Origin: a virus
Taxonomy: Duplodnaviria; Heunggongvirae; Uroviricota; Caudoviricetes
DNA length: 64,000 nucleotides
IMG/VR virus record: IMGVR_UViG_3300029582_000367
Span: 28,950-92,949 of that record
Strand: one strand, 5' to 3'
Shown: piece by piece, positions 1 to 64,000 of the stretch
How positions within the stretch are numbered: the stretch's first letter is position 1
Layout: each line of letters starts with the position of its first letter
The notes under the pieces: model-generated
What the model was told of the DNA's origin: nothing
Seen by the model: the letters and a program-made list of their open reading frames with translations, nothing else
Database searches by the model: none
Program-made: the position numbers and the translations under genes

Positions 1-162
1 AGAAGTGACCTTGACGGGATACACGGCAATGGTGGATGCGCGGTAGAACTTGCCACGGGTGTTTCTGCGGACCTCATTCCAAATGGCATAGACGGTGTCG
101 CCAATGCCGACAGGAACTCCATCCGCAGTCAGAGGGATAGGCAGTCTGTTTTCGATACTCAT
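1..162 (-). CDS. hypothetical protein, N-terminal part only (gene runs off window start)
   Basis: ATG at 160-162 (minus) preceded by GAAAGGAGAAAAAGC RBS; open to position 1; directly downstream of promoter-leader module M1. Confidence 0.5.
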   Translation of the reverse strand, partial: MSIENRLPIPLTADGVPVGIGDTVYAIWNEVRRNTRGKFYRASTIAVYPVKVTS

Positions 163-180
163 GCTTTTTCTCCTTTCTTC

Positions 181-363
181 CCAGCCTGTTATAAGGACTT
201 ATGGGAACACAAATGTATGTAAATATATAAAAAAAGACAGCCATCCCAGAGTTGGGATAACTGTCTTGATTCTTTATGGTGACTTGAAAACGGAGATAAT
301 CTCCTTTATAAAAATAGCTTCGTAATTATAATTCTATACTACCACAGTTTGATATTTTGTCAA
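181..363 (-). promoter_or_regulatory. repeated promoter-leader module M1: sigma70-like promoter (-35 TTGACA 358-363, ext -10 TGgTAGTAT ~333-341 on minus) + conserved ~150-nt leader containing intrinsic terminator hairpin (234-267 + U-run) + conserved RBS
   Basis: near-identical copies at 44088-44274, 49437-49580, 55480-55664, 60636-60818; hairpin AAGACAGUUAUCCCA/UGGGAUGGCUGUCUU followed by UUUUUUU on minus strand. Confidence 0.7.
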
Positions 364-376
364 TTCTTTTTGCCGT

Positions 377-420
377 AAAAAAGAGGCCGCTGGTGGGAGG
401 GAACTCACCAACGGCCTCTG
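377..420. terminator. rho-independent terminator (GAGGCCG...CGGCCTC hairpin flanked by A/T runs) ending upstream operon
   Basis: 13-bp GC-rich stem with T-run on minus strand. Confidence 0.6.
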
Positions 421-474
421 TTCCTGCATCTGCAGGACGTCTCGGCTATATTATACAGCACCGTATGGGCGGCG

Positions 475-771
475 TCAATCGTCATATGGGCAGGATTTAC
501 GCCGACGCTCCTTTACGAGCTGCTGGAGCTTCTCAATGCGGCCAAGGCTCCGATATTGCTGCAACTCTGCTGCTTCGCCCCATGCAAGGCCCCTGTACCT
601 GAGTGCCGCTTGATAGCCGAGGTCGTAGGCATTCTCCTCAACTTCACTGAGGTCTTCAGGCGGGAGGCGCGTGTCCTCGTACTCCGCCAGTCGCCGCAAA
701 GCCTCCTCCACACTATGTCCCTCTGCCAGCTCCACGCTACCGTCTCTATGCCTCACCACGAGCTTTTCCAT
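475..771 (-). CDS. hypothetical protein
   Basis: ORF with GGAGGTG RBS before ATG at 771. Confidence 0.5.
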   Translation of the reverse strand: MEKLVVRHRDGSVELAEGHSVEEALRRLAEYEDTRLPPEDLSEVEENAYDLGYQAALRYRGLAWGEAAELQQYRSLGRIEKLQQLVKERRRKSCPYDD

Positions 772-1639
772 ATCCGCCGCACCTCCACAAGTTCTTAATC
801 TTACCTTCATCCTACCAAAACAGAGGAGGATGTCAACCGCCCAGCAGCTCCAAAATGAGGACAGGGAAGTGGTACAATTGAAAATTTACGCCTTCTACTT
901 TAATTGCAAAATTTTTTGCCAGAGGTATTGCAAGTCTGTTTTAATTGCGGGAAAGCCAATTAGGTAGAACCAATTATCATACCACATCACGCCGTCCAAA
1001 AGGTTTCATCAGTGAAACACCTGAAAATTTCAATCATATCATATCTCACATATCAAAACGTTGCGGGGTACGCAACTTTTTTTGCAAAATTTGAGCATAG
1101 CACATTCAAAGGGGTAGATGATTTCATCTGTGAAACTCATGTAAAAAAATAGAGCGAGCCGGAAATCGGCTCGCTCTACGAAATGGAGGGACACTGTGCC
1201 ATGGTTAAAAACACAGTATCTTACCCATAGGATACCACATCCAACTATGCACCGCAAGAGTAAAAAGCAAAGAAGCAGGCCGCAACTCCTGCTTCTTCGC
1301 CAAGGGAGAAAATCATGCAGAGACATTTGTGCCAATGCAGGACTTCTATGTTCATATGATAACATATGTGAGATTGTTGTGCAATACGGAAAACTGCGAT
1401 TTAACGCTCTATGAACAAATATGGGTGAACTACTCGGCAATGAATTACCGAGCTTCCTGATTCATTGACTACAGCTTGTAGAGTTGAACCAATGGTATCA
1501 GACCTACTTGTCTAACACAGTCTCCTCAGGCTTAAAATCGGGTGGTTCCCACCCTACTCAAGGATTCATAACCACAATAGAGAACCGGACGCGCTCATCT
1601 CGGCTTTGAAAAAACGAGTTTTCCCGCTTGGTTCTAATA

Positions 1640-1700
1640 AATTGTGCGAAAAGGCCGAAGGCCGGACTCTGAACAGGCAGAATCCGGCCAACGACCTATA
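1640..1700 (-). terminator. terminator downstream of 1721-2326 (GGCCGGATTCTGCC...GGCAGAATCCGGCC hairpin + T-run on minus)
   Basis: inverted repeat 1652-1690 followed by T-rich tract on minus strand. Confidence 0.5.
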
Positions 1701-1720
1701 AAAAAGAGAGGAATGAGCTG

Positions 1721-2326
1721 TTAATTTGCTTCGACGACACACACATTCTCAAGGTTCTCGACCTCATACGGAGTGTGCTCGGCATCATCGGAGACACAGA
1801 GCTTGAGCTGCGCCTCGACATACGCGAGGTGTTCATCATCTTCATCGAACAGGAATCCCTTATCTTCCTGAGCTCGCTCCAGATACGATTCTCGCATCAA
1901 AATCCAGTTTGCTTCGATGTCTTCAACACAAGCGGAAAGGTACTTGTCTGCGTTTTTCACCAGCAAGACACCAACCATGGCATCGTTCTTGTCCTTTACA
2001 ATAACAATCCCCGGACCGATTTTATCAGGTTCCACTTCATCTTCTACAGTCTTCCCGTTTTCGATGGCGCTGCACACTTTTTCGATAGCGATGGATGCTC
2101 TTTCAAACCGCTTTATCGCTTCCCATTCATCCAAAGGTACAGCACCAGAGAGCGCCTCTCTTGTGCCACAATCAGGGCAAATATATACCTCGTGATACCT
2201 ACTGAGACTGTTTTCGTTGATATCTGCCCTCATTTCGTCGCCGCAGCAAGGACATTCCATCTGATTGCCCTGCATCTGGAGCAAGTAAATATTACTCAGC
2301 ACTCGCTTTGCTTCCTCTTTGTTCAT
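1721..2326 (-). CDS. zinc-ribbon protein (CPCCG...CPDCG), paralog of next gene
   Basis: GAGGA RBS before ATG 2326; shares N-terminal motif EEAK(R/K)VLSNIY-LQ-Q--QM-CPCCG-MR----ENSLSRYHEV-IC-DCG with 2323-2601. Confidence 0.6.
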   Translation of the reverse strand: MNKEEAKRVLSNIYLLQMQGNQMECPCCGDEMRADINENSLSRYHEVYICPDCGTREALSGAVPLDEWEAIKRFERASIAIEKVCSAIENGKTVEDEVEPDKIGPGIVIVKDKNDAMVGVLLVKNADKYLSACVEDIEANWILMRESYLERAQEDKGFLFDEDDEHLAYVEAQLKLCVSDDAEHTPYEVENLENVCVVEAN

Positions 2327-2601
2327 GCTTTGTCCTCGCACTTTTCAATGGCCTTCTCGATAGCCTCGTGCGCCGTAGCGATGCCCTTAACAACAGCCCA
2401 GTCTTCAAGAGGCTTCGGACCGTTGAAGGCTTCATTCACGCCGCAGTCCGAGCAGATAAAAACCTCGTGATAGCGGCTCAGGCTATTCTCAATGCTGTTG
2501 GGACGCATTGCCCCACCGCAGCAAGGACAGCTCATCTGTTTGTCCTGAAGCTGAAGCTCATAGATGTTGCTCAATACTTTCTTCGCTTCTTCGTTTGTCA
2601 T
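2323..2601 (-). CDS. zinc-ribbon protein (paralog), 3' end overlaps start of previous gene
   Basis: GGAGGGG RBS; CxxC...CxxC motifs. Confidence 0.6.
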   Translation of the reverse strand: MTNEEAKKVLSNIYELQLQDKQMSCPCCGGAMRPNSIENSLSRYHEVFICSDCGVNEAFNGPKPLEDWAVVKGIATAHEAIEKAIEKCEDKA

Positions 2602-2685
2602 GGTTTTACCCCTCCATTTTCATTCTGTTTTTCGCCACTTCCTCTTTATCATCAAGGAACGCCTCGTAGTTTTCCAACATGATTC

Positions 2686-2960
2686 TCATAGCGGATATTC
2701 AACCTTTTTTGTGTTCCTTGTGCATAGCATGAAAGAATATACCATTCGCATTGGTAATTCTCAGGTACACACGCGAGGTCGATTCCTGCTTCGCAGACCG
2801 CGCCTCTCGCCGTGAGGCGGGAGGTCTTACCAGTCTCCACAGGCGTAACTTTCGGCTCATCCTGCCGTAGTAGGGTTTGCCGGTTACGCTGCGGTGCAGG
2901 TATCCTTTGCCTTTCTTAAAATATTGATTGCCGCATTGATGTCGCGGTCGTGGTGTGCGC
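2686..2960 (-). ncRNA. predicted omega-RNA (reRNA) of tnpB copy 1: 3' end of tnpB + right-end scaffold; guide expected just beyond ~2686
   Basis: conserved structured right end shared by both copies; by analogy with established TnpB omega-RNA architecture. Confidence 0.5.
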
Positions 2961-4002
2961 TGCATTGGGGGCAGGTCCATTCCCGAACCTTTTCATCTTT
3001 CACAGCGGCGTTCTTGTAGCCACAAGAGCTGCAGGTCTGGCTGCTGGGATAGAACCGGTCGATTTGTATGAACGTGCGTCCCGCCCACCGTGCCTTGTAC
3101 TCCAGCATCCGGAAAAACTCAGCCCAAGAGACATCAGCCACGGCCTTTGCTTTCTTGTGATTCTTGACCATCCCTTTGATGTTGAGGTCTTCCACTGCGA
3201 TGACTTGGTTCTCGTCAACGAGCTTCCGACTCAGCTTATGGGCATAGTCTCGACGCTGATTTACAACACGTTCGTGGATGGTTGCTATCTTGCGCCGCTG
3301 CTTCTCATAGTTGGAAGAACCCTTCCGCATACGAGACAGCTTGCGCTGTTCGCGGGCCAGTCGTTTCTCACTATGGATTAAGCAATGAGGGTTTTCGTAG
3401 ATGTTACCGTTATTATCGGCGGCAAATACATGAAGCCCAACGTCAATGCCGACCTCCGTGTTCAGCACCGGCAGCGGTTCAACCTCCTCTTTACAGAGAA
3501 CGGACGCCCAATACTTACCGGTGGCACTGCGGGACACTGTGATATTTACCGGAGCTCCGGTAACGGCACGTTTATCCTTACCGCGCTTTACCTTCCCAAT
3601 GGAGGGAATCTGGACAAACTTCTCGGTCACAATGACCGAGCCATCTGTGGTAAAGCTCTGCTTGGGATTCTTCCGTCCCTTGAATCTCGGATATCCCACC
3701 TTGCCTTTGCCCTTTTTGCAGCGACGGAAGAACCCGTCGTAGGCGTCACAGAGGTGCTGTACCGTAAAATCCAAGGCGTGCCGGTTACAGCTACCCAGCC
3801 AAGGCAGATATGCCTTCATCTCCGTCAGGAGTTTCTTCATACCGTAGTATGAGAGGCTTTCGCCACGGCGCCGGTATGCCTTGGACTTCCGCTCAAGGAA
3901 ATGGTTCCACACAAACCGGCAGCACCGGAAGGTGTTCTCAATCGCCGCTACCTGAGCTTCTGTGGGTTTGATGCACAGCTTGTAAGCCCTATAGATTTCC
4001 AA
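2884..4002 (-). CDS. tnpB: TnpB RNA-guided endonuclease (OrfB, RuvC-like + zinc finger CSSCGY...CPQCSAHHDRDINAAINI)
   Basis: 372 aa; C-terminal CxxC-CxxC zinc finger and DRDINAA RuvC-III-like motif typical of IS605 OrfB. Confidence 0.9.
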   Translation of the reverse strand: MEIYRAYKLCIKPTEAQVAAIENTFRCCRFVWNHFLERKSKAYRRRGESLSYYGMKKLLTEMKAYLPWLGSCNRHALDFTVQHLCDAYDGFFRRCKKGKGKVGYPRFKGRKNPKQSFTTDGSVIVTEKFVQIPSIGKVKRGKDKRAVTGAPVNITVSRSATGKYWASVLCKEEVEPLPVLNTEVGIDVGLHVFAADNNGNIYENPHCLIHSEKRLAREQRKLSRMRKGSSNYEKQRRKIATIHERVVNQRRDYAHKLSRKLVDENQVIAVEDLNIKGMVKNHKKAKAVADVSWAEFFRMLEYKARWAGRTFIQIDRFYPSSQTCSSCGYKNAAVKDEKVREWTCPQCSAHHDRDINAAINILRKAKDTCTAA

Positions 4003-4240
4003 CGCTCACACTCCTTTCTGTAGAATTATTCACTCTCCTTGCATAGACCCCACACTAAAGCTGGAATAGTCGCAGTGTCCCTCTATACGCCTTGTCTCTG
4101 AGGCAAGATTTTCAAAAAATCAACTCTCGCACGAGAGTTGTTTTTTTGCGTGCGTTTCCTGTGCTTTCCCGTGCGTTCTTGCGTGTGTTTTGCGTTAATC
4201 TTGCGGGGAACTTGCGTGGGAATGCGCGGTAGAACAGGCA

Positions 4241-4585
4241 TCAACCTCCGAAGAAGAACCGCCACATGGGATTTTCGTTCACATCCGGTTTGGAAGTGTC
4301 CGCAAACACCTTGGTGTAGTACGCAATGTGCTCATCCGAAAGCGAAGCAAAATCCTCACCCTGTGCGCCTACCACGAAGAACGGGCCGTAGAGAATATCA
4401 CCCGGTATCTTGCGGTTTGGCTCCATACCATTGAACTTTCCTTCCTCATTGCAGCAGAGGATAACGCCCGGTTCCATACCAACGACTTCGATGTCTCCGC
4501 CAACCTCTTCTTGGATGGCGTGCAGCTCATTTTCAATTTCCTTCACGTAGGGGGCTTTCGCAGGTTCCACTTTCAGAATCTTCAT
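4241..4585 (-). CDS. hypothetical protein
   Basis: ORF, minus-strand operon context. Confidence 0.5.
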   Translation of the reverse strand: MKILKVEPAKAPYVKEIENELHAIQEEVGGDIEVVGMEPGVILCCNEEGKFNGMEPNRKIPGDILYGPFFVVGAQGEDFASLSDEHIAYYTKVFADTSKPDVNENPMWRFFFGG

Positions 4586-4588
4586 AAC

Positions 4589-4822
4589 TCAGTCTCCTGT
4601 AATAGCGTACTTGAACTCCTCAAACTCTTCCTCTGTAGGGTCGAATGTAAAACCGGTCATATCCTCGTAGCGCTCCAGCGCATCCCACACGGCTTCATCC
4701 TTGGTCTCGACACCGTCGAACTTGCTGTGGTAAATGAGATTTGCCAATGCTTTAATTTTTGCTTTTGGTCCAACATAGTTCAAAGACTCAATAACTTCAT
4801 CGTAAAGCTCACGGTATGTCAT
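4589..4822 (-). CDS. hypothetical protein
   Basis: ORF. Confidence 0.45.
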   Translation of the reverse strand: MTYRELYDEVIESLNYVGPKAKIKALANLIYHSKFDGVETKDEAVWDALERYEDMTGFTFDPTEEEFEEFKYAITGD

Positions 4823-4930
4823 TCTGTAGTAACTCCTTATTCGTTATTTTTCGACGCATTCGCATCGCCAAATTCAATAACCTTACAAAAATCCTTCGCC
4901 GAAAGCCTACTCCGTGAGGGGTGGGAGGAG

Positions 4931-5182
4931 TCAATCTCCTTCGTCATTATTCGTCACATCTGTGCCGTCAAACTCAATAACCTTGCAGTCCCTCCATTCA
5001 CGCTTCCGCAGGCTGTCCTTCTGTTTCAGCGTCACAAACCATTCGGCATCCACGCGACTGCCGAACACGACAGGGGAGACGCCATCTTCCAGCGGCAGCC
5101 AGAAGTATTTTGCCTGCTCGTCGCCACGGCCAGCACAGAGGATTCTGCCTTTGCTATTCAAAATAGCAAACTTCTGCATCAT
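4931..5182 (-). CDS. hypothetical protein
   Basis: ORF, 4-nt overlap with upstream gene. Confidence 0.45.
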   Translation of the reverse strand: MMQKFAILNSKGRILCAGRGDEQAKYFWLPLEDGVSPVVFGSRVDAEWFVTLKQKDSLRKREWRDCKVIEFDGTDVTNNDEGD

Positions 5183-6489
5183 ACCAATTCCTCCTTCACA
5201 ACCATCCGCAGCGGCTCTTTCCAGAGCATCCGGCGTCCGGCCTGTTTGCGGCCATCTGCGCCGATGCCCAGTTCCTTGGCTCGCATCACAGTATCCCGCA
5301 ACCGGCCTTGGCCGATGTCGCTGGTAGCCTTTACGGGATAAAAGAGGTTCAGGAACACCTTCTCAAAGGATTCGTCCGAATACTCTTCATCGCCCAGCAC
5401 GGCCACGGCGTAGAAGAACATGACCAGTTTCTTGATAACAACAAATCTGTCGTCCGGACCAACATAGTCCATGCCGGCATAATAGCAGTCGTCACGCCCC
5501 GGCACATAGTAGCCAGCAAACTCGCCATTTAGGAATGCCAGCTTATAGACTACACATACATGGTCTTCCACAGGGACTTCCTTGAGCTGCAAGGTCATGA
5601 GCGACTTGGTGGGGTCATCGAAGGTCACTGTTACGCCATTAAGGGGCAAAGAAGCCTTCTTACCCTTTGCCAGCCGCTTGTCCAGCTCCTCCATGTCTAA
5701 ACGCATCACGAGGCCCTCAAGGGCGCCTCCGTCGTTGTAGGCGATGTTAGCAGGGAACAGACCGTAGGTAGACTCATCCATGTAGGGGAGAAGAGCGCAC
5801 CGCAGGTTCGTGAATACTCTCCGCCGCCTGAAAATGTCATTTACCGCATCGGGGATGTTGGCACAATCCGCAGGGACGATACCCCTTTTCACGAAGGGGG
5901 TGAGGTCAGGAGAGTCTTCATACATAGATAACAACACACACTGCCATTCTGCAACAGAAAAATACGCGAAAGGATTTTCTGCTGTGATAGGTTCACCATT
6001 GGATGTGACACCAATCACCACTTCGCCATCATCCGAAGAGTCTGGACGGAGATAATCCAGAGCGTGTAATACAAGGTCGGCATAGATACCTACAACCTCA
6101 GCTCTGACCGCATCCGTCTTTTCGCTTCGCCGCATTTCCTGCAGCTTGCTCGCCAACTGAAGAAGCGCGGCCACACCGCCTTTTTCGCTTCGCAGGCTCT
6201 CAACCATCTTTCCAAGATAACAATGTAGTTTTTTGGCGAAAAATGTCGGAGTGTCCTTCGCCAGCTCAACCAGTGCCTCAAAATCATTGAGGATGAACTC
6301 CATATCTTTGTCTGCACACACGAGATATGTGTGGATGGAAGCAGACCTGACAGCAGGGAACTCCAATCTATCTAAAATCTCTAAAATCAATAAATCCGTG
6401 GATGCCAAAATACCACATAATTCGACAGGCTGGTTTCGCAGCTCAGTATTCAGCATCCGGACAATTTCGTTCTTCTCGGTGTTCTCCAT
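5179..6489 (-). CDS. hypothetical protein (~436 aa)
   Basis: long ORF; start placed at MENTEKNEIV (RBS AAAGAGAGAG upstream). Confidence 0.55.
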   Translation of the reverse strand: MENTEKNEIVRMLNTELRNQPVELCGILASTDLLILEILDRLEFPAVRSASIHTYLVCADKDMEFILNDFEALVELAKDTPTFFAKKLHCYLGKMVESLRSEKGGVAALLQLASKLQEMRRSEKTDAVRAEVVGIYADLVLHALDYLRPDSSDDGEVVIGVTSNGEPITAENPFAYFSVAEWQCVLLSMYEDSPDLTPFVKRGIVPADCANIPDAVNDIFRRRRVFTNLRCALLPYMDESTYGLFPANIAYNDGGALEGLVMRLDMEELDKRLAKGKKASLPLNGVTVTFDDPTKSLMTLQLKEVPVEDHVCVVYKLAFLNGEFAGYYVPGRDDCYYAGMDYVGPDDRFVVIKKLVMFFYAVAVLGDEEYSDESFEKVFLNLFYPVKATSDIGQGRLRDTVMRAKELGIGADGRKQAGRRMLWKEPLRMVVKEELV

Positions 6490-6683
6490 TTCTTCACTCT
6501 CTCTTTCTTTTACAATTCCGAGTATAGCACAGCGCACATATGTACGCAAGAAGATAATTCACAAAGTTCTGGGCCGAAATAGCTTGCCAACAACAACCTG
6601 TTGTGGTATATTAGATGTAGCCGAAGTCTTTGTTGTGTTTAGGCTTCGCTGCTACTCCTTTCTTTTTTGATTGTCCTTGAGAT

Positions 6684-6795
6684 GCTTGCGGGGCCTCAAG
6701 GCAGAAGCCGGAACCCCTTTCTTGGTAGGTTCCGGCTTCTATCATTCCCATGGAAATAATTAAAAGCAGTTGTTGCATTATTTGCAACAACTGCT
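6684..6795. terminator. two consecutive strong hairpins (GAAGCCGGAACC...GGTTCCGGCTTC; AAAAGCAGTTGTTGCA...TGCAACAACTGCTTTTTT)
   Basis: perfect inverted repeats with A/T runs. Confidence 0.55.
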
Positions 6796-7466
6796 TTTTT
6801 CGTCTTGGGACAAACACCTCTCGTTCGAGAGTTGACAACGACATTAAGCGACGAAAAACGACACTACCATGGCGGTTGGTGAGAGGTCAATTTTGGGAGA
6901 GTTGCGCGATTTCACCCGTGAAATCCTTGAAACCCTTGCAAATACTGGTTTTTCAGAGCTCAACCAATCATTTTATACTTTTTGCCTGTCTATCGCCTTG
7001 CCTGTGAGGAAAGAATTTTGACGTAGCAATGGGACTCTTTGGTTCAAAGTTGGTTCCATGTTAGTGCCAAGTTGGTGCAAAGATGTGAGTGCATCAACAT
7101 CCTATCGTACCACGGTATTACCGCTACTGCATTGTCTCCAAGGCAAGGCCTGCTCCTACCAAACAACTCTTGAACGAGAGTTGACAGGGAAGCCTACACG
7201 GTGCCGTCTCAGGTGCGCGTGACACCCTCCCGCCGCACGAAGGCCCGTTCCTCTACCTGAACCTTCCAACCGCCCCAGCGCTCTCACAGGCCCGCCCAGA
7301 ACGGCTCCCAGCCACGAACCCGCCGTTCCGTGTAGAATCCACCCTCCGTAACCTGCCTTTTCGTGCAGCAACTGTGCTTCATCAAAATATTTCATGGAAA
7401 ACTCTTTCCAGATTCCGTTCTGTATGCCTCACCACGAGCTTTGCTAAGATTCTGAGAGAGGGGAGA

Positions 7467-7805
7467 GTGGATGCTGTGTGGTACTTAATCAACCCACGGA
7501 CAGGAACCGTGAGAACAGGGAATACCAAGACTGAGTTGGGTATTTGGTGGAACGACTGCCATCGAGCATATAAGGTTGGTGGTAAATGGGTATACATCGT
7601 CCGTCAGTCCGGCGGGCATACCAGCTACCTTTACCACGACCGCCAGCAGGCTTTTGATGATGGACTTGGCTTCGCCATCCAGCTCTCTGAATCTGGTGGT
7701 GAGCGCTGCGATATGAAGGCGTGTACTTACAACAAATATGGTTTTTGCAGCAAGAACCCGCCCGTGAAAGAGGATGCCGAATGCCATGAAATATCTCCAA
7801 TATGA
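7467..7805 (+). CDS. hypothetical Cys-rich protein (start uncertain, GTG)
   Basis: plus-strand ORF ending just before bidirectional terminator hairpin at 7812-7848; weak RBS. Confidence 0.35.
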   Translation: MDAVWYLINPRTGTVRTGNTKTELGIWWNDCHRAYKVGGKWVYIVRQSGGHTSYLYHDRQQAFDDGLGFAIQLSESGGERCDMKACTYNKYGFCSKNPPVKEDAECHEISPI

Positions 7806-7811
7806 AAACAA

Positions 7812-7848
7812 GAAGGCCACCCATGGCGGGTGTCCTTCTTGTTGTTAA
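7812..7848. terminator. bidirectional terminator hairpin (AACAAGAAGGCCACCC..GGGTGTCCTTCTTGTT)
   Basis: 14-bp perfect stem. Confidence 0.6.
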
Positions 7849-8492
7849 GTACGATTAAATGATGAATTTTCCAAAAGATTCTGGGCAAGCATATGCTTAA
7901 TAGACTCAGGGAACACTTTCGTTCCATCCTGAAATGTCACAGTATCATATTTACTTACTGCCGCGTCTTTGGAAAGAATAAAATCGACAAATTCTGCGTC
8001 GCGGCTGTTTTCAATAGCCTTATCCTTGACACGCAGAGTCCTCGGAACATAGCGGTCTTTAACGAGATTCCCATTTTTATCAGCAAACGCCTCTAAGCCA
8101 ATGGTAAAATCGAGATTGGTTACGCCAATTTTGTATGTCAGTGTTAATGTCTGAAAGTCTTTTACAACGCATACAAGACTATTGGTAAGGGAGGGAAGCA
8201 TAAGTAGGCAGAGTAATTTGTTTTTTGCACTGGTGAAAGAGTGCTGACTGTCAAAATAAAACTGTGCCGTTGTCAATTTAGAAGACCTTGCCATGTTATA
8301 AAAAGACTGTGCGTTCAAAATAGAGTTGACACCAGTTAAGTGCATGAATCGGTCTGTCTTAAAAACGACTTCAAAAAACTCGTTACCAAACACATATAAG
8401 AACATCTTGCCAGCAAGTCCGTTACTATATACATTAGAGGCCGTAATAATCTGGTTTCTTACAAGCGCTTTTTTGTTCGCTTTGTTTGCCAT
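7845..8492 (-). CDS. hypothetical protein in AT-rich (~38% GC) cargo segment
   Basis: GGAGAAGG RBS before ATG 8492; GC much lower than surroundings. Confidence 0.55.
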   Translation of the reverse strand: MANKANKKALVRNQIITASNVYSNGLAGKMFLYVFGNEFFEVVFKTDRFMHLTGVNSILNAQSFYNMARSSKLTTAQFYFDSQHSFTSAKNKLLCLLMLPSLTNSLVCVVKDFQTLTLTYKIGVTNLDFTIGLEAFADKNGNLVKDRYVPRTLRVKDKAIENSRDAEFVDFILSKDAAVSKYDTVTFQDGTKVFPESIKHMLAQNLLENSSFNRT

Positions 8493-8907
8493 AAACCTTC
8501 TCCATTCGACATATACGTCTAAAAAATAGGGAGGAGTGGGTTTCACTCCTCCCTTACTTTTTGGTTGAGAGTTTTCTGCTGGTTGTCAGCCGTGACATTC
8601 CTCAGCGGAACATCTATTGGCGCAAGTAATTTAAGTCCCTTGCGTGGACTACAACCGTTGCTGCTCGTTGCCAGCCACGACATCCAGTTAAGATGCCAAC
8701 AGTTATGGGTGTTTACCCTGTCCCATATCCAGCACAACTTTTTGCAGTGCTCTCACACTGAGAAGCATTACTACTTCCACACATAGTATATGCTTTTTTT
8801 CTGAAAATGTCAATCACTTTTCAAACTGTTTCAAAACTTAATTAAATCTGTTATCGCAATGAATTGCTACCCAAACAATAAAGTCTGTAATAGCCTACAT
8901 CAGCCTG

Positions 8908-9180
8908 TTGCTCGGATATTCAACCTTTTGTGTGTTCCTTGTGCATAGCATGAAAGAATATACCATTCGCATTGGCGATTCTCAGGTACACACGCGAGGC
9001 CGATTCCTGTTTCTCAGACCGTGCCTCTCACCGTGAGGTTCGAGGGCTTACCAGTCTCCACAGGCGTAACTTTCGGCTCATCCTGCCGTAGTAGGGTTTA
9101 CCGGTTACGCTGCGGTGCAGGTATCCTTTGCCTTTCTTAAAATATTGATTGCCGCGTTGATGTCGCGGTCGTGGTGTGCG
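8908..9180 (-). ncRNA. predicted omega-RNA of tnpB copy 2
   Basis: same conserved right-end scaffold as copy 1; flanks differ upstream of CGGATATT. Confidence 0.5.
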
Positions 9181-10223
9181 CCGCACTGGGGACAAGTCCA
9201 ATTCCGAACCTTTTCATCCTTCACAGCGGAGTTCTTGTAGCCACAGGAGCTGCAGGTCTGGCTGCTGGGATAGAACCGGTCGATTTGGATGAATGTGCGT
9301 CCCGCCCACAGTGCCTTGTATTCCAGCATCTGGAAGAACTCGGACCAAGAAACATCAGCGACAGCCTTTGCTTTCTTGTGGTTCTTGACCATGCCCTTAA
9401 TGTTGAGGTCTTCCACTGCGATGACTTGGTTCTTGTCAACGAGTTTCCGACTCAGCTTATGGGTATAGTCTCGACGCTGGTTTACAACACGCTCATGGAT
9501 GACTGCTACCTTGCGCCGCTGCTTCTCATAGTTGGAAGAACCCTTCCGCATACGGGATAGCTTGCGCTGTTCACGGGCCAGCCTCTTCTCGCTATGGATT
9601 AAGCAGTGAGGGTTCTCATAGGTGTTGCCATCACTGTCAGCGGCAAATACATGAAGCCCAACGTCAATGCCGACCTCCGTGTTTAGCACCGGCAGCGGTT
9701 CAACTTCCTCTTTACAGAGAACGGACGCCCAATACTTACCGGAGGCACTGCGGGACACCGTGACATTTACCGGAACTCCGGTAACGGCACGTTTATCCTT
9801 ACCGCGCTTTACCTTCCCAATGGAGGGAATCTGGACAAACTTCTCGGTCACAATGACCGAGCCATCTGTAGTGAAGCTCTGCTTGGGATTCTTCCGTCCC
9901 TTGAATCTCGGATATCCCACCTTGCCTTTGCCTTTTTTGCAGCGACGGAAGAACCCGTCGTAGGCGTCGCAGAGGTGCTGTATCGTATAATTCAAGGCGT
10001 GCCGGTTACAGCTACCCAGCCAAGGAAGATAGGCCTTCATCTCCGTCAGGAGCTTCTTCATACCGTAGTACGAGAGACTCTCACCACGGCGCTGGTAGGC
10101 CTTGGACTTCCGCTCAAGAAAATGGTTCCACACGAACCGGCAGCACCGAAAGGTGTTCTCTATCTCCGCTGCCTGAGCTTCTGTGGGTTTGATGCACAGC
10201 TTGTAAGCCCTGTAGATTTCCAA
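9105..10223 (-). CDS. tnpB: TnpB RNA-guided endonuclease (copy 2)
   Basis: 372 aa, ~95% aa identity to 2884-4002. Confidence 0.9.
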   Translation of the reverse strand: MEIYRAYKLCIKPTEAQAAEIENTFRCCRFVWNHFLERKSKAYQRRGESLSYYGMKKLLTEMKAYLPWLGSCNRHALNYTIQHLCDAYDGFFRRCKKGKGKVGYPRFKGRKNPKQSFTTDGSVIVTEKFVQIPSIGKVKRGKDKRAVTGVPVNVTVSRSASGKYWASVLCKEEVEPLPVLNTEVGIDVGLHVFAADSDGNTYENPHCLIHSEKRLAREQRKLSRMRKGSSNYEKQRRKVAVIHERVVNQRRDYTHKLSRKLVDKNQVIAVEDLNIKGMVKNHKKAKAVADVSWSEFFQMLEYKALWAGRTFIQIDRFYPSSQTCSSCGYKNSAVKDEKVRNWTCPQCGAHHDRDINAAINILRKAKDTCTAA

Positions 10224-10250
10224 CGCTTACACTCCTTTCTGTAAAGCTAT

Positions 10251-10946
10251 TCATTCTCCTTGCATAGACCCCACACAAAACTTTGGATAGTCTGTTGCTC
10301 CCCAATACTCCTGAGTAATCCTAACCCAGTCGTCATACTTGCCCGTAATCTGCGGTGCCGCCGTGAACGTGCTGCCTTCTGCGTGAAGTCCGGCAACACC
10401 GGAGCGAATGAGCATGAAGTCATACAGTGCCATAGTGATGGCAAACGCCTCATGCGCCCTATTACCGCCCGTGACCGCATATTCCTGCAGCGTAGTGTCA
10501 CGTGTGCATGGCTTCTCGATGAGCGCCGTGGGAATTTCACCGTTCTCACGCTCCAGAAACACCGGAATCTTTACGCCGGCATTTCCCATCCCAACGGGAT
10601 ATGCGTGGAAGATGTCGCCGCAAAAGTCCGCCGTGATGATATTGAACGGCGCCTTCTCCAGCTCCACAGCGTTGAGGTAAATACGCGCCACGGGCATCAT
10701 CTCCAACAGCAAAGCATACGGCTCAGAGATACCTTGCTTCTTATCCCTCCTCGCAGCAAAGAAACCACGGACAGGCTGCGACACAACCATCTCCCGCGTA
10801 CAGAAGACGCCGTTCGCGGCCATGGATGAGCCTGTAGGCGCATCGCTGACCGTGAAGCGGCCTACGAGAGCCTTGGAAGGCATCTCGTAGAGCTCAAACC
10901 TCACGTCACCGTCCTGCGTCATGGACGGAAGCATCCTGACGGTCAC
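10251..10946 (-). CDS. hypothetical protein; last ~13-20 codons encoded by IS copy-2 left end (probable 3' truncation by IS insertion)
   Basis: ORF stop 10251 lies inside sequence conserved with copy-1 left end (to ~10312). Confidence 0.5.
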   Translation of the reverse strand: MTVRMLPSMTQDGDVRFELYEMPSKALVGRFTVSDAPTGSSMAANGVFCTREMVVSQPVRGFFAARRDKKQGISEPYALLLEMMPVARIYLNAVELEKAPFNIITADFCGDIFHAYPVGMGNAGVKIPVFLERENGEIPTALIEKPCTRDTTLQEYAVTGGNRAHEAFAITMALYDFMLIRSGVAGLHAEGSTFTAAPQITGKYDDWVRITQEYWGATDYPKFCVGSMQGE

Positions 10947-11524
10947 ACCGCACCGCCGCTTTCATTGACATCAGAAGCCTCCATAGAAGGCTCCACGGCG
11001 CTCTCTACGTCGTTTCCGCCGCTACCAGTGTCGTTACCCTCGGAAGCACCGACGTTCGCACCAGCGTCGCCTCCGGCTTCGCCAGTGGCAGCATTGCTGT
11101 CACCCTCGGAACCGGCTTCGCCGGCGGGCTTATCGTTATCACCGATGTTGGCATCATCACCCTCGCCGTGGGCGGCAGGGTCAGCGTCGTCCGTGGGAGT
11201 GCTGGAGTCTATGGGGTTGGTGCCATCGGCAGGAACGTCCTCGCCGCCAAACTCCGCAGTAACCAGCGCCGTTGCGATAGTCACGATTTGCACGGGAACA
11301 ACGCCGTCCCGCTTTCCGGTCTTACATTCCGCAATAGCGGAATCCAACGACCGCATAAGGTTCTCATAGAACCGCTTTGTCAGCTTGACGCGGTCAGTGC
11401 CAGCCGGCAGATTTGAGAAACAGGCCGTGATACAAAAAGGCGTCGCCTGCGGTCCACCTTTCTTTGCCTGCGGGTCAGGTGCAGGGTTGAACAGTACGGT
11501 GATAGAGTGTTGATTCTCGTTCAT
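10943..11524 (-). CDS. hypothetical protein with acidic G/D/E-rich C-terminus
   Basis: ORF, 4-nt overlap with downstream gene. Confidence 0.5.
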   Translation of the reverse strand: MNENQHSITVLFNPAPDPQAKKGGPQATPFCITACFSNLPAGTDRVKLTKRFYENLMRSLDSAIAECKTGKRDGVVPVQIVTIATALVTAEFGGEDVPADGTNPIDSSTPTDDADPAAHGEGDDANIGDNDKPAGEAGSEGDSNAATGEAGGDAGANVGASEGNDTGSGGNDVESAVEPSMEASDVNESGGAV

Positions 11525-11633
11525 TATTCTTTTGTCCTTTCACATTGAAGTTGCTATATGTTAATGGCTTTGCTTAACGTATTGATATTGAAACCCGACT
11601 GTAAAGTGTGCAATCATTGCACACTTTTTCAGT

Positions 11634-13190
11634 TCACAGCAAATCAGACCATCGGACGGAACAGGGTTCCATCTTGACCTTCTTGGGCTTCTTGGGTGCC
11701 AGAACGACCGGTGCCGGTTCTGCCTTTGTCACAGGCTCAACAGCCTTTGTAGGCGGCAGGATGCGGGTGCGCGGTGTGGCAGGTCCAGTCTGGACGTGCG
11801 CCTTGACAGGTGAGTCGTAGGTGATAACAGCGGTGGGAAGCTGTTCCGGCTTGGGATTGGGAACCAGCTTGGGTGCGTTCCGCAGTGCAGCCTGCACAGC
11901 AGCGGCGGCACTGGCACGTTTCTCACGTCTCTCGGCAGCCCAGACCTTTCTGCGCTCCTCATACTCAGCCTGACGCTTCTTTTCTTCCTCAAGTTTGGCA
12001 AGGCGTTCCGCCTCACGTTTCAGCTTGAGCTCTGCGGCCTTGCGAGCCTGTTCCTCTTTCCAGAGGCGTTCACGCTCTCTGGCCTCGGCCTGACGCTTCC
12101 GGAGTTCTTCTGCGCGTTTCTGACGTTCCTCAGCCCAGCGCTTCCGTTCCTCTCGCGCAGCTTCCTCAGCACGAGCTTCGATTTCCAGTTGTGCCTCAGA
12201 GGTCTCACGCTGTTCACGAGCTTTTTTTCGCTCTCGCTGTTTCTTTGATTTCTCCTTGGCAGCTCTGCGAGCCTCCTCTTGTTTCTCCCAGATGGTCTTT
12301 TCATCTTCCTGCGTTTCCTCAGGGGAGGTAGGAGTCACATCAGAGTCGTCAATACCCTCATCCGCACGGAACTGTGCAATGGCGGCGTAGCTGCGGCGCA
12401 TATCCATCAGCATACGCTCCATATTGGTGTATTGAACATAGAAGATAGGGACATCATAAGACCTTGCCGCAGCCATCATTGAAGCCCAGAGGGGATGCCC
12501 GATATGCTTATAGGCAATGAAACAGGCAATCACCTTGTCAAACTGAGTTGCCTTTTCGGGCGAATGGTCTCCATCCACATATACCCAGTTGGGATAAATG
12601 GCCTTGACCTTATTCACCATGTTGGGATGTCCGCCAACGAACACGATGCGAGACTCAGGCAGGGAGGGGAGTACCGTCGGCAGGGCGGCTTCGCCCTCCT
12701 CATATGTCTCCTGCTCCGCTTCGCCCTGTTCATCGCAGCTCTCCAGCAGAGCCCTCAGCTCGTCGTTATCTTTCTGCAGCCGCCAAAGCTCACCCTCGTA
12801 GGACTTCTTCTGGCGGTGCCAGTCTGTACGCTCTTTTGCCAGCGTGGACTGTGCCTTTTCCGCCTCAGACCTGTAATTCTCGACCTGTGCTGTGAGTTTT
12901 TCGATTTCGGCCACAAACTCTTCGTTGAGCTTGAGCAGGTCGCCGTTCATTTCCTGCAGCTCGGCATCCGTTTCCGGTACTTCCTGTTCAGAGACTTCTT
13001 CGGACAGCTCAATGGCGGCGTCTTCCGCTATACGCTGTTCCTCAGCAGCCTTGTCCAGCTTGGCCTGTTCCATGGCCTTTTCAACGACGGCGTGGAACTG
13101 GCGTGCGCTGTATGGCATCCGGAGCAGCTTCTCGGTAGAGGCTTTCAGGGCTTCAAAGTCAATATTTACTTTTGAAACGTCGAAGTCCAT
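11634..13190 (-). CDS. hypothetical protein with long K/E/R-rich coiled-coil segment
   Basis: GAGGTG RBS before ATG ~13190 (ORF-track GTG start at 13223 would read through array repeat A1). Confidence 0.55.
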   Translation of the reverse strand: MDFDVSKVNIDFEALKASTEKLLRMPYSARQFHAVVEKAMEQAKLDKAAEEQRIAEDAAIELSEEVSEQEVPETDAELQEMNGDLLKLNEEFVAEIEKLTAQVENYRSEAEKAQSTLAKERTDWHRQKKSYEGELWRLQKDNDELRALLESCDEQGEAEQETYEEGEAALPTVLPSLPESRIVFVGGHPNMVNKVKAIYPNWVYVDGDHSPEKATQFDKVIACFIAYKHIGHPLWASMMAAARSYDVPIFYVQYTNMERMLMDMRRSYAAIAQFRADEGIDDSDVTPTSPEETQEDEKTIWEKQEEARRAAKEKSKKQRERKKAREQRETSEAQLEIEARAEEAAREERKRWAEERQKRAEELRKRQAEARERERLWKEEQARKAAELKLKREAERLAKLEEEKKRQAEYEERRKVWAAERREKRASAAAAVQAALRNAPKLVPNPKPEQLPTAVITYDSPVKAHVQTGPATPRTRILPPTKAVEPVTKAEPAPVVLAPKKPKKVKMEPCSVRWSDLL

Positions 13191-13213
13191 GTTTTTCACC
13201 TCATGTTTTTGAG

Positions 13214-13317
13214 TGGTATACACAGCCCTGTTATTTCAGGGCCTTATACACCTGTGGCAACTGAGAAAACGGTGCTACTGCAGGTATACAACCCTGCTAT
13301 TTCGGGGCCTTATACAC
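13214..13317 (-). CRISPR. CRISPR-like mini-array A: 2 palindromic repeats (36-38 nt, GGTATACAaCCCTGyTATTTCgGGGcCTTATACACC) + 1 unique 30-nt spacer
   Basis: repeats 13214-13251 and 13282-13317; spacer TGTGGCAACTGAGAAAACGGTGCTACTGCA; same repeat family as arrays B, C. Confidence 0.55.
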
Positions 13318-13450
13318 CCAGCACAGGCATATTCAGTTCCCGAAAGTGCTGGTGTCAACTCTCACTTGACAAACCAGCTAACAGAGTATTCCTGCTTCCA
13401 CGACAACCATGCATCTCCACAGGCGTAAATTCCGGTCATACCGTCCGTAC
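13318..13450 (-). ncRNA. conserved ~130-nt scaffold/leader module A, homologous to TnpB right-end (omega-RNA scaffold) region
   Basis: minus strand AGTACGGACGGTATGACCGGAATTTACGCCTGTGGAGA...GAAGCAGGAAT shares exact 15-mer TTACGCCTGTGGAGA and 11-mer GAAGCAGGAAT with tnpB right ends; starts 27 nt after stop of upstream gene. Confidence 0.5.
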
Positions 13451-13476
13451 TCAATATTTTCTGCTCTCGCTTGATT

Positions 13477-13932
13477 TCAACTTAGTTCAGCAAGGACAAA
13501 ATCAGGGAAACACTTCGGAATCTTGAAAGTGCGTCCTGTCTCGTTTCCTGCCCCATCCATCTCTTTGGCATAGTGACAGCGGCGACTTGTAGGCAGCAGC
13601 GGGTCCAGTTCAAATTGCCGAACCACGGCATCGCCACGGGAGAGCAGGGAAGGGGTAACGAGCCTTCCGACGAGGTAGTGCTGGATGACGGAGATGCAGG
13701 CTTCGGGGTGCTGGGCGTTTGCCCTCTGTACCTGAGCGTTTGGAGTATCCCGATAATCGCTTCCATCGTAAGGAGCCATTCCCATGAACGTTATGTAGTA
13801 CCAACGCACCTTTTCACAGTCGAAGACGATAGCTGACCTTGCTGCTCTCGCAATCCGGTCTGTATTCTGCCTTTTGGCATAGCCGGCGCTGTATGTAAAG
13901 ACACGCCAGCGATTGTTGCTCAAATTCTCCAT
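13477..13932 (-). CDS. hypothetical protein
   Basis: ORF. Confidence 0.5.
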   Translation of the reverse strand: MENLSNNRWRVFTYSAGYAKRQNTDRIARAARSAIVFDCEKVRWYYITFMGMAPYDGSDYRDTPNAQVQRANAQHPEACISVIQHYLVGRLVTPSLLSRGDAVVRQFELDPLLPTSRRCHYAKEMDGAGNETGRTFKIPKCFPDFVLAELS

Positions 13933-13981
13933 TTAATTACCCACCAAGTCATGCGGTCGTAGAAGGAATGAATTAGGTATA

Positions 13982-14162
13982 GGTATACTGCCTGTCCTGA
14001 GGTATACAACCCTGTTATTTCGGGGGTTTATATACCAATCGAACCGCCATTCAGATAATCCGTAAGGTATATAACCCTGATATTTCTGGGCTCTATACGC
14101 CTGTCTCCTCAAGCGACAGATTATATGGTATACACCCCTGTCATTTCAGGGCCTCATACACC
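13982..14162 (-). CRISPR. CRISPR-like mini-array B: 3 repeats (14001-14036, 14066-14101, 14127-14162), 2 unique spacers (29, 25 nt) + degenerate distal half-repeat 13982-14000
   Basis: 36-nt interrupted-palindrome repeats, spacers unrelated to each other; degenerate repeat at scaffold-distal end as in CRISPR arrays. Confidence 0.55.
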
Positions 14163-14294
14163 CAACACAGGCATATTCAGTTCCCTAAGGTGCTGGCATC
14201 ATCTCTCACATGAAACCCAGCTAACAGAGCATTCCTGCTTCTACGATGACCATGCATCTCCACAGGCGTAAATTCCGGTTATACCATCCGTACT
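14163..14294 (-). ncRNA. conserved scaffold/leader module B (TnpB-right-end-like)
   Basis: ~90% identical to module A and C; begins 9 nt after stop of MTase gene. Confidence 0.5.
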
Positions 14295-14302
14295 TGCATT
14301 TT

Positions 14303-15357
14303 TTAGAGCGCCAGCCGCATTTGGACATCACCTACACGACGCCGTGCAAGCTCGGCATACTCTTCGTTCAGCTCAATACCGATGAACTCGCGTCCATAGC
14401 GATGAGCCACAATGCCCGTCGTCCCGCTTCCTGCGAAGGGGTCGAGGACAATATCACCAGCCTTTGTTCCTGCAAGGATACAAGGCTCAATGAGCTTCTC
14501 AGGGAAAGTCGCAAAGTGCGCCTCCCGCGTTCCCTGTGTTGCAACGCTCCAGACATCACGGCGGTTTCTTTTACCGGTCCTGTTCTCGACGTTCCCGTGT
14601 GTCTCACGTTCCGCCACAGCGCTGTTATCAAAACTGCGATTGTTGGTATAGGCGCCGCCCCCACGGAATGACTTGGCATTGCCTCTGCGCCGTCTTGTAT
14701 TGGGGCGAAGTGTACCTTCGCTTCCCGCTACCTCAGCGTTATTGTAGCCAACGGCATCTTCCATAACGGCCTCATAGTCGTAGTAGTAAGTCCGTGACTT
14801 ACTGAGGAGGAATATATACTCGTGGCTGCGGGTAGGGCGGTCTTTCACGCTTTCCGGCAGTGCATTGAGTTTCTGCCACAGGATATCGCTTCTCAGATAC
14901 CAACCATCGGCTCTCAGCGCGAAGGCGAGCATCCAAGGGATACCCAGCAAGTCCTTAGGCTTGGCGTCCTCACTGGTAACGGTCTTTTTCAGGCGCCCCA
15001 TGACCGACCCCGTGTTGGTACTCTGCTTCGTGTTTTTCCCGCCGGCGTCCGAATGACGCCCGTCCGCATTGCGTCCTTTGCCGCTTCCTGCGTAGCTGTC
15101 GGCGATATTGACCCACAGCGTGCCATCCGGCTTCAGGACTCGCTTCACTTCGTGGAAGACCTCCACCAGCTTCGCAATGAACTCCTCCGGCGTATCTTCC
15201 AGCCCGATTTGCCCATCCACTCCGTAGTCACGGAGCTGGAAATAGGGAGGAGAGGTGACACAGCACTGTACGCTCTCGCTATCCAGTTGTCTCAGGACTT
15301 CAAGGGCATCGCCGCTGTATATCACAAATGACACCTCCAGTTTGCGTTCTTCACGTT
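14303..15357 (-). CDS. DNA methyltransferase (beta-class N6-adenine/N4-cytosine; motif IV SPPY precedes motif I DPFAGSGTTG)
   Basis: TSPPY and VLDPFAGSGTTGIVA motifs; start placed at GTG ~15357 with GGAGG RBS (ORF-track start 15415 reads through array C repeat). Confidence 0.8.
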
Positions 15358-15378
15358 CGCTCAGGCCACGCAACATAA

Positions 15379-15617
15379 GGTATACAACCCTGTTATTTTG
15401 GGGTTTTATACACACCGTGCGAGGGGGTGTAAGGACAACTCTATATGGTATACATCCCTGTTATTTCAGGGTATTATACGCCCCTTGCAATCCGCAGGGC
15501 GTATGCCAGTGTAAGTATAAAACCCTGTTATTTCGGGGGGCTTATACACCTGTGCCGCCTATCAGCCACTCGTCCCGTAGGAGTATACAACCCTGCTATT
15601 TCGGGGTCTTATACACC
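15379..15617 (-). CRISPR. CRISPR-like mini-array C: 4 repeats (15379-15416, 15447-15482, 15515-15550, 15583-15617), 3 unique spacers (30, 32, 32 nt)
   Basis: same 36-nt palindromic repeat family; spacers unique. Confidence 0.55.
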
Positions 15618-15750
15618 CGACACAGGCATATTCAGTTCCCTAAAGTGCTGGCATCATCTCTCACATGATTAACCAGCCAACAGAGTATTCCTGCTTCACC
15701 GACGACCATGCATCTCCACAGGCGTTAATTCCGGTTATACCGTCCGTACG
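15618..15750 (-). ncRNA. conserved scaffold/leader module C (TnpB-right-end-like)
   Basis: as modules A/B. Confidence 0.5.
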
Positions 15751-15765
15751 CATTGAAATTTTTCT

Positions 15766-15807
15766 GAGAGGGCTATTTAAGATTTTTAGGTCTTAAATAG
15801 CCCTCGT
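15766..15807. terminator. perfect palindrome GAGGGCTATTTAAGA-TTTTT-AGGTCTTAAATAGCCCTC (bidirectional terminator)
   Basis: 17-bp perfect stem. Confidence 0.6.
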
Positions 15808-15917
15808 ATTGTAGAGCCGGTATCGGGCTCTCCGGCATCTTCTATGCCGGTGCCACCTCCGGCGGGCTACCAGCTTCGGGGCAAGGTCGAGCCCCCTCGC
15901 TCCCGTGTCTGAAATTG

Positions 15918-16364
15918 TTACTGCATTTCCGCCCCACACTTGGGGCAGAAATCATGGGGTTCATTGTGGTCGAGATACGACTCCTTCCCACAGTGGGTAC
16001 AACGAGCTTCGTAGTCGTTGATGAACTCCCAGTGCCCCACAGGGGGCATATATGAGGGACGCTCCGTGCGCTCATTCTCAGAGGTCGGCTCGGTCGCCAC
16101 AGGCGTGGGCTTGCCGACTACAATGAGGCTGCGGCTTGCACCCTTGAGATGGGTGATACGTCCTTCAGCTTCCAGACGCTTGAGGTGCGACGCCACCGTA
16201 GAGGGGGAGTTCAGACCAACGCCTGCAGCAATATCACGGATAGAAGGTGAAATGCTGTTCTGCTGGATGAACTCGCAGATGAAGTTGTAGACCTTCTCAC
16301 GAGTCGGAATATTCTTTTCGCTGGTAGCGGTCTCAACGCTCTTGGTGGTGTTCATATTTGCCAT
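15918..16364 (-). CDS. LexA-like winged-HTH domain fused to C-terminal zinc ribbon (CTHCG...CPKCG)
   Basis: IRDIAAGVGLNSPSTVASHLKRLEAEGRI resembles LexA N-terminal DNA-binding domain; no peptidase domain. Confidence 0.6.
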   Translation of the reverse strand: MANMNTTKSVETATSEKNIPTREKVYNFICEFIQQNSISPSIRDIAAGVGLNSPSTVASHLKRLEAEGRITHLKGASRSLIVVGKPTPVATEPTSENERTERPSYMPPVGHWEFINDYEARCTHCGKESYLDHNEPHDFCPKCGAEMQ

Positions 16365-16447
16365 GTGTAATCCCTCCTTGGGAACAATGTATTTACCTCT
16401 TTTTGTCTGGCGTTAAATCAGAATGTATTAAATAATCTGAGGGTTGT

Positions 16448-16798
16448 TTAAGCGCTCCTCCGGCGCTGTTCACGCTCACGCTCCATCAGGTCTACCTTGA
16501 CCGTTGCACGGAGCTGAATAACGAGTGTCTTGGGGTCATAGGTGGTCAATTCCGCGAACCAAAGGGAATTGAAGAAGTCTTCAGCGTCCTGTTTCTTCTT
16601 CAGTGCCGAGATATAGCTATTATCCAAGGGGTCGCGTTTGACCATCAGCCTCAGGGCTGCCATGTAGTCGGCTGCGGCCTGTTTTACAATGGCATTTGCC
16701 AGCTCCACGAAAACATCATCAATGACGCAGTAGCTCCAAGGCGATTTGTCGTAGTTGCGAGGTTTGGAATCGTAGGGATACGGCTCAAAGGGCCTCAT
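16448..16798 (-). CDS. hypothetical protein
   Basis: ORF. Confidence 0.45.
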   Translation of the reverse strand: MRPFEPYPYDSKPRNYDKSPWSYCVIDDVFVELANAIVKQAAADYMAALRLMVKRDPLDNSYISALKKKQDAEDFFNSLWFAELTTYDPKTLVIQLRATVKVDLMEREREQRRRSA

Positions 16799-17157
16799 GC
16801 CTCATCACCACCTTCCGGCGTATCGCGTTCGTCGGGAGGTCCGTCCTCAGGCGGGGCGTTGTCGTAGGGCTCAGGCGGCTCACCGTAAGACTCTGCGTAG
16901 GCCGGCCCCAGCACCACCAACTCCGTATTGTCCACGAAGACGCAGTGCTCGATGCCGAGGGAGTTCAGCAGTGCGGATACATCCTGCAGCAAGCTGTAGT
17001 GTGCGCCGGCGTTCCGGCAGGCATCAGCCTTACCTTGCCACGTGGGGGTGTAGTGCCGCACCAGCTCGCGTACAAGCACGGTCTTGTCCTCCGAGACGAC
17101 CACGCCGCCGCTGTCGTCAATGGCGATGACGTGAACCAAGTTTGTGTTTGTGTTCAT
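16795..17157 (-). CDS. hypothetical protein (acidic N-terminus)
   Basis: ORF, 4-nt overlap. Confidence 0.45.
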   Translation of the reverse strand: MNTNTNLVHVIAIDDSGGVVVSEDKTVLVRELVRHYTPTWQGKADACRNAGAHYSLLQDVSALLNSLGIEHCVFVDNTELVVLGPAYAESYGEPPEPYDNAPPEDGPPDERDTPEGGDEA

Positions 17158-17223
17158 GCGATTTACTCTCCTTTCTTACTGGAGTATTTAAGATTTGATG
17201 TGTTTTCCCACAAAACTTAATTT

Positions 17224-18708
17224 TCAGGCAGGGATAAAAACCATGCCAACATTCTTTGCGAGAAGCGCACACCTCTTTGTTAAAACCCTTGCTCCTTTCG
17301 TAGAATTGTAATAATTTGGTGTACCATTATTCCGTCCTGATGACCCCTTAAATACTCCAACAATCCCATCAAAATCCATCATCGCCCCCGGCATGATACG
17401 AGCCATGTCCTTGTACTGGGGTGAGTGAGGCCTTACGGTGAGCTGCGATACCGCAGCGTCGCCGTAAGCCTCGCGGAACTCCTCAAGACTATCGGACTTT
17501 TGCTCAATGGCCTTATGCCGGTTTGCTGCAACGACCTTGCCGTCCAGAAGGTACTTCCGGTCAACCATTTGGCGGATACAAGCCTGCCGGTCGTGCCGGC
17601 GGAGCTGCTTCAACTCAAAGGGTTCGACAGGTGCAGAGACCTTCGTATCTGCATCCAAAATGGAACAGGCGATACAGTAGGCATCCGTATAGTGTTCCTT
17701 CGGCACATTCTTGGCAATGCGGAAGCCCTTGGTGGACTTACCATCCGTGGCATAGACATCGTAGGGAGTCTCTCTTCCGAGGTATTCCATGAGGTGAGGG
17801 ATAATCTGGTTCAGCACGCTCAGGGCGTGGTACTTTTTATTCATACCGCCCTTGCGTGTGACCAGTTTTTCCGCCCACGCCTTGTCCTTGTGGACGAGGT
17901 CGTGATGCCTCGCACAGAGCCCACACCGGTTTGCCAGCGTCTCGCTCCCACCCTTATGGCGTGGGACGACATGGTGATAATGGTCAATGGGCTTCTTGCA
18001 GAACAGGCAATGTCCGTCCTGCTGTGCGTACACCGCATCCTTCACGGAGCCCAGCCCGTACAACGGTCCCTGCTGGTATTCCCATCGACGGATATTGGGA
18101 TTATCCATCGCCATGAAAGCAAAGCGGTTTAGCTCCACTACCACCTTTGTGATGGGTAGAACCTTTGCAATCTTCGCAATCAAGTTGATGTGGGTCTGCA
18201 GCAGATGGTTCGCCGTAGGTGTCAACCAACCCACAGGGCGGCTGCGGTTATTGAACCGCGCCTCCTTATTGCGGATGTAATGACACACAACGGGCTTCTC
18301 GTAGCCGGGGAGCAATCTCTCGATGGTGTTGCTTTCCACGGTAGTCCCAGCAGCTATCGCACGACGCTGGCGCTTCCTGCGCCGGTCCTGTGTGCGATGG
18401 TTTCTCCGAAACGCAGCACGCTTCTTCATCAAGAGAGGTACTTCCTTGTTGCGGGTCTCCAAATGTGCGGAGAACACGCAGGAGCCGTCCTCCTTGACGA
18501 CAGCAACGCCAATATTCGTCCTGCCGGGGTCAATGCCAAAAATCAGGTCTTGGGTGATGTCAGGGGTATCATAGTTCAACTGGATGGTAAACGGGGTGGT
18601 ACAAACAACTCGTGCTTTCTTTTCCTTCAGGAGAAGGCGCACATAGCAATATCGAGTTGTCGGCATCAAAGGTTTACCGTCTTTGTTTTGCACATAGACC
18701 ATTGTCAT
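17224..18708 (-). CDS. iscB: IscB OMEGA RNA-guided nuclease (PLMP domain + RuvC-I/II/III + HNH)
   Basis: N-terminal KPLMPT (PLMP), GIDPGRTNIGVAV (RuvC-I), HNH CLFCKKPIDHYHHVVPRHKGGSETLANRCGLCARHHDLVH, RuvC-III EHYTDAYCIA; 494 aa; GGAGATGAG RBS. Confidence 0.85.
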   Translation of the reverse strand: MTMVYVQNKDGKPLMPTTRYCYVRLLLKEKKARVVCTTPFTIQLNYDTPDITQDLIFGIDPGRTNIGVAVVKEDGSCVFSAHLETRNKEVPLLMKKRAAFRRNHRTQDRRRKRQRRAIAAGTTVESNTIERLLPGYEKPVVCHYIRNKEARFNNRSRPVGWLTPTANHLLQTHINLIAKIAKVLPITKVVVELNRFAFMAMDNPNIRRWEYQQGPLYGLGSVKDAVYAQQDGHCLFCKKPIDHYHHVVPRHKGGSETLANRCGLCARHHDLVHKDKAWAEKLVTRKGGMNKKYHALSVLNQIIPHLMEYLGRETPYDVYATDGKSTKGFRIAKNVPKEHYTDAYCIACSILDADTKVSAPVEPFELKQLRRHDRQACIRQMVDRKYLLDGKVVAANRHKAIEQKSDSLEEFREAYGDAAVSQLTVRPHSPQYKDMARIMPGAMMDFDGIVGVFKGSSGRNNGTPNYYNSTKGARVLTKRCALLAKNVGMVFIPA

Positions 18709-19025
18709 GTGCGCTCATCTCCTTTCAGTAGTGTCTCGCCTCCAGAGGAGGCGGTAGTGTCTCCCTTACCTCGGCGTATGCTTGGCAGAGCTGCGAGCTG
18801 GGAAAACCCGCAGGTGCGTCCGTTCCCTCTACCTGAGGTGCTTACATACGTCGGTGTGGCTGTGGCTATAAGACTTTTTGTGGGTTCTCCACATCAAATC
18901 TAAAATAGCCCAATGGCACATTGAACTTATGGTTACGGAACATATCACAACGGAGGGTGTTGCAGTCTTTTTTTGGCAAAAGAAATGGTCCAAATCTCAT
19001 CACGGCAAAAGCACCCGCGCCCTAT
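18709..19025 (-). ncRNA. predicted IscB omega-RNA (5' guide + scaffold) immediately upstream of iscB
   Basis: ~315-nt non-coding, hairpin-rich region between a copy of the shared promoter (19026-19062) and iscB start; established IscB locus architecture. Confidence 0.5.
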
Positions 19026-19062
19026 AGTTCTATACTACCACAGTTTGATATTTTGTCAAGTC
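19026..19062 (-). promoter_or_regulatory. promoter-only copy of the shared module (TTGACAAAATATCAAACTGTGGTAGTATAGAAc) driving omega-RNA/iscB
   Basis: 33/34 identity to promoter portion of modules M1-M6, lacks the leader/attenuator part. Confidence 0.6.
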
Positions 19063-19192
19063 AACACACGAACAAAAATCGAACAAATTTCCGCACGACG
19101 AGTGTTTTTGTTCGAGAATACCTTGCTTTTTGCCGATGCCTCAAATTTTGCGCAGCTTGACAAAATAATATGTCGATGTTATAGCAAAGCCG

Positions 19193-19720
19193 TCAAAGGT
19201 ATTTCGTCCCATCCTGCACAAAAAACCTGTCCACATGACCAATGAGTGCCGGCTTGGAAGAGCGCGTTCCATTCCCTACATAGACCACATATGCCTTCTC
19301 CCCGGCGCGGGCATCCTCCAATGTGCTGGGGCTGCCATAGACAGCATAGGGGATAGCATCAGCCCCATCCGTCCGCAGCGTAATGCGGAAACGGTCGTTT
19401 TCCAGCTCCTCCACTTCCGTGACAGTGAGCTTATCCACCTTGACACGCCCTCTCATAATCTCATGAAGCCTTGCGCCAGTTTTTACGATAGCACCAACGC
19501 AGAAAGGTGCAATGAAGGCGATGACAAGACCAACAGATACAACTCCGATGGTCTCCATGTGCATGGAGTCAAAAAGCTCCTTGCCTTTGCTGTACCAGTA
19601 CAGCAGGGAGAGACCGAGGATGCAGCCGAGAAGGGCTGCGATACTCAGTCCAAAGTGTAAGGGGAGCTTTTCGCGCTGTGCGAGGTATTTGCGGGTGATT
19701 TCGATTTTCTTCTCTTCCAT
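19193..19720 (-). CDS. membrane protein (2 TM helices)
   Basis: hydrophobic segments; ORF. Confidence 0.5.
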   Translation of the reverse strand: MEEKKIEITRKYLAQREKLPLHFGLSIAALLGCILGLSLLYWYSKGKELFDSMHMETIGVVSVGLVIAFIAPFCVGAIVKTGARLHEIMRGRVKVDKLTVTEVEELENDRFRITLRTDGADAIPYAVYGSPSTLEDARAGEKAYVVYVGNGTRSSKPALIGHVDRFFVQDGTKYL

Positions 19721-20044
19721 GTTTTCTATCTCTCCTCAAAGATGTGGACGTGTGTTGTGGGGATGGTTGTGCTTGGGAATTTAACTTGCCGGCAATTTGC
19801 TATGAACGGCTCTCGAAGCGCTCGTAGTGCTGTTTTGAGGGCGTATGCGGGCATTTTGCAGGGAAGTATGTTCGGCGTTTAATTTGCCGGTAACTTGCTT
19901 GAGACGGCATCCTGCGTCCAACACATGGCGCTTGCAGTGCGCTTTTTCTGTCTATCTTTTCAGGTGGGGCATCGTAGAGCTGTGCTTCGCCGCAGGCCGC
20001 CCCTCCGCCGCAAGCCCACTCCGTAAGGGGTGGGAGGAGTCAAA

Positions 20045-21238
20045 TCAATCATCATCTCCGTTGCCCCAAAAGGCGTTCGCATACAACGTGATGCAGCGAC
20101 AATACGGTTCTCCGGATGCTGTATACGCCATGAACTCGCCATGTGGCGCATCGGTAGAGAGCACCCATACCGGCTCTTTGGAGTCGCCCTTAAAACGTGG
20201 CCGATACTCAACGGTGATTTTAGGATAGAGTTCTACTGCGAGTTTCCACATCGGACATGATTTGCCCAACGAACATGATAAAGGTTCCATAGGACAGGCC
20301 GGAGCGCCCTCTGATGTGGGGATGAACCCAAGTGGTGTAAACAGATACTCCTTGATAACATCGGCCCCACATTCGTCAGCCTCGCTTTTTTGTGGAAGGT
20401 CTTTTTGGACTGAGGCATATCCGAATGCCTCAAAATCTCCGCAGAAGGTTGGCGTGTAAGCAAGAACAATTACGCGGTCTTTTCTCATTCTCTCCTTCAT
20501 GTACCGCAGTCTTTTCCTGTCCTCCAAACTTTTACCATCAAGTCTGTCGGCCCAATACAAAGGTGGAACGGGGTTGTACTCATTCGTCGTAAACGACAAC
20601 ACTGATGAACACGGCCTTATATTCTTGCTGGTGCTGTAAATAGATTCTGCGTTGAATACCGCACCTTTTCCAACGCGCCGTCCCTCAGCATTGAACACTT
20701 CGAACATCTCATGCTCAACATTGCATCTAAGCCAAGGGTCATCACGGAAATTCTCGAAGTCGCGCTTTGGCGAAAAGATAACGAAGCGTCCTTCTGAACT
20801 TGCAACCGCTCTGGCGTTTTGCCTTTGAGCTTTCTCTTCTTCTGACAACGGGATGGGTCTCGTATCTGGATTGACGAAGGTGTTTTCGCACAGGTTGAAG
20901 TCACACGCACTGCCGACGTACAGCCGACTAAACACGCCCCAGCACAATGCGACACATCCTCCATCTATCATGCGCTCACGCTCTCGACCTGATTTTTCCT
21001 TTTCAAAGAAAACGAAGTTTCTAAACAGAAGCGAACCCTTTGCCCGCCTTGCGCCTCCAGCTACAATGTCACCAGCATCGGTATCAGAACTGTAAACGTA
21101 AACGATATTATCTCTATTGGCGCGGTCACTTACATCTCCCTCAATATCGAGCAGTTCTTTTGGCGGGCATTTCGAAAGCATTGATGCCCACCTGCTACGG
21201 AGTTCAGATAATTTATTTGCCTGCTCTTCTTTTTCCAT
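20045..21238 (-). CDS. hypothetical protein (~398 aa)
   Basis: start at MEKEEQ with AAGGAGAATC RBS. Confidence 0.5.
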   Translation of the reverse strand: MEKEEQANKLSELRSRWASMLSKCPPKELLDIEGDVSDRANRDNIVYVYSSDTDAGDIVAGGARRAKGSLLFRNFVFFEKEKSGRERERMIDGGCVALCWGVFSRLYVGSACDFNLCENTFVNPDTRPIPLSEEEKAQRQNARAVASSEGRFVIFSPKRDFENFRDDPWLRCNVEHEMFEVFNAEGRRVGKGAVFNAESIYSTSKNIRPCSSVLSFTTNEYNPVPPLYWADRLDGKSLEDRKRLRYMKERMRKDRVIVLAYTPTFCGDFEAFGYASVQKDLPQKSEADECGADVIKEYLFTPLGFIPTSEGAPACPMEPLSCSLGKSCPMWKLAVELYPKITVEYRPRFKGDSKEPVWVLSTDAPHGEFMAYTASGEPYCRCITLYANAFWGNGDDD

Positions 21239-21582
21239 ATGAGATTCTCCTTGTTGAAAAGATTTGCTTTGGGTAAAGGAAGCGTGTGGCTTGGGCTGTC
21301 GTGCAGGGGTGCTGGCTGAAGGAGCAGGTATCTCAGGTAGAGGACGAGGCTCCGCTGCGAAGCGATGCCTGCCACTCCTACCTGAAATCCGTCTCAGGGC
21401 CCGCAGGCGCGTCCTGAAGGCTGTCGGCCATGATGGGACATACCCCACACATCTCAAGCCCCGTGAGCAAGCTCACAGGAGGCACGGATGAAGGGGGAAT
21501 CGCATCCCGTTGCAAGTCAGAAACCGTATATAGCAGTAAACTTCAACGCTGGCATCCAACCCACAGCAGAAGAAAAGACTAC

Positions 21583-22793
21583 TTACAGGTGCCAGCCATT
21601 TTCTCCGTGACCTGCAGCCTCCTTAGCTTCGTCCCACTGCTGGCGGGTATAGACAGCAAAGCACAGGTCAGCATCCACGGGGACATGGACTTCGACAGTC
21701 TCAACACGAACGCCGTCGTCATCAGGAATTTCTTTGACGTACTCTTCGGGGGTAAACACGATGAATAACACATCGCCCTTCTTCTTGAACAAGTCGGGCA
21801 GGAACAACTCACGCTCATCGCAAATGTCATTCAGCATAGAGAGGAAACCGGCAGACCGCTTTTCAGAGACGGGGAAGAGGGGACTGTTGGTGTCCTCAGT
21901 ATCAAAGACCTTAATGTGTGTACCATCATCTTCGTCTCTCAAGACAATTTGCTTATTCCCATTGCTGTCCTTTTCGATACACAGCGTGCAGGGAATGGCG
22001 ATGGAATCCATAGCATCGGCGGGGTCGAACGGATTGTACTCGTTTTCGGCGCCGTCTTCCTCCTCATCATCGTAGTCGTCGCCGATAACCTCATCCAGCA
22101 GAAAACCCAGCATCGCCTCAAGGTCATAGAAAGTTCCGTCGTCATCTTCACAGATGGTCTCGCTCATGGGGATGCCGCCTATATTTTCGTAGTCGAAGAT
22201 GCGACGTGCCTCCAAATCCTCGGAGTCGGCCATGTAGACCACATGATAGAAGTCGTCGTCCATGGTGTCAGGCTTCTCTGCTTCCTGCAGCAGCACACCG
22301 ACGGGGACACAGAGCCAACGGTAAAGACGGTCGAGACCGTAGATGACCAGCGCCTCATCCACCTCATAGGTGATGGAGTCCTTGTCCTCTTTGAAGACAT
22401 GACCGGAGACGATGCGGTAGGGAACATAGTTGCCACCGTCCAGAGACATGAACGGTTCCATGGACTCCCTTGAGATGATGTTGTCAGCGACATCCATGAT
22501 GGAGAAGAACTGGCGCTGTCTATCCTGTGCTTTCTGCGGCAGCTCGAACTTCAGCACGTTGCCGGTCTGCTTCTTCTGCCGGGGCTCATGGACTTCGGGC
22601 AGATGAAACGCTACACGGCGTTCACAGGTATCCTTACCGATATCTTCCAGCCACAGGTAAACCTGTGTCATGAACGCACTGTTATAGGCCAAAGGCCTCG
22701 CGCAGAGCGTATTGATGATTTTATCGTCACCGGTCACATCCGGCATTGTAACGTGCTTGATTTCGGAATTGTTCAGTCCTTTTCTCGTCATGT
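21583..22793 (-). CDS. hypothetical acidic protein (~403 aa)
   Basis: start at MTRKGLNN with AAGGTGA RBS. Confidence 0.5.
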
Positions 22794-22869
22794 TTATCAC
22801 CTTGATATTCCTCTCTGGTAATCTATCGCCGACTATCTCGGCATTCACCCTCAATGCGAGCTCATAGGC

Positions 22870-23178
22870 TCACAAATATAGCTTCAAAAATGCATCGTAG
22901 CGGAAGATGATTTGCGTATCATCTTGCCAACATACACGTCCTTCAATTTCCAAGAACTCGTCTCCATTGTCCGGCGTAAAGAACGCTGGACAAATATCAC
23001 GCATGGCAATAGCCTCACGTAGATAGTTTGAGATGTCCTTGGCTTCCTTGTCCGTCATCGTGTTGATGATGACGATGCGATTGGTTGCTTTTTCGCGGAG
23101 GCAGTAGAGCTTGCGGCCACTCACATTCTGCTCTTCTATGTAGCAATGGGGATTTGCGAATATGAACTGTTCGTCCAC
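22870..23178 (-). CDS. hypothetical protein
   Basis: ORF. Confidence 0.45.
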   Translation of the reverse strand: MDEQFIFANPHCYIEEQNVSGRKLYCLREKATNRIVIINTMTDKEAKDISNYLREAIAMRDICPAFFTPDNGDEFLEIEGRVCWQDDTQIIFRYDAFLKLYL

Positions 23179-23225
23179 GGCTCTGCCACCTCCGTTCTAT
23201 GACTTATTTTAACGTCTTTCCACCC

Positions 23226-23633
23226 TTACTCGGCGTCAGCGTTCTCCTTGGCTGACTTGGCCTTGTTCTGCCGACGGGGAGCGCGTGTCTCAGCCTTGGG
23301 CGCTTCTTCCGCAGGCTCGGCATCCGCAGGCGTATCAGCGTCAGCGGGATGTGCGACGTCACCTTCGGCTGCATCCGCTTCGCAGACTTCGCCGGACTCA
23401 GGTGCAGGTGCAGGCTCCTCGCTCACGGACGTCTCTGCCTCCGGCTCCGGCGCTGCATTCTGCTCGGCGGAATCCACAGGTGCGTCGTCTTCGTCCTTGC
23501 CGGTATCGGGGTCGGGGTCCCAGCGGTCGGCCACCACGGTCACGTCGATTTTGGGAGCGACAGCAGACAGCAGCAGCTTTCCGGCGAGGCAGGCGGCGCC
23601 AGCCACCAGTGCGATTTTGAAAATTTTCTTCAT
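23226..23633 (-). CDS. secreted/lipo-protein with signal peptide and acidic A/E/P-rich region
   Basis: MKKIFKIALVAGAACLAG signal peptide. Confidence 0.5.
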   Translation of the reverse strand: MKKIFKIALVAGAACLAGKLLLSAVAPKIDVTVVADRWDPDPDTGKDEDDAPVDSAEQNAAPEPEAETSVSEEPAPAPESGEVCEADAAEGDVAHPADADTPADAEPAEEAPKAETRAPRRQNKAKSAKENADAE

Positions 23634-23681
23634 AGGGGTATCCTCCTGTTAAAATTATTGAGAATCGGCGATGCCGAGTTC

Positions 23682-24194
23682 TTACTGTCTCAGATTTGCG
23701 AGCTGTTCCATGTCCTCATAGGCTCGCGGGATTTTGACGGAGCTGATGATTTCACTGAAGACCATCTTCTCATCGAAGCTGACGACAGCTCTTCGGATAT
23801 CACCTTCGATGATGAGATAACGTCTGGTCATCCTTGTACTTGTGAGCTTGCGGACTTCGTAGATGTTGTACTCCTCAGAACGACCGGCAGCCGTATACTC
23901 AGCCTGTACCACGCGGTCAAAGCAGATGCGACCATCACGCTCCTTCAGTTCGCTCCAGCGGAGCAGCCGGCTGTATCCAACTTTCACGCTGGTGACAATA
24001 GGGAATCCCACAAACGAAATGCATAGCAGCCACACCACAAATGTTGGGACTGTGATATGTAGGTCAGTCATGGCGCCCAGCGCCACAGCAATACACATCA
24101 GGACGAAGCCGATGAGGAATATGTACTGCAGGACTGTGAAAGGGAAGGCCCAGTGATTATCAAAGACCTTGCGGTCAAAATCATAGTCTCTCAT
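23682..24194 (-). CDS. membrane protein with bacterial PH-like (YdbT/bPH_2-like) domain
   Basis: two N-terminal TM helices followed by ~90-aa soluble domain; weak family assignment. Confidence 0.4.
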   Translation of the reverse strand: MRDYDFDRKVFDNHWAFPFTVLQYIFLIGFVLMCIAVALGAMTDLHITVPTFVVWLLCISFVGFPIVTSVKVGYSRLLRWSELKERDGRICFDRVVQAEYTAAGRSEEYNIYEVRKLTSTRMTRRYLIIEGDIRRAVVSFDEKMVFSEIISSVKIPRAYEDMEQLANLRQ

Positions 24195-24493
24195 GTCACA
24201 CCATCCTTTGGCTGGATACCGAACTCTTCTTTCAGGATGCGGTCCAGCTCCTTGGTTCCGACGGCTGACATATACTGATGCGGCGTACGCACGGTAGAGA
24301 CCTTGATAGCGCTCTCGTTGATGCGCCGAAGCAAACGTCCATAGAGGTCGTCGGCCTGATGCTCAAAAACTCGGACTTCACTCTTGCCGAGCCACTTCTG
24401 CCATTTGCCACATTCGGCGCAGTACAGGCCGGTCTGTGTACCATTTGCTTTCGTGAAGAATTTTGTGCTGCCGCACTTGCAAACCATATCCAT
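24191..24493 (-). CDS. zinc-ribbon protein
   Basis: CKCG...CAECG. Confidence 0.5.
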   Translation of the reverse strand: MDMVCKCGSTKFFTKANGTQTGLYCAECGKWQKWLGKSEVRVFEHQADDLYGRLLRRINESAIKVSTVRTPHQYMSAVGTKELDRILKEEFGIQPKDGVT

Positions 24494-24860
24494 ATTGAGA
24501 AGCCCTCACTTTCTGAATTGAGATTTGTTTTCCACGCGATGTGGAGACAGGGATTGTCGAAGAATGTCGTGAGTTGATGGAGAATTGCACCTCAGTTTCA
24601 TACGCCTTAATTTGCTACCAGCGTTGCAGTCCAAGCGTTGCAGCCATTGCTCATCAGCAGAGATGCTCACCATCGACATCGTCTTCGTTCCGGCTCGCAC
24701 ATCCGAGATGGAGTATTGCGTTTTTTCCCAGCGCAGAAAGGCAGAGAACCGAAGCCACTGTGGAGAATCGAACCACCAGAGCCACGGCCACGCAGGATGC
24801 ATCAGGTTTCCAAACCGACCATCCAGCCGCGAGCCTGTCCTCATCCCGTGCCTGAAGACA

Positions 24861-25682
24861 TCACTTAGTAGGAGGGACGATAGACCGCGTAGCCTTTCCA
24901 CCCTCTACACAAGCTGTAGAGGAGAGACGGTACAGCGCCAAGTCTCCGTGTGTATATTCCCGTGCAATAGTCCCATCTTTCAGTAACAGTACAGACCCAG
25001 ACATAACGCCGTCTCCATATGCCTTTCCAATACGCATCAGTTCAGTTGCGTCTTCGAAAGTTTCCTCGCTCTTTGTCACCAGAATGAGATGAGACTTGGA
25101 ACATTCGGGACTGAACATCGTGAACCTCAGAAAGTCTCCGTTTCCGATGTTCACCTTTCCACGACAGTAGATGAAGTTCCATGACTCGTTCACGTCAGCG
25201 GGATTGACAATGCTGATATCTGCGCCTCCCTCTGCGTGCGCCAGATAGTACGGATGTGATGGATTACGCTTCCGCATCGACTCAGGAATGATTTCCTCGA
25301 CAGAATACTTCCTGCACAGAGCCGCGATGAATTCAGCATTCACAGATTTCTGCTGTTGTTCATTCAGCAACTCACGTACTTTGGTCGTTCTCTCTACATA
25401 AGCCCAGTAGTCGATGTCCTCACTCAGCTTTTTGATGTAAGGTTCCCAGTCCAGTCTTGGACTTACTCGGCTCATCCGGAGAAAACGAGAGAGCGCGGTC
25501 GGTTCAATACCAAGGGTTTTGGTAATGGCAAGGCGACTCTGGACAATGGGTATGGGATGTTCCTGAACCTCTTGGAATATATCTTGCTCGACCTTTTCAA
25601 CAAAGCCGGCGTTCCTCTTCTTTGGCCGATTTCCCACCGCTTCTGGATTTTCGGCATCAAGACCGATGGTGCTTCTGGACAT
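24861..25682 (-). CDS. hypothetical protein
   Basis: ORF. Confidence 0.5.
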   Translation of the reverse strand: MSRSTIGLDAENPEAVGNRPKKRNAGFVEKVEQDIFQEVQEHPIPIVQSRLAITKTLGIEPTALSRFLRMSRVSPRLDWEPYIKKLSEDIDYWAYVERTTKVRELLNEQQQKSVNAEFIAALCRKYSVEEIIPESMRKRNPSHPYYLAHAEGGADISIVNPADVNESWNFIYCRGKVNIGNGDFLRFTMFSPECSKSHLILVTKSEETFEDATELMRIGKAYGDGVMSGSVLLLKDGTIAREYTHGDLALYRLSSTACVEGGKATRSIVPPTK

Positions 25683-25773
25683 ACTTTCTCGTTCATTTTA
25701 GCGTGTGTCGCTATTCTCTGTACTGTCAGTTTTGTCTACGAGTCCGGCGATTTTTTCAAGGAGGCGATTAGAT

Positions 25774-26481
25774 TTGTGTGAGTCAACAAATGATACACGT
25801 AAGTCAGAAAACGTGCAGTGGGGCGAGCGCATGGCGACCTATGTAGGTCTTATGAGGTGGAACGGCTACTCTGTTCAGGAGATTGCCGAAAATCTCAACA
25901 TCTCTCGCCAGCAGGTGTATCTGCACCTGCAGAAAATTCCCTTTCCCAACGAGAAGGCAAGGCGGTATCCCCGTCCTGTTCTGGATGAGGAGCAGGTACG
26001 TGCTGTCATCAGTTACTTTGCCACCAACAAAGATTCATCTGTCACCGCTGCTGCGGAGACAACTGGAATTTCCCTGTCCGATGTTACGATGCTCTGCAAC
26101 AACATTCGTGGCGCTCACTCATGGTATTTCAGCGAAGGATATCCCCTCATTGCGGATTATCTGAACAAGGAGGGAGTCACGCTGGATTATCTGGAGCAGC
26201 TTGCAGGCGTGCAGGGCCTTGCTCAGTATTTGTTCTCCACATACCCCTATAAGGAGATGCCCCAGTCCCGTGCAAAGGCAGTTGCGGCGGTTATCGACGT
26301 TCCTGTGGAGAAGATGATGGCGGTTGCGTTTGCATCCTGCAACATGGCAAATGGAATGGCTACTCCTGAGGAAATGGCCTTGGTCGTTGGCTCCGTGACT
26401 GGTCGTGAAGCGAATACCCGTCTGTTCTATCGCGGACGCCGTATCGCACCCTCGCGGTCTCGTATTGGAGGTGATGCATAA
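25774..26481 (+). CDS. putative HTH DNA-binding protein (sigma-70 region-4-like YSVQEIAENLNISRQQVYLHLQKI); start uncertain (TTG 25774 after AAGGAGG, or ATG 25831)
   Basis: HTH-like segment; plus-strand block. Confidence 0.45.
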   Translation: MCESTNDTRKSENVQWGERMATYVGLMRWNGYSVQEIAENLNISRQQVYLHLQKIPFPNEKARRYPRPVLDEEQVRAVISYFATNKDSSVTAAAETTGISLSDVTMLCNNIRGAHSWYFSEGYPLIADYLNKEGVTLDYLEQLAGVQGLAQYLFSTYPYKEMPQSRAKAVAAVIDVPVEKMMAVAFASCNMANGMATPEEMALVVGSVTGREANTRLFYRGRRIAPSRSRIGGDA

Positions 26482-27017
26482 TGTCCGACAAAAACTCCGT
26501 GTGCAATTATGACGAGCACCTCGACGAAGAACGGCCTTATCCCGCAGCTCTGCAGCAGATGACGACCAAAGGCCTGTTGATGGCTGGAGCTATTGTAGTC
26601 ATTCTGATTGCGACCCTCATCCTTCAGAAAACGCATTTTACATCCATGATTCCTTTTGCCTGCGCCATTCTCCTGCTGGCCGCATATGTGGTCTACACCG
26701 CACTGCACCTGCGGACAGAATGGGAAAACGGCGACATCATCTGCCATGTGGCTACGTGCCGTTCTGTGCGGTCGCGGAATTGGCCGCGTGACAGCAAGGA
26801 AGTCATCTTTGTAACTGGGGAGGACGAGGAACAGGAAGCTCATGTGTTCAATCTTCCTGACCGGAAAAACAAAGACCTGTTTCCCGGCTTCAAGTATACC
26901 ATCTACGTCCGTGCCAAAGATACCACACGACTTCTGGCCTATCAGGAGATTTACGTCCCTGCGGATGCTAAGGATACTGAGGAAGTCAAAGCGGAACTGA
27001 ACTCTCGTGACAACTGA
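26481..27017 (+). CDS. membrane protein (2 TM)
   Basis: GGAGGTG RBS; hydrophobic helices. Confidence 0.5.
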   Translation: MSDKNSVCNYDEHLDEERPYPAALQQMTTKGLLMAGAIVVILIATLILQKTHFTSMIPFACAILLLAAYVVYTALHLRTEWENGDIICHVATCRSVRSRNWPRDSKEVIFVTGEDEEQEAHVFNLPDRKNKDLFPGFKYTIYVRAKDTTRLLAYQEIYVPADAKDTEEVKAELNSRDN

Positions 27018-27018
27018 A

Positions 27019-27052
27019 CAGCCGGCCCCGAAAAGGGCCGGCCTTTTTCTGG
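27019..27052. terminator. bidirectional terminator CCGGCCCCGAAAAGGGCCGGCCTTTTT between convergent genes
   Basis: GC-rich hairpin + T-run. Confidence 0.65.
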
Positions 27053-27097
27053 CATATAAAAGAGCCCCCGCCGAGAGGCGAGGGCTTTGGGTTTTGC

Positions 27098-27550
27098 TTA
27101 ATACAGTGCGTAGGGGTTGTTGTTTTCGGGAGTCTCTGCAGGCTCCTCGGCTTTCAGCACTTCCTCGGCGGGCTCACCGTCAGAGGTGTCGTCTGCATCA
27201 GCCTCGGCAACCTCGGCAGCATCCTCGACGGGCTCTGCTGCGGGAGTGCCGATGCCCCAGTTGAGGATGGCTTCATCCTCGTCAGAAAGGGCGATACGCT
27301 GCTTTTCGGCGGTGTCACGAATTTTCTTGACCATCTTATCGCGGTAAGCCTTAATAGCGCCCTGAATACGGGTGGTAGCCTGTTCATCAACGACGATTGC
27401 GGGCTTCTTGCGGCTTTTTGCGGACACTGTAAAGGCGTTATCCTTCGCGGCAATATCCAGCATAGTGTTGATGTCGGAGACAGCTTTCAGACCGTCCATG
27501 ACCTGCTGAAGTGCCTGCTGCTGCTTGGAATCACTGATAATAGCGGGCAT
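27098..27550 (-). CDS. hypothetical protein (acidic C-terminus)
   Basis: AAAGGAGAACAAAT RBS before ATG 27550. Confidence 0.5.
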   Translation of the reverse strand: MPAIISDSKQQQALQQVMDGLKAVSDINTMLDIAAKDNAFTVSAKSRKKPAIVVDEQATTRIQGAIKAYRDKMVKKIRDTAEKQRIALSDEDEAILNWGIGTPAAEPVEDAAEVAEADADDTSDGEPAEEVLKAEEPAETPENNNPYALY

Positions 27551-27569
27551 ATTTGTTCTCCTTTCTTTT

Positions 27570-36432: not shown

Positions 36433-37797
36433 TTAGAATTTCAGTTGGTCTTCAGTTATTTTTGCGATTTGCGGCAGCTTGCGAGCTTCTTCGGTACGAA
36501 GCTGGAACATATCCAACTCATAATTACCGAGCCGCACGCGGTCAAGACCATCGGCATCCTTGAAGATGTCAAAGAGGCTTTTGACTCGCAGCTCATCTTG
36601 CTTATCCAACCAATGTTTCTCGATGAACTCATAGCCTTCCTTATCGGGACGGCAATGATACTCCATCAGGAACAGAGTGATGGGGTCAGTATCAGGATAC
36701 GCTTCCTGCAGCATCTTCGCGCTCTCGGCGCCGTGGGTGTTGTCCTCTGAATCACTGCATCTACCTGTGTCATGGTACAGTGCGGCATCAATCAAAATCT
36801 CCTTGTCTTCCAAGTCCAGACCCTTCATATATGCCAACAGCATACACATGAACAGGACACGGCCAGCATGAGCCTTTCCGTGTAGTTTGCTTGCCATTTG
36901 GAAAGGAACGGCATCATAGTCGGCAGTCCTCTGATAGAGCCAGAAGTCATCTATCGCGCCGTCATCCACGGCCTCATTGAGCCAGTCGATACCATAGAGG
37001 GGAAAGTCTTCAACCTCCTTGATGTCATCAGGAGATACGATAATTTCAGCCTCCACACCTTCGAAATACTCAATGACAGAGGCTTTTTCGACTGTAGCCC
37101 GAAATACCTTCGCATTGTCAGACGGGAAGCGTGTGGCGAAGAACACGGCCACGGCAGGGTCCAGCGTCCAAGAGAATGCCTCCTCCAGACTTGCGCTTTC
37201 ATCGCCGGCGCCACGGTAGACCGTCAGGGTGTCGGGATACTTCTTGAGTCCCTCCTCCGTTGCCTGAATCTGTTCCGGTGTTTTCATGCTCTTGAGCTTC
37301 AGTATGCCGTCCCGTCCAAGTGCAGAGCATCCGTAATCGGAAAAAGGGTAGACATCATAGAACAGTTTGTAAGCGCCATCAAAACCCTCATCAACGAGCT
37401 TCTTCAGATACTCTATCCGCATCCGGTCGTTGAGTGCCGTGATGATGAAGCTACAGTTGCCTGAAGCAATTTTCTCCTTCAGTTGCTCAACAGCCCCTCG
37501 GATTTCAGGTGTTTTATCCTCGCCGTCGGCTGCCATTGTGAGACTGTGGCAGGGGAATATGACCTTATCCTTATCCCAGTAATAGAACGGGGTGAAGCCG
37601 CAGCCATAGTAGAGGTTTTCAATGATGTCGTCGGTCAGATGAAACTTCTTCCGCAGTTCATCGGCTGTATAGAGCGCCATATAGCCGTTCCGACTGGCAA
37701 TCGCCTTTGCTTTCTCTGATGTGACAGACGCAGCAGGGAGGAGGTTGCTGAACGATTCGACATTGCGGGATTTCATCACCACATCAGCGATGTTCAA
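36433..37797 (-). CDS. HD-domain phosphohydrolase-like protein with large N-terminal unknown domain
   Basis: LYHDTGRCSDSEDNTHGAESA (HD motif) in C-terminal part; start uncertain (TTG). Confidence 0.55.
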   Translation of the reverse strand: MNIADVVMKSRNVESFSNLLPAASVTSEKAKAIASRNGYMALYTADELRKKFHLTDDIIENLYYGCGFTPFYYWDKDKVIFPCHSLTMAADGEDKTPEIRGAVEQLKEKIASGNCSFIITALNDRMRIEYLKKLVDEGFDGAYKLFYDVYPFSDYGCSALGRDGILKLKSMKTPEQIQATEEGLKKYPDTLTVYRGAGDESASLEEAFSWTLDPAVAVFFATRFPSDNAKVFRATVEKASVIEYFEGVEAEIIVSPDDIKEVEDFPLYGIDWLNEAVDDGAIDDFWLYQRTADYDAVPFQMASKLHGKAHAGRVLFMCMLLAYMKGLDLEDKEILIDAALYHDTGRCSDSEDNTHGAESAKMLQEAYPDTDPITLFLMEYHCRPDKEGYEFIEKHWLDKQDELRVKSLFDIFKDADGLDRVRLGNYELDMFQLRTEEARKLPQIAKITEDQLKF

Positions 37798-37993
37798 ACT
37801 TTTCAACCTCCTTCAACAATTTCTCTATCACTTCGGCAGCATCAGCTTCAAGGCTGTTAATGTTGCAGGCACCGTCCACATCTCGGTACTTGCACCGCTT
37901 ATCGCCGCAGCCGAAGTTGTCTTCAGCGTCCGTGCCATAGCAACGGAGTCTCTTGACAACTCTCAACGCATCACTTTTCAGCTTGGCTGTCAT
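37784..37993 (-). CDS. small Cys-rich protein
   Basis: GAAAGGAGAAAGC RBS. Confidence 0.45.
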   Translation of the reverse strand: MTAKLKSDALRVVKRLRCYGTDAEDNFGCGDKRCKYRDVDGACNINSLEADAAEVIEKLLKEVEKFEHR

Positions 37994-38028
37994 TGTGCTT
38001 TCTCCTTTCTTGTCTAAATAGACTTTAA

Positions 38029-39075
38029 TCAGGCTCTAACATATCGTGCCTTCTTGGACATTCCGATACGTTTAATGCTCCCTTCCTTCACCATGCGTCC
38101 AAGCACAGCCTCCACGGTGGACGGGCTTACATCAGGATGAATGGCGCATATCTCCGCTTTGGAAATTGGCATCAGGCTGCCAAGTACCGTAGCTTCGATT
38201 CGCGTCATCTTCGTGATTTTCTTCCCATTGACGACTGCAAACCGCTTATCCAACTCCTTATAGCACTGATACAGTATGGACAAGAAGTTTTGAATAAATG
38301 GCGCATAGTCGTTGTTGTTCTCCATCCAGCCCTTCGAGGATTGCTCCAGTGCGTCGTAATAATACGCCTTGTGATGGTTGATTTGTTCCTCGAAAGAAAT
38401 GTACTTTCCTACATCGAAGCCGTTTTTGTAGAGCAGCAGAAGTGAGAGCAATCTCGACATTCTGCCGTTACCGTCGCGGAAAGGATGGATACACAGGAAG
38501 TCCAAAATAACGCAGGGAATAAGAAGAAGCAGGTTGATATTGGAGTTGGAACAGGCATCCAAATAGGCCAGTTCCAGTTGCTCCATAGTAGCCGGTGTCT
38601 CTGCCGCAGGTGTGGGACGAAACCTCACACGCCGCGTGCCATCCGCCGCGACTTCCAGAATCACATTGTCATCTGTTTTGTACTGCCCACCGTTCTCGTC
38701 GCCTGCGACTGCCATCATGGTTTCATGGAGCCGCAGAATGTCAGGAACGCCGAAAGACAGGTACTCATATCCTGAATGCACAGCGTTGAGTGCATCTCTG
38801 TATCCGGCAATTTCCGCCTCATCATGGTTCAGAGGCGCACTGCTGTGGTTTACGATTTCCGCAATGCGCTTGTCGCTGGTCACAATGCCCTCAATGGCGT
38901 TGGAGCTCTTTACTGACTGAACTCGCGCAATGGATTCCAGTTCAGTGAAGACTTTTCCAAACTCCTGCTTACGGAAGCCGGCTTCAGTACGAAGAGAGTA
39001 GATTTTGCTCGTGATGTTCACAAGGCTTGCAGGAAGCAGCCCGTTATCGAGGAAAGAATAATCAAACTTTCTCAT
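38029..39075 (-). CDS. fic: Fic/Doc family protein (HPFRDGNGRMSR) with C-terminal winged-helix
   Basis: canonical Fic motif HPFx[DE]GNGR. Confidence 0.85.
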   Translation of the reverse strand: MRKFDYSFLDNGLLPASLVNITSKIYSLRTEAGFRKQEFGKVFTELESIARVQSVKSSNAIEGIVTSDKRIAEIVNHSSAPLNHDEAEIAGYRDALNAVHSGYEYLSFGVPDILRLHETMMAVAGDENGGQYKTDDNVILEVAADGTRRVRFRPTPAAETPATMEQLELAYLDACSNSNINLLLLIPCVILDFLCIHPFRDGNGRMSRLLSLLLLYKNGFDVGKYISFEEQINHHKAYYYDALEQSSKGWMENNNDYAPFIQNFLSILYQCYKELDKRFAVVNGKKITKMTRIEATVLGSLMPISKAEICAIHPDVSPSTVEAVLGRMVKEGSIKRIGMSKKARYVRA

Positions 39076-39150
39076 AACACCAGCTCCTTTCTGCACATTA
39101 TTATACATCTTTATATGCAGAAAATCAACTCCTTCCTGCAGCAAATGGGC

Positions 39151-39387
39151 TTAAAAAACAACATCAGCAAGAACTTCCTTGGAAACCGTGTTGTTCCACA
39201 TCCGCACACTTTTCCTGATACTGCTGGCATAGATTTTTGTGCCGGCATAGGTCTTCAGGTTTGCGTGGAACGGAAACCCCTTTTTGCAACTCTGACATAC
39301 AGCCTTACAATCGGGCTTGCCACAGTGGGAATACAGCTTGATTTTGCCACCACACACGGGGCAGGGAGCAATGTAACCTAAATCCAT
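39151..39387 (-). CDS. zinc-ribbon protein
   Basis: CPVCGG...CGKPDC...CQSC. Confidence 0.5.
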   Translation of the reverse strand: MDLGYIAPCPVCGGKIKLYSHCGKPDCKAVCQSCKKGFPFHANLKTYAGTKIYASSIRKSVRMWNNTVSKEVLADVVF

Positions 39388-39441
39388 AGTATTATCTCCT
39401 TTCAAGAAGAGCCACCCCGAAGGGTGGCTCTTTAGTTGTAG

Positions 39442-41670
39442 TTAGACCTTCAGCCGTTTCTTGACGATTTTGACCATTGCCTTGGGGAAGGTGGACAGGT
39501 CAGTAATGTCAAGGAACTGGTCGCCGTAAATCTTCTTGAGGTACGCTTTGTCGTCGCCGATAGCTGCTGCAACAATCTCGACACCGCGCCGCCGATTGCG
39601 TGCTACGATGTCCTTGATATCCTTCGCCGCAGAATCTCCGCCATAGGAATCGTCGTTCGGCTTGCCGTCCGAGATGATAATGAGGAGCTTCGTGCGCTCA
39701 GGTCTCGCATTCAGCAGGTTCGCAACGACCTCCAGAGCTGCACCGTCACGGTTACAGCCTCCGGTGGAGAGCTTGGCAAGGCGATACTTGTCACGCTTAC
39801 CAGCCTTCAGGAAGTCCGTATAGACGAACAGGTTGACCCTACCGTGCATGGTCACGTTGTGGCCGTACACAGCGACAGGAACATGAACACGCTCTGCATA
39901 GTCATGCAGGAGCATGGTGGCCTTCATAGCGGCGCCCATGCGCTGTCCGCACATGGAGCCGGACTGGTCAACGAGAACAGCCACGGCCATGTCAGGCAGG
40001 TCCTGCGGCAGCTTGGTGTCGCTGAAGTACCGGCAGTCGGGACGCCACATATCATTGGCTACGATATCCCTACCGTACATCCGATTTCTGCGGACATCGC
40101 CATCTTGCAGGTCTTTCAGTTCCTGCTGCATCAGCTTCGCCAAACGCTTGGAATACTGTTTCACATCCTCCATCATTTCTCCGTAGAGCTTGATGTTTGC
40201 GGGTGTTACTTCAACCTCGCGTTTGACGTCGATTTTATGACCCTTGTGCGTGGAGCTGCGGTCCATGATGTCAACATCAGCGATGATTTGGGACTTCAAA
40301 TCCTGTTCCATCTGAGCTTCGGCCATGTCACCGGCAACGGAGGAAATGATGGTCTGCAGAACATTTGCCAACATATTGTCAGCCTGCTCCTGCTTCTCAT
40401 TCTTATCCTTTCCATCGCCGTTCTTACCAGCCACAGCAGCGGGAACGTTGCCCTTATTGGCATCATTACCGCCGGAACCGCTGCCGCCCTTTTTGCCCTT
40501 TTTCTTACCAGCAGACTGAGCATCCTTGGTAGCTTGCTTGGCTACGTTGGAAGCCTTCTGGTTCTTGGGCATCTGAGAGCCGCCGCCATTCTGTGCGCCC
40601 TGAGCGATTTGCTGGAGCACCTGCTGAATGGCATTTGCGCTGGGCTGGGAGACACCTCCGCCGCCCTGCTGGTTCTGGCTGTTTTGACCGCCGCCGGAGT
40701 TGCCGCCGGAAGAGGACTGGCCCTGCTGCCCCCCCTGACCGTTCTGGTCGGAGCCGGACTGCTGACCTTGCCCCTGCTGGCCTTGGCCTGCCTGAGCATT
40801 CTGCTGCTTGTCACACTTATCTATTGCATCCTTGATGTAAGGCCACATAAAGAGAAGCATCACATTGATTTGAGCATACAGCTCTTTAGGGTTATCCGTG
40901 TTGGTGGCAAGCTCAATGGCCTGTGAGATGTCTGTCAGCTTCTTGGCGTACTCATTGGTATAGAGCGTCTGCTCATCCGCAACGAGAATTTCACCGAAGC
41001 GTGCGAACTGGAGAACGAGGCTTGTCATGATAGACAGCGGCTCATTCTTGTTATTCGTATAGCCTTCCAGCGTGTGAAGCTGTCCCTGAAGGGAAGATGC
41101 TGCCATCTCAATACCACGTGCAACAATGCCGCCGTAGTAGTCGCTCATACGCTCCTCGTCGTGTGCGTCGATGATGCAGTTGACGAGTTCGTCCCGCAGC
41201 GACTTGAACACCTTGCGGTATTCAGGATGCTTCAGCGCCTCCTTCATCTCATCCAGTTCTGTCTCGTCGTCCGGTTCAGGCATCCGTCCGTAGAGTGTGC
41301 CGTTCTCTTCCAATTCTTTGTCTGCCAGCGCATCGGCGCGGAAGTCGTGGAATCGGATGTGGGCCAACTCGTGGTAGACGATACCCATAACCGTTGCGAA
41401 TCGTGAGGAGGGGAGCTTATACCACGTGATGACACTATTCGCCGTATTCTGATAAAGATTATTCCCATCAGTACAGGCGGTGATGTCTGAGTTTGGGTTA
41501 TGCATCAGAGAAACGGAGATGTGCTTGTCAAGGTCCTTCGTCATCGAATCGACTGTCGCCTGCACATGACTCCGAAACGCTTCACTGGTGTAGATGTCAG
41601 CATCCGTGAGCTTCTCGCTCATTTCATTGGCACCCACACGGATTTGCCTCCAGATAGATTTCTGGTCCAT
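39442..41670 (-). CDS. VWA-domain protein (MIDAS DQSGSM) with Q/G-rich low-complexity linker
   Basis: VAVLVDQSGSMCG...ISDGKPND vWA fold; GQGQQGQGQQSGSDQNGQGGQQGQ repeat. Confidence 0.75.
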   Translation of the reverse strand: MDQKSIWRQIRVGANEMSEKLTDADIYTSEAFRSHVQATVDSMTKDLDKHISVSLMHNPNSDITACTDGNNLYQNTANSVITWYKLPSSRFATVMGIVYHELAHIRFHDFRADALADKELEENGTLYGRMPEPDDETELDEMKEALKHPEYRKVFKSLRDELVNCIIDAHDEERMSDYYGGIVARGIEMAASSLQGQLHTLEGYTNNKNEPLSIMTSLVLQFARFGEILVADEQTLYTNEYAKKLTDISQAIELATNTDNPKELYAQINVMLLFMWPYIKDAIDKCDKQQNAQAGQGQQGQGQQSGSDQNGQGGQQGQSSSGGNSGGGQNSQNQQGGGGVSQPSANAIQQVLQQIAQGAQNGGGSQMPKNQKASNVAKQATKDAQSAGKKKGKKGGSGSGGNDANKGNVPAAVAGKNGDGKDKNEKQEQADNMLANVLQTIISSVAGDMAEAQMEQDLKSQIIADVDIMDRSSTHKGHKIDVKREVEVTPANIKLYGEMMEDVKQYSKRLAKLMQQELKDLQDGDVRRNRMYGRDIVANDMWRPDCRYFSDTKLPQDLPDMAVAVLVDQSGSMCGQRMGAAMKATMLLHDYAERVHVPVAVYGHNVTMHGRVNLFVYTDFLKAGKRDKYRLAKLSTGGCNRDGAALEVVANLLNARPERTKLLIIISDGKPNDDSYGGDSAAKDIKDIVARNRRRGVEIVAAAIGDDKAYLKKIYGDQFLDITDLSTFPKAMVKIVKKRLKV

Positions 41671-41691
41671 GCGTCATTTCTCCTTTCTTAT

Positions 41692-42114
41692 TTACTTGCG
41701 CCGGTTCTTGAAAATTTCAACAGTGAATTCAAGGCAGAAATCTGCCACCTGCAATCTATCACTCGAATTTCCTGTAAATACAGGCTCAACACCGTTAGCG
41801 GCTGCCATTCTGTTGATGATATTACAGGCCTCTGCTGCAGCGTTGTGAACCGCTGTGCGTCCTCTGTCAATGGTCTCTACTGCATCCCTGAGGTCCTCGC
41901 CTTCGAGTCTATTGTGAGCAATGATGATGCGAGTTTCGCTCATATCAACCGTTTTCACATAGTCGAGAAAGGTCTGAGCACAGGTGTTTTCGACGAGGTC
42001 ATGAATTCTCTCAGCGTTAGGAGCATTGTTTTTCAGACCTTCTCCAATCTTGGCGCAAAGTGTCCTGTAGTTCTCGTAGTTAAAGAACTTGGCGTTCTTG
42101 TAGTTATAAGTCAT
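41692..42114 (-). CDS. hypothetical protein
   Basis: GGAGAAGACC RBS before MTYNYKN. Confidence 0.5.
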   Translation of the reverse strand: MTYNYKNAKFFNYENYRTLCAKIGEGLKNNAPNAERIHDLVENTCAQTFLDYVKTVDMSETRIIIAHNRLEGEDLRDAVETIDRGRTAVHNAAAEACNIINRMAAANGVEPVFTGNSSDRLQVADFCLEFTVEIFKNRRK

Positions 42115-42191
42115 GGTCTTCTCCTTTCTTACTTTCGGTCCCGAAAGCAAGAAAAGAGGCCCCATGCCTCTCTTCTCCTTTCAGGACAAGC

Positions 42192-44069
42192 CTACGCCAC
42201 CTTGCTGATGACCTGCGCCGCATTGGAACGAATCTCGTTCTGCTCGACGGGGTCATTCGTGCATTTGGCGATGAGGCACGTGTTAATGTAATCTTCCAAA
42301 TGAGCCATGTATCTGTCGTCACACTGCACGCAGCAGACGAGAGACTCCAGCTCGCAAATAGTGCAGGAACCTTCCGTGATTTCCTTGTCGGCGCAGTAGC
42401 TCCGAATCTGCTCGAACACGTCGTACAGAGCGTTCAGCGTCTTGTCGTCACGGCTCCAGCCGGTGTTGTACTTGATGCGCTCCAGCATAGCCTGCTTTTC
42501 GATTTCAGTGCTGTCGAAAATCATCCGGCAACGCCGAATAACAGACTGGTCGATGGGGCGGCAGGAAGCATAGCCGACGTTATCCGTGAATACCACAACG
42601 GCATCCTTCTGACGATACGTAAAACCGCCGTCCACCAGCGGAATCATAGCACCCGGCAGGTCGTACTGGTTCAGTGCGACCATAACGCCGGAGTCCTTGA
42701 TACGGCTGATTTCCTGAATCTCGCAGATGTAACCGCGAGAAACGGCTTTCACGAAAGCGGACTCGACCACCTTCACAGGGGAAGTGCAGCCGGCGCGGGC
42801 AACCAACAGCTCAGAATACTTTGCGAAGCATTCCTCAGATGTGATGCCCGTGCCATCCTCGCCCGTCATGGTCGTCCACGCGGATTCGGGGTCGAAGGAA
42901 ATCTCATCGAACGTGGGAAGTTCTCCACGCGCCGCATCCACGGGATTGCAGGGGACGAACTCAGAAATCAGGTCCTTCGCCAGCATATCGGTATGGCAGG
43001 TCAGCTCCAGCCGAGGAGTGTGCAGGATGCACGCCAGAACCTTCGTGCCGGTAGACTTACCGTAACCGGTAATGCCGCGCCACAGGAAGTTGCGGAAGGG
43101 TACGCGCATATTGGACGTAGCGACGATTTTGTCGGCCATCTCGATAACCTCAGGCTGAACCTTGAAGTCATCATCGAAGGTGGGAATCAGCAGTTCCTCG
43201 TCGGGCGTCCACGGGTGTGCGTCAGCCCACGCTGCGTATCTGAGCTTGGCAGCCTTCACGGTCATGCCCTTGGTAGAGCTTGAGGTGCTGTTGGCGGCCA
43301 TTGTGCCACCGATGATGGTAGGTGTGCCGACAATGATGGTGCCGTTGAAAGCGCCGTTGTTGACCTTCTGCCGCGTCAACGTATCCATGTTCCCGTTCTG
43401 GACGTTCAGCGGGACTTTGCCCGTCTCACAGCCATAGTAGAACATATCACTGAAGATATACAGATAGTTGAAGGCGGTAGATGCTTCCACCATGTGAGCG
43501 CCCCAATCAGCGGGGTACTTGGCGCACAGGGCGAGAATCTCGTCACGGACGGTCTTGAGTTCCGAGTTGTCATCCACGACAGCCAACTCCGGCGCCTCGT
43601 AGTAGAGGGACAGGACTTGGGGTGTCATTGCCAGCATAGCGCCGCTGAGGTCGATGTCGTCAGACTCAGAACCGATAGACGGAGTACCCGCCCACTGGCC
43701 GGAAGGCATCGTCACGGCGGCACCCAGTTTACCGACAGAAGGCGCATTGGTCTGGAACACCGTTTTATAGGTGAACAGCAACGTCTTCACGGTCGTGCCG
43801 GTAGAGTTGTCGCGGAACTCAGCGCTCCACAGATTGTCAGAGACCTGCAGCAGAGCATAGTCCTCGACAAAGCCGGGAATACCCAGATATGCCAGAAATG
43901 CTCTGGTTGCATAGGCGTGCAGCGTAGATTGCCCCTTCATAGACGGTCTCTGCGGCGCATTCCACTTGGAGAACGTCGTCGTGCTGCGGTTAGGCATTTG
44001 GTTCAGCCCGAAGGGGAGGGTACTGATGTCGAACCCTTTCTTACTTCTGAAGAGTACACAATTTGCCAT
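42192..44069 (-). CDS. AAA_5/MoxR-like P-loop ATPase (GITGYGKST) with ~380-aa N-terminal unknown domain; likely partner of VWA protein
   Basis: Walker A GITGYGKSTG, Walker B-like ICEIQEISR; first gene after module M3. Confidence 0.65.
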   Translation of the reverse strand: MANCVLFRSKKGFDISTLPFGLNQMPNRSTTTFSKWNAPQRPSMKGQSTLHAYATRAFLAYLGIPGFVEDYALLQVSDNLWSAEFRDNSTGTTVKTLLFTYKTVFQTNAPSVGKLGAAVTMPSGQWAGTPSIGSESDDIDLSGAMLAMTPQVLSLYYEAPELAVVDDNSELKTVRDEILALCAKYPADWGAHMVEASTAFNYLYIFSDMFYYGCETGKVPLNVQNGNMDTLTRQKVNNGAFNGTIIVGTPTIIGGTMAANSTSSSTKGMTVKAAKLRYAAWADAHPWTPDEELLIPTFDDDFKVQPEVIEMADKIVATSNMRVPFRNFLWRGITGYGKSTGTKVLACILHTPRLELTCHTDMLAKDLISEFVPCNPVDAARGELPTFDEISFDPESAWTTMTGEDGTGITSEECFAKYSELLVARAGCTSPVKVVESAFVKAVSRGYICEIQEISRIKDSGVMVALNQYDLPGAMIPLVDGGFTYRQKDAVVVFTDNVGYASCRPIDQSVIRRCRMIFDSTEIEKQAMLERIKYNTGWSRDDKTLNALYDVFEQIRSYCADKEITEGSCTICELESLVCCVQCDDRYMAHLEDYINTCLIAKCTNDPVEQNEIRSNAAQVISKVA

Positions 44070-44087
44070 GGTCTTTTTCTCCTTTCT

Positions 44088-44274
44088 CCCAGCCTGTAAT
44101 AAGGACTTACGGGAATCCAAAAAATGTTATATATAGAAAAAGACAGTCACTTCCCAGAAAAGGGAAGTAACTGTCTTGATTCTTTGTGGTGACTTGAAAA
44201 CGGAGATAATCTCCTTTATAAAAATAGCTTCGTAATTATAATTCTATACTACCACAGTTTGATATTTTGTCAAT
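44088..44274 (-). promoter_or_regulatory. promoter-leader module M3 (terminator hairpin with compensatory changes)
   Basis: hairpin AAGACAGTCACTTCCC-AGAAAA-GGGAAGTAACTGTCTT differs from M1 at paired positions. Confidence 0.7.
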
Positions 44275-44286
44275 CGCTTTTGCCGT

Positions 44287-44322
44287 AAAAAAAAAGAAGC
44301 TCCCGAAGGAGCTTCTTTTGAA
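44287..44322. terminator. terminator (GAAGCTCC-CGAA-GGAGCTTC, A/T flanks)
   Basis: hairpin + runs. Confidence 0.6.
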
Positions 44323-44351
44323 AAAATGTGGTTTGTCTTGAAGCGAAAGAA

Positions 44352-45404
44352 TCAAAGGATTTTTGCTCGGACGGTATAGGTGAACGGAGCGACACCATCA
44401 TCCGAACTCGCATCCCACACTTCATGGATTTCGTCGATGGGTACACCTGCCACACGACGCCAAGCGACGTCATCGGCGAAACCATCAATCATCGGAATGT
44501 CCTCCAGAAGCGCATCAAGCGCACCGTCTTGGCGCAAGTCAATGTACTTCGGATTGAGCATAACTGCTCCCTCAGAGAGCAGCATACGCGCCCAGAGCTG
44601 GTATTCCAGCGACCAACGGGACGTTTCCGTCGGCAGGTCGCCATACAGCTCATCCAGTTTCCGCAGGATGGAAGCGCAAATCACACAACCTTCAGGATGT
44701 CCGTGATGCGTACCGAGATACGGCAGCTTTGCAAAGAACAGAGGATTCCCAGAATACTCATCTTCCGCATAGGCGTAAAACGTCAGCTTCATGTCTGCCG
44801 CCGCGAAGAACCGGTCGGGAAGGATATCCTTCACTTTACAGTTGCTCCAGACGACATCATCCGAAAGGAATCTGAAGCCAAGAGGCTCCGTTCTTTCCGG
44901 TGTGAGGTACTTCCACGCCATATGGCGAACGAGGGCAACGAGCCCCAGCTCATGCCGCAGCATCGGCACATCGTCAAAGATTCTGCGGATGTTTGCCCGC
45001 AGCTTCTCTTCGCTTCGTTCCACGCACTCGAAAAAGAGCTTACAGGACGACCCGTTCGTGAACACAACGCTCAGTGTCACGAGCCAAGGTGCGAAATCGT
45101 CGGGCTTCAGAATGTAATCTTTCTGCCCAGTGCAGGCGACCGGCACAAACCAACCACCCGCCTTAGCCTCGTTATACGAAGCGTCTTCCGCAGCATAGGC
45201 GGTTGTTCTGAAGGCATCGTCGGTGTCCTTATCAGGAATATCAATGGCATCGCCCATGCAAATGTACTTGAAGGGAACGTACATTTCCACCTCTCTGACG
45301 CCGTCGCCATCTGCGTCATCCGTATCATGGCAGTAGCGCACGATGTGGACCAGTACGTTCTCGTCGCAGTGCAGCTTTCGCTTGTTCGAAATCGGCATAT
45401 CCAT
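44352..45404 (-). CDS. hypothetical protein, tandem paralog 1
   Basis: shares DFAPY(I/L)(I/V)(S/T)LSV, LEYQLWARMLL(A/S)EGAVMLNPK, AYA(E/Y)(D/S)(E/G)YS motifs with next gene. Confidence 0.55.
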   Translation of the reverse strand: MDMPISNKRKLHCDENVLVHIVRYCHDTDDADGDGVREVEMYVPFKYICMGDAIDIPDKDTDDAFRTTAYAAEDASYNEAKAGGWFVPVACTGQKDYILKPDDFAPWLVTLSVVFTNGSSCKLFFECVERSEEKLRANIRRIFDDVPMLRHELGLVALVRHMAWKYLTPERTEPLGFRFLSDDVVWSNCKVKDILPDRFFAAADMKLTFYAYAEDEYSGNPLFFAKLPYLGTHHGHPEGCVICASILRKLDELYGDLPTETSRWSLEYQLWARMLLSEGAVMLNPKYIDLRQDGALDALLEDIPMIDGFADDVAWRRVAGVPIDEIHEVWDASSDDGVAPFTYTVRAKIL

Positions 45405-45418
45405 ATGTTTTTCTCCTT

Positions 45419-46456
45419 TCAGCCCGTCACGATGCAGGTAAACGCCTCATCGCCGGACTCACTCATATCATTCTCCCACGCCTCGGAGATTACGCTGATG
45501 GGTGTTTTGACAGCCTTTGCCCACGCAATACCGTCACCGCTGTCTTTCAGCATTTTGTTACCGAAAGCCAGCGTTTTGAATTCGTAGGCGCAGTCGGGGA
45601 GGTCAAGGTGCTTCGGATTCAGCATGACCGCACCTTCTGCCAGCAGCATACGAGCCCAGAGCTGATACTCCAGAGCCCATTTTGTTGTGTCTTCAGGCAG
45701 GTCGCCGTACATCTCATCCAGCTTCTGCAGCAGTTCTACGATTGCAGCACGTCCCTCAGGCTTGTTGTACCGTTCGCCCAAATCGGGCAGTTTGGCAAAG
45801 AACAGGGGGGACGCTGAATACTCGCCGTCGGAATAGGCGAAGAACGTCAGCTCCATGGCAGGGGAATTGAAGAACTTCTCAGAGAGAATGTCCTTCACAC
45901 CGCACTGGGTGAAGTTTACGCTGTCCGAAATGAGGCGGAAGCCGAACTGCTCCGTCCACTCGCGGGTAAGGTCTCTCTTTGCCATGGCCGCAACTGTGCC
46001 AGAATGTCGTCCGCAGGTGTTTTCCGGCGCAACACGCGGCTCAAATCTCGCCCGCATATTGTTGACGATAGCTTCAGTATCGTTGAGGACACTCTCAAAA
46101 AGCAGCCGGCAGCCGCGCCAATCTCCTTCGTCGGTGACGGAAAGGCTGATGATATAGGGCGCAAAATCTGCAGGATGGAGAATCAACACCGTCTTGCCGG
46201 CATCCTCAGTGACCTTAACAGACCAGCCGCACTCATTCCCGTATCGCTCGTCCTTCTCGAAAGAAGCATTTGTGAGAACGGAAAAGTGCAGTTCGTGACC
46301 GTCGCTGAAGACGCTCACAGAATCGCTCTTGCGGATGTCCTTGAAAGGTACGAATGTGGTCTCGAATCTGTCGTGCTTGGGGTTGTTGCGGGAGACCTTA
46401 ACCAGCGTGTTCTCGTCGCAGAAAGCTGCGGCGGCTCTGATAGATGCATTGTTCAT
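45419..46456 (-). CDS. hypothetical protein, tandem paralog 2
   Basis: as above. Confidence 0.55.
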   Translation of the reverse strand: MNNASIRAAAAFCDENTLVKVSRNNPKHDRFETTFVPFKDIRKSDSVSVFSDGHELHFSVLTNASFEKDERYGNECGWSVKVTEDAGKTVLILHPADFAPYIISLSVTDEGDWRGCRLLFESVLNDTEAIVNNMRARFEPRVAPENTCGRHSGTVAAMAKRDLTREWTEQFGFRLISDSVNFTQCGVKDILSEKFFNSPAMELTFFAYSDGEYSASPLFFAKLPDLGERYNKPEGRAAIVELLQKLDEMYGDLPEDTTKWALEYQLWARMLLAEGAVMLNPKHLDLPDCAYEFKTLAFGNKMLKDSGDGIAWAKAVKTPISVISEAWENDMSESGDEAFTCIVTG

Positions 46457-46517
46457 AATTTTCTCCTTTCTTTTTTGTGAAAGCAGGGGAGAGGCAGAGC
46501 GCCTCTCCCGCTTCGAT

Positions 46518-46685
46518 TTAACCGGTTATGACCGCTACAATAACCAAAACAATGGTGAGCGCAATAGTACCAAAAGCAGCCGGAAGCATTTCTGGCTGGT
46601 CTGATTTTTTTGCGGCTATGACTGAGACGACCATTGCGGCGATGATAAGAACGACATAGGCTATAAACAAGGGGTTCGTCAGCAT
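46518..46685 (-). CDS. small membrane protein (55 aa)
   Basis: AGGTGAGGG RBS; single hydrophobic span. Confidence 0.45.
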   Translation of the reverse strand: MLTNPLFIAYVVLIIAAMVVSVIAAKKSDQPEMLPAAFGTIALTIVLVIVAVITG

Positions 46686-46708
46686 TTTGAACACGTCCCT
46701 CACCTCCG

Positions 46709-46870
46709 TTAATACCACCGAACAAGTGCGAACAGTTCCACCATAATAACGCCCACAGAAACGCTGCAGATGATTGGCGGCAAGAGGTCCTGTGTGTCCA
46801 GTCTCCTTATGCCAAGGAATATGCCGCACATCACGAGAATAGTCAGTGCGAAGTAAAGAATAATCGACAT
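46709..46870 (-). CDS. small membrane protein (53 aa)
   Basis: GGTGGAG RBS. Confidence 0.45.
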   Translation of the reverse strand: MSIILYFALTILVMCGIFLGIRRLDTQDLLPPIICSVSVGVIMVELFALVRWY

Positions 46871-46875
46871 TAGAG

Positions 46876-47517
46876 TTACTCCACCTCGCTCTTTTCCAGC
46901 TCGGAAAGGTTGTCGCATTCAAATCCGCAGGTCATGCAGTGATATGGACCGTAGGGGTCAGACGACTCGTAGATGTTAGATTCGATTTCGTCGTTGATAT
47001 TTCCGAGGAAATCTCCCGTTTCGATGTCAACCAACACATCAATGTGGAGGACCTGATGACCGGAGAAGGATACGCCGCCACAGTTGGGGCAGCAGCGGGT
47101 ATACACCTTCTGCTCTCGCTCTGATGCATCAGATTCGATGTCTTCAAACGCTTCGGCGAGCGTGAGAAGCATCTCATTGATTTCCTTGGCGTCCTCGACA
47201 AGCACTGACAGCTTCGGAACGCCTGACGTGCCCTTTACGGAAGCCTCTGCAAACAGAGCAACGTGCTCGTCAACGTCGAAGTCCTCGTAGACGCGGCGCA
47301 CAGCAGCGGCTACTCCATCGCCGAAATCATCGTCGGCGTACAGGTCGAAGGAGTAGTCCTCGCCGGCAGGCGACCCCTGTCTGAACGTGAACACACCACA
47401 GACCTTGTCCTCGTCGATGACCCAGCCCAACGCTTCTGCCTTTTCGCGGTAGTTGGCCGGAATCAGGTCAGGAACACTGGTCTGGACCTCCGCAGCGTTT
47501 TTTTGGTTATTCTCCAT
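46876..47517 (-). CDS. hypothetical acidic protein with C-terminal zinc ribbon (CCPNCG...CMTCG)
   Basis: AAAGGAGAAAAATC RBS. Confidence 0.5.
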   Translation of the reverse strand: MENNQKNAAEVQTSVPDLIPANYREKAEALGWVIDEDKVCGVFTFRQGSPAGEDYSFDLYADDDFGDGVAAAVRRVYEDFDVDEHVALFAEASVKGTSGVPKLSVLVEDAKEINEMLLTLAEAFEDIESDASEREQKVYTRCCPNCGGVSFSGHQVLHIDVLVDIETGDFLGNINDEIESNIYESSDPYGPYHCMTCGFECDNLSELEKSEVE

Positions 47518-47540
47518 GATTTTTCTCCTTTCTTTTTTCG

Positions 47541-48320
47541 TTAGGCTTCGGCGCCGAACACCTTTTTGCAGATGGAATGAATAGCCACGAACTGTTCCTG
47601 AAGCTGTGCCGGCACGAGGGAGACGGAGAGACCGGCATCGCGCCATACACTTTGGCCTGCGAATGCTTTGTCCCACAGTTCTCCACGTTCGTGCTGGGCC
47701 TCCAAGAGCCTCTCATAGCGTTCTTCTTCCGTCTTTGCAGCGTCAATGTACTGCCGTGTGTACTCGTTGAAGTCTGAAATATTCATCTCCGTCTGGTCGG
47801 TGTACTCAAAGCGGGGATATTGGGAGTCGATGAAATGGGCCGCTTCTTTGGTGAGATTGAACCCCTTCATGTAGGTACTGCCATTATCGCCCCTGAGGAA
47901 CAGCAGTGACGCCTGCCAATCACGGGAGACGATTTCGTAGATTTCAGTGATAACGTCGAGCAGATTTTTCTTCTGCTCTTCTGTCAATGAAATCTTCCGC
48001 TTCTGCGCCTCCTTCTGCAGAATCTGTTCCGCAGAGCTTTTGGCGCTATCCGTCATCGTAAAAGACGGCGTCCAGTCGTACATCAGAACACACTTATGGA
48101 CGACGTTTGCGGCGATTGAAGCAAAAACAGGTCTGAGCTCCTCAACATCCTCTACAGACTTCTTGGCGAAGATGATGGCGAGCTGGCAGAAATCGAGCGA
48201 GTTGTAGACAGCGTCCACGAAGGACTTCCGCTGCACTTCCCGAATCTCACTGCCGAGCTTGACCAACTCCCCGATGTCGGTAGAGTTGATGCGCCAAGCG
48301 TCAAAGATTTTTGTGCTCAT
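47541..48320 (-). CDS. hypothetical protein
   Basis: GGAAGGTGGG RBS. Confidence 0.5.
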   Translation of the reverse strand: MSTKIFDAWRINSTDIGELVKLGSEIREVQRKSFVDAVYNSLDFCQLAIIFAKKSVEDVEELRPVFASIAANVVHKCVLMYDWTPSFTMTDSAKSSAEQILQKEAQKRKISLTEEQKKNLLDVITEIYEIVSRDWQASLLFLRGDNGSTYMKGFNLTKEAAHFIDSQYPRFEYTDQTEMNISDFNEYTRQYIDAAKTEEERYERLLEAQHERGELWDKAFAGQSVWRDAGLSVSLVPAQLQEQFVAIHSICKKVFGAEA

Positions 48321-48685
48321 TTCAGGCACCCACCTTCCTTGAGAATGTCCATGACCTTCTCCAACACGGTCAACGGAGCGTTGAAGCCGAAGTCGCCAAC
48401 GGCTCTGCGAAGAGCTATGAGCAATTCCGCCTGATGGTGATAGTCCTTGGCAGCCTGTTCCGTCTGATACAGCCGGTAATCTGTACTCCAGTACATGGAG
48501 TTCTGCTGGAAGTAGGGATTTCTGTTCGCATCTTCGGAAGGAGCCTTGTAGTATCGACAGTCTCTATTGTCTGTCAGCCACTTGGTTCCGACCTTGACTG
48601 TGACCTCTTCCACCACTTTTCCGCGCTTCCTTTCGGCATTGCTGCCAATAACCGTTACGCGGTAAAGTCTCATTTCAGCGGCCAT
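48317..48685 (-). CDS. hypothetical protein
   Basis: AAAGGAG RBS. Confidence 0.5.
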   Translation of the reverse strand: MAAEMRLYRVTVIGSNAERKRGKVVEEVTVKVGTKWLTDNRDCRYYKAPSEDANRNPYFQQNSMYWSTDYRLYQTEQAAKDYHHQAELLIALRRAVGDFGFNAPLTVLEKVMDILKEGGCLK

Positions 48686-48884
48686 TGTTCTTACTCCTTT
48701 CTTCGTCTGTCAGCCCGCCATCCACAGCCATGTCCGTCAGCGTATTGATGACGCTGGTAAGGCGCTGTGCGAACGGGGTGTAGGGATTCGATAACTCACT
48801 GCGGCGTTCCATCAGAATCGCCATAGCGAACTGAGCGTCATTGACGTTCTTCAGTTCCTCGATAGTCCAACGATGCTTACTCAC
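48675..48884 (-). CDS. hypothetical protein (GTG start)
   Basis: GAGAGGTGAG RBS. Confidence 0.45.
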   Translation of the reverse strand: MSKHRWTIEELKNVNDAQFAMAILMERRSELSNPYTPFAQRLTSVINTLTDMAVDGGLTDEERSKNNGR

Positions 48885-49186
48885 TTCTGCTCACCTCTCT
48901 TCTTCATTGCTGCCGCATATGCGGCACCCAGTGCGAACTCCATGGACGTAATCACCTCGGCGACAGTGGGCGCGGGCTTGCTCAAATCACGGGCATAGCC
49001 ACGCCGGTCGTTCAGGTGGGTGGTCAGGGTATCGCGCACCTTACCGCAGACCTCCGGCAGCTCCAGTAGCTTGCTCAGTGCGTCGTTGACCTCACGGGCA
49101 GGCATCTTGTTGGAAGGGTTGAACAGCAGCTCGTTCCGATACGTGGACAGAGTGCAGTCGATGAAATGCAGCGTAGATGTATTCAT
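48881..49186 (-). CDS. hypothetical protein
   Basis: GAAAGGAGAAATT RBS. Confidence 0.5.
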   Translation of the reverse strand: MNTSTLHFIDCTLSTYRNELLFNPSNKMPAREVNDALSKLLELPEVCGKVRDTLTTHLNDRRGYARDLSKPAPTVAEVITSMEFALGAAYAAAMKKRGEQK

Positions 49187-49219
49187 AATAATTTCTCCTT
49201 TCTTTTGAAGTCGATTGCA

Positions 49220-49402
49220 TCAGCAGCCATCAGCAGGGTAGGGCGGGATGGTAACGGACAGGTTGTAGATGTGGTTGCCGCAGCGAACACACTCGGCATC
49301 CTTGTCCCACAACCCACGTTCCTTCATGCCGCGCACGCTGCCCGTACAGTGAATGGACGGGTGCGTGTCTCGCTCATGTTTGGTGAGCTTCTTGTACTTC
49401 AT
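49220..49402 (-). CDS. small zinc-ribbon protein; first gene after module M4
   Basis: AAAGGAGAAACACC RBS. Confidence 0.5.
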   Translation of the reverse strand: MKYKKLTKHERDTHPSIHCTGSVRGMKERGLWDKDAECVRCGNHIYNLSVTIPPYPADGC

Positions 49403-49436
49403 GGTGTTTCTCCTTTCTTTGTTGTCGAAAAATGCA

Positions 49437-49580
49437 ATAAATATATAAAAAAAGACAGCTACCCCAAGATTGGGATAACTGTCTGAATTTATGTGGTGAC
49501 TTGAAAACGGAGATAATCTCCTTTATAAAAATAGCTTCGTAATTATAATTCTATACTACCACAGTTTGATATTTTGTCAA
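49437..49580 (-). promoter_or_regulatory. promoter-leader module M4 (shorter gene-proximal part)
   Basis: same promoter/hairpin family. Confidence 0.7.
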
Positions 49581-49628
49581 TCGTTTTAGGTATCAAATTG
49601 CGTTTACTCTATTTGCACTGTTTTTTGA

Positions 49629-49764
49629 TTTTAGTCGGGATTTCTGAATTTTCAAATTGCAATTTTAGTCGGGAAATCAGAGTTTTAAGAACTAAACTTT
49701 AGTCGGGAAAAACCGAATAAAAATTTGAGATTTTAGTCGGGAGAACAGGAACAAACATAGTCCA
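49629..49764. repeat. iteron-like array: 4 x TTTTAGTCGGGA at exact 34-bp periodicity in AT-rich spacer
   Basis: repeat starts 49629, 49663, 49697, 49731. Confidence 0.6.
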
Positions 49765-49832
49765 TGAAAACCGCATAACCAAGCCATTTTCGAGCGTTTT
49801 CTTTCTTTCAAATTCAGCAAAAATTGAGAAAA

Positions 49833-49860
49833 AAAGAAAAGCCCCCGAAGGAGCTTTTCT
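49833..49860. terminator. terminator (AAGCCCCCGAAGGAGCTT hairpin with A/T runs)
   Basis: hairpin + runs. Confidence 0.5.
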
Positions 49861-49895
49861 TAGTGGAAAAATCAGTGCTTTGCTGTGAAAAGTTT

Positions 49896-51330
49896 TCAGG
49901 AAAGATGCTCACCCATGAACTTGGCAAAATCATCCCAGAATCCGAAAAAACGATTGCGGATAAGAGTGGGGCGATTGCCGGCAGTGATATGTCCATCGGT
50001 TTCTTCGGCATTCAAGATGCCCCAGAGCTTAACAAGCAGCAGCTTGTACTCAGCGCTCTTTGGAACGATGTGCTGGTCCTCAACCATATTGTCCCAAAGA
50101 GTCCGCAACATCTCACGGTCCTTTGCCTTGGCAAAATCAGCCGTTCGGCAGTACAGCCAAATGGTCTTGAAGTCCCAGAAGGCTTCACTTTCCGATGACT
50201 CCTCCTTGGAGGTATTCTTGCCGCCAGTGACTTCCTGCTTCTTGCCATCGACATCAATGACAACGCCAGTATCGGAGTTACGTGCAATAGCATGGATACG
50301 CAAGTCCTCGATGAGATTGGTCAGCGCCAAATTCAGGAGCACGTTCCAGTAGCCGTTCATGCTCATGGAAGAAAACCGACTAAAGTCTCTGTCATGGATG
50401 ATTTCAGGGATAGCTTCGACGAGGCAGTGCAGATTCCCCAGCCGCGAAGAGACGCGGTTGAAATCCGCAACGTCCATGGCAAACAGGTCGCCCTCGTAAC
50501 CGAGTGCCTTCGCCAGACCGCCAGAGACCTCGTAGTGCTTCTCCACGTGGATGAGGCCGTCCCCATCGTCATCCTCGCCGGCACTGTCATCCGTGCCTAA
50601 ATCGGTGAAGAAAGCAACGACTCCCTCAGGAGTCCACGAGTGTGTCGCATCCTCCCGAAGCGCGTTGAATACCCGAACAGCCAGATTGTTGTTGCCCTCA
50701 CACACGGCGAGAATCTCGTTCCATGTGTACGAGGCAAACGGTGCCACGCTGCAGTCCTTTCCGGTGATGTAGCAGACCAAATCGGGGAAGGTCGCCGCAT
50801 TGTAGGCGTTGATGTAGCCATTCAGCCACTTTCCGTCCTTACCAAACGGCTTACCATCCTTTTTACTGCAGATGCCCATGACCAGCAGGAGGTGAAGCTC
50901 CAGCATAGACAACGGAATGAGCTTCTCTTTGGTCTGATGCAGCCGTTCACGGATATAGAGCTCCGCCAGTTCCGTGGCAGTCACATTCACGACAGAGCCC
51001 TTCTCAGCCTCGGCAAAGAAAACGTCGCTCGCCTCAGAAGTAGGCAGCACGTAGCAGCGTTCTTTTACATAGGCCCGAAAAACGTTGTCATAAATCTTGA
51101 TGCCCTTCTTCTTTTTTTTCGTCGCTCTCAACCGGAACGAACCGGCAGGACATTTGCCCGAAAACATCATTCTGCATGATGTCCTCGTAAGCCTTTGCGA
51201 AGTCGATGAGGTCGCCATCCACCACGATACGGTGGTCGCCTTCCATCTTTTCCAGTCCCTTTTCAGGAAATCCAAATAGGGAGTTGTAGCAAAACTGATT
51301 CATTCTTTTTTTCTCCTTTCGATTTTTCAA
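49896..51330 (-). pseudogene. gene split by frameshift at A8/T8 homopolymer (51112-51119): N-terminal 80-aa frame (51088-51330) + C-terminal ~400-aa frame (49896-51120)
   Basis: two long ORFs in different frames abut exactly at a poly-A run (KKKKK vs EKKEEG readings). Confidence 0.55.
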
Positions 51331-51911
51331 TAGAACACGCCGACTTTCAGCGCCTCAATAGGCAGGGAAAACTCCGTGCCCGCCTCACCGTTGGAATCTG
51401 TGGCATACAGCCACGCCGCCGCAACGCCGTTTTCATCGACGCCGGTACGTACCACAGTGACGACCTCGCCATCACAGCAGCAAAGCATACCTTCGCTGTT
51501 GAATAGCTCATAGTAAGTCGGTTCGCTGCCGTCAGGGAAGGTCTCAACTTCCAGCTTATTGGGCGCTACGCTCATATTGCAGTCATTGATGACCTTCAAC
51601 GAGATACCGATGCGCTCGCCGGCCTTGATGGTCCATTCACTGCAGGAAGTGGGTTCGCCGGAAAGTGAAAACCGCTTTGTTTTCCCTTTCGTTTGGAAAC
51701 CCTTCTCGGCTTCATCCACCTTCTTGCGGATGGCACTGAACATGGCATTGACCTGTTCTTCTGTGTAGTATCCGCTATAACGGGTAGACAGGCACTCCAG
51801 CATATTCAGACTCTCCAAAACACGCTCGACACGCTTTTCGGCGGTTCTGATGAACATATCCCGTTTTGCCTTGGCGATTTCTTCGGCGGAACGAGTTGCT
51901 TTACGTCCCAT
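51327..51911 (-). CDS. hypothetical protein
   Basis: ORF. Confidence 0.5.
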   Translation of the reverse strand: MGRKATRSAEEIAKAKRDMFIRTAEKRVERVLESLNMLECLSTRYSGYYTEEQVNAMFSAIRKKVDEAEKGFQTKGKTKRFSLSGEPTSCSEWTIKAGERIGISLKVINDCNMSVAPNKLEVETFPDGSEPTYYELFNSEGMLCCCDGEVVTVVRTGVDENGVAAAWLYATDSNGEAGTEFSLPIEALKVGVFY

Positions 51912-51927
51912 AATTTTTCTCCTTTCT

Positions 51928-52161
51928 TCACCAGTCGTCGCCCGTGCATTCCCGCAGGATGACGAGCTTTGTGTTCACAACCTTACAGTCGCAATAGACT
52001 TTGAGCCTTTCACCAAGCAAGTCCTTGAGTTCCGGCGTGGGTGGCAGTAATGTCGGCTGGATGCAGCCGCACTCGCTCATTGCCAGAAACGGAGCATCGG
52101 GAGGGAAGATTGGCCGCTGGATTTTGACTTTGTATACGCGGTCATCAGCCTTCTTACTCAT
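51928..52161 (-). CDS. hypothetical protein
   Basis: GGAGGTCG RBS. Confidence 0.45.
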   Translation of the reverse strand: MSKKADDRVYKVKIQRPIFPPDAPFLAMSECGCIQPTLLPPTPELKDLLGERLKVYCDCKVVNTKLVILRECTGDDW

Positions 52162-52960
52162 GGACGACCTCCACTTCCGGCGCATCGAAACGACTGTCTT
52201 TATACAGTGTGATGTCGTTTTTGACCAGCCGAATCGACGTGACCAGCGAGGTGAGCTCGTGTACTCCTGCCCACTTTTTCTCGAAATCCAGCAGCGTATA
52301 ATCGCCGTTTACATTCGAGAAAGGAATAGACAGGATTTCGCTTCCCGCATCGTAGGAAACAGCGGGTACAGTGGCAGCCAGAGCATCCCAGTCCTCACGC
52401 AGCATACGCTGGATGTTCTCGCAGACGGAGTTGAAGAAATTCGTACCGCAGGAACCACGAGTCGTGAAGTCGAAATACAGATAGCTTACAAAGCCATCCA
52501 TCGTATTTAACCGCACTTCAGTCGTGAACCTCTGCTCGGCATTGCCGGCCCCGATGACAGGAGTCTCACAGCGAGGCAGCCAGCATCGTGCCTCAGGGTT
52601 TTTGTAGATGATATAGAAGCACTCAATATCACCATACGACCCGTCAGGCAGGGAAGACACACATCTATTCGTCGCCAGATATTTCGCACACGGTGCAAAC
52701 AGCAACGCATGGAAAATCTGTTTTTTCTCAGAAACACCCTTGTCGCACTGCAGCGCTGAAACCAGCTCGCCGGTCTCGACGATGCGGTAGCCCGCCATGA
52801 GTCCCGTAGTGGGCAGGCAGTCCATCACATACTCGCGGTCGTCGATGCGAAAACTATGCAGTGCAAACGACGGAGTTCCCGGCGCAGCCTCATGGATGCG
52901 AGGGTCGAGAAACTCCGCGATTTCACGATGCAAAATAGGCATCTCGATTGTCCTTATCAT
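52154..52960 (-). CDS. hypothetical protein
   Basis: AAAGGAGCAAATCT RBS. Confidence 0.5.
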   Translation of the reverse strand: MIRTIEMPILHREIAEFLDPRIHEAAPGTPSFALHSFRIDDREYVMDCLPTTGLMAGYRIVETGELVSALQCDKGVSEKKQIFHALLFAPCAKYLATNRCVSSLPDGSYGDIECFYIIYKNPEARCWLPRCETPVIGAGNAEQRFTTEVRLNTMDGFVSYLYFDFTTRGSCGTNFFNSVCENIQRMLREDWDALAATVPAVSYDAGSEILSIPFSNVNGDYTLLDFEKKWAGVHELTSLVTSIRLVKNDITLYKDSRFDAPEVEVVHE

Positions 52961-53029
52961 AGATTTGCTCCTTTCATCCCCTGCGTCCCCTCAAAAAGAG
53001 AGGACGCAGGGGCTTGTGTTATTCGAAAA

Positions 53030-53338
53030 TTATGCTTCACGCACGGGCGGCCACACATAGTTGAACGGAAACATCCCGCGATACTTGTGCGAAACCGCCC
53101 GCTTTGCGGCCTCAGCGCTCTTGTATCCATAGCCCTGCGCGTCATCGTAAATGATGCCGATATTCTCGGCATCCACTACGATATAGCGGAACAATGCCGC
53201 CCCATCGTAACGATGCGGATACAGTCTCGCAGAGACGACACAAGGCTTCGGATTTACAACTGCGATAGGCAGCAGAGTGACAGTGCCGCAAATGGCGTTC
53301 TTGAGATACCGCTTTTCAGGGAATCTCAGAAGGCTCAT
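53030..53338 (-). CDS. hypothetical protein
   Basis: ORF. Confidence 0.45.
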   Translation of the reverse strand: MSLLRFPEKRYLKNAICGTVTLLPIAVVNPKPCVVSARLYPHRYDGAALFRYIVVDAENIGIIYDDAQGYGYKSAEAAKRAVSHKYRGMFPFNYVWPPVREA

Positions 53339-53760
53339 GCTTCATCACCGCCACTGACCGCCTCGTAGCAGAGACGCGCCTGCAGGATGTTCAACACTTC
53401 CTCAACGGCGTTCTGCCATGTGGAGTTCACGTCATTGTTGCAGTCGGCATCGTGCTCAAACTGAGCAACGATATCGTTCAGCACATAGTTCGGAGACTCC
53501 TCATCGACCAGAGATACCGGCTCAGTGTCACCGAACTTTTCCTTGAAGCTCTCCAGCTTCTCGGCGTCGTCCTCGTTATCAGGGTCGAAGTCGCTGACGT
53601 CGAAGCCCAGATACGTGCAGAGCTGGCCTTCCGCATCCATCAGCCGGTAGTATCGCTCCTGTTCGCGGTATGCGGTCTCCAGCTCGCTGCGGGTCAGCTC
53701 GATTTCGACAGTGATAGTGGCCTTGGGGTCGGGAATCGGAATATTACGGGTGATAGTCAT
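53335..53760 (-). CDS. hypothetical acidic protein
   Basis: ORF. Confidence 0.45.
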   Translation of the reverse strand: MTITRNIPIPDPKATITVEIELTRSELETAYREQERYYRLMDAEGQLCTYLGFDVSDFDPDNEDDAEKLESFKEKFGDTEPVSLVDEESPNYVLNDIVAQFEHDADCNNDVNSTWQNAVEEVLNILQARLCYEAVSGGDEA

Positions 53761-53793
53761 GTTTTTTTCTCCTTTCTTTCAAAAAGCTGGCGC

Positions 53794-54237
53794 TCAGGCC
53801 AGCAGTGACATACCAAGCCGAACAGTCTTCAGAGGAAACTGGTCGGCATCGAGACGGAATGTTGTGCCGCAGTCGGAGCAACGTGCTTCGGGACCGTAGG
53901 CACTTCCGTGCTTCGGGCCGAACTTCAGGCTTCCGCAGATGGGACAGGTGGCACAGAGCAGAGTCGCTCCTCGTACCTGAATATCCAGAACGCTGGTGCC
54001 GGCAGGTGAGTTCGTCCAGCCCGCCAGATAAGCAGGGGAGACGCCCAGCACCTCAGCGAAGCGTTCCAAAGTCTTCAGGGGGATATTCTCCACTCGCCCA
54101 GACTCATACTTGTAGATGGTCTGCGGTGTCACCTCACACCTTTCTGCAAGCTGACTCTGAGATAGTTCCAGAGACAGCCGTGCATTTTTAATGCGGACAG
54201 CAGCAAGCGGCAGGGAAGTGGTTTGAGAAGTGCTCAC
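53794..54237 (-). CDS. XRE-family HTH regulator fused to C-terminal zinc ribbon
   Basis: LSQSQLAERCEVTPQTIYKYESGR HTH; CATCPICG...CSDCG. Confidence 0.7.
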   Translation of the reverse strand: MSTSQTTSLPLAAVRIKNARLSLELSQSQLAERCEVTPQTIYKYESGRVENIPLKTLERFAEVLGVSPAYLAGWTNSPAGTSVLDIQVRGATLLCATCPICGSLKFGPKHGSAYGPEARCSDCGTTFRLDADQFPLKTVRLGMSLLA

Positions 54238-54857
54238 ACCGCATCTCCTTCCTCAAGGGGCTGCCAATAAGCAGTCATCTTGTAGAAGGAAATGAACGGC
54301 TTCTCCAATCCGTTTGCCTTGGCAAATGCTTTCGCTGCCGCCTCGTCCTTGAATACGATGGAGTCCTGAATACACTCGTTGAAACGAATGCTGTAGGAAC
54401 CCACAGAAGGGACAACGGAGAGGTCGATACCAAGCGTCTTATCCTGCTGGTTCAGCAGAAAGACGTAGGTACAGAACACGCTCTTGACCTTCTCCAACAT
54501 ACCGGTGTCCTCGATGTCGATGCCACGGGACTCGTACACCTCTGCGATGCGCTCATAGCCCATCTCTTTGAAAGCCTCGCGGATGCGGGGGTCAAAGCAG
54601 AAATGGGTGACACGCAGAATCTCGCCCTCCAGCTTCATAATCAGGTCGTCGATGGGGACGTCCTGATTAAAGGCGGAGCAGGCATCTTTCGCAGCGTGTT
54701 CCAGCCAGTTGGAAATGCCATCAATGTTTCCCTCCGCAGCGGAGATAATTTTCTTGATGGGGATTCTTACAATCTTGTTTACGACAAGATTGCAGAAGGC
54801 CAGATAGAAGCCGGTCTCGTTCAGGGCTTCAACGACCGTCTTGAAGTTCTTGGTCAT
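54234..54857 (-). CDS. hypothetical protein
   Basis: AAAGGAGAAAGCACC RBS. Confidence 0.5.
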   Translation of the reverse strand: MTKNFKTVVEALNETGFYLAFCNLVVNKIVRIPIKKIISAAEGNIDGISNWLEHAAKDACSAFNQDVPIDDLIMKLEGEILRVTHFCFDPRIREAFKEMGYERIAEVYESRGIDIEDTGMLEKVKSVFCTYVFLLNQQDKTLGIDLSVVPSVGSYSIRFNECIQDSIVFKDEAAAKAFAKANGLEKPFISFYKMTAYWQPLEEGDAV

Positions 54858-54899
54858 GGTGCTTTCTCCTTTCTTCTTGAGTATAGCGTGCGGGAATGC

Positions 54900-55463
54900 T
54901 CAGACACGGTCGTGTACGCAATCACCATTCCCATCCATCACAGAATCGTGCTGGAGGAAGGTGTCGTGGTACAGTGCCTTGCCAAACGCCTTGCAGACGG
55001 GGCATTCCCAGCTCACCTCCGTACCATCGTTGTAGTCGATTTCACGGTCGCCCTGATATTCGACCTCGGCGCCACACACGGGGCAGACGTCCTCCTCATC
55101 GCCGTTGGGGTGCAGGAACGGGATGCGCTTACCCTGAGGGTCAGTGAAGGGGACGACTATGCGCTGAATAACGGCCAACAGAACGTCGATGTCGGCGTTT
55201 GCCATCATCAGCGCGATGCGTCCGACCTCCAGCTTGAAGTCCTCGGAAAAGATGTTCCCTTGGATAGTCGCAGCGATAGCCGCAGGATGCGCCATGGCCG
55301 CGACGGTATCACGTCCCAGCGAAATGAGGGCGTTGAGTGCCATAATGAACACGGTATGACCGGATTCGGTATAGGCCTTATCCAACTCCTCATAGGCTGT
55401 GGCATCGTGATTCTTACGACGCTGTGCGTCTAAACGGGCAATTTCATTAGGATAGTCAGTCAT
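54900..55463 (-). CDS. hypothetical protein with C-terminal zinc ribbon; first gene after module M5
   Basis: GGGAGAAAGGAGAAATTC RBS (module-derived). Confidence 0.5.
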   Translation of the reverse strand: MTDYPNEIARLDAQRRKNHDATAYEELDKAYTESGHTVFIMALNALISLGRDTVAAMAHPAAIAATIQGNIFSEDFKLEVGRIALMMANADIDVLLAVIQRIVVPFTDPQGKRIPFLHPNGDEEDVCPVCGAEVEYQGDREIDYNDGTEVSWECPVCKAFGKALYHDTFLQHDSVMDGNGDCVHDRV

Positions 55464-55479
55464 GAATTTCTCCTTTCTC

Positions 55480-55664
55480 CCTGCCTATGATAAGGACTTA
55501 TGGGAACACAAATGTATGAAAATATATAAAAAAGACAGCTATCCCCGAAATGGGATAACTGTCTGAATTTACGTATGGTGACTTGGAAAACGGAGATAAT
55601 CTCCTTTATAAAAATAGCTTCGTAATTATAATTCTATACTACCACAGTTTGATATTTTGTCAAT
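55480..55664 (-). promoter_or_regulatory. promoter-leader module M5
   Basis: same family. Confidence 0.7.
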
Positions 55665-55676
55665 GATTCTGTTGGT

Positions 55677-55708
55677 AAAAAAAAGAAGCCCTTTCGGGCC
55701 TCTTTAAT
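55677..55708. terminator. terminator (A-run, GAAGCCCTTTCGGGCCTC, T-run)
   Basis: hairpin + runs. Confidence 0.5.
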
Positions 55709-55929
55709 TACTTCTTAGAGCGCTTTTCCATCTTTGCCACGAGTTCAGCAAGCTGCTGCTTTGTCTCGCCTCGGACGATTCCTTCGAAAATCTCCCACGC
55801 ACCATCCTTGCGCTTGTAAACTGCGGTCTGTGGAGCTTTCTCCTTACGGGCCGTCTCGACCTCATTTTCAGTGAAATCGGGAGGTGAGCCCGCTATTTTG
55901 CACCATGCGCGGATATATGGATAATCCAT
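55708..55929 (-). CDS. hypothetical protein
   Basis: GAAAGGAAG RBS before MDYPYIRAW. Confidence 0.4.
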   Translation of the reverse strand: MDYPYIRAWCKIAGSPPDFTENEVETARKEKAPQTAVYKRKDGAWEIFEGIVRGETKQQLAELVAKMEKRSKK

Positions 55930-55931
55930 TC

Positions 55932-56642
55932 TCACAGACTTCCTTTCGGTTTGATTTTCGGCGCATACATATCTTTGCCCTGCTTTTCGTAGAAAAGCGT
56001 CTGCGTCTTGTTCGTCCCATCCGGTCTGATATTCTGATACGAAGGATGCTTTGGAAAAGCTGCCATTAGTTTTCTGAACCGCGCCACCGCCTCTGAAGGC
56101 TTGCATTTTGCGGCCACATAGTAGTTCAACGGACTGGCCTGCCCGAATGTCATAACTTCGGAATGGGGACGCTTCATCATCTCGATGACCTCGTCCGTGA
56201 AAGCCCCACGGATTGAATCCGGTGTCTTGGTTCCATCCTCGTTGGCATAGGCTTCCAGATTCATCTTATCGAATCGAATGAGAGGGTCGATGATATGCTT
56301 GTCATCTACGACGATGAAGCTGTGGTGGGTAGGGACGGCATCGCCTACGAAGAGCCAGCCGGCATACGGAACGGCGTTCTTCACGCCTGCGGCAACCAGA
56401 GCGTCCAGAATGCGCTGGGTGTTCTGATAGCAGTAGCCGACATCGACCTCCGTGGCATCGAAGGCCTGTCGAATGGTGTCGGTCTCTACACCTGAGGGAA
56501 ATGGAAGTGTGTTGCCGTAGCTAAACACTTCCATTGTCCCCGTCATCGGATACATCTGTGAAGGTATCTTAATAGGCTTTTCGCTGAATGACGGGTTGAT
56601 GTAGATAGCATGAGAGCGTAATACCTCAAGGCTACTTGTCAT
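55932..56642 (-). CDS. hypothetical protein
   Basis: GAGGAGGA RBS. Confidence 0.5.
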   Translation of the reverse strand: MTSSLEVLRSHAIYINPSFSEKPIKIPSQMYPMTGTMEVFSYGNTLPFPSGVETDTIRQAFDATEVDVGYCYQNTQRILDALVAAGVKNAVPYAGWLFVGDAVPTHHSFIVVDDKHIIDPLIRFDKMNLEAYANEDGTKTPDSIRGAFTDEVIEMMKRPHSEVMTFGQASPLNYYVAAKCKPSEAVARFRKLMAAFPKHPSYQNIRPDGTNKTQTLFYEKQGKDMYAPKIKPKGSL

Positions 56643-57312
56643 TTCTATCTACGTCCTCCTCAGTCTCAGTAGCACTATTAAGTGAATTACAGAGCTTCTT
56701 CTCATAGTCGGAAAGCAGAAGTTCTCCAACATTATTGCTTTTGATGCCTACGAGGTCACAGATTTCCTGTTTGCTCCAGAAAGCATTTTCCCTGCATTTA
56801 TAGGTGTCGCCATGTGCCTTCTTGAATATTCTATCCGTTGAAGAGCCGGAGTTGTCATAAATATGGCAGATGTCGCATAGGTCAACAAAGGCCTGAACCC
56901 TTGCCAAAGACTTTTCGTACCGAGACCGAATCTTTTCTTCAGGTACGTCGTGGCCTCCAGATTGAACACGTTCCCAAACACGAAGTACGTTTACGGATGC
57001 GTCTTTCGTAAGAACGAAAAAGCCTTTTATGAAATACCCATGCTCTTTTGCATATTTTAGAAATTCCAGTTTTTTATTCGTGGACAAAACTGTCTCGAAG
57101 GTAAAATCTTCGCCCCATTCTACACACTGTAAGCGCATTGCATCAGCCTTCTGTGCCGCTTCCAAATCGCTGCATCCAGTTTCTTTTTTGATGTCGTCTG
57201 CGTTGATATACGGGGGTAGTATATCTACTCTACTTGTAAGTGAGCTTTTACCTGACCCGTTAGGCCCAGCGAAAACGATAATGCAAGGTTTCCGCTGTTT
57301 CTCATTTGACAT
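56632..57312 (-). CDS. P-loop kinase of zeta-toxin/AAA_33-like fold (FAGPNGSGKSS)
   Basis: Walker A immediately after N-terminus, size and layout like zeta/PezT toxins. Confidence 0.5.
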   Translation of the reverse strand: MSNEKQRKPCIIVFAGPNGSGKSSLTSRVDILPPYINADDIKKETGCSDLEAAQKADAMRLQCVEWGEDFTFETVLSTNKKLEFLKYAKEHGYFIKGFFVLTKDASVNVLRVWERVQSGGHDVPEEKIRSRYEKSLARVQAFVDLCDICHIYDNSGSSTDRIFKKAHGDTYKCRENAFWSKQEICDLVGIKSNNVGELLLSDYEKKLCNSLNSATETEEDVDRNDK

Positions 57313-57517
57313 ACTCGATTCTCCCATCCGGATACAGTAAATAGGCACACTTTTTCTCTGCATCATAGCGAGCAACAGGAATACCTTTCATTTTTGCCCG
57401 TTGATAGGCTTCAAAGGCTACCGACGAAATCCGACGGTCCATTTCCGCATCCTCTTCGTCACAGTGAGGGTCTTCATATAGGCAAGTTTTGGATACGCCC
57501 TTTACGAATTCTTCCAT
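57302..57517 (-). CDS. small protein overlapping start of zeta-like gene by 11 nt (candidate epsilon-type antitoxin)
   Basis: AAAGGAGGATACAACT RBS; 71 aa; position. Confidence 0.4.
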   Translation of the reverse strand: MEEFVKGVSKTCLYEDPHCDEEDAEMDRRISSVAFEAYQRAKMKGIPVARYDAEKKCAYLLYPDGRIEYVK

Positions 57518-57650
57518 AGTTGTATCCTCCTTTCAATTTTCAACTCTATTATAGCCCATTTGTACGCTCTCTGTCAAACAGACTATGTATAGAAAGAGAG
57601 GACTGCTGCAAACAACAGCCCCCTCCAAGGTTATAAAATCTCCTTTCTGC

Positions 57651-58109
57651 TCAAAATGGCAAACCAAGAGGCACATCTGTCGAAGGCAGAGATGTGTTCT
57701 CAACAGTGGCCTTCTGCTGCATCGCCGCCAGAATGGTGTTCTGTTGCTGCAGCAATGCATTCTGTTGGGCAATGAGAGAATTCTGCTTTGCTATGAGCTG
57801 CAGCGCCGAGTTGTAGAAGGCTCGTGCAGGAACAGAGGAATACGCCGCCTCGTCGGGAATGTCTTTTACCTGCTGGGTCTCAGAAAGGCCCAGCAGATAA
57901 TCAACAGAGACGTTGTAAACATCTGCGATTTTTGCGAAGCAATCAATGCTCGGCACGATGCGTCCGCGTAGCCATGTTGCGACAGATTCCGGCGCAACAC
58001 CGATAATCCTCGCAGCTTCCGTCACGGAGTCACCGTTGTCTTCCATCAATACCGTGAAGCGTTCGACAAAAGACTTCTTGAGCTTTTCCAGAAAGGCATC
58101 CATTGTGGG
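57651..58109 (-). CDS. XRE-family HTH transcriptional regulator
   Basis: VTEAARIIGVAPESVATWLRGR HTH; GGGAGG RBS. Confidence 0.65.
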   Translation of the reverse strand, partial: PTMDAFLEKLKKSFVERFTVLMEDNGDSVTEAARIIGVAPESVATWLRGRIVPSIDCFAKIADVYNVSVDYLLGLSETQQVKDIPDEAAYSSVPARAFYNSALQLIAKQNSLIAQQNALLQQQNTILAAMQQKATVENTSLPSTDVPLGLPF

Positions 58110-58117
58110 CACCTCCC

Positions 58118-58963
58118 TTACAAACGGACGGCTTTGCCGCTGACCCGCATGACATTCAGAGCGGCGAACGCCACTTCAGGATATATCTCCTTCACGGTGT
58201 TCCGCAGCTCATCAAGGCTGCTGACCTCCTTGTCGATAAGCAAAATCGGACCGCTGGAATCACACCAGCTATCCTCATTTGCCACGGAATTGACATCTTC
58301 GTTGAGGTTGCCGCAGTAAATCTGTGCGTCTCGGATGTAGGTGCTGTCCATGAATACCATGTAGCGACCAGCCTCTGAGTTTTCGACCTTTGCGCGGGGA
58401 GCGCAGAAGCCATTGCCTACGCCACAGAAATCATCGCAACCATCCTCACGGATACGCGGCGCGGCGCCGGTAATGAACGGAGCACGGCAAATACCGGAAG
58501 CATCCGCAAAGGCGCACAACTCAGAGTCGCACTCGCAGCACAGCTCGTTCCGATAAGTCAGAGTAGCGATGGTAGCTGTGTTGTCCTCGCCACGACCGTA
58601 AAGCAGCGCAGCGATGCCCTTGGAATAGCGTTCGTCGAACCAGTGCCAGATGTCTTCACGAGGAGTGCCGGCGGGGAAGTGGAGGAACGCATCCTCCATC
58701 TTCTCGGTGTCCGGATTCATCGGGACATCCGTGAACTCATCCCACAGTTTTTCCAGCTCGGCGTCTCGCTGCTTCAGCGGCATGAACTTCACCGTCTCAA
58801 CCTGTCCCTCCAGCGAAGCGACACGCTTGTTCAGCTTATCGTACTTCACGGCATGGGCGCAGTTGGCATCAGGAACATCCCTATTGTAGCAGACATCGGA
58901 GCAAAAACCGGATGCGGGGCAAGCCCTACAACGAGTCTTGTTTGTCTTTTTCTTGGAATCCAT
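58118..58963 (-). CDS. Cys-rich hypothetical protein
   Basis: AAAGGAGAAAATAATC RBS. Confidence 0.5.
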   Translation of the reverse strand: MDSKKKTNKTRCRACPASGFCSDVCYNRDVPDANCAHAVKYDKLNKRVASLEGQVETVKFMPLKQRDAELEKLWDEFTDVPMNPDTEKMEDAFLHFPAGTPREDIWHWFDERYSKGIAALLYGRGEDNTATIATLTYRNELCCECDSELCAFADASGICRAPFITGAAPRIREDGCDDFCGVGNGFCAPRAKVENSEAGRYMVFMDSTYIRDAQIYCGNLNEDVNSVANEDSWCDSSGPILLIDKEVSSLDELRNTVKEIYPEVAFAALNVMRVSGKAVRL

Positions 58964-58995
58964 GATTATTTTCTCCTTTCTTTTTTTCAGAGCAT

Positions 58996-59265
58996 TTACG
59001 CAAGGTCAGAGTAGTCGTCCGCGCTCTTCACCACACGAACCGACTGCACCGTGTTCGTGGGGAAATTGTTTTCAGCACAGAAATCGTTGAAAAGCTGCGC
59101 CAGCTCTTCAAGACCGGCGGAAGTGTCCACGCGGTATACGTCGAATTCCGTCTCATCGTCTTTTCCATCGGCGTCGATGAAGCCAATGGTAACAGACTGC
59201 CACTGTCTCATCTTGCTAACGCATCTCTCTTTACCGTTTTTTTCAACAAACTCCTTCAGGGTCAT
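58996..59265 (-). CDS. hypothetical protein
   Basis: GAAAGGAGAAACAGAA RBS. Confidence 0.5.
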   Translation of the reverse strand: MTLKEFVEKNGKERCVSKMRQWQSVTIGFIDADGKDDETEFDVYRVDTSAGLEELAQLFNDFCAENNFPTNTVQSVRVVKSADDYSDLA

Positions 59266-59456
59266 TTCTGTTTCTCCTTTCTTTCAACTGTCAACGAATC
59301 ATCTCAAACATCTCATCGGGAGAGATATCAAGAAGCTCGGCGCCGACGGACAAAAGCAAATTTCTGACATCCTCGTCTTCGGTTTGGAGGTAAGCCGACT
59401 GTACCGCGTTGGCAACGTCCTCAGGAAAAATCACTGTGTTCACTGAAGACGCCTCC

Positions 59457-60620
59457 TTACGCCTGCCGGCTTACGATGCTCCGCTCTTTCTCAGTAAGCA
59501 GCGCATCATCATCGCTCTCACACTGGCCGGCGTTCCAGCTCACACTGGTGGACTCAGTATGCAGGACATTTTCGATGAGGGTGACTGCATTGTCAGCGAA
59601 GTTCTCCAAATCTGCATTGGAGAACGCGAACGGCACCAGCTTCTCAATGATGACATCGAAGGAACCATCATCATAGGTGAATGTGCCGGCACCGCTGCCG
59701 AAGTTCGCTTTCAGTGCCGTACGTACCTCTATCATATCGGCGGGGCGGGGGAAAGCGGCTCTCAGCCAAAAACGCATCTTGTCCTGTCCGGAAGCCTTGT
59801 CGTAGTAGACATAGCACTGGCACTTATCGCCGCAGATATCCCGCACGCGGATGTCGGCATTTTCGTCAGAGGACGTGTTTTTGGAGGTGGAATCGGTGCT
59901 TTTCAGCTCCACGAAGGTGGCATCGCTCTCCATGTGCTCACTCAGCCACTCATCAATGTTATCGACCTCGGCAGAGGGAACCTCGACGATGTAGGCAGGA
60001 CCCACATTGGGGTAGACCTTAAAGCGCATGGCATCCACATTCCGCCCACCAGCAGGAATCTGTACGGACGCCGGCTTACCGTCGATGGTGCCGAACTGTG
60101 CCTCGAACATACTGATATAACTGCTGACGTGCTGGAACTGATAGCCGATTTCGGCAGTGTAGTTGGAGGTGAAGCAGTAGAGTGCGTGGCCGATACCCTG
60201 ACGGGAAATCCACCACGAAATCTTCTTGTTCGCACCGTTACGCACCGGCGTAAAGTTGTAGAGTCCGTAGACAAAGGGGATGCCGACACGGACAGTACCA
60301 CTCTGCGCCTGACCCTTGACGGGCAGCTCGTCCCACGCACCGTTCGCGTTCACGAAACGCCCCACGAGGACGTCCGCGCTGCACGTTGCGATGAGATTAG
60401 CTTCGCAGGATTCGATGCCGACCAGCTTCGCATACACAGCCTCATCAGCAGCGTTCACCTCATGGAGACCGACAACAGCCGGTACGAATGTGCCATCGCC
60501 GTTGGTAGCTGCCATCATTACAGCAAAACCATCCTTAGTGATTTCGCCGTTGACGATGACTTCCTCACGGATAGCCTCCATGTTTTTGCCAGTGCGCTCG
60601 AAGATAACTTTGGTTTTCAC
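59457..60620 (-). CDS. hypothetical protein (~388 aa); first gene after module M6 (GTG start with module RBS)
   Basis: GGGAGAAAGGAGAAACAA-GTG. Confidence 0.5.
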   Translation of the reverse strand: MKTKVIFERTGKNMEAIREEVIVNGEITKDGFAVMMAATNGDGTFVPAVVGLHEVNAADEAVYAKLVGIESCEANLIATCSADVLVGRFVNANGAWDELPVKGQAQSGTVRVGIPFVYGLYNFTPVRNGANKKISWWISRQGIGHALYCFTSNYTAEIGYQFQHVSSYISMFEAQFGTIDGKPASVQIPAGGRNVDAMRFKVYPNVGPAYIVEVPSAEVDNIDEWLSEHMESDATFVELKSTDSTSKNTSSDENADIRVRDICGDKCQCYVYYDKASGQDKMRFWLRAAFPRPADMIEVRTALKANFGSGAGTFTYDDGSFDVIIEKLVPFAFSNADLENFADNAVTLIENVLHTESTSVSWNAGQCESDDDALLTEKERSIVSRQA

Positions 60621-60635
60621 TTGTTTCTCCTTTCT

Positions 60636-60818
60636 CCCAGCCTTGAAGGACTTACGGGAACACAAAAATGTATGTATATATATAAAAAAAGACAGCCATC
60701 CCAAGATTGGGATAACTGTCTTGATTCTTTATGGTGACTTGAAAACGGAGATAATCTCCTTTATAAAAATAGCTTCGTAATTATAATTCTATACTACCAC
60801 AGTTTGATATTTTGTCAA
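60636..60818 (-). promoter_or_regulatory. promoter-leader module M6
   Basis: same family. Confidence 0.7.
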
Positions 60819-60823
60819 CGTTT

Positions 60824-60848
60824 TCAGATAAAGAAAAAGCTCCCCGAA
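60824..60848. terminator. terminator AAAAAGCTCCCCGAAGGGAGCTTTTTT
   Basis: perfect hairpin with A/T runs. Confidence 0.65.
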
Positions 60849-60866
60849 GGGAGCTTTTTTCACAGT

Positions 60867-61211
60867 TCAAGAACAAGAAAAAATATCACAGAGAACAGAA
60901 CGCACCTTGGCGAGAACCTCATCGGGCAGATGGCCGACAACATCGTACTTGTTCGCCATGATGTTGAAATAGCTTACATACTCACACAGGACGGTTCCGC
61001 TACGAGGAGGACACGTCTTCTCATCGAGTATAACATGGTATGGGCCGTGCTCAGTTTCGTAGGACAACGGACACACCCAGACGAAATCTGTTACTCCGTG
61101 CAGCGTATCGTTGCTTACAACGAGCAGGGTACTTGTGACACCAAACTTCATCGCGCCGTCGGTGGGGTCGAATTTGGCGATGATGATATCGCCTCTTTTC
61201 GGTCTACTCAT
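60867..61211 (-). CDS. MazF/PemK-like endoribonuclease toxin
   Basis: RGDIIIAKFDPTDGAMKFGVTSTLLVVSND...VCPLSYETEHGPYHVIL matches MazF/PemK core pattern. Confidence 0.7.
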   Translation of the reverse strand: MSRPKRGDIIIAKFDPTDGAMKFGVTSTLLVVSNDTLHGVTDFVWVCPLSYETEHGPYHVILDEKTCPPRSGTVLCEYVSYFNIMANKYDVVGHLPDEVLAKVRSVLCDIFSCS

Positions 61212-62442
61212 TCGAACCCTCCTCGCTGACGAACTGCTCGCGCAGTTCCTTCACGGTTTCGTCGATAGCCTCCTGTGCCAGCACATCAATGCGGGCAATG
61301 GCATTGATATAATCAATAACCATATCACCTTTCTTGGTCAGGAAAACACGGGCAATGACCTCGCCTTCAGCGTCATCGTCGGGAGTACGCCAGCCATCAA
61401 TGGAAACGGCGGTGATAACATCGCCGTAGCCAACGGGAGAATCTTCGCGGAAATCGTGACGGATTTCCGTCCAGTATCCCTGCTTCTCGTCGCTGGGTGC
61501 CGGCTCGTCTGTGATTGTGACCTCGTAGGTGCCGTTGCCGTAGTTGAACCTGCTGGTACACAGCAACAAACGGTCATCATCCATGTTCCAGACGTTGATG
61601 CCGTTCGCATCATACAGTGCGAGATTCGCAACAACTTTAGCTTCCCTTCGGATAATCTGAAGGACGGCGGTGAAGCCGTTGTCAAACTTGTTGGTATATT
61701 CAGCGATAACGACATTTGTTGCATAGATGATATTGTTGGGAACATTCTCGCCCTGCATATAGCTGATATACTTCGTTGCGACCACAGCAGGAATTCTGAT
61801 AGTAGTTGCGTGGAGCGCCGGTGTGGACGTATCTTTGACGACTTCCATGACATACACATTGTCGCAGTAATCAAAGGTGTAGATGCCCTCCAGCTCGCTT
61901 TCAGAAGCCAGACACATGACATCAGACATTTCCTCATTCCAGAGGACGGGATTGACATAGAATCCCTTGTCATCAGAGCAAACAGTGACGGTTGCGGTAT
62001 AGCCATCAGGGAACGTCAGGCCGAAGCAACGAACACCGGCATACTTGCCAATACCGGACTCCACAGCGGGAATATGCTCCTCGCCACAAGGCATATCCAG
62101 CAGTTCCTGACACATTTCGGCATCCTTGGAAGGGACAAGAAGGGTAGCCTTATACCGCGTAGACACGGCAGGCTCATTCTTCTTGAAGCACATCTCAGGA
62201 TGCTCCTTCAGCCACGCGGTGATTTTCTCACGGTTCTGCGGCGTGTCAATGTACGTCCAGTCCGGTACGTTGGGCATATCATGGATGATTTTGATACCAT
62301 CCTTTTCTGCCTTACGCGCCGCCGCACGGTTTGGGAGGTCGCTCGAATCACTTCTCCGAATGTGCTCCACGTTGGGCACAAAGGGCAGGTCGCTCCCGGT
62401 GGGTGTGACACAGATAACATAACCCTTGTCGTTCTTGTTCAT
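61204..62442 (-). CDS. hypothetical protein (~413 aa) overlapping mazF-like start by 8 nt
   Basis: GAAAGGAGTATATTTT RBS. Confidence 0.5.
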   Translation of the reverse strand: MNKNDKGYVICVTPTGSDLPFVPNVEHIRRSDSSDLPNRAAARKAEKDGIKIIHDMPNVPDWTYIDTPQNREKITAWLKEHPEMCFKKNEPAVSTRYKATLLVPSKDAEMCQELLDMPCGEEHIPAVESGIGKYAGVRCFGLTFPDGYTATVTVCSDDKGFYVNPVLWNEEMSDVMCLASESELEGIYTFDYCDNVYVMEVVKDTSTPALHATTIRIPAVVATKYISYMQGENVPNNIIYATNVVIAEYTNKFDNGFTAVLQIIRREAKVVANLALYDANGINVWNMDDDRLLLCTSRFNYGNGTYEVTITDEPAPSDEKQGYWTEIRHDFREDSPVGYGDVITAVSIDGWRTPDDDAEGEVIARVFLTKKGDMVIDYINAIARIDVLAQEAIDETVKELREQFVSEEGSNE

Positions 62443-62478
62443 AAAATATACTCCTTTCAATTTCGGAAACTCACTTGC

Positions 62479-63384
62479 TTACTCAGGAATGTCGTCAATG
62501 TGCAGCACAACGCCAACGCTGGAAACATATCCCTCATCATCGAGAATGTCGAACTTCCGATGGGGGAGATTGCAGATGACAGACCACGGGCAAACAGAAT
62601 CGCCAGAGTTGTCATCGCACCAACGAAACTCGATGTCCGGCTCGCCAGCGGCTGTCTCGTAGAAACCTTGAGCTTTACTCGCAGTCAGCTTGACACCATT
62701 AAAGGCGCCGATTTCCTGCGTCATAGCGCCCTCGATTTCCACGAGGTCGTCCGATGCGGCATACACCACTACGAGGCCCTTGACGGCCCCCAGAGCCGCA
62801 GGAACAACGCTCCGTTCGTTTCTGTTGTTCAGCTCCGCAGCCCAACGTTCCAGAAACTCGGCATGGGTGACGTCTTTGACCTCCTTGGACTGAGACGCAG
62901 CCTCTTTCTCTATCAGCTCTTTCAGCTTCGGGCAATGAGCAGCAGGAACAGCCGTACAGAAACCGCCGACAGCGGTACAGTTGAAGTTGTCCTTGTGCAT
63001 ATGCTCACAGTTGACGCAGTTCGGACGATAGGTAGACTTGAGCACATCCAGCTCATGCCGAAGCGCATAGATGGTCGCATCCGTCTCTCGCATTTTGTCG
63101 CTGAGAGCTCCGACCAGTTCAGGTACGGAGGCATCGGGGCCGGGGCCAAACCTCTCGCCCAGAATGCGGCGGAGGGTCTCGTTCTCCTGCCTGAGCGTCA
63201 GCAGCTCTTCAGGGTCAAGGAAGGTGTCCTCGAAAGCCGCCAGCCGGTCTTTCAGCCGGTTGCGGCAATAGAGTGTAGAGCACATCTCCTTTACAGCGTC
63301 GGATTCGCCCGTGCGCTCAGACTTACACCGGTTGCAGTCCACACAGGCCTGTCCATCAGGAAGGCGGATGGTGAGTCGTTCCAT
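62479..63384 (-). CDS. Cys-rich hypothetical protein
   Basis: AGAAAGGAGACTGAAA RBS. Confidence 0.5.
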   Translation of the reverse strand: MERLTIRLPDGQACVDCNRCKSERTGESDAVKEMCSTLYCRNRLKDRLAAFEDTFLDPEELLTLRQENETLRRILGERFGPGPDASVPELVGALSDKMRETDATIYALRHELDVLKSTYRPNCVNCEHMHKDNFNCTAVGGFCTAVPAAHCPKLKELIEKEAASQSKEVKDVTHAEFLERWAAELNNRNERSVVPAALGAVKGLVVVYAASDDLVEIEGAMTQEIGAFNGVKLTASKAQGFYETAAGEPDIEFRWCDDNSGDSVCPWSVICNLPHRKFDILDDEGYVSSVGVVLHIDDIPE

Positions 63385-63386
63385 TT

Positions 63387-64000
63387 TCAGTCTCCTTTCT
63401 CGTCATTATCATTGTCCACGATAAACGCCGTCATAAACTCGATATTGAGGCCTGTGAACGGCGGCATCCTGTTGAGCGTTTCGGACATCGCACGCTCACC
63501 GTGCAGCATCTCCAGAAATTCCTTTGCAGGAATGAACTCCTTATAGCGTTCTTTCTTGGGATACACGATAGAGGTGGACACGGCCACAACGCTCTCGCTG
63601 CGGCAGTAGGACACATAACAGCGGCGCTCGAAGTCGTCAAACTCCTGTGCCAACATGACACGGAACGTGACAGGCTTTTCTTCCTCTGTCAGTCGGGTTC
63701 TGTCAGAATAGATGCGCTGATAGACACCCAGCCGTGTGTCGAACTTTTCAGGACGATAGGTACAGCCGCGCATGGACTCCATACGCTCGACGAACTGGTC
63801 GTGATGATACGGCCAAGAACCCTCGCCCTTTGCGGCCAGCTTGAAGTGCGACTCGTCGATGAACCGGCAGGTGTAGACTTTGGGTTCAGCACGAGGCCCA
63901 TCGGTAATCAGCAGTTTCCCGCCATTGGGCAGGGTGAACACGGGATTACCTCGCCGGTCACGGAAGATGATGGTCTTGTCGTAGTCCACGACCAAACTAT
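63387..64000 (-). CDS. hypothetical protein, C-terminal part (gene continues beyond window end)
   Basis: ORF open to position 64000. Confidence 0.45.
   Translation of the reverse strand, partial: SLVVDYDKTIIFRDRRGNPVFTLPNGGKLLITDGPRAEPKVYTCRFIDESHFKLAAKGEGSWPYHHDQFVERMESMRGCTYRPEKFDTRLGVYQRIYSDRTRLTEEEKPVTFRVMLAQEFDDFERRCYVSYCRSESVVAVSTSIVYPKKERYKEFIPAKEFLEMLHGERAMSETLNRMPPFTGLNIEFMTAFIVDNDNDEKGD

Follow-up and report, generated by a model that had tools for sequence, protein, structure and literature searches.

Hairpin-spacer arrays joined to TnpB-type guide-RNA scaffolds in a human-gut element family: candidate multi-guide arrays for a nuclease-dead TnpB homologue

The DNA analysed here is a 64,000-nt stretch (the window) of a 164.7-kb contig (IMG/VR record IMGVR_UViG_3300029582_000367). 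The contig is XIEH16-1_SAMEA3449170 scaffold_74 in ENA ERZ28657718, in which the window covers roughly 62,881-126,880. Three intergenic, minus-strand loci in it, A, B and C, each consist of a ~135-nt scaffold fused to an array of hairpin repeats. The features, by window position, are as follows:

About 1420-1540, minus strand: an extra scaffold-like copy, beyond the range covered by the preliminary description
13217-13318, minus strand: array A, with repeats at 13283-13318 and 13217-13252 and one spacer at 13253-13282 (30 nt)
13320-13453, minus strand: scaffold A (module alignment and nhmmer scaffold model)
13978-14162, minus strand: array B, with repeats at 14127-14162, 14066-14101 and 14001-14036
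14102-14126 (25 nt) and 14037-14065 (29 nt), minus strand: spacers of array B
About 13978-13995, minus strand: degenerate partial repeat of array B
14164-14296, minus strand: scaffold B (module alignment, nhmmer scaffold model and a weak Rfam RAGATH-18 match)
14303-15415: N6/N4 methylase, between arrays B and C
15379-15617, minus strand: array C, with repeats at 15582-15617, 15514-15550, 15447-15482 and 15379-15414
15551-15581, 15483-15513 and 15415-15446, minus strand: spacers of array C
15619-15752, minus strand: scaffold C (86-91% identical to A and B; nhmmer scaffold model; the 15-mer discussed below with one mismatch)
17224-18708, same strand as the arrays: IscB-like protein with RRXRR and HNH motifs
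32654-32825, plus strand: a second extra scaffold-like copy, likewise beyond the range described earlier

The hairpin repeat is 36 nt long and occurs in 2, 3 or 4 copies per locus, with unique spacers of 25-32 nt between the copies. A repeat search of the window recovered one repeat family of 9 copies, grouped 2+3+4 with a start-to-start spacing of 61-68 nt, together with a ~170-nt module in 3 copies that are 86-91% identical. Searching the window with a 25-nt repeat pattern and at most 3 mismatches gave 8 matches where 0 were expected. The three loci of the preliminary description were thus confirmed at a level far above chance, and its account of the repeat numbers, the unique spacers, the degenerate terminal repeat of array B and the conserved leader module before each array was borne out. 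Identity among the window repeats is about 65-85%, less uniform than in typical active CRISPR arrays. Directly upstream of scaffold A lies a promoter-like TTGAAA-16-AATATT (13480-13453), a single weak consensus match, and ~25 nt separate the end of array A from the start codon of a 529-aa ORF.

The 5' ~75 nt of the scaffold are a generic TnpB omega-RNA core that resembles RAGATH-18. RAGATH-18 RNAs have been identified as the reRNAs of IS607 TnpBs from Firmicutes (PMC11061315). The core motif adjoins tnpB in many bacteria and archaea, and the part held in common extends only over scaffold positions ~4-77. While this core, CCUGUGGAG...GAAGCAGGAA, is present in the window scaffolds, none of the three loci follows a tnpB gene on its 3' side, and arrayed spacers take the place of flank sequence as guides. 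Rfam RAGATH-18 matched scaffold B weakly at 14232-14266, scoring 26.6 bits (E 0.04) where the gathering score is 44.9; at gathering thresholds Rfam found tRNA-Ser alone in the whole window. The 15-mer TTACGCCTGTGGAGA, said earlier to be shared exactly with the tnpB flanks, indeed occurs without mismatch immediately 3' of the stop codon of each tnpB (2834-2848 and 9055-9069) and in scaffolds A and B, but scaffold C has one mismatch. A similar claim for the 11-mer GAAGCAGGAAT held after tnpB1, where the match is exact, but not after tnpB2, where the copy reads GAAACAGGAAT. The omega RNA linked to tnpB differs from the scaffold in its 3' half and is without the array-type repeat; the array hairpin is similar to the one that terminates the tnpB right end (GGTATAT...ATATCC). 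Further support for a common origin is provided by a natural chimera in one relative (L022), in which the 5' half of a stand-alone scaffold is joined to the 3' half of a tnpB right end. The RAGATH-18-like TnpB reRNA motif of the 5' core and this chimera uphold the earlier view that the leader module is an omega-RNA derivative. RNAalifold on 55 scaffolds detected little true covariation, the alignment being too uniform, and the single-sequence fold was not unusually stable (z = -1.09); for this reason no argument here draws on RNA structure. Use of units in trans could be made possible by a putative anti-repeat, in which scaffold CUCUGUUR would pair with repeat YAACAGGG.

The scaffold-array unit was seen ~190 times among the relatives fetched, which are ~165-190-kb elements from human-gut metagenomes. 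These relatives are classed as viral in IMG/VR, and at least one carries conjugation genes. In the 102 IMG/VR loci and the window, the scaffold immediately precedes 121 of 127 arrays, which hold 1-7 repeats each. The repeat is a sharp-edged 36-mer whose flanks carry no information, its variants fall at unpaired positions or are wobble-compatible with the hairpin, and a length of exactly 30 nt is seen in 79 of the 115 unique spacers. The most degenerate repeat is the distal one (mean score 28.8 vs 37-39); decay is confined to this last copy, and internal repeats are conserved as well as the first.

Turnover of spacers between strains, which the preliminary description had proposed looking for, was found and is concentrated at the scaffold-proximal end: in 22 pairs of arrays at homologous sites, the distal spacer is common to 16 and the proximal spacer to 5. 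An example is the site of array A, where three relatives (L236, L240 and L241) have the identical two repeats around a wholly different 30-nt spacer in a backbone that is 93-99% identical. Array C homologues in L002, L078, L235 and L236 have the distal spacers in common, their differences lying at the end near the scaffold, and the first spacer of array B is kept in 16 IMG/VR contigs. Related arrays also vary by deletions of units, with older spacers ending up beside the scaffold (for example 0-1-2-3-4-5, 3-4-5 and 5). Near-constant repeat and spacer lengths, polarised turnover and a degenerate terminal repeat are features of the family, supporting the CRISPR-like character first ascribed to the window arrays. 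A repeat 21-mer was absent from 185,579 GTDB species-representative genomes, and phage and plasmid collections contained no relative of the module or the locus, similarity to the methylase excepted. A comparison of spacer with repeat divergence was discarded because the choice of pairs biased it.

As described previously, two TnpBs, an IscB and a DNA methylase lie beside the arrays. Both TnpBs are 372 aa long, are 94% identical to each other and have the RuvC D/E/D residues, and the IscB gene is part of a ~1.73-kb cassette whose insertion sites differ among relatives. The suggestion that one of these nucleases is the partner of the arrays was not supported by the comparison with relatives: of 29 array-bearing contigs, the window included, 7 encode active TnpB and 8 encode IscB. 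TnpB and IscB are sporadic passengers. Pfam and PHROG gave no match to cas families among the ~40 window ORFs scanned, in agreement with the preliminary description, and neither cas1/cas2 nor another spacer-inserting enzyme was seen in these ORFs or among the genes tabulated for related loci. An adaptation module is not required for type V-U or V-M variants (PMC10691335).

The likely effector is instead a single-copy, nuclease-dead and C-terminally truncated TnpB homologue, which is encoded exactly once in 26 of the 29 array-bearing contigs. A scaffold and array come after its gene in all of 29 further loci; in 19 of these the scaffold begins 55-62 nt past the stop codon, and in the other 10, which have an IscB insertion, the distance is 1.82 kb. 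The first RuvC Asp of the homologue is replaced (D to S, GISLGL) and its zinc finger and RuvC-III are lost; Pfam did not find a TNB domain in it, and it aligns to residues 5-324 of the 408 residues of ISDra2 TnpB. Its nuclease being dead, the protein would be expected to bind or repress rather than cleave. The homologue forms a narrow lineage of three 90% clusters, and its next relatives are full-length TnpBs at no more than 56% identity. Its gene is non-mobile and has a fixed neighbourhood, in which a RecG-like helicase is the conserved neighbour (27 of 29 loci). The gene is absent from the 64 kb of the window. The contig continues for 62.9 kb to the left of the window, where synteny with one relative would place the gene, and we infer its presence in this element from the family-wide co-occurrence. 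Look-ups with three variants of the homologue did not return the source contig, and a fourth gave a 1.5-kb contig only.

Protospacers were identified for 4 of about 115 spacers. The four spacers come from four different relatives, and all of their protospacers lie at one locus, a chromosomal xis-like (HTH_17)/integrase operon of an uncultured Clostridiales bacterium that is present in MAG UMGS1457. The spacers match the operon at 30/30, 29/30, 27/28 and 17/17 positions. All four protospacers are on the sense strand with a G at -1 (4/4); apart from this G, no 5' motif could be derived from them, nor a consistent 3' motif. Two span the promoter/5'-UTR and start codon of the xis-like gene, and two are in coding sequence. 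In one relative (L058), the matching spacer is at position 5 of its array. The target locus encodes no TnpB-like protein. Matching of the window's own six spacers, as proposed in the preliminary description, yielded no target in the window, where only chance 11-14-mers were found, or in phage/plasmid collections, IMG/VR (four spacers) or JGI metagenomes (one spacer), the last two returning only homologous arrays. Similarly, 91 non-redundant spacers had no match in the plasmid collection; in IMG/VR the xis protospacer matched only the array itself and the N-terminal peptide of the integrase had no match.

Overall, we hold with moderate confidence that these are multi-guide arrays for an RNA-guided DNA-binding repressor, similar to TldR and to type V-U systems, with the dead TnpB homologue as the dedicated protein. 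Each locus would be a minus-strand transcription unit for a TnpB-type guide RNA in which the guide-adjacent terminal hairpin has been reiterated, so that the scaffold is followed by alternating hairpins and 30-nt guides. One scaffold-array would lie directly 3' of the dead-TnpB gene and six to eight more would be scattered intergenically, three of them in the window. The dead TnpB would load the array RNAs in trans and bind complementary DNA beside a short G-ending motif, blocking transcription and leaving the DNA uncut. Its predicted targets are the promoter/5'-UTR, coding sequence and downstream integrase of the xis-like/integrase operon, which would belong to a chromosomal integrative element of a Clostridiales host. 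New 30-nt spacers would enter beside the scaffold, with no need for Cas1 or Cas2.

The proposed system has parallels among nuclease-dead and binding-only relatives of TnpB. TldRs are TnpB-like nuclease-dead repressors (Wiegand et al., PMC10705468). Like TldR, the protein in this family is a RuvC-mutated, C-terminally truncated TnpB homologue that is non-mobile and located on a mobile element, with an omega-derived guide RNA directly downstream and, for two of the four protospacers, a target at a promoter/5'-UTR. While TldR has one 9-16-nt guide per locus, here arrays of 30-nt spacers stand behind reiterated hairpins, at 7-9 dispersed guide loci per element and with spacer turnover between strains. 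The origin is also independent, the nearest relatives being active TnpBs at no more than 56% identity, and the target is an xis-like/integrase operon rather than fliC or opp. Type V-U and V-M variants without adaptation genes include the binding-only Cas12m (PMC10691335, PMC11013384). Common to these and to the present family are a TnpB-derived effector, an array downstream of the effector gene, the lack of a visible cas1/cas2 and an inactive or weakened nuclease, such that interference would be by binding. In contrast to type V-U and V-M, however, the first repeat retains its fusion to a full-length omega scaffold, neither a separate tracrRNA nor a self-sufficient crRNA exists, most arrays are distant from the effector gene, and the effector, at 352 aa, is the size of a TnpB and carries no extra domains.

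We think it rather unlikely that only the first spacer is used, the later hairpin-spacer units being an archive that is activated, in the manner of a shufflon, by deletion of the preceding units through inter-repeat recombination. Unit 1 alone contains a complete omega-type RNA, units 2 to n are without a scaffold, and the unit deletions do bring older spacers beside it. In addition, the guide-proximal hairpin of ISFba1 is dispensable for the protein (PMC11061315), so that a hairpin by itself may fail to recruit it. However, decay affects the last repeat alone, internal repeats being no less conserved than the first, the protospacer-matching spacer of L058 sits at position 5, and the CUCUGUUR/YAACAGGG anti-repeat could enable use in trans.

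Even less probable, in our judgement, is that the arrays guide the active TnpBs of the window, for cleavage of competitors or homing of units, and that the dead homologue is irrelevant to this element. This would accord with the two intact tnpB genes and no dead one in the window, with the 5' omega core common to TnpB RNA and scaffolds, and with the joining of both RNA types in L022. The scarcity of active TnpB among array-bearing contigs (7/29) argues against it, as do the different 3' half and terminal hairpin of TnpB's own RNA; moreover, arrays never adjoin tnpB, whereas they always adjoin the dead homologue.

Virus-borne mini-CRISPR arrays and plasmid type IV CRISPR have host-type repeats used with host Cas, or Csf/DinG effectors; mini-arrays of the former kind were reportedly described by Medvedeva and by Faure in 2019. 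The family shares with them short arrays on mobile elements, the lack of adaptation genes and a setting of inter-element conflict, and the 36/30 geometry and polarity of its arrays, together with the lack of element-borne cas genes, might suggest mimics of a host CRISPR array that are serviced by host Cas proteins, including Cas1-Cas2 for acquisition. We regard this as very unlikely, since virus-borne and type IV arrays are without an omega-RNA scaffold, which is fused to 121/127 arrays here, the repeat 21-mer is absent from the 185,579 species-representative genomes, and the known targets are host-chromosomal rather than rival viruses.

That the loci are debris of IS200/IS605/IS607 ends, made of PATE/REP-like hairpins and a solo right end with no guide function, is highly improbable. 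Both the derivation of the scaffold from a transposon right-end RNA and the likeness of the array hairpin to the tnpB right-end hairpin would fit such an origin, but the sharp 36-mer repeats, the unique, size-constrained 30-nt spacers, their polar replacement at fixed sites, the matches of some spacers to host DNA at 29-30 of 30 positions and the strict linkage of the units to a conserved, non-mobile protein gene largely refute it. Service to the IscB encoded 1.5 kb upstream, for which proximity and a common strand in the window speak, is scarcely credible given its varying ~1.73-kb cassette in only 8/29 contigs, the lack of a match to the scaffold and repeat models in the IscB upstream region, and the known arrangement of IscB guide RNAs, whose coding sequence precedes the gene on its 5' side and which carry the guide at their own 5' end.

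The descent of CRISPR arrays from single-guide transposon RNAs has been argued chiefly from phylogeny and engineered RNA splits. The tie of the arrays to the dead TnpB and the spacers from an integrase locus point to a halfway stage between transposon guide RNAs and CRISPR; the arrays look like a natural stage midway along this path, and the earlier idea of a TnpB-to-Cas12-like intermediate fits. More tentatively, and with some doubt, we propose a living omega-RNA-to-CRISPR intermediate, combining an unsplit guide RNA, a reiterated hairpin, Cas1/Cas2-free scaffold-proximal acquisition and 7-9 loci served by one dead TnpB, through which a gut megaplasmid/phage may silence the excision and integration genes of a rival integrative element. 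The presumed first step from omega RNA to CRISPR would then be preserved in nature, and abundantly so in human-gut metagenomes, as a full omega scaffold to which the first in a series of reiterated guide-adapter hairpins is still attached, with visible spacer turnover. Insertion of fixed-length spacers without Cas1-Cas2 and use of hairpin-guide units without a scaffold become testable in one small system, which would also take nuclease-dead TnpB regulators beyond a single fixed guide, to a multiplexed and evolving guide set directed against another mobile element, and which offers a predicted programmable DNA binder of 352 aa that comes with an array format found in nature. TranC transposon-CRISPR intermediates (LaTranC, PDB 9JFO), reportedly described by Jin and colleagues in 2025, likewise combine a TnpB-like protein with a CRISPR array from a right-end RNA and illustrate the omega-RNA-to-CRISPR step; TranC is an active nuclease with a split tracrRNA/crRNA, whereas the present family has a nuclease-dead protein and an RNA that is not split at unit 1. 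The dead TnpB homologue shows weak local similarity to LaTranC (E 1e-11 over 80 residues).

Three intergenic stretches, whose neighbouring genes are all on the minus strand, carry one repeat family in 2 + 3 + 4 copies, with start-to-start distances of 61-68 nt between repeats. Read on the minus strand, each repeat set is preceded by a ~135-nt module, here called the scaffold; its three copies share 86-91% identity. A 25-nt repeat pattern (up to 3 mismatches) has 8 matches in the window, where none is expected. The features concerned are as follows.

13217-13318 (-): array A (hairpin repeats and spacers), after scaffold A (13320-13453)
13978-14162 (-): array B, after scaffold B (14164-14296)
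15379-15617 (-): array C, after scaffold C (15619-15752)
Flanking the arrays: a 529-aa ORF and a 151-aa ORF, function of both obscure
Flanking the arrays: N6/N4 DNA methylase gene
Flanking the arrays: LexA-like repressor gene
Farther upstream of the arrays: IscB-like gene with RuvC and HNH motifs
2884-4002 and 9105-10223: two tnpB genes, 372 aa, 94% identical, D/E/D triad intact

In the gap separating scaffold C from the LexA-like gene, two 15-bp arms around an 8-nt loop make up a perfect inverted repeat (15768-15805; GAGGGCTATTTAAGA / TCTTAAATAGCCCTC). One relative (L235) has this inverted repeat too, and it may be an operator or terminator.

The 15-mer TTACGCCTGTGGAGA sits just 3' of the stop codon in both tnpB genes. 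Scaffolds A and B also contain exact copies, whereas the copies in scaffold C and behind a tRNA-Ser gene differ at one position and a further copy (1521-1535) differs at two. The window thus has seven hits, with 0.11 expected. The preliminary description of three CRISPR-like mini-arrays led by TnpB omega-RNA-like modules was correct overall, except that an 11-mer reported as shared exactly differs by one mismatch after the second tnpB gene. Alignment of the stand-alone modules with the tnpB 3' regions revealed homology from GTACGG through GAAGCAGGAAT and divergent 3' halves beyond, and one relative (L022) carries a natural chimera of a stand-alone 5' half and a tnpB right-end 3' half. The tnpB right end closes with a hairpin (GGTATAT...ATATCC) abutting the flank, the position held by the 36-nt repeat in stand-alone units. 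Across 185,579 species genomes the core motif is widespread (Lachnospiraceae, cyanobacteria, Ktedonobacteria and archaea), with conservation confined to scaffold positions ~4-77, and the hairpin repeat is present at none of the core-motif loci found there. In permissive mode, Rfam matched the scaffold core to RAGATH-18 at 26.6 bits, below threshold; Firmicutes IS607 TnpBs have RAGATH-18 RNAs as their guide (re)RNAs (PMC11061315). Overall these sequence comparisons indicate that the scaffold derives from an omega RNA.

Related modules occur elsewhere in the window. One (32654-32825, +) directly follows tRNA-Ser and runs up to the start codon of the ORF at 32828; it shares the 5' core of the scaffolds but not their 3' half, lacks a hairpin array and is conserved in two relatives (L031, L032). 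Several full scaffold-arrays in relatives also begin right behind a tRNA 3' end (...CCGCCA). At ~1420-1540 (-) there is a different omega-RNA-like sequence (TTAAGCCTGAGGAGA ... GGAAGCTCGGTAATTCATTGCCGAGTAGTTCACC) with no recognisable tnpB upstream; a 206-aa ORF at 1721-2341 gave no match in a Pfam search.

The scaffold-array unit is shared across a family of large gut elements: a scan of IMG/VR yielded 102 loci, most on contigs of 40-190 kb, and profile searches yielded 127 arrays of 1-7 repeats, 121 of which begin directly after a scaffold; near-complete contigs (172-192 kb) have 7-9 arrays apiece. The repeat, GGTRTAYA-NN-RCCC-N-GAAATAACAGGGTTGTATACC, spans 36 nt and has sharp borders, with zero information outside them; its variants fall at unpaired positions or keep wobble pairing of an 8+4-bp hairpin. 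Exactly 30 nt is the length of 79 of the 115 unique spacers, and the most degenerate repeat in an array is the distal one. Arrays at homologous sites have distal spacers in common and differ in those adjacent to the scaffold (spacer orders of 0-1-2-3-4-5, 12-0-3-4-5, 3-4-5 and 5, for example); the distal spacer is common to 16 of 22 array pairs and the proximal one to 5. Some relatives have an extra proximal spacer in array C, and relatives of array A carry an unrelated 30-nt spacer between the same two repeats in a backbone that is 93-99% identical. The turnover of these arrays is CRISPR-like. Spacer 1 of array B (14102-14126, -) is unusually short at 25 nt and, unlike other proximal spacers, is kept next to the scaffold (16 IMG/VR contigs, 5 ENA loci), perhaps as a fixed guide under selection.

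With the window TnpB as a tblastn query, we detected in most related loci a second homologue (~53% identity, residues 4-315 only). This nuclease-dead protein of ~352 aa, which we call dead TnpB, has Ser for the first RuvC Asp, lacks the zinc finger and RuvC-III, and aligns with ISDra2 TnpB residues 5-324; the Pfam TNB domain was not found in it. It forms three clusters (370, 147 and 1 sequences) in a collection of 5.8 billion proteins, and the nearest relatives beyond these are ordinary full-length TnpBs with at most 56% identity. Of 29 array-bearing contigs, 26 have exactly one dead-TnpB gene, 7 have active TnpB and 8 have IscB. At 29 further loci, a scaffold starts 55-62 nt past the dead-TnpB stop codon, or 1.82 kb past it with an IscB cassette between; 2-7 repeats follow in 27 of these, the remaining two ending within the scaffold, and the consistent neighbour (27/29) is a RecG-like helicase. 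Gene, scaffold and array form a fixed unit of dead TnpB, to which dispersed scaffold-array units are added. Given the contig counts, this fixed linkage and the shifting sites of the IscB cassette, dead TnpB is the conserved partner of the arrays, and TnpB and IscB are passengers. The dead-TnpB gene was not found in the 64-kb window; synteny with 3300030040_000294 predicts it in the 62.9 kb of source contig to the left, ~50 kb beyond the cluster.

The IscB gene with ~200 nt upstream (17185-18911, -) behaves as a ~1.73-kb mobile cassette, which occupies different sites in two relatives (L054 and L056) and in 10 relatives separates the dead-TnpB gene from its scaffold, having inserted exactly between the two. 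The right ends of the TnpB elements (2692-4100 and 8913-10330, -) terminate at ...GGTTGAATATCC, and their left flanks contain GAGGG/AGGCG and AGGAG, resembling the AGGAG/GAGGG motifs of RAGATH-18-type TnpBs (PMC11061315). No tnpA is evident beside them: the ORF at 10251-10946 has no Pfam match and that at 4241-4585 is DUF3846. In one dead-TnpB sub-lineage (L004, L005, L243-L252), the 5' UTR of the dead-TnpB gene contains a half-module (scaffold positions ~13-68), which may be an autoregulatory RNA; searching the other sub-lineage with a scaffold profile HMM revealed none.

BLAST of 97 pooled spacers against a phage collection matched two to one faecal scaffold, MT835962.1, and local searches added two more. 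The four spacers come from four different relatives. Their target locus lies on a chromosome: in ten ENA contigs and in the MAG 'uncultured Clostridiales bacterium UMGS1457' it is surrounded by housekeeping genes and giant surface proteins.

Protospacers at the host locus and extent of the match
Just upstream of the HTH_17 (xis-like) gene: 27/28
RBS and start codon of the xis-like gene: 30/30, in L233 (host locus)
3' end of the xis-like gene: 29/30
Tyrosine integrase gene, which overlaps the xis-like gene: 17/17, repeat-proximal end

At the family level, these four matches show that spacers are host-derived; the six spacers of the window have a target in none of the sequence collections searched. 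As all four protospacers belong to the sense strand, the template strand would be the one paired with the guides. Their 5' flanks (TATTG, GGAGG, TTGCG and TTGGG) have G at -1 as the sole constant, which is compatible, though not conclusively, with characterised RAGATH-18-type TnpBs, whose motif is AGGAG or GAGGG and which read dG(-1) (PMC11061315). A separate RAGATH-18-like core lies in the targeted operon itself, ~170 nt ahead of the xis-like gene (L233 9779-9951; MT835962.1 2076-2130), and 172 nt counted from the GTACGG of this core would end exactly at the start of one protospacer (9952). No TnpB-like gene is near the operon.

We propose minus-strand transcription of the scaffold-array units, for which the promoter evidence is one weak match ahead of scaffold A, and binding of these RNAs in trans by dead TnpB. 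Binding would repress the xis-like/integrase operon carried by a resident integrative element, and new spacers would be inserted beside the first repeat. Alternatively, only the first spacer would be used, and deletions between repeats would move stored spacers forward. The predicted fold shows no unusual stability. In the RNAalifold prediction, CUCUGUUR of the scaffold pairs with YAACAGGG of the repeat, in an alignment too uniform to assess covariation, and this pairing could provide an anti-repeat for scaffold-less units.

Repression by dead TnpB would resemble TldR in mode of working (PMC10705468), with arrays in place of the single guide. Arrays without adaptation genes are likewise found in V-U and V-M variants of type V (PMC10691335, PMC11013384), whereas here the omega scaffold is retained unsplit. 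TranC (PDB 9JFO match) is also similar, but the system described here has neither nuclease activity nor a split RNA. Full-text literature searches found no description of such arrays for a dead TnpB, and the system may yet belong among the V-U groups that metagenome catalogues list as uncharacterised.

The window is 99.99% identical over 20.5 kb to a human-gut ENA contig of 164,705 bp, of which it represents about 62,881-126,880. No phage hallmark genes were present among about 40 window ORFs examined. The phage nature of the element is doubtful, and the 'viral' label of the family may be wrong, with a conjugative megaplasmid or phage-plasmid instead. In one relative (L241, 3875-9960), genes for a T4SS coupling protein (TraG/VirD4-like), a TraC-like protein and a CHAP/lysozyme stand beside the 151-aa gene, replacing the LexA-methylase segment. 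Toxin/conflict-type genes of the window (7845-8546, 38029-39144, 30705-31496 and 39442-44120) include a PBECR4 nuclease, Fic/DOC, a non-specific endonuclease and a VWA + AAA_5 pair, consistent with an element that carries many functions for inter-element conflict.

Follow-up and report, generated by a model that had tools for sequence, protein, structure and literature searches.

A 64,000-nt stretch of viral DNA (positions 28,950 to 92,949 of IMG/VR record IMGVR_UViG_3300029582_000367), referred to here as the window, carries on its minus strand an iscB gene within a 1,729-bp mobile element (18910-17182) that lies downstream of a phage promoter. The phage status of the replicon rests on its IMG/VR classification, because a PHROGs search of 10 window ORFs returned no match; a BLAST search of the GenBank phages also returned none. 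The features of the locus are as follows.

19023-19062, minus strand: shared sigma-70-type promoter module, in phage DNA outside the mobile element
18927-19025, minus strand: phage leader of ~99 nt, from the predicted transcription start to the guide, a potential 5' extension of the primary transcript
18911-18926, minus strand: predicted guide of the omega RNA, GTTCAATGTGCCATTG, 16 nt that belong to the flanking phage DNA, with a boundary taken from a multi-copy alignment
18709-18910, minus strand: omega RNA scaffold of 202 nt, supported by conservation in more than 25 copies, covariation and fold z-scores; it overlaps the iscB ribosome-binding site
18890-18910, minus strand: left terminal inverted repeat GGCTATTTTAGATTTGATGTG, which doubles as the 5' arm of the guide-adaptor hairpin
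18910-18864, minus strand: guide-adaptor hairpin, the 5' part of the omega RNA scaffold
18802-18800, minus strand: loop CCC of the nexus pseudoknot hairpin within the scaffold, with predicted pairing to GGG at 18765-18763
17224-18708, minus strand: iscB, an ORF of 494 aa
17182-17223, minus strand: right end of the element, with the right terminal inverted repeat CACATCAAATCTTAAATACTC at 17202-17182; the exact end was fixed by the sibling contig L290
17181-17182, minus strand: deletion junction, at which 4.9 kb directly abutting the right end of the element is missing relative to L290 and the empty allele L014

The IscB protein

The 494-aa ORF starts with an ATG, is preceded by an AAAGGAG ribosome-binding site, and retains all catalytic motifs intact. 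A first-pass annotation made from the sequence had described it as an IscB with a PLMP motif, three RuvC motifs, and an inserted HNH, and both profile scores and a full-length alignment bear this out. The NCBIfam model guided_IscB (NF040563) scored 230.9 bits against a cut-off of 175, the Pfam RRXRR model matched at 1.4e-49, and the protein aligned end to end with the OgeuIscB structures (E = 1e-193, ~60% identity). The expected layout was found, consisting of an N-terminal PLMP domain (KPLMP at residues 12-16), a split RuvC with D/E/H..D catalytic residues, and an inserted HNH; the motifs RuvC-I (GIDPG), RuvC-II (VVVELN), RuvC-III (EHYTDAY), and HNH (DHYHHVVPR...N...HH..VH) align residue-for-residue with those of OgeuIscB. 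The predicted product is thus a genuine, intact IscB and a close relative of OgeuIscB, and its predicted role is RNA-guided, TAM-dependent DNA cleavage. Identity as a type II CRISPR-Cas9 was rejected, as the Cas9 and Cas9d models scored only 19-30 bits, far below their cut-offs of 100-375, and the protein has just 494 aa. The mini-arrays at 13.2-15.7 kb are more than 1.4 kb from iscB, and their repeat is unlike the first hairpin of the omega RNA when compared by eye. Two TnpB nucleases had also been reported within the same 17 kb; the ORF at 2884-4002 was identified as TnpB by Pfam, and the one at 9105-10223 is 94% identical to it.

Omega RNA and guide

The predicted omega RNA is a structured RNA immediately upstream of iscB, with its guide on the 5' side and outside the element. 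The 16-nt guide length was assumed from OgeuIscB (PMC9640706). Since conservation among more than 25 element copies starts at 18910 in the multi-copy alignment, the predicted guide is the 16 nt at 18926-18911. The 3'-most 9 nt of this guide, GTGCCATTG (18919-18911), form the left-hand member of the target-site duplication, and the guide has only one match within the window. The earlier proposal of a structured RNA upstream of iscB therefore holds in kind but not in extent: it had been drawn as 315 nt running from the promoter, whereas conservation and OgeuIscB homology begin at 18910 and leave a scaffold of 202 nt, and the guide, previously placed at 19000-19025, is now predicted ~80-100 nt further downstream.

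An RNAalifold analysis of 15 sequences identified compensatory changes in 14 of 25 pairs. The description of the non-coding stretch as hairpin-rich is not supported for its full 336 nt (z = -1.19) but applies to the 218 nt proximal to iscB (z = -2.8) and to the first, guide-adaptor hairpin (z = -5.4); guide-adaptor hairpins also fold in seven divergent families (z = -2.1 to -6.5). Nexus and central stems and a terminal hairpin make up further parts of the scaffold. In a relative from the same family (L174), C93-C96 and G155-G158 fall exactly at the positions published for the OgeuIscB omega RNA. The suggested covariance-model search was performed with the Rfam model HEARO (RF02033), which gave no match in the whole window at gathering thresholds or in the upstream 800 nt at E <= 10. 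The same model gave no match at E <= 1 in OgeuIscB-like loci; its absence from the window is uninformative, because the model does not cover this clade. By themselves, the iscB gene and its omega RNA are an ordinary member of a well-known family, and the interest of the locus lies in its context.

Element ends, target-site duplications, and alleles

The element is bounded by terminal inverted repeats of ~21 nt, with similarity between left and right running to ~38 nt, and inverted ends were present in every full copy examined. The end sequences of L067, L073, L024, L168, L169, L170, and L174 differ from one another, yet each left end matches its own right end, and OgeuIscB-like relatives share the same end architecture. 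Target-site duplications proven by empty sites measure 9, 9, 9, 9, 9, and 8 bp, and a total of 12 independent insertions showed duplications of 8-9 bp. A copy reduced to 331 bp by internal deletion (L190) is likewise flanked by a 9-bp duplication. The duplication is 8 bp in OgeuIscB-like families and 9 bp in the family of the window. Irregular insertions showed a 5-bp duplication, a 5-bp loss, or 7 extra nt, and no target motif is conserved at the insertion sites. No report of inverted ends or target duplications of IscB elements was found in the accessible literature; an earlier notice of them may exist.

The history of the window copy can be read from two related contigs. L290 encodes an identical IscB protein in the same insertion, flanked on either side by GTGCCATTG, and L014 supplies the corresponding empty allele. 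The window copy was inserted with a 9-bp duplication of GTGCCATTG into a transcribed leader ~115 nt downstream of the phage promoter, and the 4.9 kb abutting its right end was deleted after insertion: the right copy of the duplication and the next 4.9 kb, both present in L290 and L014, are missing from the window. With its right-hand duplication gone, the window copy may no longer be mobile. Closely related phages harbor 2-3 copies of the element at different, polymorphic sites with fresh duplications. The whole is probably best explained as a non-autonomous insertion sequence with an intact OMEGA module (IscB plus the 202-nt omega RNA) of the OgeuIscB clade.

Guide target and predicted TAM

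The target of the guide (GTTCAATGTGCCATTG), a search for which had been proposed, is present in the insertion-free allele of a related phage, where AAAA comes after it; at the occupied locus it is followed by GGCT. The TAM of OgeuIscB is NNRR, read by main-chain atoms of G461 and R462 (PMC9640706). In the alignment, both of these residues are conserved in the window IscB, and three further TAM-contact residues of OgeuIscB (H380, K381, and E460) are replaced by I, R, and S. The AAAA of the empty allele would be a compatible TAM if the preference of this 60%-identical homolog carries over. NNRR was found next to 34 of 51 insertion sites (67%) against a background of roughly 30-45%, but this enrichment was set aside as proof because its broad peak overlaps ribosome-binding sites.

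Under the insertion-sequence explanation, the complex of IscB and scaffold would recognize guide-matching DNA with an NNRR-type TAM. The occupied locus would be immune, because the target there precedes GGCT, and the insertion-free allele (target plus AAAA) would be cut, which would favor copying of the element or exclusion of a rival phage during co-infection. The same match of the guide to a rival allele with a compatible TAM would also suit a domesticated, immobile phage gene, that is, a fixed-guide IscB used to attack related phages or the host, with the inverted ends as relics. The window copy has no right-hand duplication and lies within an operon downstream of a phage promoter, and two relatives (L066 and L173) have lost the right end altogether, as such a history would allow. 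We nevertheless consider domestication unlikely, as the window copy retains an intact left and right end and the 2-3 polymorphic copies with fresh duplications in close phages point to recent movement; moreover, it overlaps the homing part of the insertion-sequence explanation and is not an exclusive alternative to it.

Probable type of transposase

The inverted ends and duplications do not fit IS200/IS605. Terminal inverted repeats and 8-9-bp duplications point instead to a DDE-type transposase acting in trans, rather than to the Y1 TnpA of IS200/IS605. A canonical ISC/IS200-IS605 element moved by Y1 TnpA through single-strand "peel and paste" is the sole transposon context of IscB in the accessible literature (PMC4810608, PMC10691335, PMC13565253), and the ends of the element do contain hairpins, but inverted repeats of 21-38 nt, 8-9-bp duplications proven by empty sites, the lack of a conserved target motif, and the lack of TnpA in neighboring genes make this reading very unlikely. 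No Y1 TnpA domain was found in the gene tables of the relatives' loci or among the 20 largest ORFs of the window, and Pfam searches of these 20 ORFs identified no transposase besides TnpB.

The mobilizing enzyme is possibly an ISL3-like DDE-type transposase supplied in trans, which would move the element by cutting or copying. Published ISL3 ends are GGCTCTTCGCGGTTGGTGGTGAAT and GGGTATACGGATTTAATGGTTGAT, with an 8-bp duplication (PMC6305408, PMC7643977). Aligned in register, the ends of the OgeuIscB family agree with the ISL3 ends at 14-16 of 24 positions, a level reached by 5-33 of 2000 shuffles against IRR and 25-120 of 2000 against IRL; those of the window family compared no better than shuffled controls. 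ISL3 inverted ends measure 15-39 bp and start with GG; the element ends start with GG in all families.

Partner transposases were sought with end sequences of 17-21 nt as the query, and scans of viral contigs, species-representative genomes, and metagenomes turned up IscB copies, remnants, and chance matches but no transposase bordered by such ends. In the species-representative genomes, 93 end matches were obtained against ~69 expected, almost all due to chance, and the end sequence of the OgeuIscB family matched L024's contig alone among the viral contigs. Several candidates were rejected. The match in Dysosmobacter segnis (L118), the one real match among the genomes, and ~45 metagenome matches represent a solitary end remnant with variable left flanks rather than a transposon; this remnant lies downstream of a gene for a 3,090-aa surface protein. 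L186/L242 were discarded as a transposase source because they are a chance match in ORF-free DNA, and L256 as an element because it is a microhomology deletion leaving only the last ~20 nt of the right end.

If IscB mobilized itself, with its RNase-H-fold RuvC and its HNH making the staggered breaks for insertion and the RNA recognizing the ends, no transposase would be needed, and none was found among the 20 largest ORFs or in the end-sequence scans; in addition, the left inverted repeat is an arm of the first RNA hairpin, the right end is complementary to the left, duplication lengths are somewhat irregular, and NNRR is enriched just after the duplication at insertion sites. We consider this highly improbable and know of no precedent: target-strand cleavage by IscB falls ~3 nt upstream of the TAM, whereas the duplication directly abuts the putative TAM, the guide matches a new site only once insertion is done, and ribosome-binding sites confound the enrichment of NNRR.

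Promoter and phage leader

The promoter consists of a -35 TTGACA (19059-19054), a 16-nt spacer, and a TG-extended -10 TAGTAT (19037-19032), with transcription predicted to start at ~19025; ~317 nt of non-coding DNA separate the -10 hexamer from the iscB start codon. The module at 19023-19062 is one of seven copies of a 40-nt sequence (95% identity), and the TTGACA-16 nt-TG-TAGTAT core is the same in five further copies. The description of 19026-19062 as a promoter-only copy proved correct, as the leader conserved after other promoter copies is missing here. The transcription start, any 5' processing of the 99-nt leader, and the length of the guide are predictions.

Alignment places the promoter in phage DNA ~115 nt outside the element, which landed in the promoter's leader. 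The leader at 18927-19025 is collinear with positions 1-77 of L014 and with L006 up to the insertion point; a related phage that lacks the insertion has this promoter and leader as well, and the other IscB copies show no conservation of the leader. Elsewhere the element lies in unrelated flanks, namely behind a coding sequence, right after a start codon, or ahead of a promoter copy. IscB guide RNAs are reported to rely on read-through transcription from outside (bioRxiv 10.1101/2023.03.14.532601). The shared promoter is the nearest upstream and very probably supplies the transcript. The promoter claim of the first-pass annotation was thus right in that the promoter is real and a very probable driver of the omega RNA, and wrong in treating as a component of the element what is present in the insertion-free allele. 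Likewise, the same promoter is used as elsewhere in the island, but the proposed tie to the island's regulatory circuit is an effect of where the window copy landed and no design feature.

It is very doubtful that the promoter is the element's own, with an RNA of ~315 nt whose first ~16-25 nt (19000-19025) would be the guide: a real promoter does lie directly upstream with no gene between, and a distant relative (L171) has a consensus promoter ~190 nt upstream of its start codon, but 19025 to 18911 is ordinary phage DNA, unconserved among copies and seen in the insertion-free allele, and the OgeuIscB-homologous scaffold begins at 18910. In the insertion-sequence explanation, transcription from the phage promoter would run through 99 nt of leader, the 16-nt guide, the scaffold, and iscB into downstream phage genes.

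A possible clade-wide passenger

In IscB elements linked to IS200/IS605, one motif is read by both transposase and nuclease, and the target of the nuclease arises through scarless excision. The inverted ends and duplications in the clade of the window break this supposed coupling, which calls for a different transposase and for another rationale for the nuclease, homing between co-infecting phage genomes. We tentatively propose, as a serious possibility still short of being the probable one, that the whole OgeuIscB clade lies outside IS200/IS605 and is a passenger on transposons with inverted repeats and 8-9-bp duplications, moved in trans by a DDE (ISL3-like) enzyme; in gut phages, it would spread from one co-infecting genome to another, together with TnpB elements of related inverted repeat, through RNA-guided cleavage of the empty allele. 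The scaffold of the omega RNA and the inverted repeat would then share their first base. If correct, this would explain the rarity of IscB beside TnpA, in a clade that includes relatives of the IscB most used in genome editing. The locus offers a natural trio of alleles (empty, occupied, and occupied plus deletion) with a defined guide, target, and TAM.

Comparison with known systems

The closest characterized system is the OgeuIscB-omega RNA complex (PDB 7XHT, 7UTN, 8CSZ; Kato 2022, PMC9640706), which shares the layout of PLMP, RuvC, bridge helix, HNH, and TAM-interaction domain, the catalytic residues, and a homologous guide-adaptor hairpin, nexus and central stems, pseudoknot hairpin, and terminal hairpin. 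The RNA of the window family differs in lacking stem-loop 3 and in having a longer stem-loop 2, and the family was analyzed in its natural context, a large putative phage with multiple polymorphic copies. ISC/IS200-IS605 elements (Kapitonov 2016, PMC4810608; Meers 2023 preprint) are similar in being non-autonomous, carrying one IscB gene with the guide just outside the element end, needing outside transcription, and being co-oriented with upstream genes. They lack inverted ends, insert without duplication, and use a fixed 4-5-bp target that also serves as TAM, in contrast to the inverted ends, the 8-9-bp duplications, and the absence of a fixed target in the window element.

An OMEGA nuclease on a symmetrical-ended transposon is also found in elements that combine DDE transposases with terminal inverted repeats (Altae-Tran 2023, PMC10691335), but the nuclease there is TnpB rather than IscB and some copies hold the transposase gene, which was not found for the window element in the scans made. 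ISL3 elements with passenger genes (CLJ-ISL3/ISPst2 and ISArsp7; PMC7643977, PMC6305408) are similar in tolerating such genes and in their ~24-nt ends beginning GG(G/C)T; TGGT(T/G) at positions 17-21 of the ends and an 8-bp duplication are shared by OgeuIscB-like families, whereas the window family has 9-bp duplications, and its ends show no significant similarity to either of the two published ISL3 ends. Phage homing endonucleases of the free-standing type (reviewed in PMC13565253) resemble the predicted system in cutting the element-lacking allele of a co-infecting relative. The specificity of IscB, in contrast, would come from an RNA copied off the insertion flank, so that each new insertion would retarget itself.

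An intact IscB and its guide RNA

The locus comprises the following features, three of which belong to or directly adjoin a 1,729-bp element (18910-17182, minus strand).

19023-19062, minus strand: promoter module, 40 nt, one of seven copies in the window
18926-18911, minus strand: predicted guide, 16 nt of flanking DNA, GTTCAATGTGCCATTG
18910-18709, minus strand: omega RNA scaffold, 202 nt, starting at the conservation boundary
17224-18708, minus strand: iscB open reading frame, 494 aa

An AAAGGAG ribosome-binding site lies 8 nt ahead of the iscB ATG. The protein scored 230.9 bits against the NCBIfam equivalog model for IscB (cut-off 175) and matched Pfam RRXRR at 1.4e-49, whereas Cas9 models scored far under their cut-offs, bearing out the first-pass annotation of this ORF as IscB. 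Among solved structures, OgeuIscB (7XHT, 7UTN, 8CSZ; E ~1e-193, ~60% identity) aligns with it over the full length, and the PLMP motif, the RuvC-I D, the RuvC-II E, the histidines and asparagine of HNH, and the RuvC-III H..D are all conserved. A search of viral contigs recovered 27 loci that encode IscB with 59-95% identity to the window protein (81-95% in nearly all cases), often with 2-3 copies per 180-190-kb contig. IscB and omega RNA at this locus form a genuine and intact module belonging to a known family.

The boundary of the RNA was mapped by aligning the 440 nt 5' of each iscB start codon. The copies are all similar from GGCTATTTAAGATTTGATGTGGG (window 18910) on, and sequences further upstream are unrelated. 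Because the shared sequence begins only there, the scaffold is shorter than the ~315-nt RNA, running from the promoter, that had been proposed, and the guide is placed directly outside it instead of at 19000-19025. More distant relatives were added by exact-protein look-up, and in the resulting 15-sequence alignment 14 of the 25 pairs in the consensus structure show compensatory changes. The first 42-48 nt of the scaffold form a hairpin in seven families of differing sequence (z = -2.1 to -6.5), and guide plus scaffold fold with z = -2.8; the full 336 nt originally drawn show no notable fold (z = -1.2). In L174, an OgeuIscB-like locus (protein 87% identical to OgeuIscB in the PDB), the RNA pseudoknot C93-C96/G155-G158 falls, by our own count, at exactly the published OgeuIscB positions. 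The family's RNA is therefore an OgeuIscB-type omega RNA in which G1 is the first conserved base. Unlike the OgeuIscB RNA, that of the window's family is without stem-loop 3, which makes no protein contact (PMC9640706). The Rfam HEARO model matched neither the window's RNA nor OgeuIscB-like RNAs, so its negative result is uninformative here. The guide sequence occurs once in the window. The guide and the element's first bases together form a weak terminator-like hairpin (18907-18927, minus strand; AGTTCAATG/CATTGGGCT, then ATTTTAGATT), which could mask the guide before the primary transcript is processed.

Probable transcription from a phage promoter

The promoter consists of TTGACA, a 16-nt spacer and a TG-extended TAGTAT. 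On re-inspection the first-pass annotation was correct in the sequence facts it reported, including the ORF and the absence of a leader at this promoter copy; a conserved ~115-nt leader with a terminator-like 3' hairpin trails five other copies, listed here with their promoters.

207-366, minus strand: promoter and leader
44117-44276, minus strand: promoter and leader
49424-49583, minus strand: promoter and leader
55507-55666, minus strand: promoter and leader
60662-60821, minus strand: promoter and leader

A small hairpin, GGAGATTATCTCC, lies within the leader, and the terminator-like hairpin AGACAGTTATCCCA..TGGGATAGCTGTC with a T-run closes it; the leader resembles a gene for a small RNA, or else an attenuator of transcription, repeated ahead of several operons. 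At the iscB locus transcription is predicted to start at ~19025, and the 99 nt from there to the guide are ordinary phage sequence. In a related phage (L006, L014 and L049) the same promoter and leader continue, uninterrupted, into 4.9 kb of other genes, and elsewhere copies of the element lie behind coding sequence, right after a start codon or 5' of a promoter copy. Since the insertion-free phage has the promoter and the flanks of other copies differ, the promoter most probably drives the omega RNA of the window copy, as had been suggested, solely through the element's landing position; the link to the island's shared promoter is otherwise incidental. This dependence fits the published account (bioRxiv 10.1101/2023.03.14.532601) in which IscB guide RNAs must be transcribed from promoters external to the element, and most insertions point the same way as the genes upstream of them.

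Inverted-repeat ends

Conservation extends ~42 nt past the iscB stop codon and stops at ...CACATCAAATCTTAAATNNCC. Read on the opposite strand, this right end reproduces the left one, so that the element is bounded by terminal inverted repeats of ~21 nt, with similarity reaching ~38 nt; the left repeat also forms the guide-adaptor hairpin's 5' arm. Left and right ends also match within relatives of quite different end sequence.

L067: GGGTATTTGCGAAAATAGGTGGTT, left/right match
L073: GGGCTTnnTAACTTTCCGTGTG, left/right match
L024, L170 and L174 (OgeuIscB-like families): GGCTCTTCCAACTTnnTGGTTG, left/right match
L168 and L169: own matching pairs

Judged from these pairings, the two repeats evidently co-evolve.

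Several derivatives of the element were encountered. L190:6750-7080 is a 331-bp internally deleted element in which the omega RNA is complete, both inverted ends are present and ~100 nt of iscB are left at its 3' end. Flanked by a 9-bp duplication (TTAGTCTTC), it is a natural stand-alone guide-RNA element. Solitary guide-adaptor hairpins of ~47 nt occur at L031:769(-), L035:458(+), L064:1065(+), L214:4521(+), L061:1151(-) and L062:4322(-), several directly 5' of a shared-promoter copy; no IscB, other RNA scaffold or duplication was found at these six loci, which represent either what is left of deleted elements or minimal palindromic derivatives. A lone 24-nt end, GGCTATTTAAGATTTGATGTGGAA, is found at L118:7043-7066 (Dysosmobacter segnis) and ~45 human-gut metagenome loci, 3' of a gene for a 3,090-aa S-layer-homology protein and with three differing left flanks, which hints at Oscillospiraceae as hosts and at the remnant being a rearrangement point. 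At L256:9180-9200, the site of the L011 element, only the last ~20 nt of the right end persist, fused to the left flank via CACAC microhomology; this element was lost by deletion, not excision. Two iscB loci look immobilised: L171:1300-1500 has no recognisable element ends and carries a consensus promoter (TTGACA..TATTATAAT) ~190 nt 5' of iscB, and L173:1218-2705, which of the homologs listed comes nearest to the PDB OgeuIscB sequence (91%), has a left end, no right end and a stop codon overlapping a helicase gene.

Target-site duplications and insertion history

Direct repeats flank many copies of the element, and for seven insertions the uninterrupted site was located in another genome. Relative to these empty sites, five insertions have flanks that overlap by 9 bp and one has an 8-bp overlap. 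Irregular insertions are those of L014 (5-bp overlap) and L020 (5-bp loss), and the right junction of L006, one of the 9-bp cases, contains 7 additional nt. Across all fetched loci, 8-9-bp duplications, unrelated in sequence, were found at 12 independent insertions; in the OgeuIscB-like families the 8-bp duplications are TTTTTGAG, ACCTACCG, ATATTAGG, GTTTAATA and CTAAAACG. Four empty sites lie in the window itself and are filled in related phages; the insertion is therefore polymorphic in this phage group.

44357-44382, minus strand: empty site, element present in L002
21371-21395, minus strand: empty site, element present in L006
35417-35434, plus strand: empty site, element present in L016
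16421-16439, minus strand: empty site, element present in L014

No duplication flanks the window copy. Exact-protein look-up identified two sibling contigs with an identical protein, L289 and L290. The arrangement of L289 (164.7 kb) is identical to that of the window. L290 shares the window's left junction, and its right end reads ...AAATACTC|GTGCCATTG|AAAAAAGTTTCGC..., with a 9-bp duplication and, beyond it, the 4.9 kb of the insertion-free phage. Events therefore ran from an empty site (L014) through insertion with duplication (L290) to a 4.9-kb deletion (window and L289), and from these states the insertion history of the window copy is fully reconstructed. The deletion begins exactly at the element's right end. 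When DDE enzymes transpose an element intramolecularly, deletions starting precisely at its end are a typical outcome.

Predicted targeting

OgeuIscB requires a match of ~14-16 bases plus an NNRR TAM, which it reads through main-chain atoms of G461 and R462 (PMC9640706); both residues are conserved in the alignment of the window protein to OgeuIscB. At the occupied locus GGCT, not a TAM, comes after the guide target; in L290 the second duplication copy matches just 9 of the 16 guide bases; and in the insertion-free allele AAAA comes after the target. The IscB-omega RNA complex is thus predicted to spare its own genome and to cut insertion-free relatives. During co-infection, cutting of the insertion-free allele would lead to the element being copied across or to removal of the rival. 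NNRR directly follows the duplication in 67% of 51 distinct right flanks, versus ~30-45% at other offsets, an enrichment that is only suggestive as the peak is broad and overlaps ribosome-binding sites. Guide, target and TAM as predicted for the window copy are open to experimental test.

Other features of the window

13212-13453, minus strand: CRISPR-like mini-array
13996-14294, minus strand: CRISPR-like mini-array
15374-15750, minus strand: CRISPR-like mini-array
2692-4071, minus strand: TnpB element, 1,378 bp
8913-10292, minus strand: TnpB element, 1,378 bp
32558-32643, plus strand: tRNA gene with long variable arm (Rfam tRNA, 59.7 bits), the sole Rfam family match in the window

Each mini-array consists of a conserved ~130-170-nt scaffold and, after it, 2-4 units of a partly palindromic 35-36-nt repeat (GGTGTATAAGACCCCGAAATAGCAGGGTTGTATAC) with unique spacers of ~31-32 nt. 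The scaffold occurs 3-4 times per locus in related phages and has a weak 37-nt match directly 3' of the TnpB stop codon; the mini-arrays may be TnpB-type scaffolds with multi-guide arrays. The two TnpB proteins are 94% identical. By eye, the ends of their elements are inverted repeats (GACTATTCCAGCTTTAGTGTGGGG versus reverse complement GGATATTCAACCTTTTTTGTGT) and resemble the end of the IscB element at ~17 of 23 positions, and the copy at 8913-10292 has GAGCAACAG at both flanks, a 7-9-bp duplication. These similarities suggest a single transposase that moves both the TnpB and IscB elements.

Comparison with known transposons

ISC and IS200/IS605 elements are defined by the absence of inverted ends, the absence of a duplication and a fixed 4-5-bp target (PMC4810608). 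None of these three traits is found in the window's element, which instead has inverted ends and 8-9-bp duplications, and the gene tables obtained for the relatives' loci contain no Y1 transposase domain. The combination of inverted ends and a constant duplication length points to a transposase of the DDE type, supplied in trans. End-sequence scans of viral contigs, genomes and metagenomes, and Pfam searches of the window's 20 largest ORFs, found no transposase with the element's ends. The leading candidate family, not established, is ISL3, with published ends GGCTCTTCGCGGTTGGTGGTGAAT (PMC6305408) and GGGTATACGGATTTAATGGTTGAT (PMC7643977) and an 8-bp duplication. The OgeuIscB-family ends agree in register with ISL3 ends at 14-16 of 24 positions, a match equalled by 5-33 of 2000 shuffles against the IRR end and 25-120 against IRL. 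In contrast to the 8 bp of ISL3, the window's family makes 9-bp duplications, and its ends match those of ISL3 no better than shuffles do. TnpB elements with DDE association and symmetrical ends are known (PMC10691335); for IscB we found no such report in the accessible literature, including a 2026 review (PMC13565253). What the present analysis adds is that the clade of the window's IscB, close relatives of OgeuIscB included, rides a transposon with inverted-repeat ends and target duplications.

Follow-up and report, generated by a model that had tools for sequence, protein, structure and literature searches.

Several well-known systems are built on arrays of short direct repeats bound by proteins. 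Iterons typically measure 17-22 bp and recur at a spacing of ~22 bp, about two helical turns. Among the accessory origins of phage T4, oriE carries iterons together with the repEA and repEB genes, and oriF and oriG combine a promoter with an unwinding element; oriE is reportedly a non-essential extra origin. Centromeres of types Ib, II and III, and some sites bound by terminase, typically consist of direct-repeat arrays as well; the known centromere repeats are contiguous or have 7-20-bp periods. At the RNA level, some ToxI-family arrays have a 34-nt period. A different kind of repeated element, the promoter-stem-loop (PeSL) cassette, mediates module shuffling in T4-type phages (PMC2839356, PMC4122927).

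Here we describe an array that belongs to this class of short direct-repeat protein-binding arrays. It lies in a 64-kb window (the whole stretch of DNA that we analysed, 64,000 nucleotides) from a predicted gut phage. We tentatively favour reading it as a lineage-specific cis-regulatory or architectural element that would act on the adjacent early promoter through putative protein-binding sites.

The repeat array and its setting

The window belongs to a group of predicted gut phages, represented by IMG/VR contigs of up to 192 kb and also by gut-metagenome contigs, and none of the cultured phages and plasmids is similar to it. A large phage is the best reading of the element, although the sequence examined holds no virion gene, and its host is probably Gram-positive. 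The original prediction had taken it for an island and a putative mobile element, a view at odds with its place among these phages and with its lack of transfer genes. Pfam and PHROGs searches of ~80 open reading frames, which included the suggested look for Rep and ParB, found no Rep, ParA, ParB, ParM, TubZ, relaxase, terminase (including large terminase) or capsid protein. As the same scans gave no relaxase or type IV secretion domains, and the element falls in a predicted phage group, an origin of transfer is not supported.

Pfam matches in the window comprise two TnpB genes, an IscB-like RRXRR protein, a DNA methylase, a CobT/VWA and AAA pair, an SPFH protein, and Fic, zeta-toxin-like, PBECR4 and non-specific endonuclease domains. 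Additionally, four HTH-type DNA-binding proteins are candidate binders of the array: an HTH_3 and Zn-ribbon protein (53794-54237), an HTH_3 protein (57651-58103), a LexA-type and Zn-ribbon protein (15918-16364), and a 258-aa HTH_23/sigma-r4-like protein (25705-26481) with HTH_23 and HTH_7 matches and a weak Terminase_5-like match.

The TnpB/IscB-type genes lie at 2884-4002(-), 9105-10223(-) and 17224-18708(-) in the window, and at 848-2332 in L086, 4208-5227 in L088 and 6878-7936 in L103; TnpB combines OrfB_IS605 with a Cas12f-like TNB domain. Their positions differ between sister genomes, and thus these RNA-guided nuclease elements are actively mobile in the phage group. Toxin-type domains (zeta toxin, Fic, PBECR4 nuclease, non-specific endonuclease and PemK) are dense in the co-directional, presumed early region (window 56632-57375, 38029-39075, 7845-8546, 30705-31496 and 60867-61211; L090 5628-6215), interspersed among many open reading frames with no known relatives, which suggests a block of host-takeover or anti-defence genes. 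One tRNA gene was matched by Rfam in the window (32558-32643). Further upstream, in L103, the ~166-168 kb region of contig IMGVR_UViG_3300045988_183936, a putative tRNA-gene cluster, judged by eye (~8440-9470), is followed by several TTGACAAAAT-type promoters (~9560-9870) before a RecG-like helicase gene. Here, a long run of co-directional, presumed early genes seems to begin. The window and that contig are not colinear: 33.6 kb separate the LexA-like gene from the array in the former, ~93 kb in the latter.

A CRISPR-like array occupies 15375-15640 of the window (also L093-L102, ~3150-3600), between the LexA-DBD/Zn-ribbon gene and a DNA methylase gene. It has four palindromic repeats of ~36 nt at a 67-68-bp period, reading GTATACAACCCTGTTATTTCGGGGTyTTATAC on the + strand (also given as GTGTATAAGACCCCGAAATAACAGGGTTGTATAC), with unique, GC-rich spacers. 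There is no cas1 or cas2 in the window, and the array is an orphan. Sister phages keep the repeat in 2 to 6 copies with different spacers, those at one end being common to several genomes, a pattern of polarised turnover. This phage-borne array with its spacer turnover is of broader interest than the array with the 34-bp period, and could serve to identify the host.

The four repeats of the array with the 34-bp period share an exact 11-mer core, TTTAGTCGGGA, on the + strand at 49630-49640, 49664-49674, 49698-49708 and 49732-49742. The original prediction described four 12-bp direct repeats, which is exact for three copies; the third is preceded by C rather than T, and the shared core is the 11-mer. 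Read directly, the sequence gives ATTTTAGTCGGGA at 49628, 49662 and 49730 and ACTTTAGTCGGGA at 49696, where the core is also followed by an imperfect inverted copy, CCGAATAAA. The predicted exact periodicity stood: the cores start 34, 34 and 34 bp apart, each period making 3.24 helical turns. The array end that had been given, 49764, lies one spacer past the last core (49742). Over both strands of the 64 kb, these four are the only matches to the 11-mer with at most one mismatch (chance expectation 0.95), and 0 of 100 dinucleotide-preserving shuffles of the window reached four matches. Within the window, the 8-mer TAGTCGGG is likewise confined to the array.

Beyond a core of 11 bp, 13 at most, the units diverge. 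Each 13-bp unit head is followed by a 21-bp spacer, and the spacers (71% A+T) show pairwise identities of 24-52% against 31% expected by composition (permutation test, p = 0.058), so that the earlier description of unrelated AT-rich filler was fair. As spacer identity is near random, recent duplication cannot explain the identical cores. Whole units share 11-13 of 34 nt and are too dissimilar for Tandem Repeats Finder, which did not report the array. The period of 34 bp is not a multiple of three, and thus the array is not coding. A structured RNA was rejected as well: neither strand of the array folded better than shuffled sequence (z = +0.77 and +0.32), and an Rfam search on it gave no family, with sub-threshold terminator-like matches alone. 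We regard the array as a real and probably functional feature.

Almost every gene here is on the - strand and is preceded by a strong AAAGGAG ribosome-binding site. Along the direction of transcription, the upstream gene (49896-51275) is followed by its operon's intrinsic terminator (49834-49861, -; a 12-pair stem, UUCG loop and T-run), ~70 bp of AT-rich DNA, the four repeats, which read TCCCGACTAAA on the transcribed - strand, 47 bp of further sequence, and a near-consensus sigma-70-type promoter (49553-49580, -; TTGACA, 16 nt, TG-n-TAGTAT). Thereafter come a leader with a GGAGA-TTA-TCTCC hairpin, a 14-pair terminator-like hairpin (49484-49453, -) and the first gene of module M4 (49220-49402, -), which encodes a 60-aa Cys/His-rich protein and is also found in sister phages without the array. 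The placement of the array between the upstream operon's terminator and the next module was thus correctly predicted. It lies directly upstream of the promoter and is co-oriented with transcription, spanning -84 to -196 from a predicted start site near 49546; the centres of cores 1 to 4 fall at ~-89, ~-123, ~-157 and ~-191, core 1 being nearest to the promoter. On the + strand, a promoter-like site at 49522-49549 is aimed into the array, and a gene for a ProQ-C-like protein lies ~1 kb downstream.

The last two features bear on a role at the RNA level, in which a read-through transcript carrying UCCCGACUAAAAU four times, or an antisense transcript started at the antisense promoter of the cassette, would act as a ToxI-like sponge or decoy for an RNA-binding protein or nuclease. 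The antisense promoter-like site and the ProQ-C-like gene would suit such a role, as would the 34-nt period, and type III antitoxin RNAs such as ToxI and CptI also consist of tandem units (~34-45 nt) in a mobile-element context. However, the units of type III antitoxins are near-identical, whereas 11-13 of 34 nt are shared here, and a linear RNA motif needs no exact spacing. The array, which lacks both a fold signal and an Rfam match, also sits behind a strong terminator, with no ToxN-like gene adjacent and no promoter-repeats-terminator-toxin layout. A ToxI-like antitoxin proper was rejected for its dissimilar units, absent fold and missing toxin gene, and we consider any RNA-level function very improbable.

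Distribution of the array and of its core motif

We found the array on five IMG/VR contigs, two ENA metagenome contigs (OQVS01000146.1 and OIZT01002295.1) and two ENA/Logan contigs. The IMG/VR carriers include IMGVR_UViG_3300045988_183936, 3300029310_000398 and 3300030040_000294. Every carrier has the same four units in the same flanks, with no insertion or deletion within the array. The carriers represent five haplotypes, which differ at nine positions of 49629-49764 and at none of the 44 core bases; if substitutions were random, the haplotype counts put the chance of this at (92/136)^9, or ~0.03. Unit positions 12 and 13 vary among carriers, and in one of them (L086) the promoter-proximal copy has changed from TAAAAT to TAAAAA. 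As all variable positions lie outside the 44 core bases, the motif and its spacing appear to be under selection. The carriers are all of one closely related lineage, and thus this evidence of conservation is shallow.

Sister phages that share the upstream genes at ~85% nucleotide identity have the same terminator and cassette; in place of the array, 63 unrelated bp separate the two. Additionally, 13 other contigs carry module M4 (49580 to ~46500) at 77-98% identity without the array; their homology begins no more than 7 bp from the -35 hexamer (49580-49587), and the DNA upstream differs. Sister contigs include 3300045988_183931, 183785 and 183830. Among related loci there is no other short-repeat array of this type, and the 11-mer is absent from ~30 kb of further sequence of the array-bearing lineage (~95 kb including the window). 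As some sister phages keep the terminator and cassette without the array, and others carry M4 without it, the array is a dispensable, lineage-specific segment of ~243 bp (49586-49829). As close sister phages do without it, it is not an essential origin or partition site.

These comparisons weigh on the central proposal of the original prediction, that the array marks an origin of replication, an origin of transfer or a par site. The prediction itself had pointed to homologous elements as a check, and the sister phages, with both flanks and without repeats, weaken the proposal on its own terms. The missing Rep, Par and relaxase genes among the ~80 open reading frames and the lack of a DnaA-box cluster tell against it too.

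For arrays of the phage type, pattern scans of viral, metagenome and genome sequences returned this phage lineage alone, the remaining matches being unrelated satellites or short duplications. Megablast with a 12-kb query matched nothing in phage and plasmid collections, and a sensitive blastn with the 245-bp segment had no meaningful result.

The 11-mer itself does occur elsewhere. Among 185,579 species genomes scanned, 29 loci held two copies at a distance of 12-42 bp, most of them unrelated low-complexity satellites in Bacteroidota and other phyla. Four metagenome-assembled genomes (three Lachnospiraceae and one Acetatifactor) have tandem arrays of 4-10 units with a 52-53-bp period that contain the 11-mer (L023 ~115-340; L029 ~6100-6320; L030 ~5940-6500; L033 ~3600-3900). 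An inverted partner of the 11-mer, which would form a hairpin, is present too in the units of L029 and L030, more weakly in those of L033. These arrays lie in ordinary chromosomal intergenic DNA and have no neighbour gene in common; judged from open reading frame translations, the neighbours look like pyrB/pyrI, holA/comEC and secY, together with a MerR-type regulator. They constitute an undescribed host repeat family, and may offer a lead to a host-type repeat or host factor, their relation to the phage array being unproven.

If they are related, the phage array could be a passenger with no function for the phage, a host-type intergenic repeat like STAR, REP or BOX that was picked up or expanded in this lineage. 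The common 11-mer, a run of 15 bases shared by one phage unit and an L030 unit, and the dispensability of the array are all consistent with such an origin. However, the host arrays have another period, near-identical whole units and mostly an inverted motif partner, and the 25 other matches in unrelated phyla indicate that such 11-mer matches arise by chance at that database size. Moreover, neutral decay cannot yield 44 of 44 conserved core bases beside randomised spacers. Thus, we think it improbable that the array is a mere passenger.

Possible roles of the array

Identical cores, exact spacing and randomised spacers point to sequence recognition at the DNA level with a constraint on the distance between sites, a combination that is the signature of cooperative head-to-tail protein binding. 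The general idea of a binding array in the original prediction holds: the repeats look like phased protein-binding sites, consistent also with the absence of core substitutions in five haplotypes and of RNA structure.

Under the cis-regulatory or architectural reading that we tentatively favour, the four equally spaced, same-orientation sites would form a platform for a sequence-specific DNA-binding protein, each 11-bp core taking a monomer or a single asymmetric unit. With a helical pitch of 10.5 bp, a 34-bp step rotates successive sites by ~86 degrees, and the bound protein would form a cooperative complex that wraps or writhes the DNA rather than binding along one face. This complex would act in cis on the single cassette, which it might repress, activate or insulate, and M4 would thereby gain lineage-specific control with no counterpart in sister phages. 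The binder may be one of the phage HTH proteins or a host factor.

As in an operator array, the sites are conserved in sequence and positioned relative to a promoter, with invariant cores, a common orientation and a span of -84 to -196. Dispensability in sister phages also fits an accessory regulatory element. Several observations count against regulation: no site overlaps the -35 or -10 element, the nearest site centre (~-89) is far for a simple repressor or a class I/II activator, and successive sites fall on different helix faces. Furthermore, the 11-mer occurs at no other promoter and nowhere else in the ~95 kb of the lineage, no autoregulated gene indicates a partner, and the same cassette occurs without an array at four other sites of the window and in sister phages.

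Should the repeats prove to be a binding platform, they would offer a compact handle for finding a DNA-binding protein of an uncultured large gut phage, with the 136-bp fragment usable as pull-down bait. They would also show a generic early-promoter cassette gaining lineage-specific control or origin function. As a dispensable accessory of one narrow lineage, the array is of limited general importance.

The main rival to a regulatory platform is an accessory, non-essential replication origin, in which the repeats would be iterons for a phage-encoded initiator and the easily melted start of the cassette would be the unwinding element. The least stable class of 40-mer in the window comprises the first transcribed bases of the cassette (49519-49558; dG -40.9, mean -55.8), which lie beside a strong promoter and ~70 bp from core 1. 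The repeats have one orientation and exact spacing in AT-rich intergenic DNA, and large phages such as T4 tolerate non-essential origins. The locus resembles iteron origins (phage lambda ori and the theta plasmids P1, F, RK2 and pPS10) in having at least three regular direct repeats in AT-rich DNA near an easily melted stretch and a promoter. It resembles the T4 accessory origins in its dispensability, its early region, its promoter with unstable DNA and, in the case of oriE with its iterons, its short repeats.

However, the layout is not the classic one that had been claimed, since an 11-bp core at a 34-bp period departs from the typical iteron size and spacing. The easily melted stretch is common to all five cassettes, and hence is not specific to the array. 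The proposed look for a change in GC skew found none at the array, gene orientation does not change there either, the genes being co-directional on both sides, and DnaA boxes do not cluster. The flanking genes match no known family and have no Rep-like domain, so that, in contrast to iteron origins, there is no recognisable adjacent initiator and, in contrast to oriE, no recognised RepEB-like protein. The absence of the array from sisters with both flanks tells against an origin as well. We therefore rate an accessory origin as possible but rather unlikely.

One further feature could favour an origin. The upstream gene encodes a 468-aa protein in relatives, which occur only within the phage group (eight close homologues in total), and its C-terminal extension of ~95 aa (~49896-50214) is present only in array-bearing genomes. 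It is the sole coding feature that travels with the array. As all carriers are one lineage, this co-occurrence reflects linkage and is not independent evidence; in addition, the extension is not basic by residue count, and the AlphaFold model of the protein is unusable (pLDDT 37). Even so, the array and the extension might be a recently acquired, self-contained module of a DNA-tethering domain and its cognate sites, converting the cassette into an accessory origin or DNA-anchoring point. We consider such a module unlikely; if real, it would be an example of how large phages gain new cis-acting origins in their shuffled early regions. In the window, the upstream gene is split by a frameshift in an A-rich run (51088-51330 and 49896-51275, -), reading …DEKKEEG… against …DEKKKKGIKIY… in intact 468-aa relatives, which may reflect slippage, a pseudogene, or an error of sequencing or assembly. 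In one sub-lineage (L088/L089), a TnpB gene is inserted into the 468-aa gene at the extension junction, beside the array site.

A centromere-like partition site or a pac/cos-type packaging site, bound by a centromere-binding protein or a small terminase ring, would also involve cooperative binding to direct repeats. The array shares with parC of R1, pSK41 parC and tubC of pBtoxis its direct repeats, and with them potentially cooperative binding and DNA wrapping. Beyond the fondness of centromeres and some terminase sites for such arrays, the 258-aa protein with its HTH and weak Terminase_5-like matches could be cited in favour. However, the repeats of those centromeres are contiguous and lie directly upstream of a par operon, whereas a 34-bp period lies outside the geometry of known centromere repeats, no par or terminase operon adjoins the array, and ParA, ParM, TubZ and large terminase are missing among the ~80 open reading frames. 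The array is not terminal on any carrier contig, and sister phages lack it. A partition or packaging role is accordingly highly doubtful.

Other candidates were rejected. The repeats are not -10 elements (TAAAAT), since L086 lacks the T, copy 3 deviates and there are no -35 elements; nor are the units decayed copies of the cassette promoter, their alignment score being no better than shuffled. For a transposon end, there is no inverted cluster in 64 kb, and a lone inverted 9-mer at 50376 is within chance and not conserved. A CRISPR array, with repeats of ~23-50 nt, or an anti-CRISPR mimic does not fit units that share 11-13 nt, with the same four units in all carriers and no spacer turnover, in contrast to the CRISPR-like array at 15375-15640; eight nucleotides (GACUAAAA) are shared with the 3' end of some Cas13a repeats, but there is no hairpin here and we take the match to be a coincidence. 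Among the host-factor motifs of Spo0A, CodY, sigma-28 and Noc, none is known to fit all four copies.

The promoter cassette and described systems

The promoter below the array is part of a 160-bp promoter-leader-terminator cassette (49428-49587, -), one of five copies in the window. The others, at 60824-60664, 370-220, 55664-55520 and 44280-44129 (all -), are 89-93% identical, and the promoter part alone recurs at 19059-19023 (-). Each cassette joins a near-consensus extended -10 promoter to an invariant leader of ~85 nt with a small hairpin and then to a terminator hairpin, which is supported by compensatory changes among relatives. The succession of promoter and terminator suggests either a small RNA or antitermination (regulated read-through). 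At the other four cassettes, the preceding gene's terminator directly adjoins the -35 region and there is no array; the extra upstream DNA with the array is unique to the copy at 49587. Module exchange between sister phages breaks at most 7 bp from the cassette -35 hexamer.

For the array, read tentatively as a regulatory platform, the nearest counterparts are operators made of asymmetric direct repeats, such as those of the phi105 repressor and the P2 C repressor and the stoperators of mycobacteriophage L5. Those sites overlap or flank a promoter or are dispersed genome-wide, whereas here four sites are clustered upstream of one promoter, with the motif nowhere else. In common with the array, they are asymmetric sites of ~11-14 bp, in one orientation and in intergenic DNA between co-directional genes. 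Stoperators have also been discussed for phage TLS (PMC11447400).

For the cassette, the counterpart is PeSL. A five-fold cassette mediating module shuffling is of broader interest than the array. The 160-bp cassette differs from PeSL in its unrelated sequence, its greater length and its invariant ~85-nt leader. Like the PeSL of T4-type phages, it is a conserved early promoter with a stem-loop, repeated between the modules of a variable region.

Follow-up and report, generated by a model that had tools for sequence, protein, structure and literature searches.

A repeated promoter-leader-terminator module heading many operons of a human-gut element, with possible control by local antitermination

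The locus raises the question of why a strong promoter should be followed, before the first gene that it serves, by what has the anatomy of a strong terminator, and why this arrangement should head one operon after another. The locus belongs to an uncultured element of ~190 kb that is common in human-gut metagenomes and whose genes mostly have no known function; the window analysed here is the whole 64,000-nt stretch of DNA from IMG/VR record IMGVR_UViG_3300029582_000367. The exact 28-nt promoter TTGACAAAATATCAAACTGTGGTAGTAT occurs six times in the window, always on the minus strand (336-363, 19032-19059, 44246-44273, 49553-49580, 55636-55663 and 60791-60818), and the number of matches expected by chance from shuffles is 0.00. 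A search of the window with a covariance model of the leader (filters off) scored the five full copies, and no others, at 111-128 bits; the runner-up reached 25 bits (Table 1). A full unit spans roughly 200 bp. Alignment of the five full copies showed that they are invariant from the -35 hexamer to ~+57 except for a 1-nt insertion in one copy. The first-pass annotation had reported five full minus-strand copies, and all of them were recovered with spans slightly longer than its ranges. Its order of parts is also the one seen here (TTGACA, 16 nt and TGgTAGTAT; the hairpin GGAGAUUAUCUCC; a long hairpin with a U-run; the RBS). Some of its details need adjustment: the hairpin is followed by a U-run as described, which is 5-7 nt long in the window copies and not always 7; the terminator stem given as 14-15 bp is counted at 13-16 pairs by the terminator scan; and the copy at 49400-49580 lacks the ~50-nt segment described as conserved, and of the RBS block it lacks the GGGAG half. 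A terminator of the preceding operon, described for every copy, lies within ~45 nt upstream of four of them; for the copy ending at 49580 it lies ~250 nt upstream, with a 4x repeat between. The promoter-only site placed near 19026-19062 is a true promoter-only copy, and that placed at 30577-30610 is a diverged relative. The true promoter-only copy stands in front of an omega-RNA region and the IscB gene (17224-18708), an arrangement that is the same in three further loci (L024, L033 and L047).

Table 1. Positions of the module copies, of the parts of the focal copy and of associated features in the window; module coordinates run from the -35 hexamer through the start codon.
Feature	Position	Strand	Details
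Focal module	60618-60818	minus	to the GTG start of gene 59457-60620; covariance model 128 bits
Promoter, sigma-70/sigma-A type	60791-60818	minus	TTGACA 60813-60818; 16-nt spacer; extended -10 TGgTAGTAT, -10 hexamer 60791-60796
Second perfect -10-like TATAAT	60780-60785	minus	5 nt past the -10; ~-1 to +5
Conserved single-stranded 5' leader AUAAUUACGAAGCUAUUUUUAUAAA	60760-60784	minus	putative +1 to +25; predicted unpaired
P1, 5-bp hairpin GGAGA-UUA-UCUCC	60747-60759	minus	then G+U4 60742-60746, then conserved CAAGUCACC
T2, predicted intrinsic terminator	60684-60720	minus	hairpin 60691-60720, GACAGUUAUCCCA-AUCU-UGGGAUGGCUGUC; U7 60684-60690
Post-terminator 5' UTR	60618-60683	minus	AUAUAU, UACAU, predicted small hairpin CCC...GGG, RBS, GTG 60618-60620
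Terminator of preceding operon	60834-60859	minus	intrinsic; after MazF/PemK gene 60867-61211
Module copy	55461-55663	minus	T2 55534-55563, U-run 55528-55533, ATG 55461-55463; 119 bits; heads operon with first gene 54900-55463
Module copy	49400-49580	minus	T2 49454-49483, U-run 49447-49453, ATG 49400-49402; 123 bits; short post-terminator UTR; heads small-protein operon
Module copy	44067-44273	minus	longer T2 44142-44175, 14-16 bp; 111 bits; heads AAA / DUF3232 / VWA operon
Module copy	160-363	minus	T2 236-265, U-run 229-235, ATG 160-162; 127 bits; downstream gene runs off the window
Promoter-only copy	19032-19059	minus	identical 28 nt, identity to ~+3; without leader or terminator
Diverged promoter relative	30583-30610	minus	TTGACA-16-TAATAT then AGAAT; without leader or terminator
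Cys-rich protein, 60 aa	49220-49402		in operon headed by the 49400-49580 copy
ProQ_C-like protein, 122 aa	48317-48685		same operon as the 60-aa Cys-rich protein

The promoter matches the sigma-70/sigma-A consensus. Comparison of 55 distinct upstream contexts showed that the -35 TTGACA and the TGG-TAGTAT are unchanged, with at least 17 variants of the spacer between them and with flanking bases that vary too. A second TATAAT follows 5 nt after the -10 in 54 of the 55 contexts, and the 5 nt between the two vary (AGAAT, AGTAG, AATAG, ATAAG and others). Next to this TATAAT, only TGG-TAGTAT-A upstream and TACGAAG downstream are fixed in the distinct contexts compared. By its sequence and position this TATAAT is a candidate sigma-dependent pause element. 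It had been missed by the first-pass annotation.

In sets of 60 and 63 distinct copies, the column identity of the leader is at least 97% over +1 to +12 and mostly 85% or more up to +24. The segment upstream of T2 is ~62 nt long and AT-rich, and its single hairpin, the 5-bp P1, has compensatory changes at three of its five pairs in the metagenome set, with the stem variants GGCGC/GCGCC, GGUGC/GCACC and GGAGC/GCUCC. As the stem sequence of P1 changes across lineages, P1 is a structural element rather than a mimic of the Shine-Dalgarno (SD) sequence. The pairing between the GGAGAU hairpin and the RBS that the first-pass annotation had raised was discarded for the same difference between lineages, as was any use of GGAG/CUCC in P1 as SD and anti-SD, whether by pairing with the RBS or as a stabilising SD. 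The P1 loops are 3-4 nt long and vary freely (UUA, GUA, UUUA, CUUA, AAAA, AUUA, AGAA and AUAA), so that there is no obvious sequence-specific loop contact.

The focal T2 hairpin is predicted at -19.9 kcal/mol with a pair probability of 1.0, which would place the 3' end of the transcript at ~+100. Over the distinct copies, T2 has 12-15 predicted pairs (mode 13) and a mean of -19 kcal/mol, and is followed by U4-8. Compensatory changes are found at nine of 12 pairs and ~98.7% of the cells are paired (independent sets of 62 and 69 distinct copies); the covariation score was reached by no shuffle, and slid controls were 44-64% paired. These comparisons support structural selection on the hairpin, and the frequent G-U pairs indicate that the hairpin is specific to the sense strand. 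T2 has the hallmarks of an intrinsic terminator, namely a stable GC-containing hairpin directly before a U-run on the sense strand, and is predicted to terminate transcription. Its pair probability is 1.0 in all five window copies with no competing structure, and the sole alternative in the nascent leader is a weak 5-bp pairing. Within the leader, conservation falls on +1 to +24, the base of P1, GUUUU, AGUCAC and the five lowest pairs of T2, and variation on the linker and the upper part of the T2 stem. The paralogue before the replication operon has the same architecture with a wholly different T2 stem (GAGACCAUCAUC/GAUGAUGGUCUC). Two candidate antiterminator pairings, AGUCAC-GUGACU in one paralogue (44142-44175) and UUACG-CGUAA in another (55527-55629), were each confined to that single paralogue and were rejected as not conserved. 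Beyond T2, the focal RBS is GGGAGAAAGGAGAAA, with AAGGAGAAA at 60624-60632.

The module is present about 14 times per ~190-kb IMG/VR contig. On contig IMGVR_UViG_3300045988_183936, two DNA patterns located 13 full modules and one promoter-only copy, all on one strand. At least 120 stretches carrying the module were found in human-gut metagenomes, and ~28 different first genes stand behind it across lineages, the primase/replication operon being also preceded by a module. Each operon is closed by a terminator of its own, after which the next one begins with a promoter of its own. A given gene can stand behind one leader variant in one strain and behind another elsewhere; the leader type of the VKTKVIFE gene in the window, for example, differs from that in locus L036. 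Such differences suggest recombination or gene conversion between modules. To that extent these exchanges agree with the earlier proposal that the module is mobile as one piece; transposon-like ends were not observed. Searches of the whole window against Rfam at the gathering score returned a tRNA elsewhere and left the module unmatched, and searches of the module with E up to 10 returned terminator look-alikes below the threshold. There was no match to the module in phage and plasmid records (blastn) or, for its sequences, in a literature search, and the exact and degenerate promoter patterns had none in 185,579 GTDB species genomes. No phage hallmark genes were detected among 20 window proteins scanned against PHROGs. 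The element carries plasmid-type genes (ParB, a RepL/HTH_36-like protein, a serine recombinase and a tip pilin). The strong GGAGG-type RBS, the extended -10 and the sortase-type pilin suggest a Gram-positive-like host.

A unit of promoter and promoter-proximal intrinsic terminator does head many operons, as had been proposed, and the reading that needs the fewest assumptions is joint control of them by an antitermination factor. We tentatively favour, with a likelihood a little short of even, a regulon that is gated by factor-dependent antitermination acting locally at each leader. Transcription from the strong host-type sigma-A/sigma-70 promoter would by default end ~100 nt on, at T2; since T2 lies before the RBS, the operon would be expressed only through read-through of T2. 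The lack of a competing T2 fold, together with the separate promoter, leader and end terminator of each operon, argues for a trans-acting local factor rather than a processive change of RNA polymerase. The factor would probably be a protein encoded by the element. It may read the 5' box (AUAAUUACGAAG...), P1 with its G-U4 tail, and/or CAAGUCACC...AAGACAG, and would stop the nearly invariant base of T2 from closing. The TATAAT at ~+1 and P1-U4 could act as pause sites, at which the factor would have time to bind ahead of the synthesis of the 3' arm of T2. The outcome would be a single switch for the ~14 operons, whose content ranges from replication genes to many accessory genes that are toxin-like or orphan. 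One control point for ~14 operons of a large element is a testable proposal, and the leader, a defined RNA motif with covariation that is not in Rfam, can mark operon starts and be used as a bait for the binding factor. A more specific version holds that the leader (the 5' box, a 5-bp hairpin built on GG/CC with a U-tail, and a long-stem terminator with an invariant base) is a new RNA class read by an RNA-binding antiterminator of a widespread, phage-plasmid-like element, which switches the ~14 operons at once, with a sigma-dependent pause as timer. This version is possible but on balance rather unlikely; if true, it would be a Gram-positive, multi-copy and non-processive counterpart of the lambda early switch, and a sigma-dependent pause, if involved, would be an instance from beyond the lambdoid phages of Proteobacteria.

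The search for the factor used NusG and RfaH of E. coli and lambda Q as phmmer queries, in approximate form, and gave no match in 3,496 ORFs from the window and the loci, which cover about half of the element. The Q-family Pfam model had no match among ~80 proteins scanned, and no ANTAR or PRD protein was found among the proteins scanned. The sole RNA-binding lead is a sub-threshold Pfam match of the 122-aa ProQ_C-like protein. Its homologues are all at least 70% identical, the AF2 model has a pLDDT of 65, and neither a fold match nor a PDB sequence match was obtained. With a sub-threshold Pfam match, a poor model and no fold match, the protein was set aside as the factor and is kept as a lead.

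Control of the lambda Q type is the closest rival in layout. A DNA-binding factor would load on RNA polymerase paused at the TATAAT, after which T2 and the later terminators would be ignored. The module shares with lambda pR'-qut-tR' a strong, constitutive-looking promoter, an early -10-like element (here a perfect TATAAT, kept behind 5 variable nt), a promoter-proximal terminator ~100 nt downstream and a short default RNA; a preprint describes Q proteins as loading at a Q-binding element that adjoins a sigma-dependent pause element (doi 10.1101/2022.03.25.485794). However, P1 covaries at the RNA level, which a DNA-loaded factor would not need, and the module is present in ~14 units compared with one in lambda and in a Gram-positive-like host. 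The lambda Q-binding site lies between the -35 and the -10, where the module has its many spacer variants. An own promoter, T2 and end terminator for each operon would be pointless for a terminator-resistant polymerase, and a processive Q-like system thus fits less well; with ~14 separate cassettes, the architecture speaks against read-through into one long operon. The absence of a lambda-Q homologue, from an approximate query over about half of the element, is a weak test. The earlier comparison with lambda pR'-tR' gains from the TATAAT but is weakened by the separate end terminators and the variable spacer, and Q-type control is unlikely. A further possibility, which we also consider unlikely, is that there is no dedicated factor, T2 being a constitutive, partly leaky attenuator and insulator that tones down a very strong promoter, and the leader a shared 5' UTR homogenised by gene conversion. 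Module variants are indeed swapped between genes in different strains, and the primase operon behind a module implies some read-through whenever the element replicates. However, gene conversion alone does not account for variable spacers, linkers, loops and upper stems next to a fixed 5' box, P1 base and T2 base, and these fixed parts hold across lineages and in the divergent paralogue. In addition, a stem of 12-15 bp at -19 kcal/mol with U5-8 is predicted to be an efficient terminator.

The consensus promoter could instead make the ~100-nt leader RNA alone, with the operon transcribed from a -10-only promoter past the U-run (TATATT/TATATA, starting near UACAU) that would use a sigma factor or activator encoded by the element. 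T4-type late promoters have a -10 element and nothing else. In 72 of 77 distinct UTRs the U-run is followed by TATAT(T/A), with UACAU 7-12 nt past the U-run in 56, so that most copies could have a second, factor-dependent promoter. However, a lineage with GCGUUUUUAUCUUGAAAGGAG after T2 has neither motif in the ~15-20 nt between the U-run and the RBS, which leaves no room for another promoter. In addition, neither a -35 nor a TG motif is conserved there, and no promoter is called at this place by the consensus scan. The scheme has a low probability. A similarly low probability is given to the terminated ~100-nt RNA being the product itself, a multicopy trans-acting small RNA, which may act alongside its role as a leader. 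The 5' 24 nt are the most conserved and predicted unpaired, hairpins and a terminator follow, and ~14 strong promoters per element would make such an RNA. On the other hand, a search of the window outside the modules for sites complementary to the 5' box gave none of 10 nt or more, and every copy lies directly before an RBS in the sense of the operon, which free-standing small-RNA genes do not need. A riboswitch, T-box or other ligand-sensing leader with alternative pairing, as the first-pass annotation had suggested, agrees with the module in general layout alone (promoter, leader, terminator, gene). It is highly improbable given the T2 probability of 1.0, the lack of an antiterminator fold and of any Rfam family at threshold, and a ~62-nt segment before T2 that offers one 5-bp hairpin with a variable loop. 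Equally, the DNA that is invariant between -15 and +25 could serve as an operator for a repressor.

The favoured local reading has its nearest parallels in BglG/LicT-RAT and ANTAR (EutV) control, in which, as in the module, a short shared leader motif lies just before the intrinsic terminator of several operons, or overlaps it, and control is local, in keeping with cassettes that have separate promoters and end terminators. The BglG/LicT and ANTAR proteins bind RNA and antiterminate passively, without processivity, each leader having one target; EutV serves several leaders of the Enterococcus eut locus. However, the module has no RAT-like 29-nt hairpin. ANTAR targets (EutV/AmiR/NasR) are two tandem hairpins with hexanucleotide loops that have A at position 1 and G at position 4, the second hairpin overlapping the terminator, whereas P1, the one hairpin of the module before T2, has a loop of 3-4 nt, and no further hairpin overlaps T2. 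The module also has ~14 copies on a mobile element compared with one to four in a metabolic locus. The lambda N/nut system resembles the module in having, close to the start of early transcripts and upstream of terminators, a conserved single-stranded box with a small hairpin after it, and in its early-to-delayed-early logic. However, lambda N is processive and reads the boxB loop, and there are two nut sites per lambda genome, whereas the loop of P1 is variable, the 5' box AUAAUUACGAAG does not look like boxA and the sites number ~14. HK022 put is a two-hairpin structure and EAR a large pseudoknotted one, in contrast to the one 5-bp hairpin before T2, and, although Rfam has models for such RNAs, the module gave no Rfam match to them with E up to 10.

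Among Gram-positive systems, LoaP (a NusG paralogue) and the pLS20-type conAn use a leader RNA that lets the polymerase pass intrinsic terminators (PMC8191782, PMC10325885). The conAn2 RNA region is 260-600 nt long, with a GC-rich box and SL1, and lies downstream of the conAn1 gene, once per conjugation operon (PMC8191782). The module differs in being repeated ~14 times, with ~62 AT-rich nt before T2 and no gene upstream within the unit. Terminators with long 15-bp stems behave unlike average 9-bp ones, and long stems resist conAn-type antitermination (PMC10325885), which argues against a conAn mechanism for a T2 of 12-15 bp. In regulons of LoaP and other specialised NusG paralogues, a NusG-like (NGN-KOW) protein is encoded together with the target operons; the NusG and RfaH searches described above, over about half of the element, gave no match. 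The host-takeover module of the Bacillus phage SPO1 is likewise a row of many short operons, each with a strong consensus early promoter, a strong RBS and its own terminator; its units are not known to have a conserved leader with a terminator between the promoter and the first gene. Xp10 p7 is a site-independent phage antiterminator that binds RNA polymerase. P23-45 gp39 is another such protein (PMC3351154). One small protein of this type could open all promoter-proximal terminators simultaneously and so provide a temporal switch, but it would need no conserved leader and would pass the operon-end terminators, whereas the leader of the module is strongly conserved.

As a compact cassette of a strong promoter and a tight stop, the module could be reused in synthetic biology. 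The repeated module breaks metagenome assemblies. Contigs of a lineage with 67% identity break inside the module, before the promoter is reached.

A cassette of promoter, leader RNA, terminator and ribosome-binding site (RBS) recurs on the minus strand of the window, and the anatomy of the focal copy is listed in the table. The exact 28-nt promoter occurs 6 times in the window vs. 0.00 expected by chance. Alignment of the five full copies showed that the region from the -35 hexamer to about +57, counted from the inferred transcription start site, is invariant. A covariance model of the leader, run with filters off, found exactly these five copies (111-128 bits; next best match, 25 bits). The repeated module described in the first-pass annotation is confirmed, with minor corrections to coordinates and details. 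The copy at 19032-19059 is a promoter alone, leading into the IscB omega-RNA region, and at 30583-30610 there is no more than a diverged relative of the promoter. The promoter-leader-terminator cassette is real, highly non-random and widespread.

Features of the focal module, its parallels in the window and related loci
Feature	Position	Strand	Remarks
Focal -35, TTGACA	60813-60818	minus	followed by 16-nt spacer
Focal extended -10, TGgTAGTAT	60791-60796 (-10 hexamer)	minus	followed by AGAAT
Focal second perfect TATAAT	60780-60785	minus	after AGAAT
Focal leader, AU-rich 25-nt stretch AUAAUUACGAAGCUAUUUUUAUAAA		minus	followed by P1
Focal P1 (leader hairpin), GGAGA-UUA-UCUCC, 5 bp	60747-60759	minus	followed by GUUUUCAAGUCACC
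Focal linker, variable, ~12 nt		minus	between GUUUUCAAGUCACC and T2
Focal T2 (terminator), long hairpin	60691-60720	minus	followed by U7 at 60684-60690
Focal post-T2 UTR, AUAUAU...UACAU, small predicted hairpin, GGGAGAAAGGAGAAA		minus	ends at GTG start, 60618-60620
UACAU after T2 in the window	60655-60675, 55500-55520, 200-225		
TTTATA-16-TATAAT	44215-44242, 49522-49549, 55605-55632, 60760-60787, 305-332	plus	
Toxin-type and nucleic-acid-targeting genes in the window	7845-8546, 36433-39144, 56632-57375, 60867-61211		
Distant AAA-VWA homologues	L083 5740-6000, L085 5800-6000		promoter, one or two hairpin-plus-U-run elements, RBS

The promoter and leader were compared in sets of 60-69 distinct leaders each, drawn from a lineage with 85% identical AAA proteins, from paralogues on the same contigs and from distant metagenome lineages. 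Upstream contexts were taken from matches to the covariance model, which begins at +1, so that no promoter was imposed on the search. Across 55 distinct contexts, TTGACA is invariant and the spacer is always 16 nt long, with at least 17 sequences whose sole fixed bases are the final TGG. TAGTAT is present in 54 of the 55, and the five bases after it vary (AGAAT, AGAAG, AGAAC, AGTAG, AATAG, ATAAG, GATAG, ATTAG and AGTGG). The varied spacer and the varied bases after TAGTAT indicate change sufficient to randomise unconstrained positions. The second -10-like TATAAT, which covers roughly -1 to +5 of the inferred transcript, is also kept in 54 of 55 contexts and is under selection. Along the RNA, conservation extends over +1 to +24, the two basal G-C pairs of P1, GUUUU, AGUCAC, the lower five pairs of T2 (GACAG/CUGUC) and the U-run; the P1 loop, the linker and the upper stem and loop of T2 are variable. 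It is very unlikely that the module is a meaningless repeat.

Strong comparative support indicates that both leader hairpins are real RNA structures. T2 was predicted by RNAalifold from sequence alone, with double changes at 6 of 12 pairs and broken pairs almost absent (3 gap cells at one pair). In model-based alignments of two independent collections (IMG/VR and the window, 62 distinct rows; metagenomes, 69), both sides change at 9 of the 12 pairs and 98.6-98.8% of the cells are paired, compared with 42-64% when the partner was slid by 1-3 columns; no shuffle reached the covariation score. Two mid-stem positions are mostly U-G, indicating that the hairpin functions on the sense strand alone, i.e. 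in the transcript. In a paralogue ahead of the replication operon (primase and neighbours) the T2 stem, GAGACCAUCAUC/GAUGAUGGUCUC, is unrelated; it occupies the same position and is followed by U5. P1 is GGAGA/UCUCC in the window and GGAGC/GCUCC, GGCGC/GCGCC or GGUGC/GCACC elsewhere, with compensatory changes at 3 of 5 pairs. Directly after P1 there is invariably a G or U with a short U-run behind it, a combination akin to a weak terminator or pause hairpin. The GGCGC/GCGCC and GGUGC/GCACC variants and the compensatory changes rule out P1 as a Shine-Dalgarno lookalike or RBS-pairing partner. Pairing of this GGAGAU hairpin with the RBS, put forward for testing earlier, is thus not borne out.

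The T2 stems comprise 12-15 pairs (mode 13; mean -19 kcal/mol) and are followed by U4-8. In the modelled ensemble the T2 pair probability is 1.0 for all five window copies, and as far as the T2 loop the nascent transcript can form no structure other than P1 and one weak 5-bp helix. T2 therefore has the predicted look of an efficient, unconditional terminator. The part preceding T2 is ~62 nt long, with a single small hairpin whose loop is variable, leaving space neither for a ligand pocket nor for an antiterminator helix. Together with the absence of a match to the module in Rfam, this makes a riboswitch or classical attenuator very unlikely, and the ligand-sensing or attenuator leader suggested in the first-pass annotation is not upheld; to a riboswitch in particular we assign almost no probability.

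After the T2 U-run, most copies have AUAUAU, and 56 of 77 distinct UTRs, from several classes that otherwise differ, have UACAU 7-12 nt past the U-run. Firmicute MazF/EndoA toxins cleave at UACAU, and a PemK/MazF gene (60867-61211) lies directly upstream of the focal module; the post-T2 UACAU may be a processing site dividing the leader from the mRNA. TATAT(T/A) after the U-run could be a -10-only promoter for a sigma factor or activator. Against such a second promoter, T2 of one lineage runs straight into GCGUUUUUAUCUUGAAAGGAG, where both the AUAUAU-type and the UACAU motif are absent and the RBS is only ~15-20 nt away, and in the window a consensus scan called no promoter in the interval from T2 to the genes; we regard it as quite improbable. 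Expression of the operons through T2 read-through is the simplest family-wide reading. At other window promoters, such as that at 57548-57577 (12/12 consensus), the leader is short and plain and contains no terminator, indicating that the leader terminator is a property of the module and not general to promoters of the element.

As T2 has no built-in switch, read-through requires either leakiness or a trans-acting factor. The 5' box (the conserved single-stranded leader start), the base and tail of P1, AGUCAC and the base of T2 are strongly conserved across lineages and in the paralogue with the T2 stem fully replaced, which argues for specific recognition. What the data show is the anatomy of the cassette and the selection on it; the start site, termination, pausing and the factor are inferred. 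The best model, held tentatively at somewhat less than even probability, is a leader-specific RNA-binding antiterminator. The factor would bind the nascent leader and hold the 5' arm of T2 before the 3' arm is made, and the TATAAT and P1-U4 elements may be pause sites providing time for binding. It would act locally, leader by leader, as the cassette layout suggests: each operon begins with its own promoter and T2, and operons end in terminators. The terminator of the previous operon, reported earlier to precede each copy, is indeed within ~45 nt upstream of four window modules, but the fifth has one only within 250 nt.

A processive system of the lambda Q type finds support in the invariant TATAAT. 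However, the promoter spacer is variable, P1 covaries at the RNA level, and processive terminator resistance in the style of Q or N would render the end terminators and repeated promoters of the cassette layout purposeless; this alternative is unlikely. On pLS20, stems of ~15 bp withstand conAn-type processive antitermination, and average B. subtilis terminators have stems of 9 +/- 2 bp (PMC10325885), so the 12-15-bp T2 would be a poor substrate for a conAn-type mechanism. The long stem is no obstacle for a factor that grips the 5' arm ahead of 3' arm synthesis. A leaky attenuator working without any factor, its uniformity maintained by gene conversion, would fit the swapping of leader variants between genes across strains and the presence of the module on the replication operon, but leaves the position-specific conservation unexplained and is likewise improbable. 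There is only a slender chance that the leader serves as a trans-acting multicopy small RNA, which may coexist with its leader role. Promoter-proximal termination relieved by antitermination, as in the favoured antiterminator model, is itself a known mode of control, put into effect here by presumed steps; unusual in the cassette are its copy number, the second -10-like element and the setting.

A search of 3,496 ORFs from the window and the loci, which cover about half of the element, gave no relative of NusG, RfaH or lambda Q. The operon behind the 49400-49580 module has genes for a 60-aa Cys-rich protein and for one of 122 aa (48317-48685, minus strand). The latter has a sub-threshold match to PF24203, 'Phage ProQ C-terminal-like' (24.2 bits vs. 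a cut-off of 27), and some homologues of 76-90% identity carry a precomputed ProQ C-terminal-like hit; related contigs have two tandem versions of it, of 150 and 122 aa. Its structure model is poor (pLDDT 65), and fold comparison of the model gave no match. ProQ/FinO proteins bind terminator-like hairpins, and the 122-aa protein is a candidate RNA-binding protein, a lead and not evidence. Four exact TCCCGACTAAA repeats with a 34-bp period (49630-49742, minus strand) precede the same operon, between the terminator of the previous operon (49834-49861) and the module promoter. This array accompanies no other module; it is iteron-like and probably a binding site for Rep, ParB or a regulator protein.

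Similar layouts occur in more distant AAA-VWA operons. In one, at 46% protein identity and from a metagenome contig that is otherwise unrelated, the order is a promoter of its own, TACGAA close to the 5' end, a 7-bp hairpin with U5, a long hairpin with U5-AUAUA and an RBS; in another (36% identity) the promoter is followed by just one leader hairpin with a U-run. The leader covariance model detected neither, and the leaders of the distant homologues L083 and L085 have no sequence similarity to the module. A third homologue, L086, has a Rep_3 gene upstream and lacks such a leader. These operons sit in other mobile elements, with neighbours including PcfJ and DUF4314. The resemblance is only architectural, yet it hints at promoter-proximal terminators as a common feature of such elements.

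The G+C content of the window is 51%, and nearly all of its transcription is from the minus strand. Its recognisable genes encode two TnpB and one IscB, an N6/N4 DNA methylase, PBECR4, Fic, HD, zeta-toxin and MazF/PemK proteins, the AAA/DUF3232/VWA trio, an SPFH protein, a non-specific endonuclease and two XRE-type regulators, and there is one tRNA. Most remaining proteins had no match in the Pfam scan, and the PHROGs scan of 20 window proteins matched solely families of unknown function. The PBECR4 nuclease, HD, Fic, zeta-toxin and MazF genes cluster in module-driven or adjoining operons, and the toxin and methylase content resembles a host-takeover or anti-defence set. The methylase gene (14303-15415) is an orphan. 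The two 372-aa TnpB genes (OrfB_IS605 / Cas12f-like TNB; 2884-4002 and 9105-10223, minus strand) have near-identical domain matches. The 19032-19059 promoter, cut at about +3, lies upstream of the IscB (RRXRR) gene at 17224-18708 and drives the presumed omega-RNA; its junction recurs in the related contigs L024, L033 and L047.

The exact promoter occurs in many copies on IMG/VR contigs of 47-192 kb, on one strand within any contig. IMGVR_UViG_3300045988_183936 (190,756 bp) has at least 13 full modules plus the omega-RNA promoter, a minimum based on contig ranges of loci from two DNA patterns. Beyond the window, related contigs encode ParB, a RepL/HTH_36-like protein, primase, a RecD2-type helicase, a serine recombinase, YqaJ nuclease, a sortase-type tip pilin and a tRNA array; no phage structural genes were seen in the about half of the element read. 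The exact and degenerate promoter patterns had no match in 185,579 GTDB species genomes, nor the module in phage or plasmid records or the searchable literature. A degenerate pattern matched at least 120 stretches in metagenome contigs, many with 'human gut metagenome' in their names. Many of these contigs start or stop inside the module (L155, L161, L164, L166, L182-L184, L192, L201, L202, L211 and others), and all three recovered contigs of a 67%-identity lineage start inside it or in the UTR immediately after; the module repeat fragments assemblies of this element.

Owing to the palindromic AATTATAATT, each module also has a promoter-like TTTATA-16-TATAAT on its other strand. This sequence is weaker in the 85%-identity lineage and could yield a short antisense transcript that stops at the bidirectional terminator upstream. 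A related strong promoter without a leader terminator, TTGACA-N17-TAGTAT, lies on the strand opposite the modules in the related loci L089 (1312-2360, minus strand), L026 and L052. It drives the RepL/HTH_36-like protein adjoining the ParB gene and, elsewhere, the tRNA array. Beside the RepL/HTH_36-like promoter, a divergent module drives the primase operon, and the region probably serves replication and maintenance of the element.
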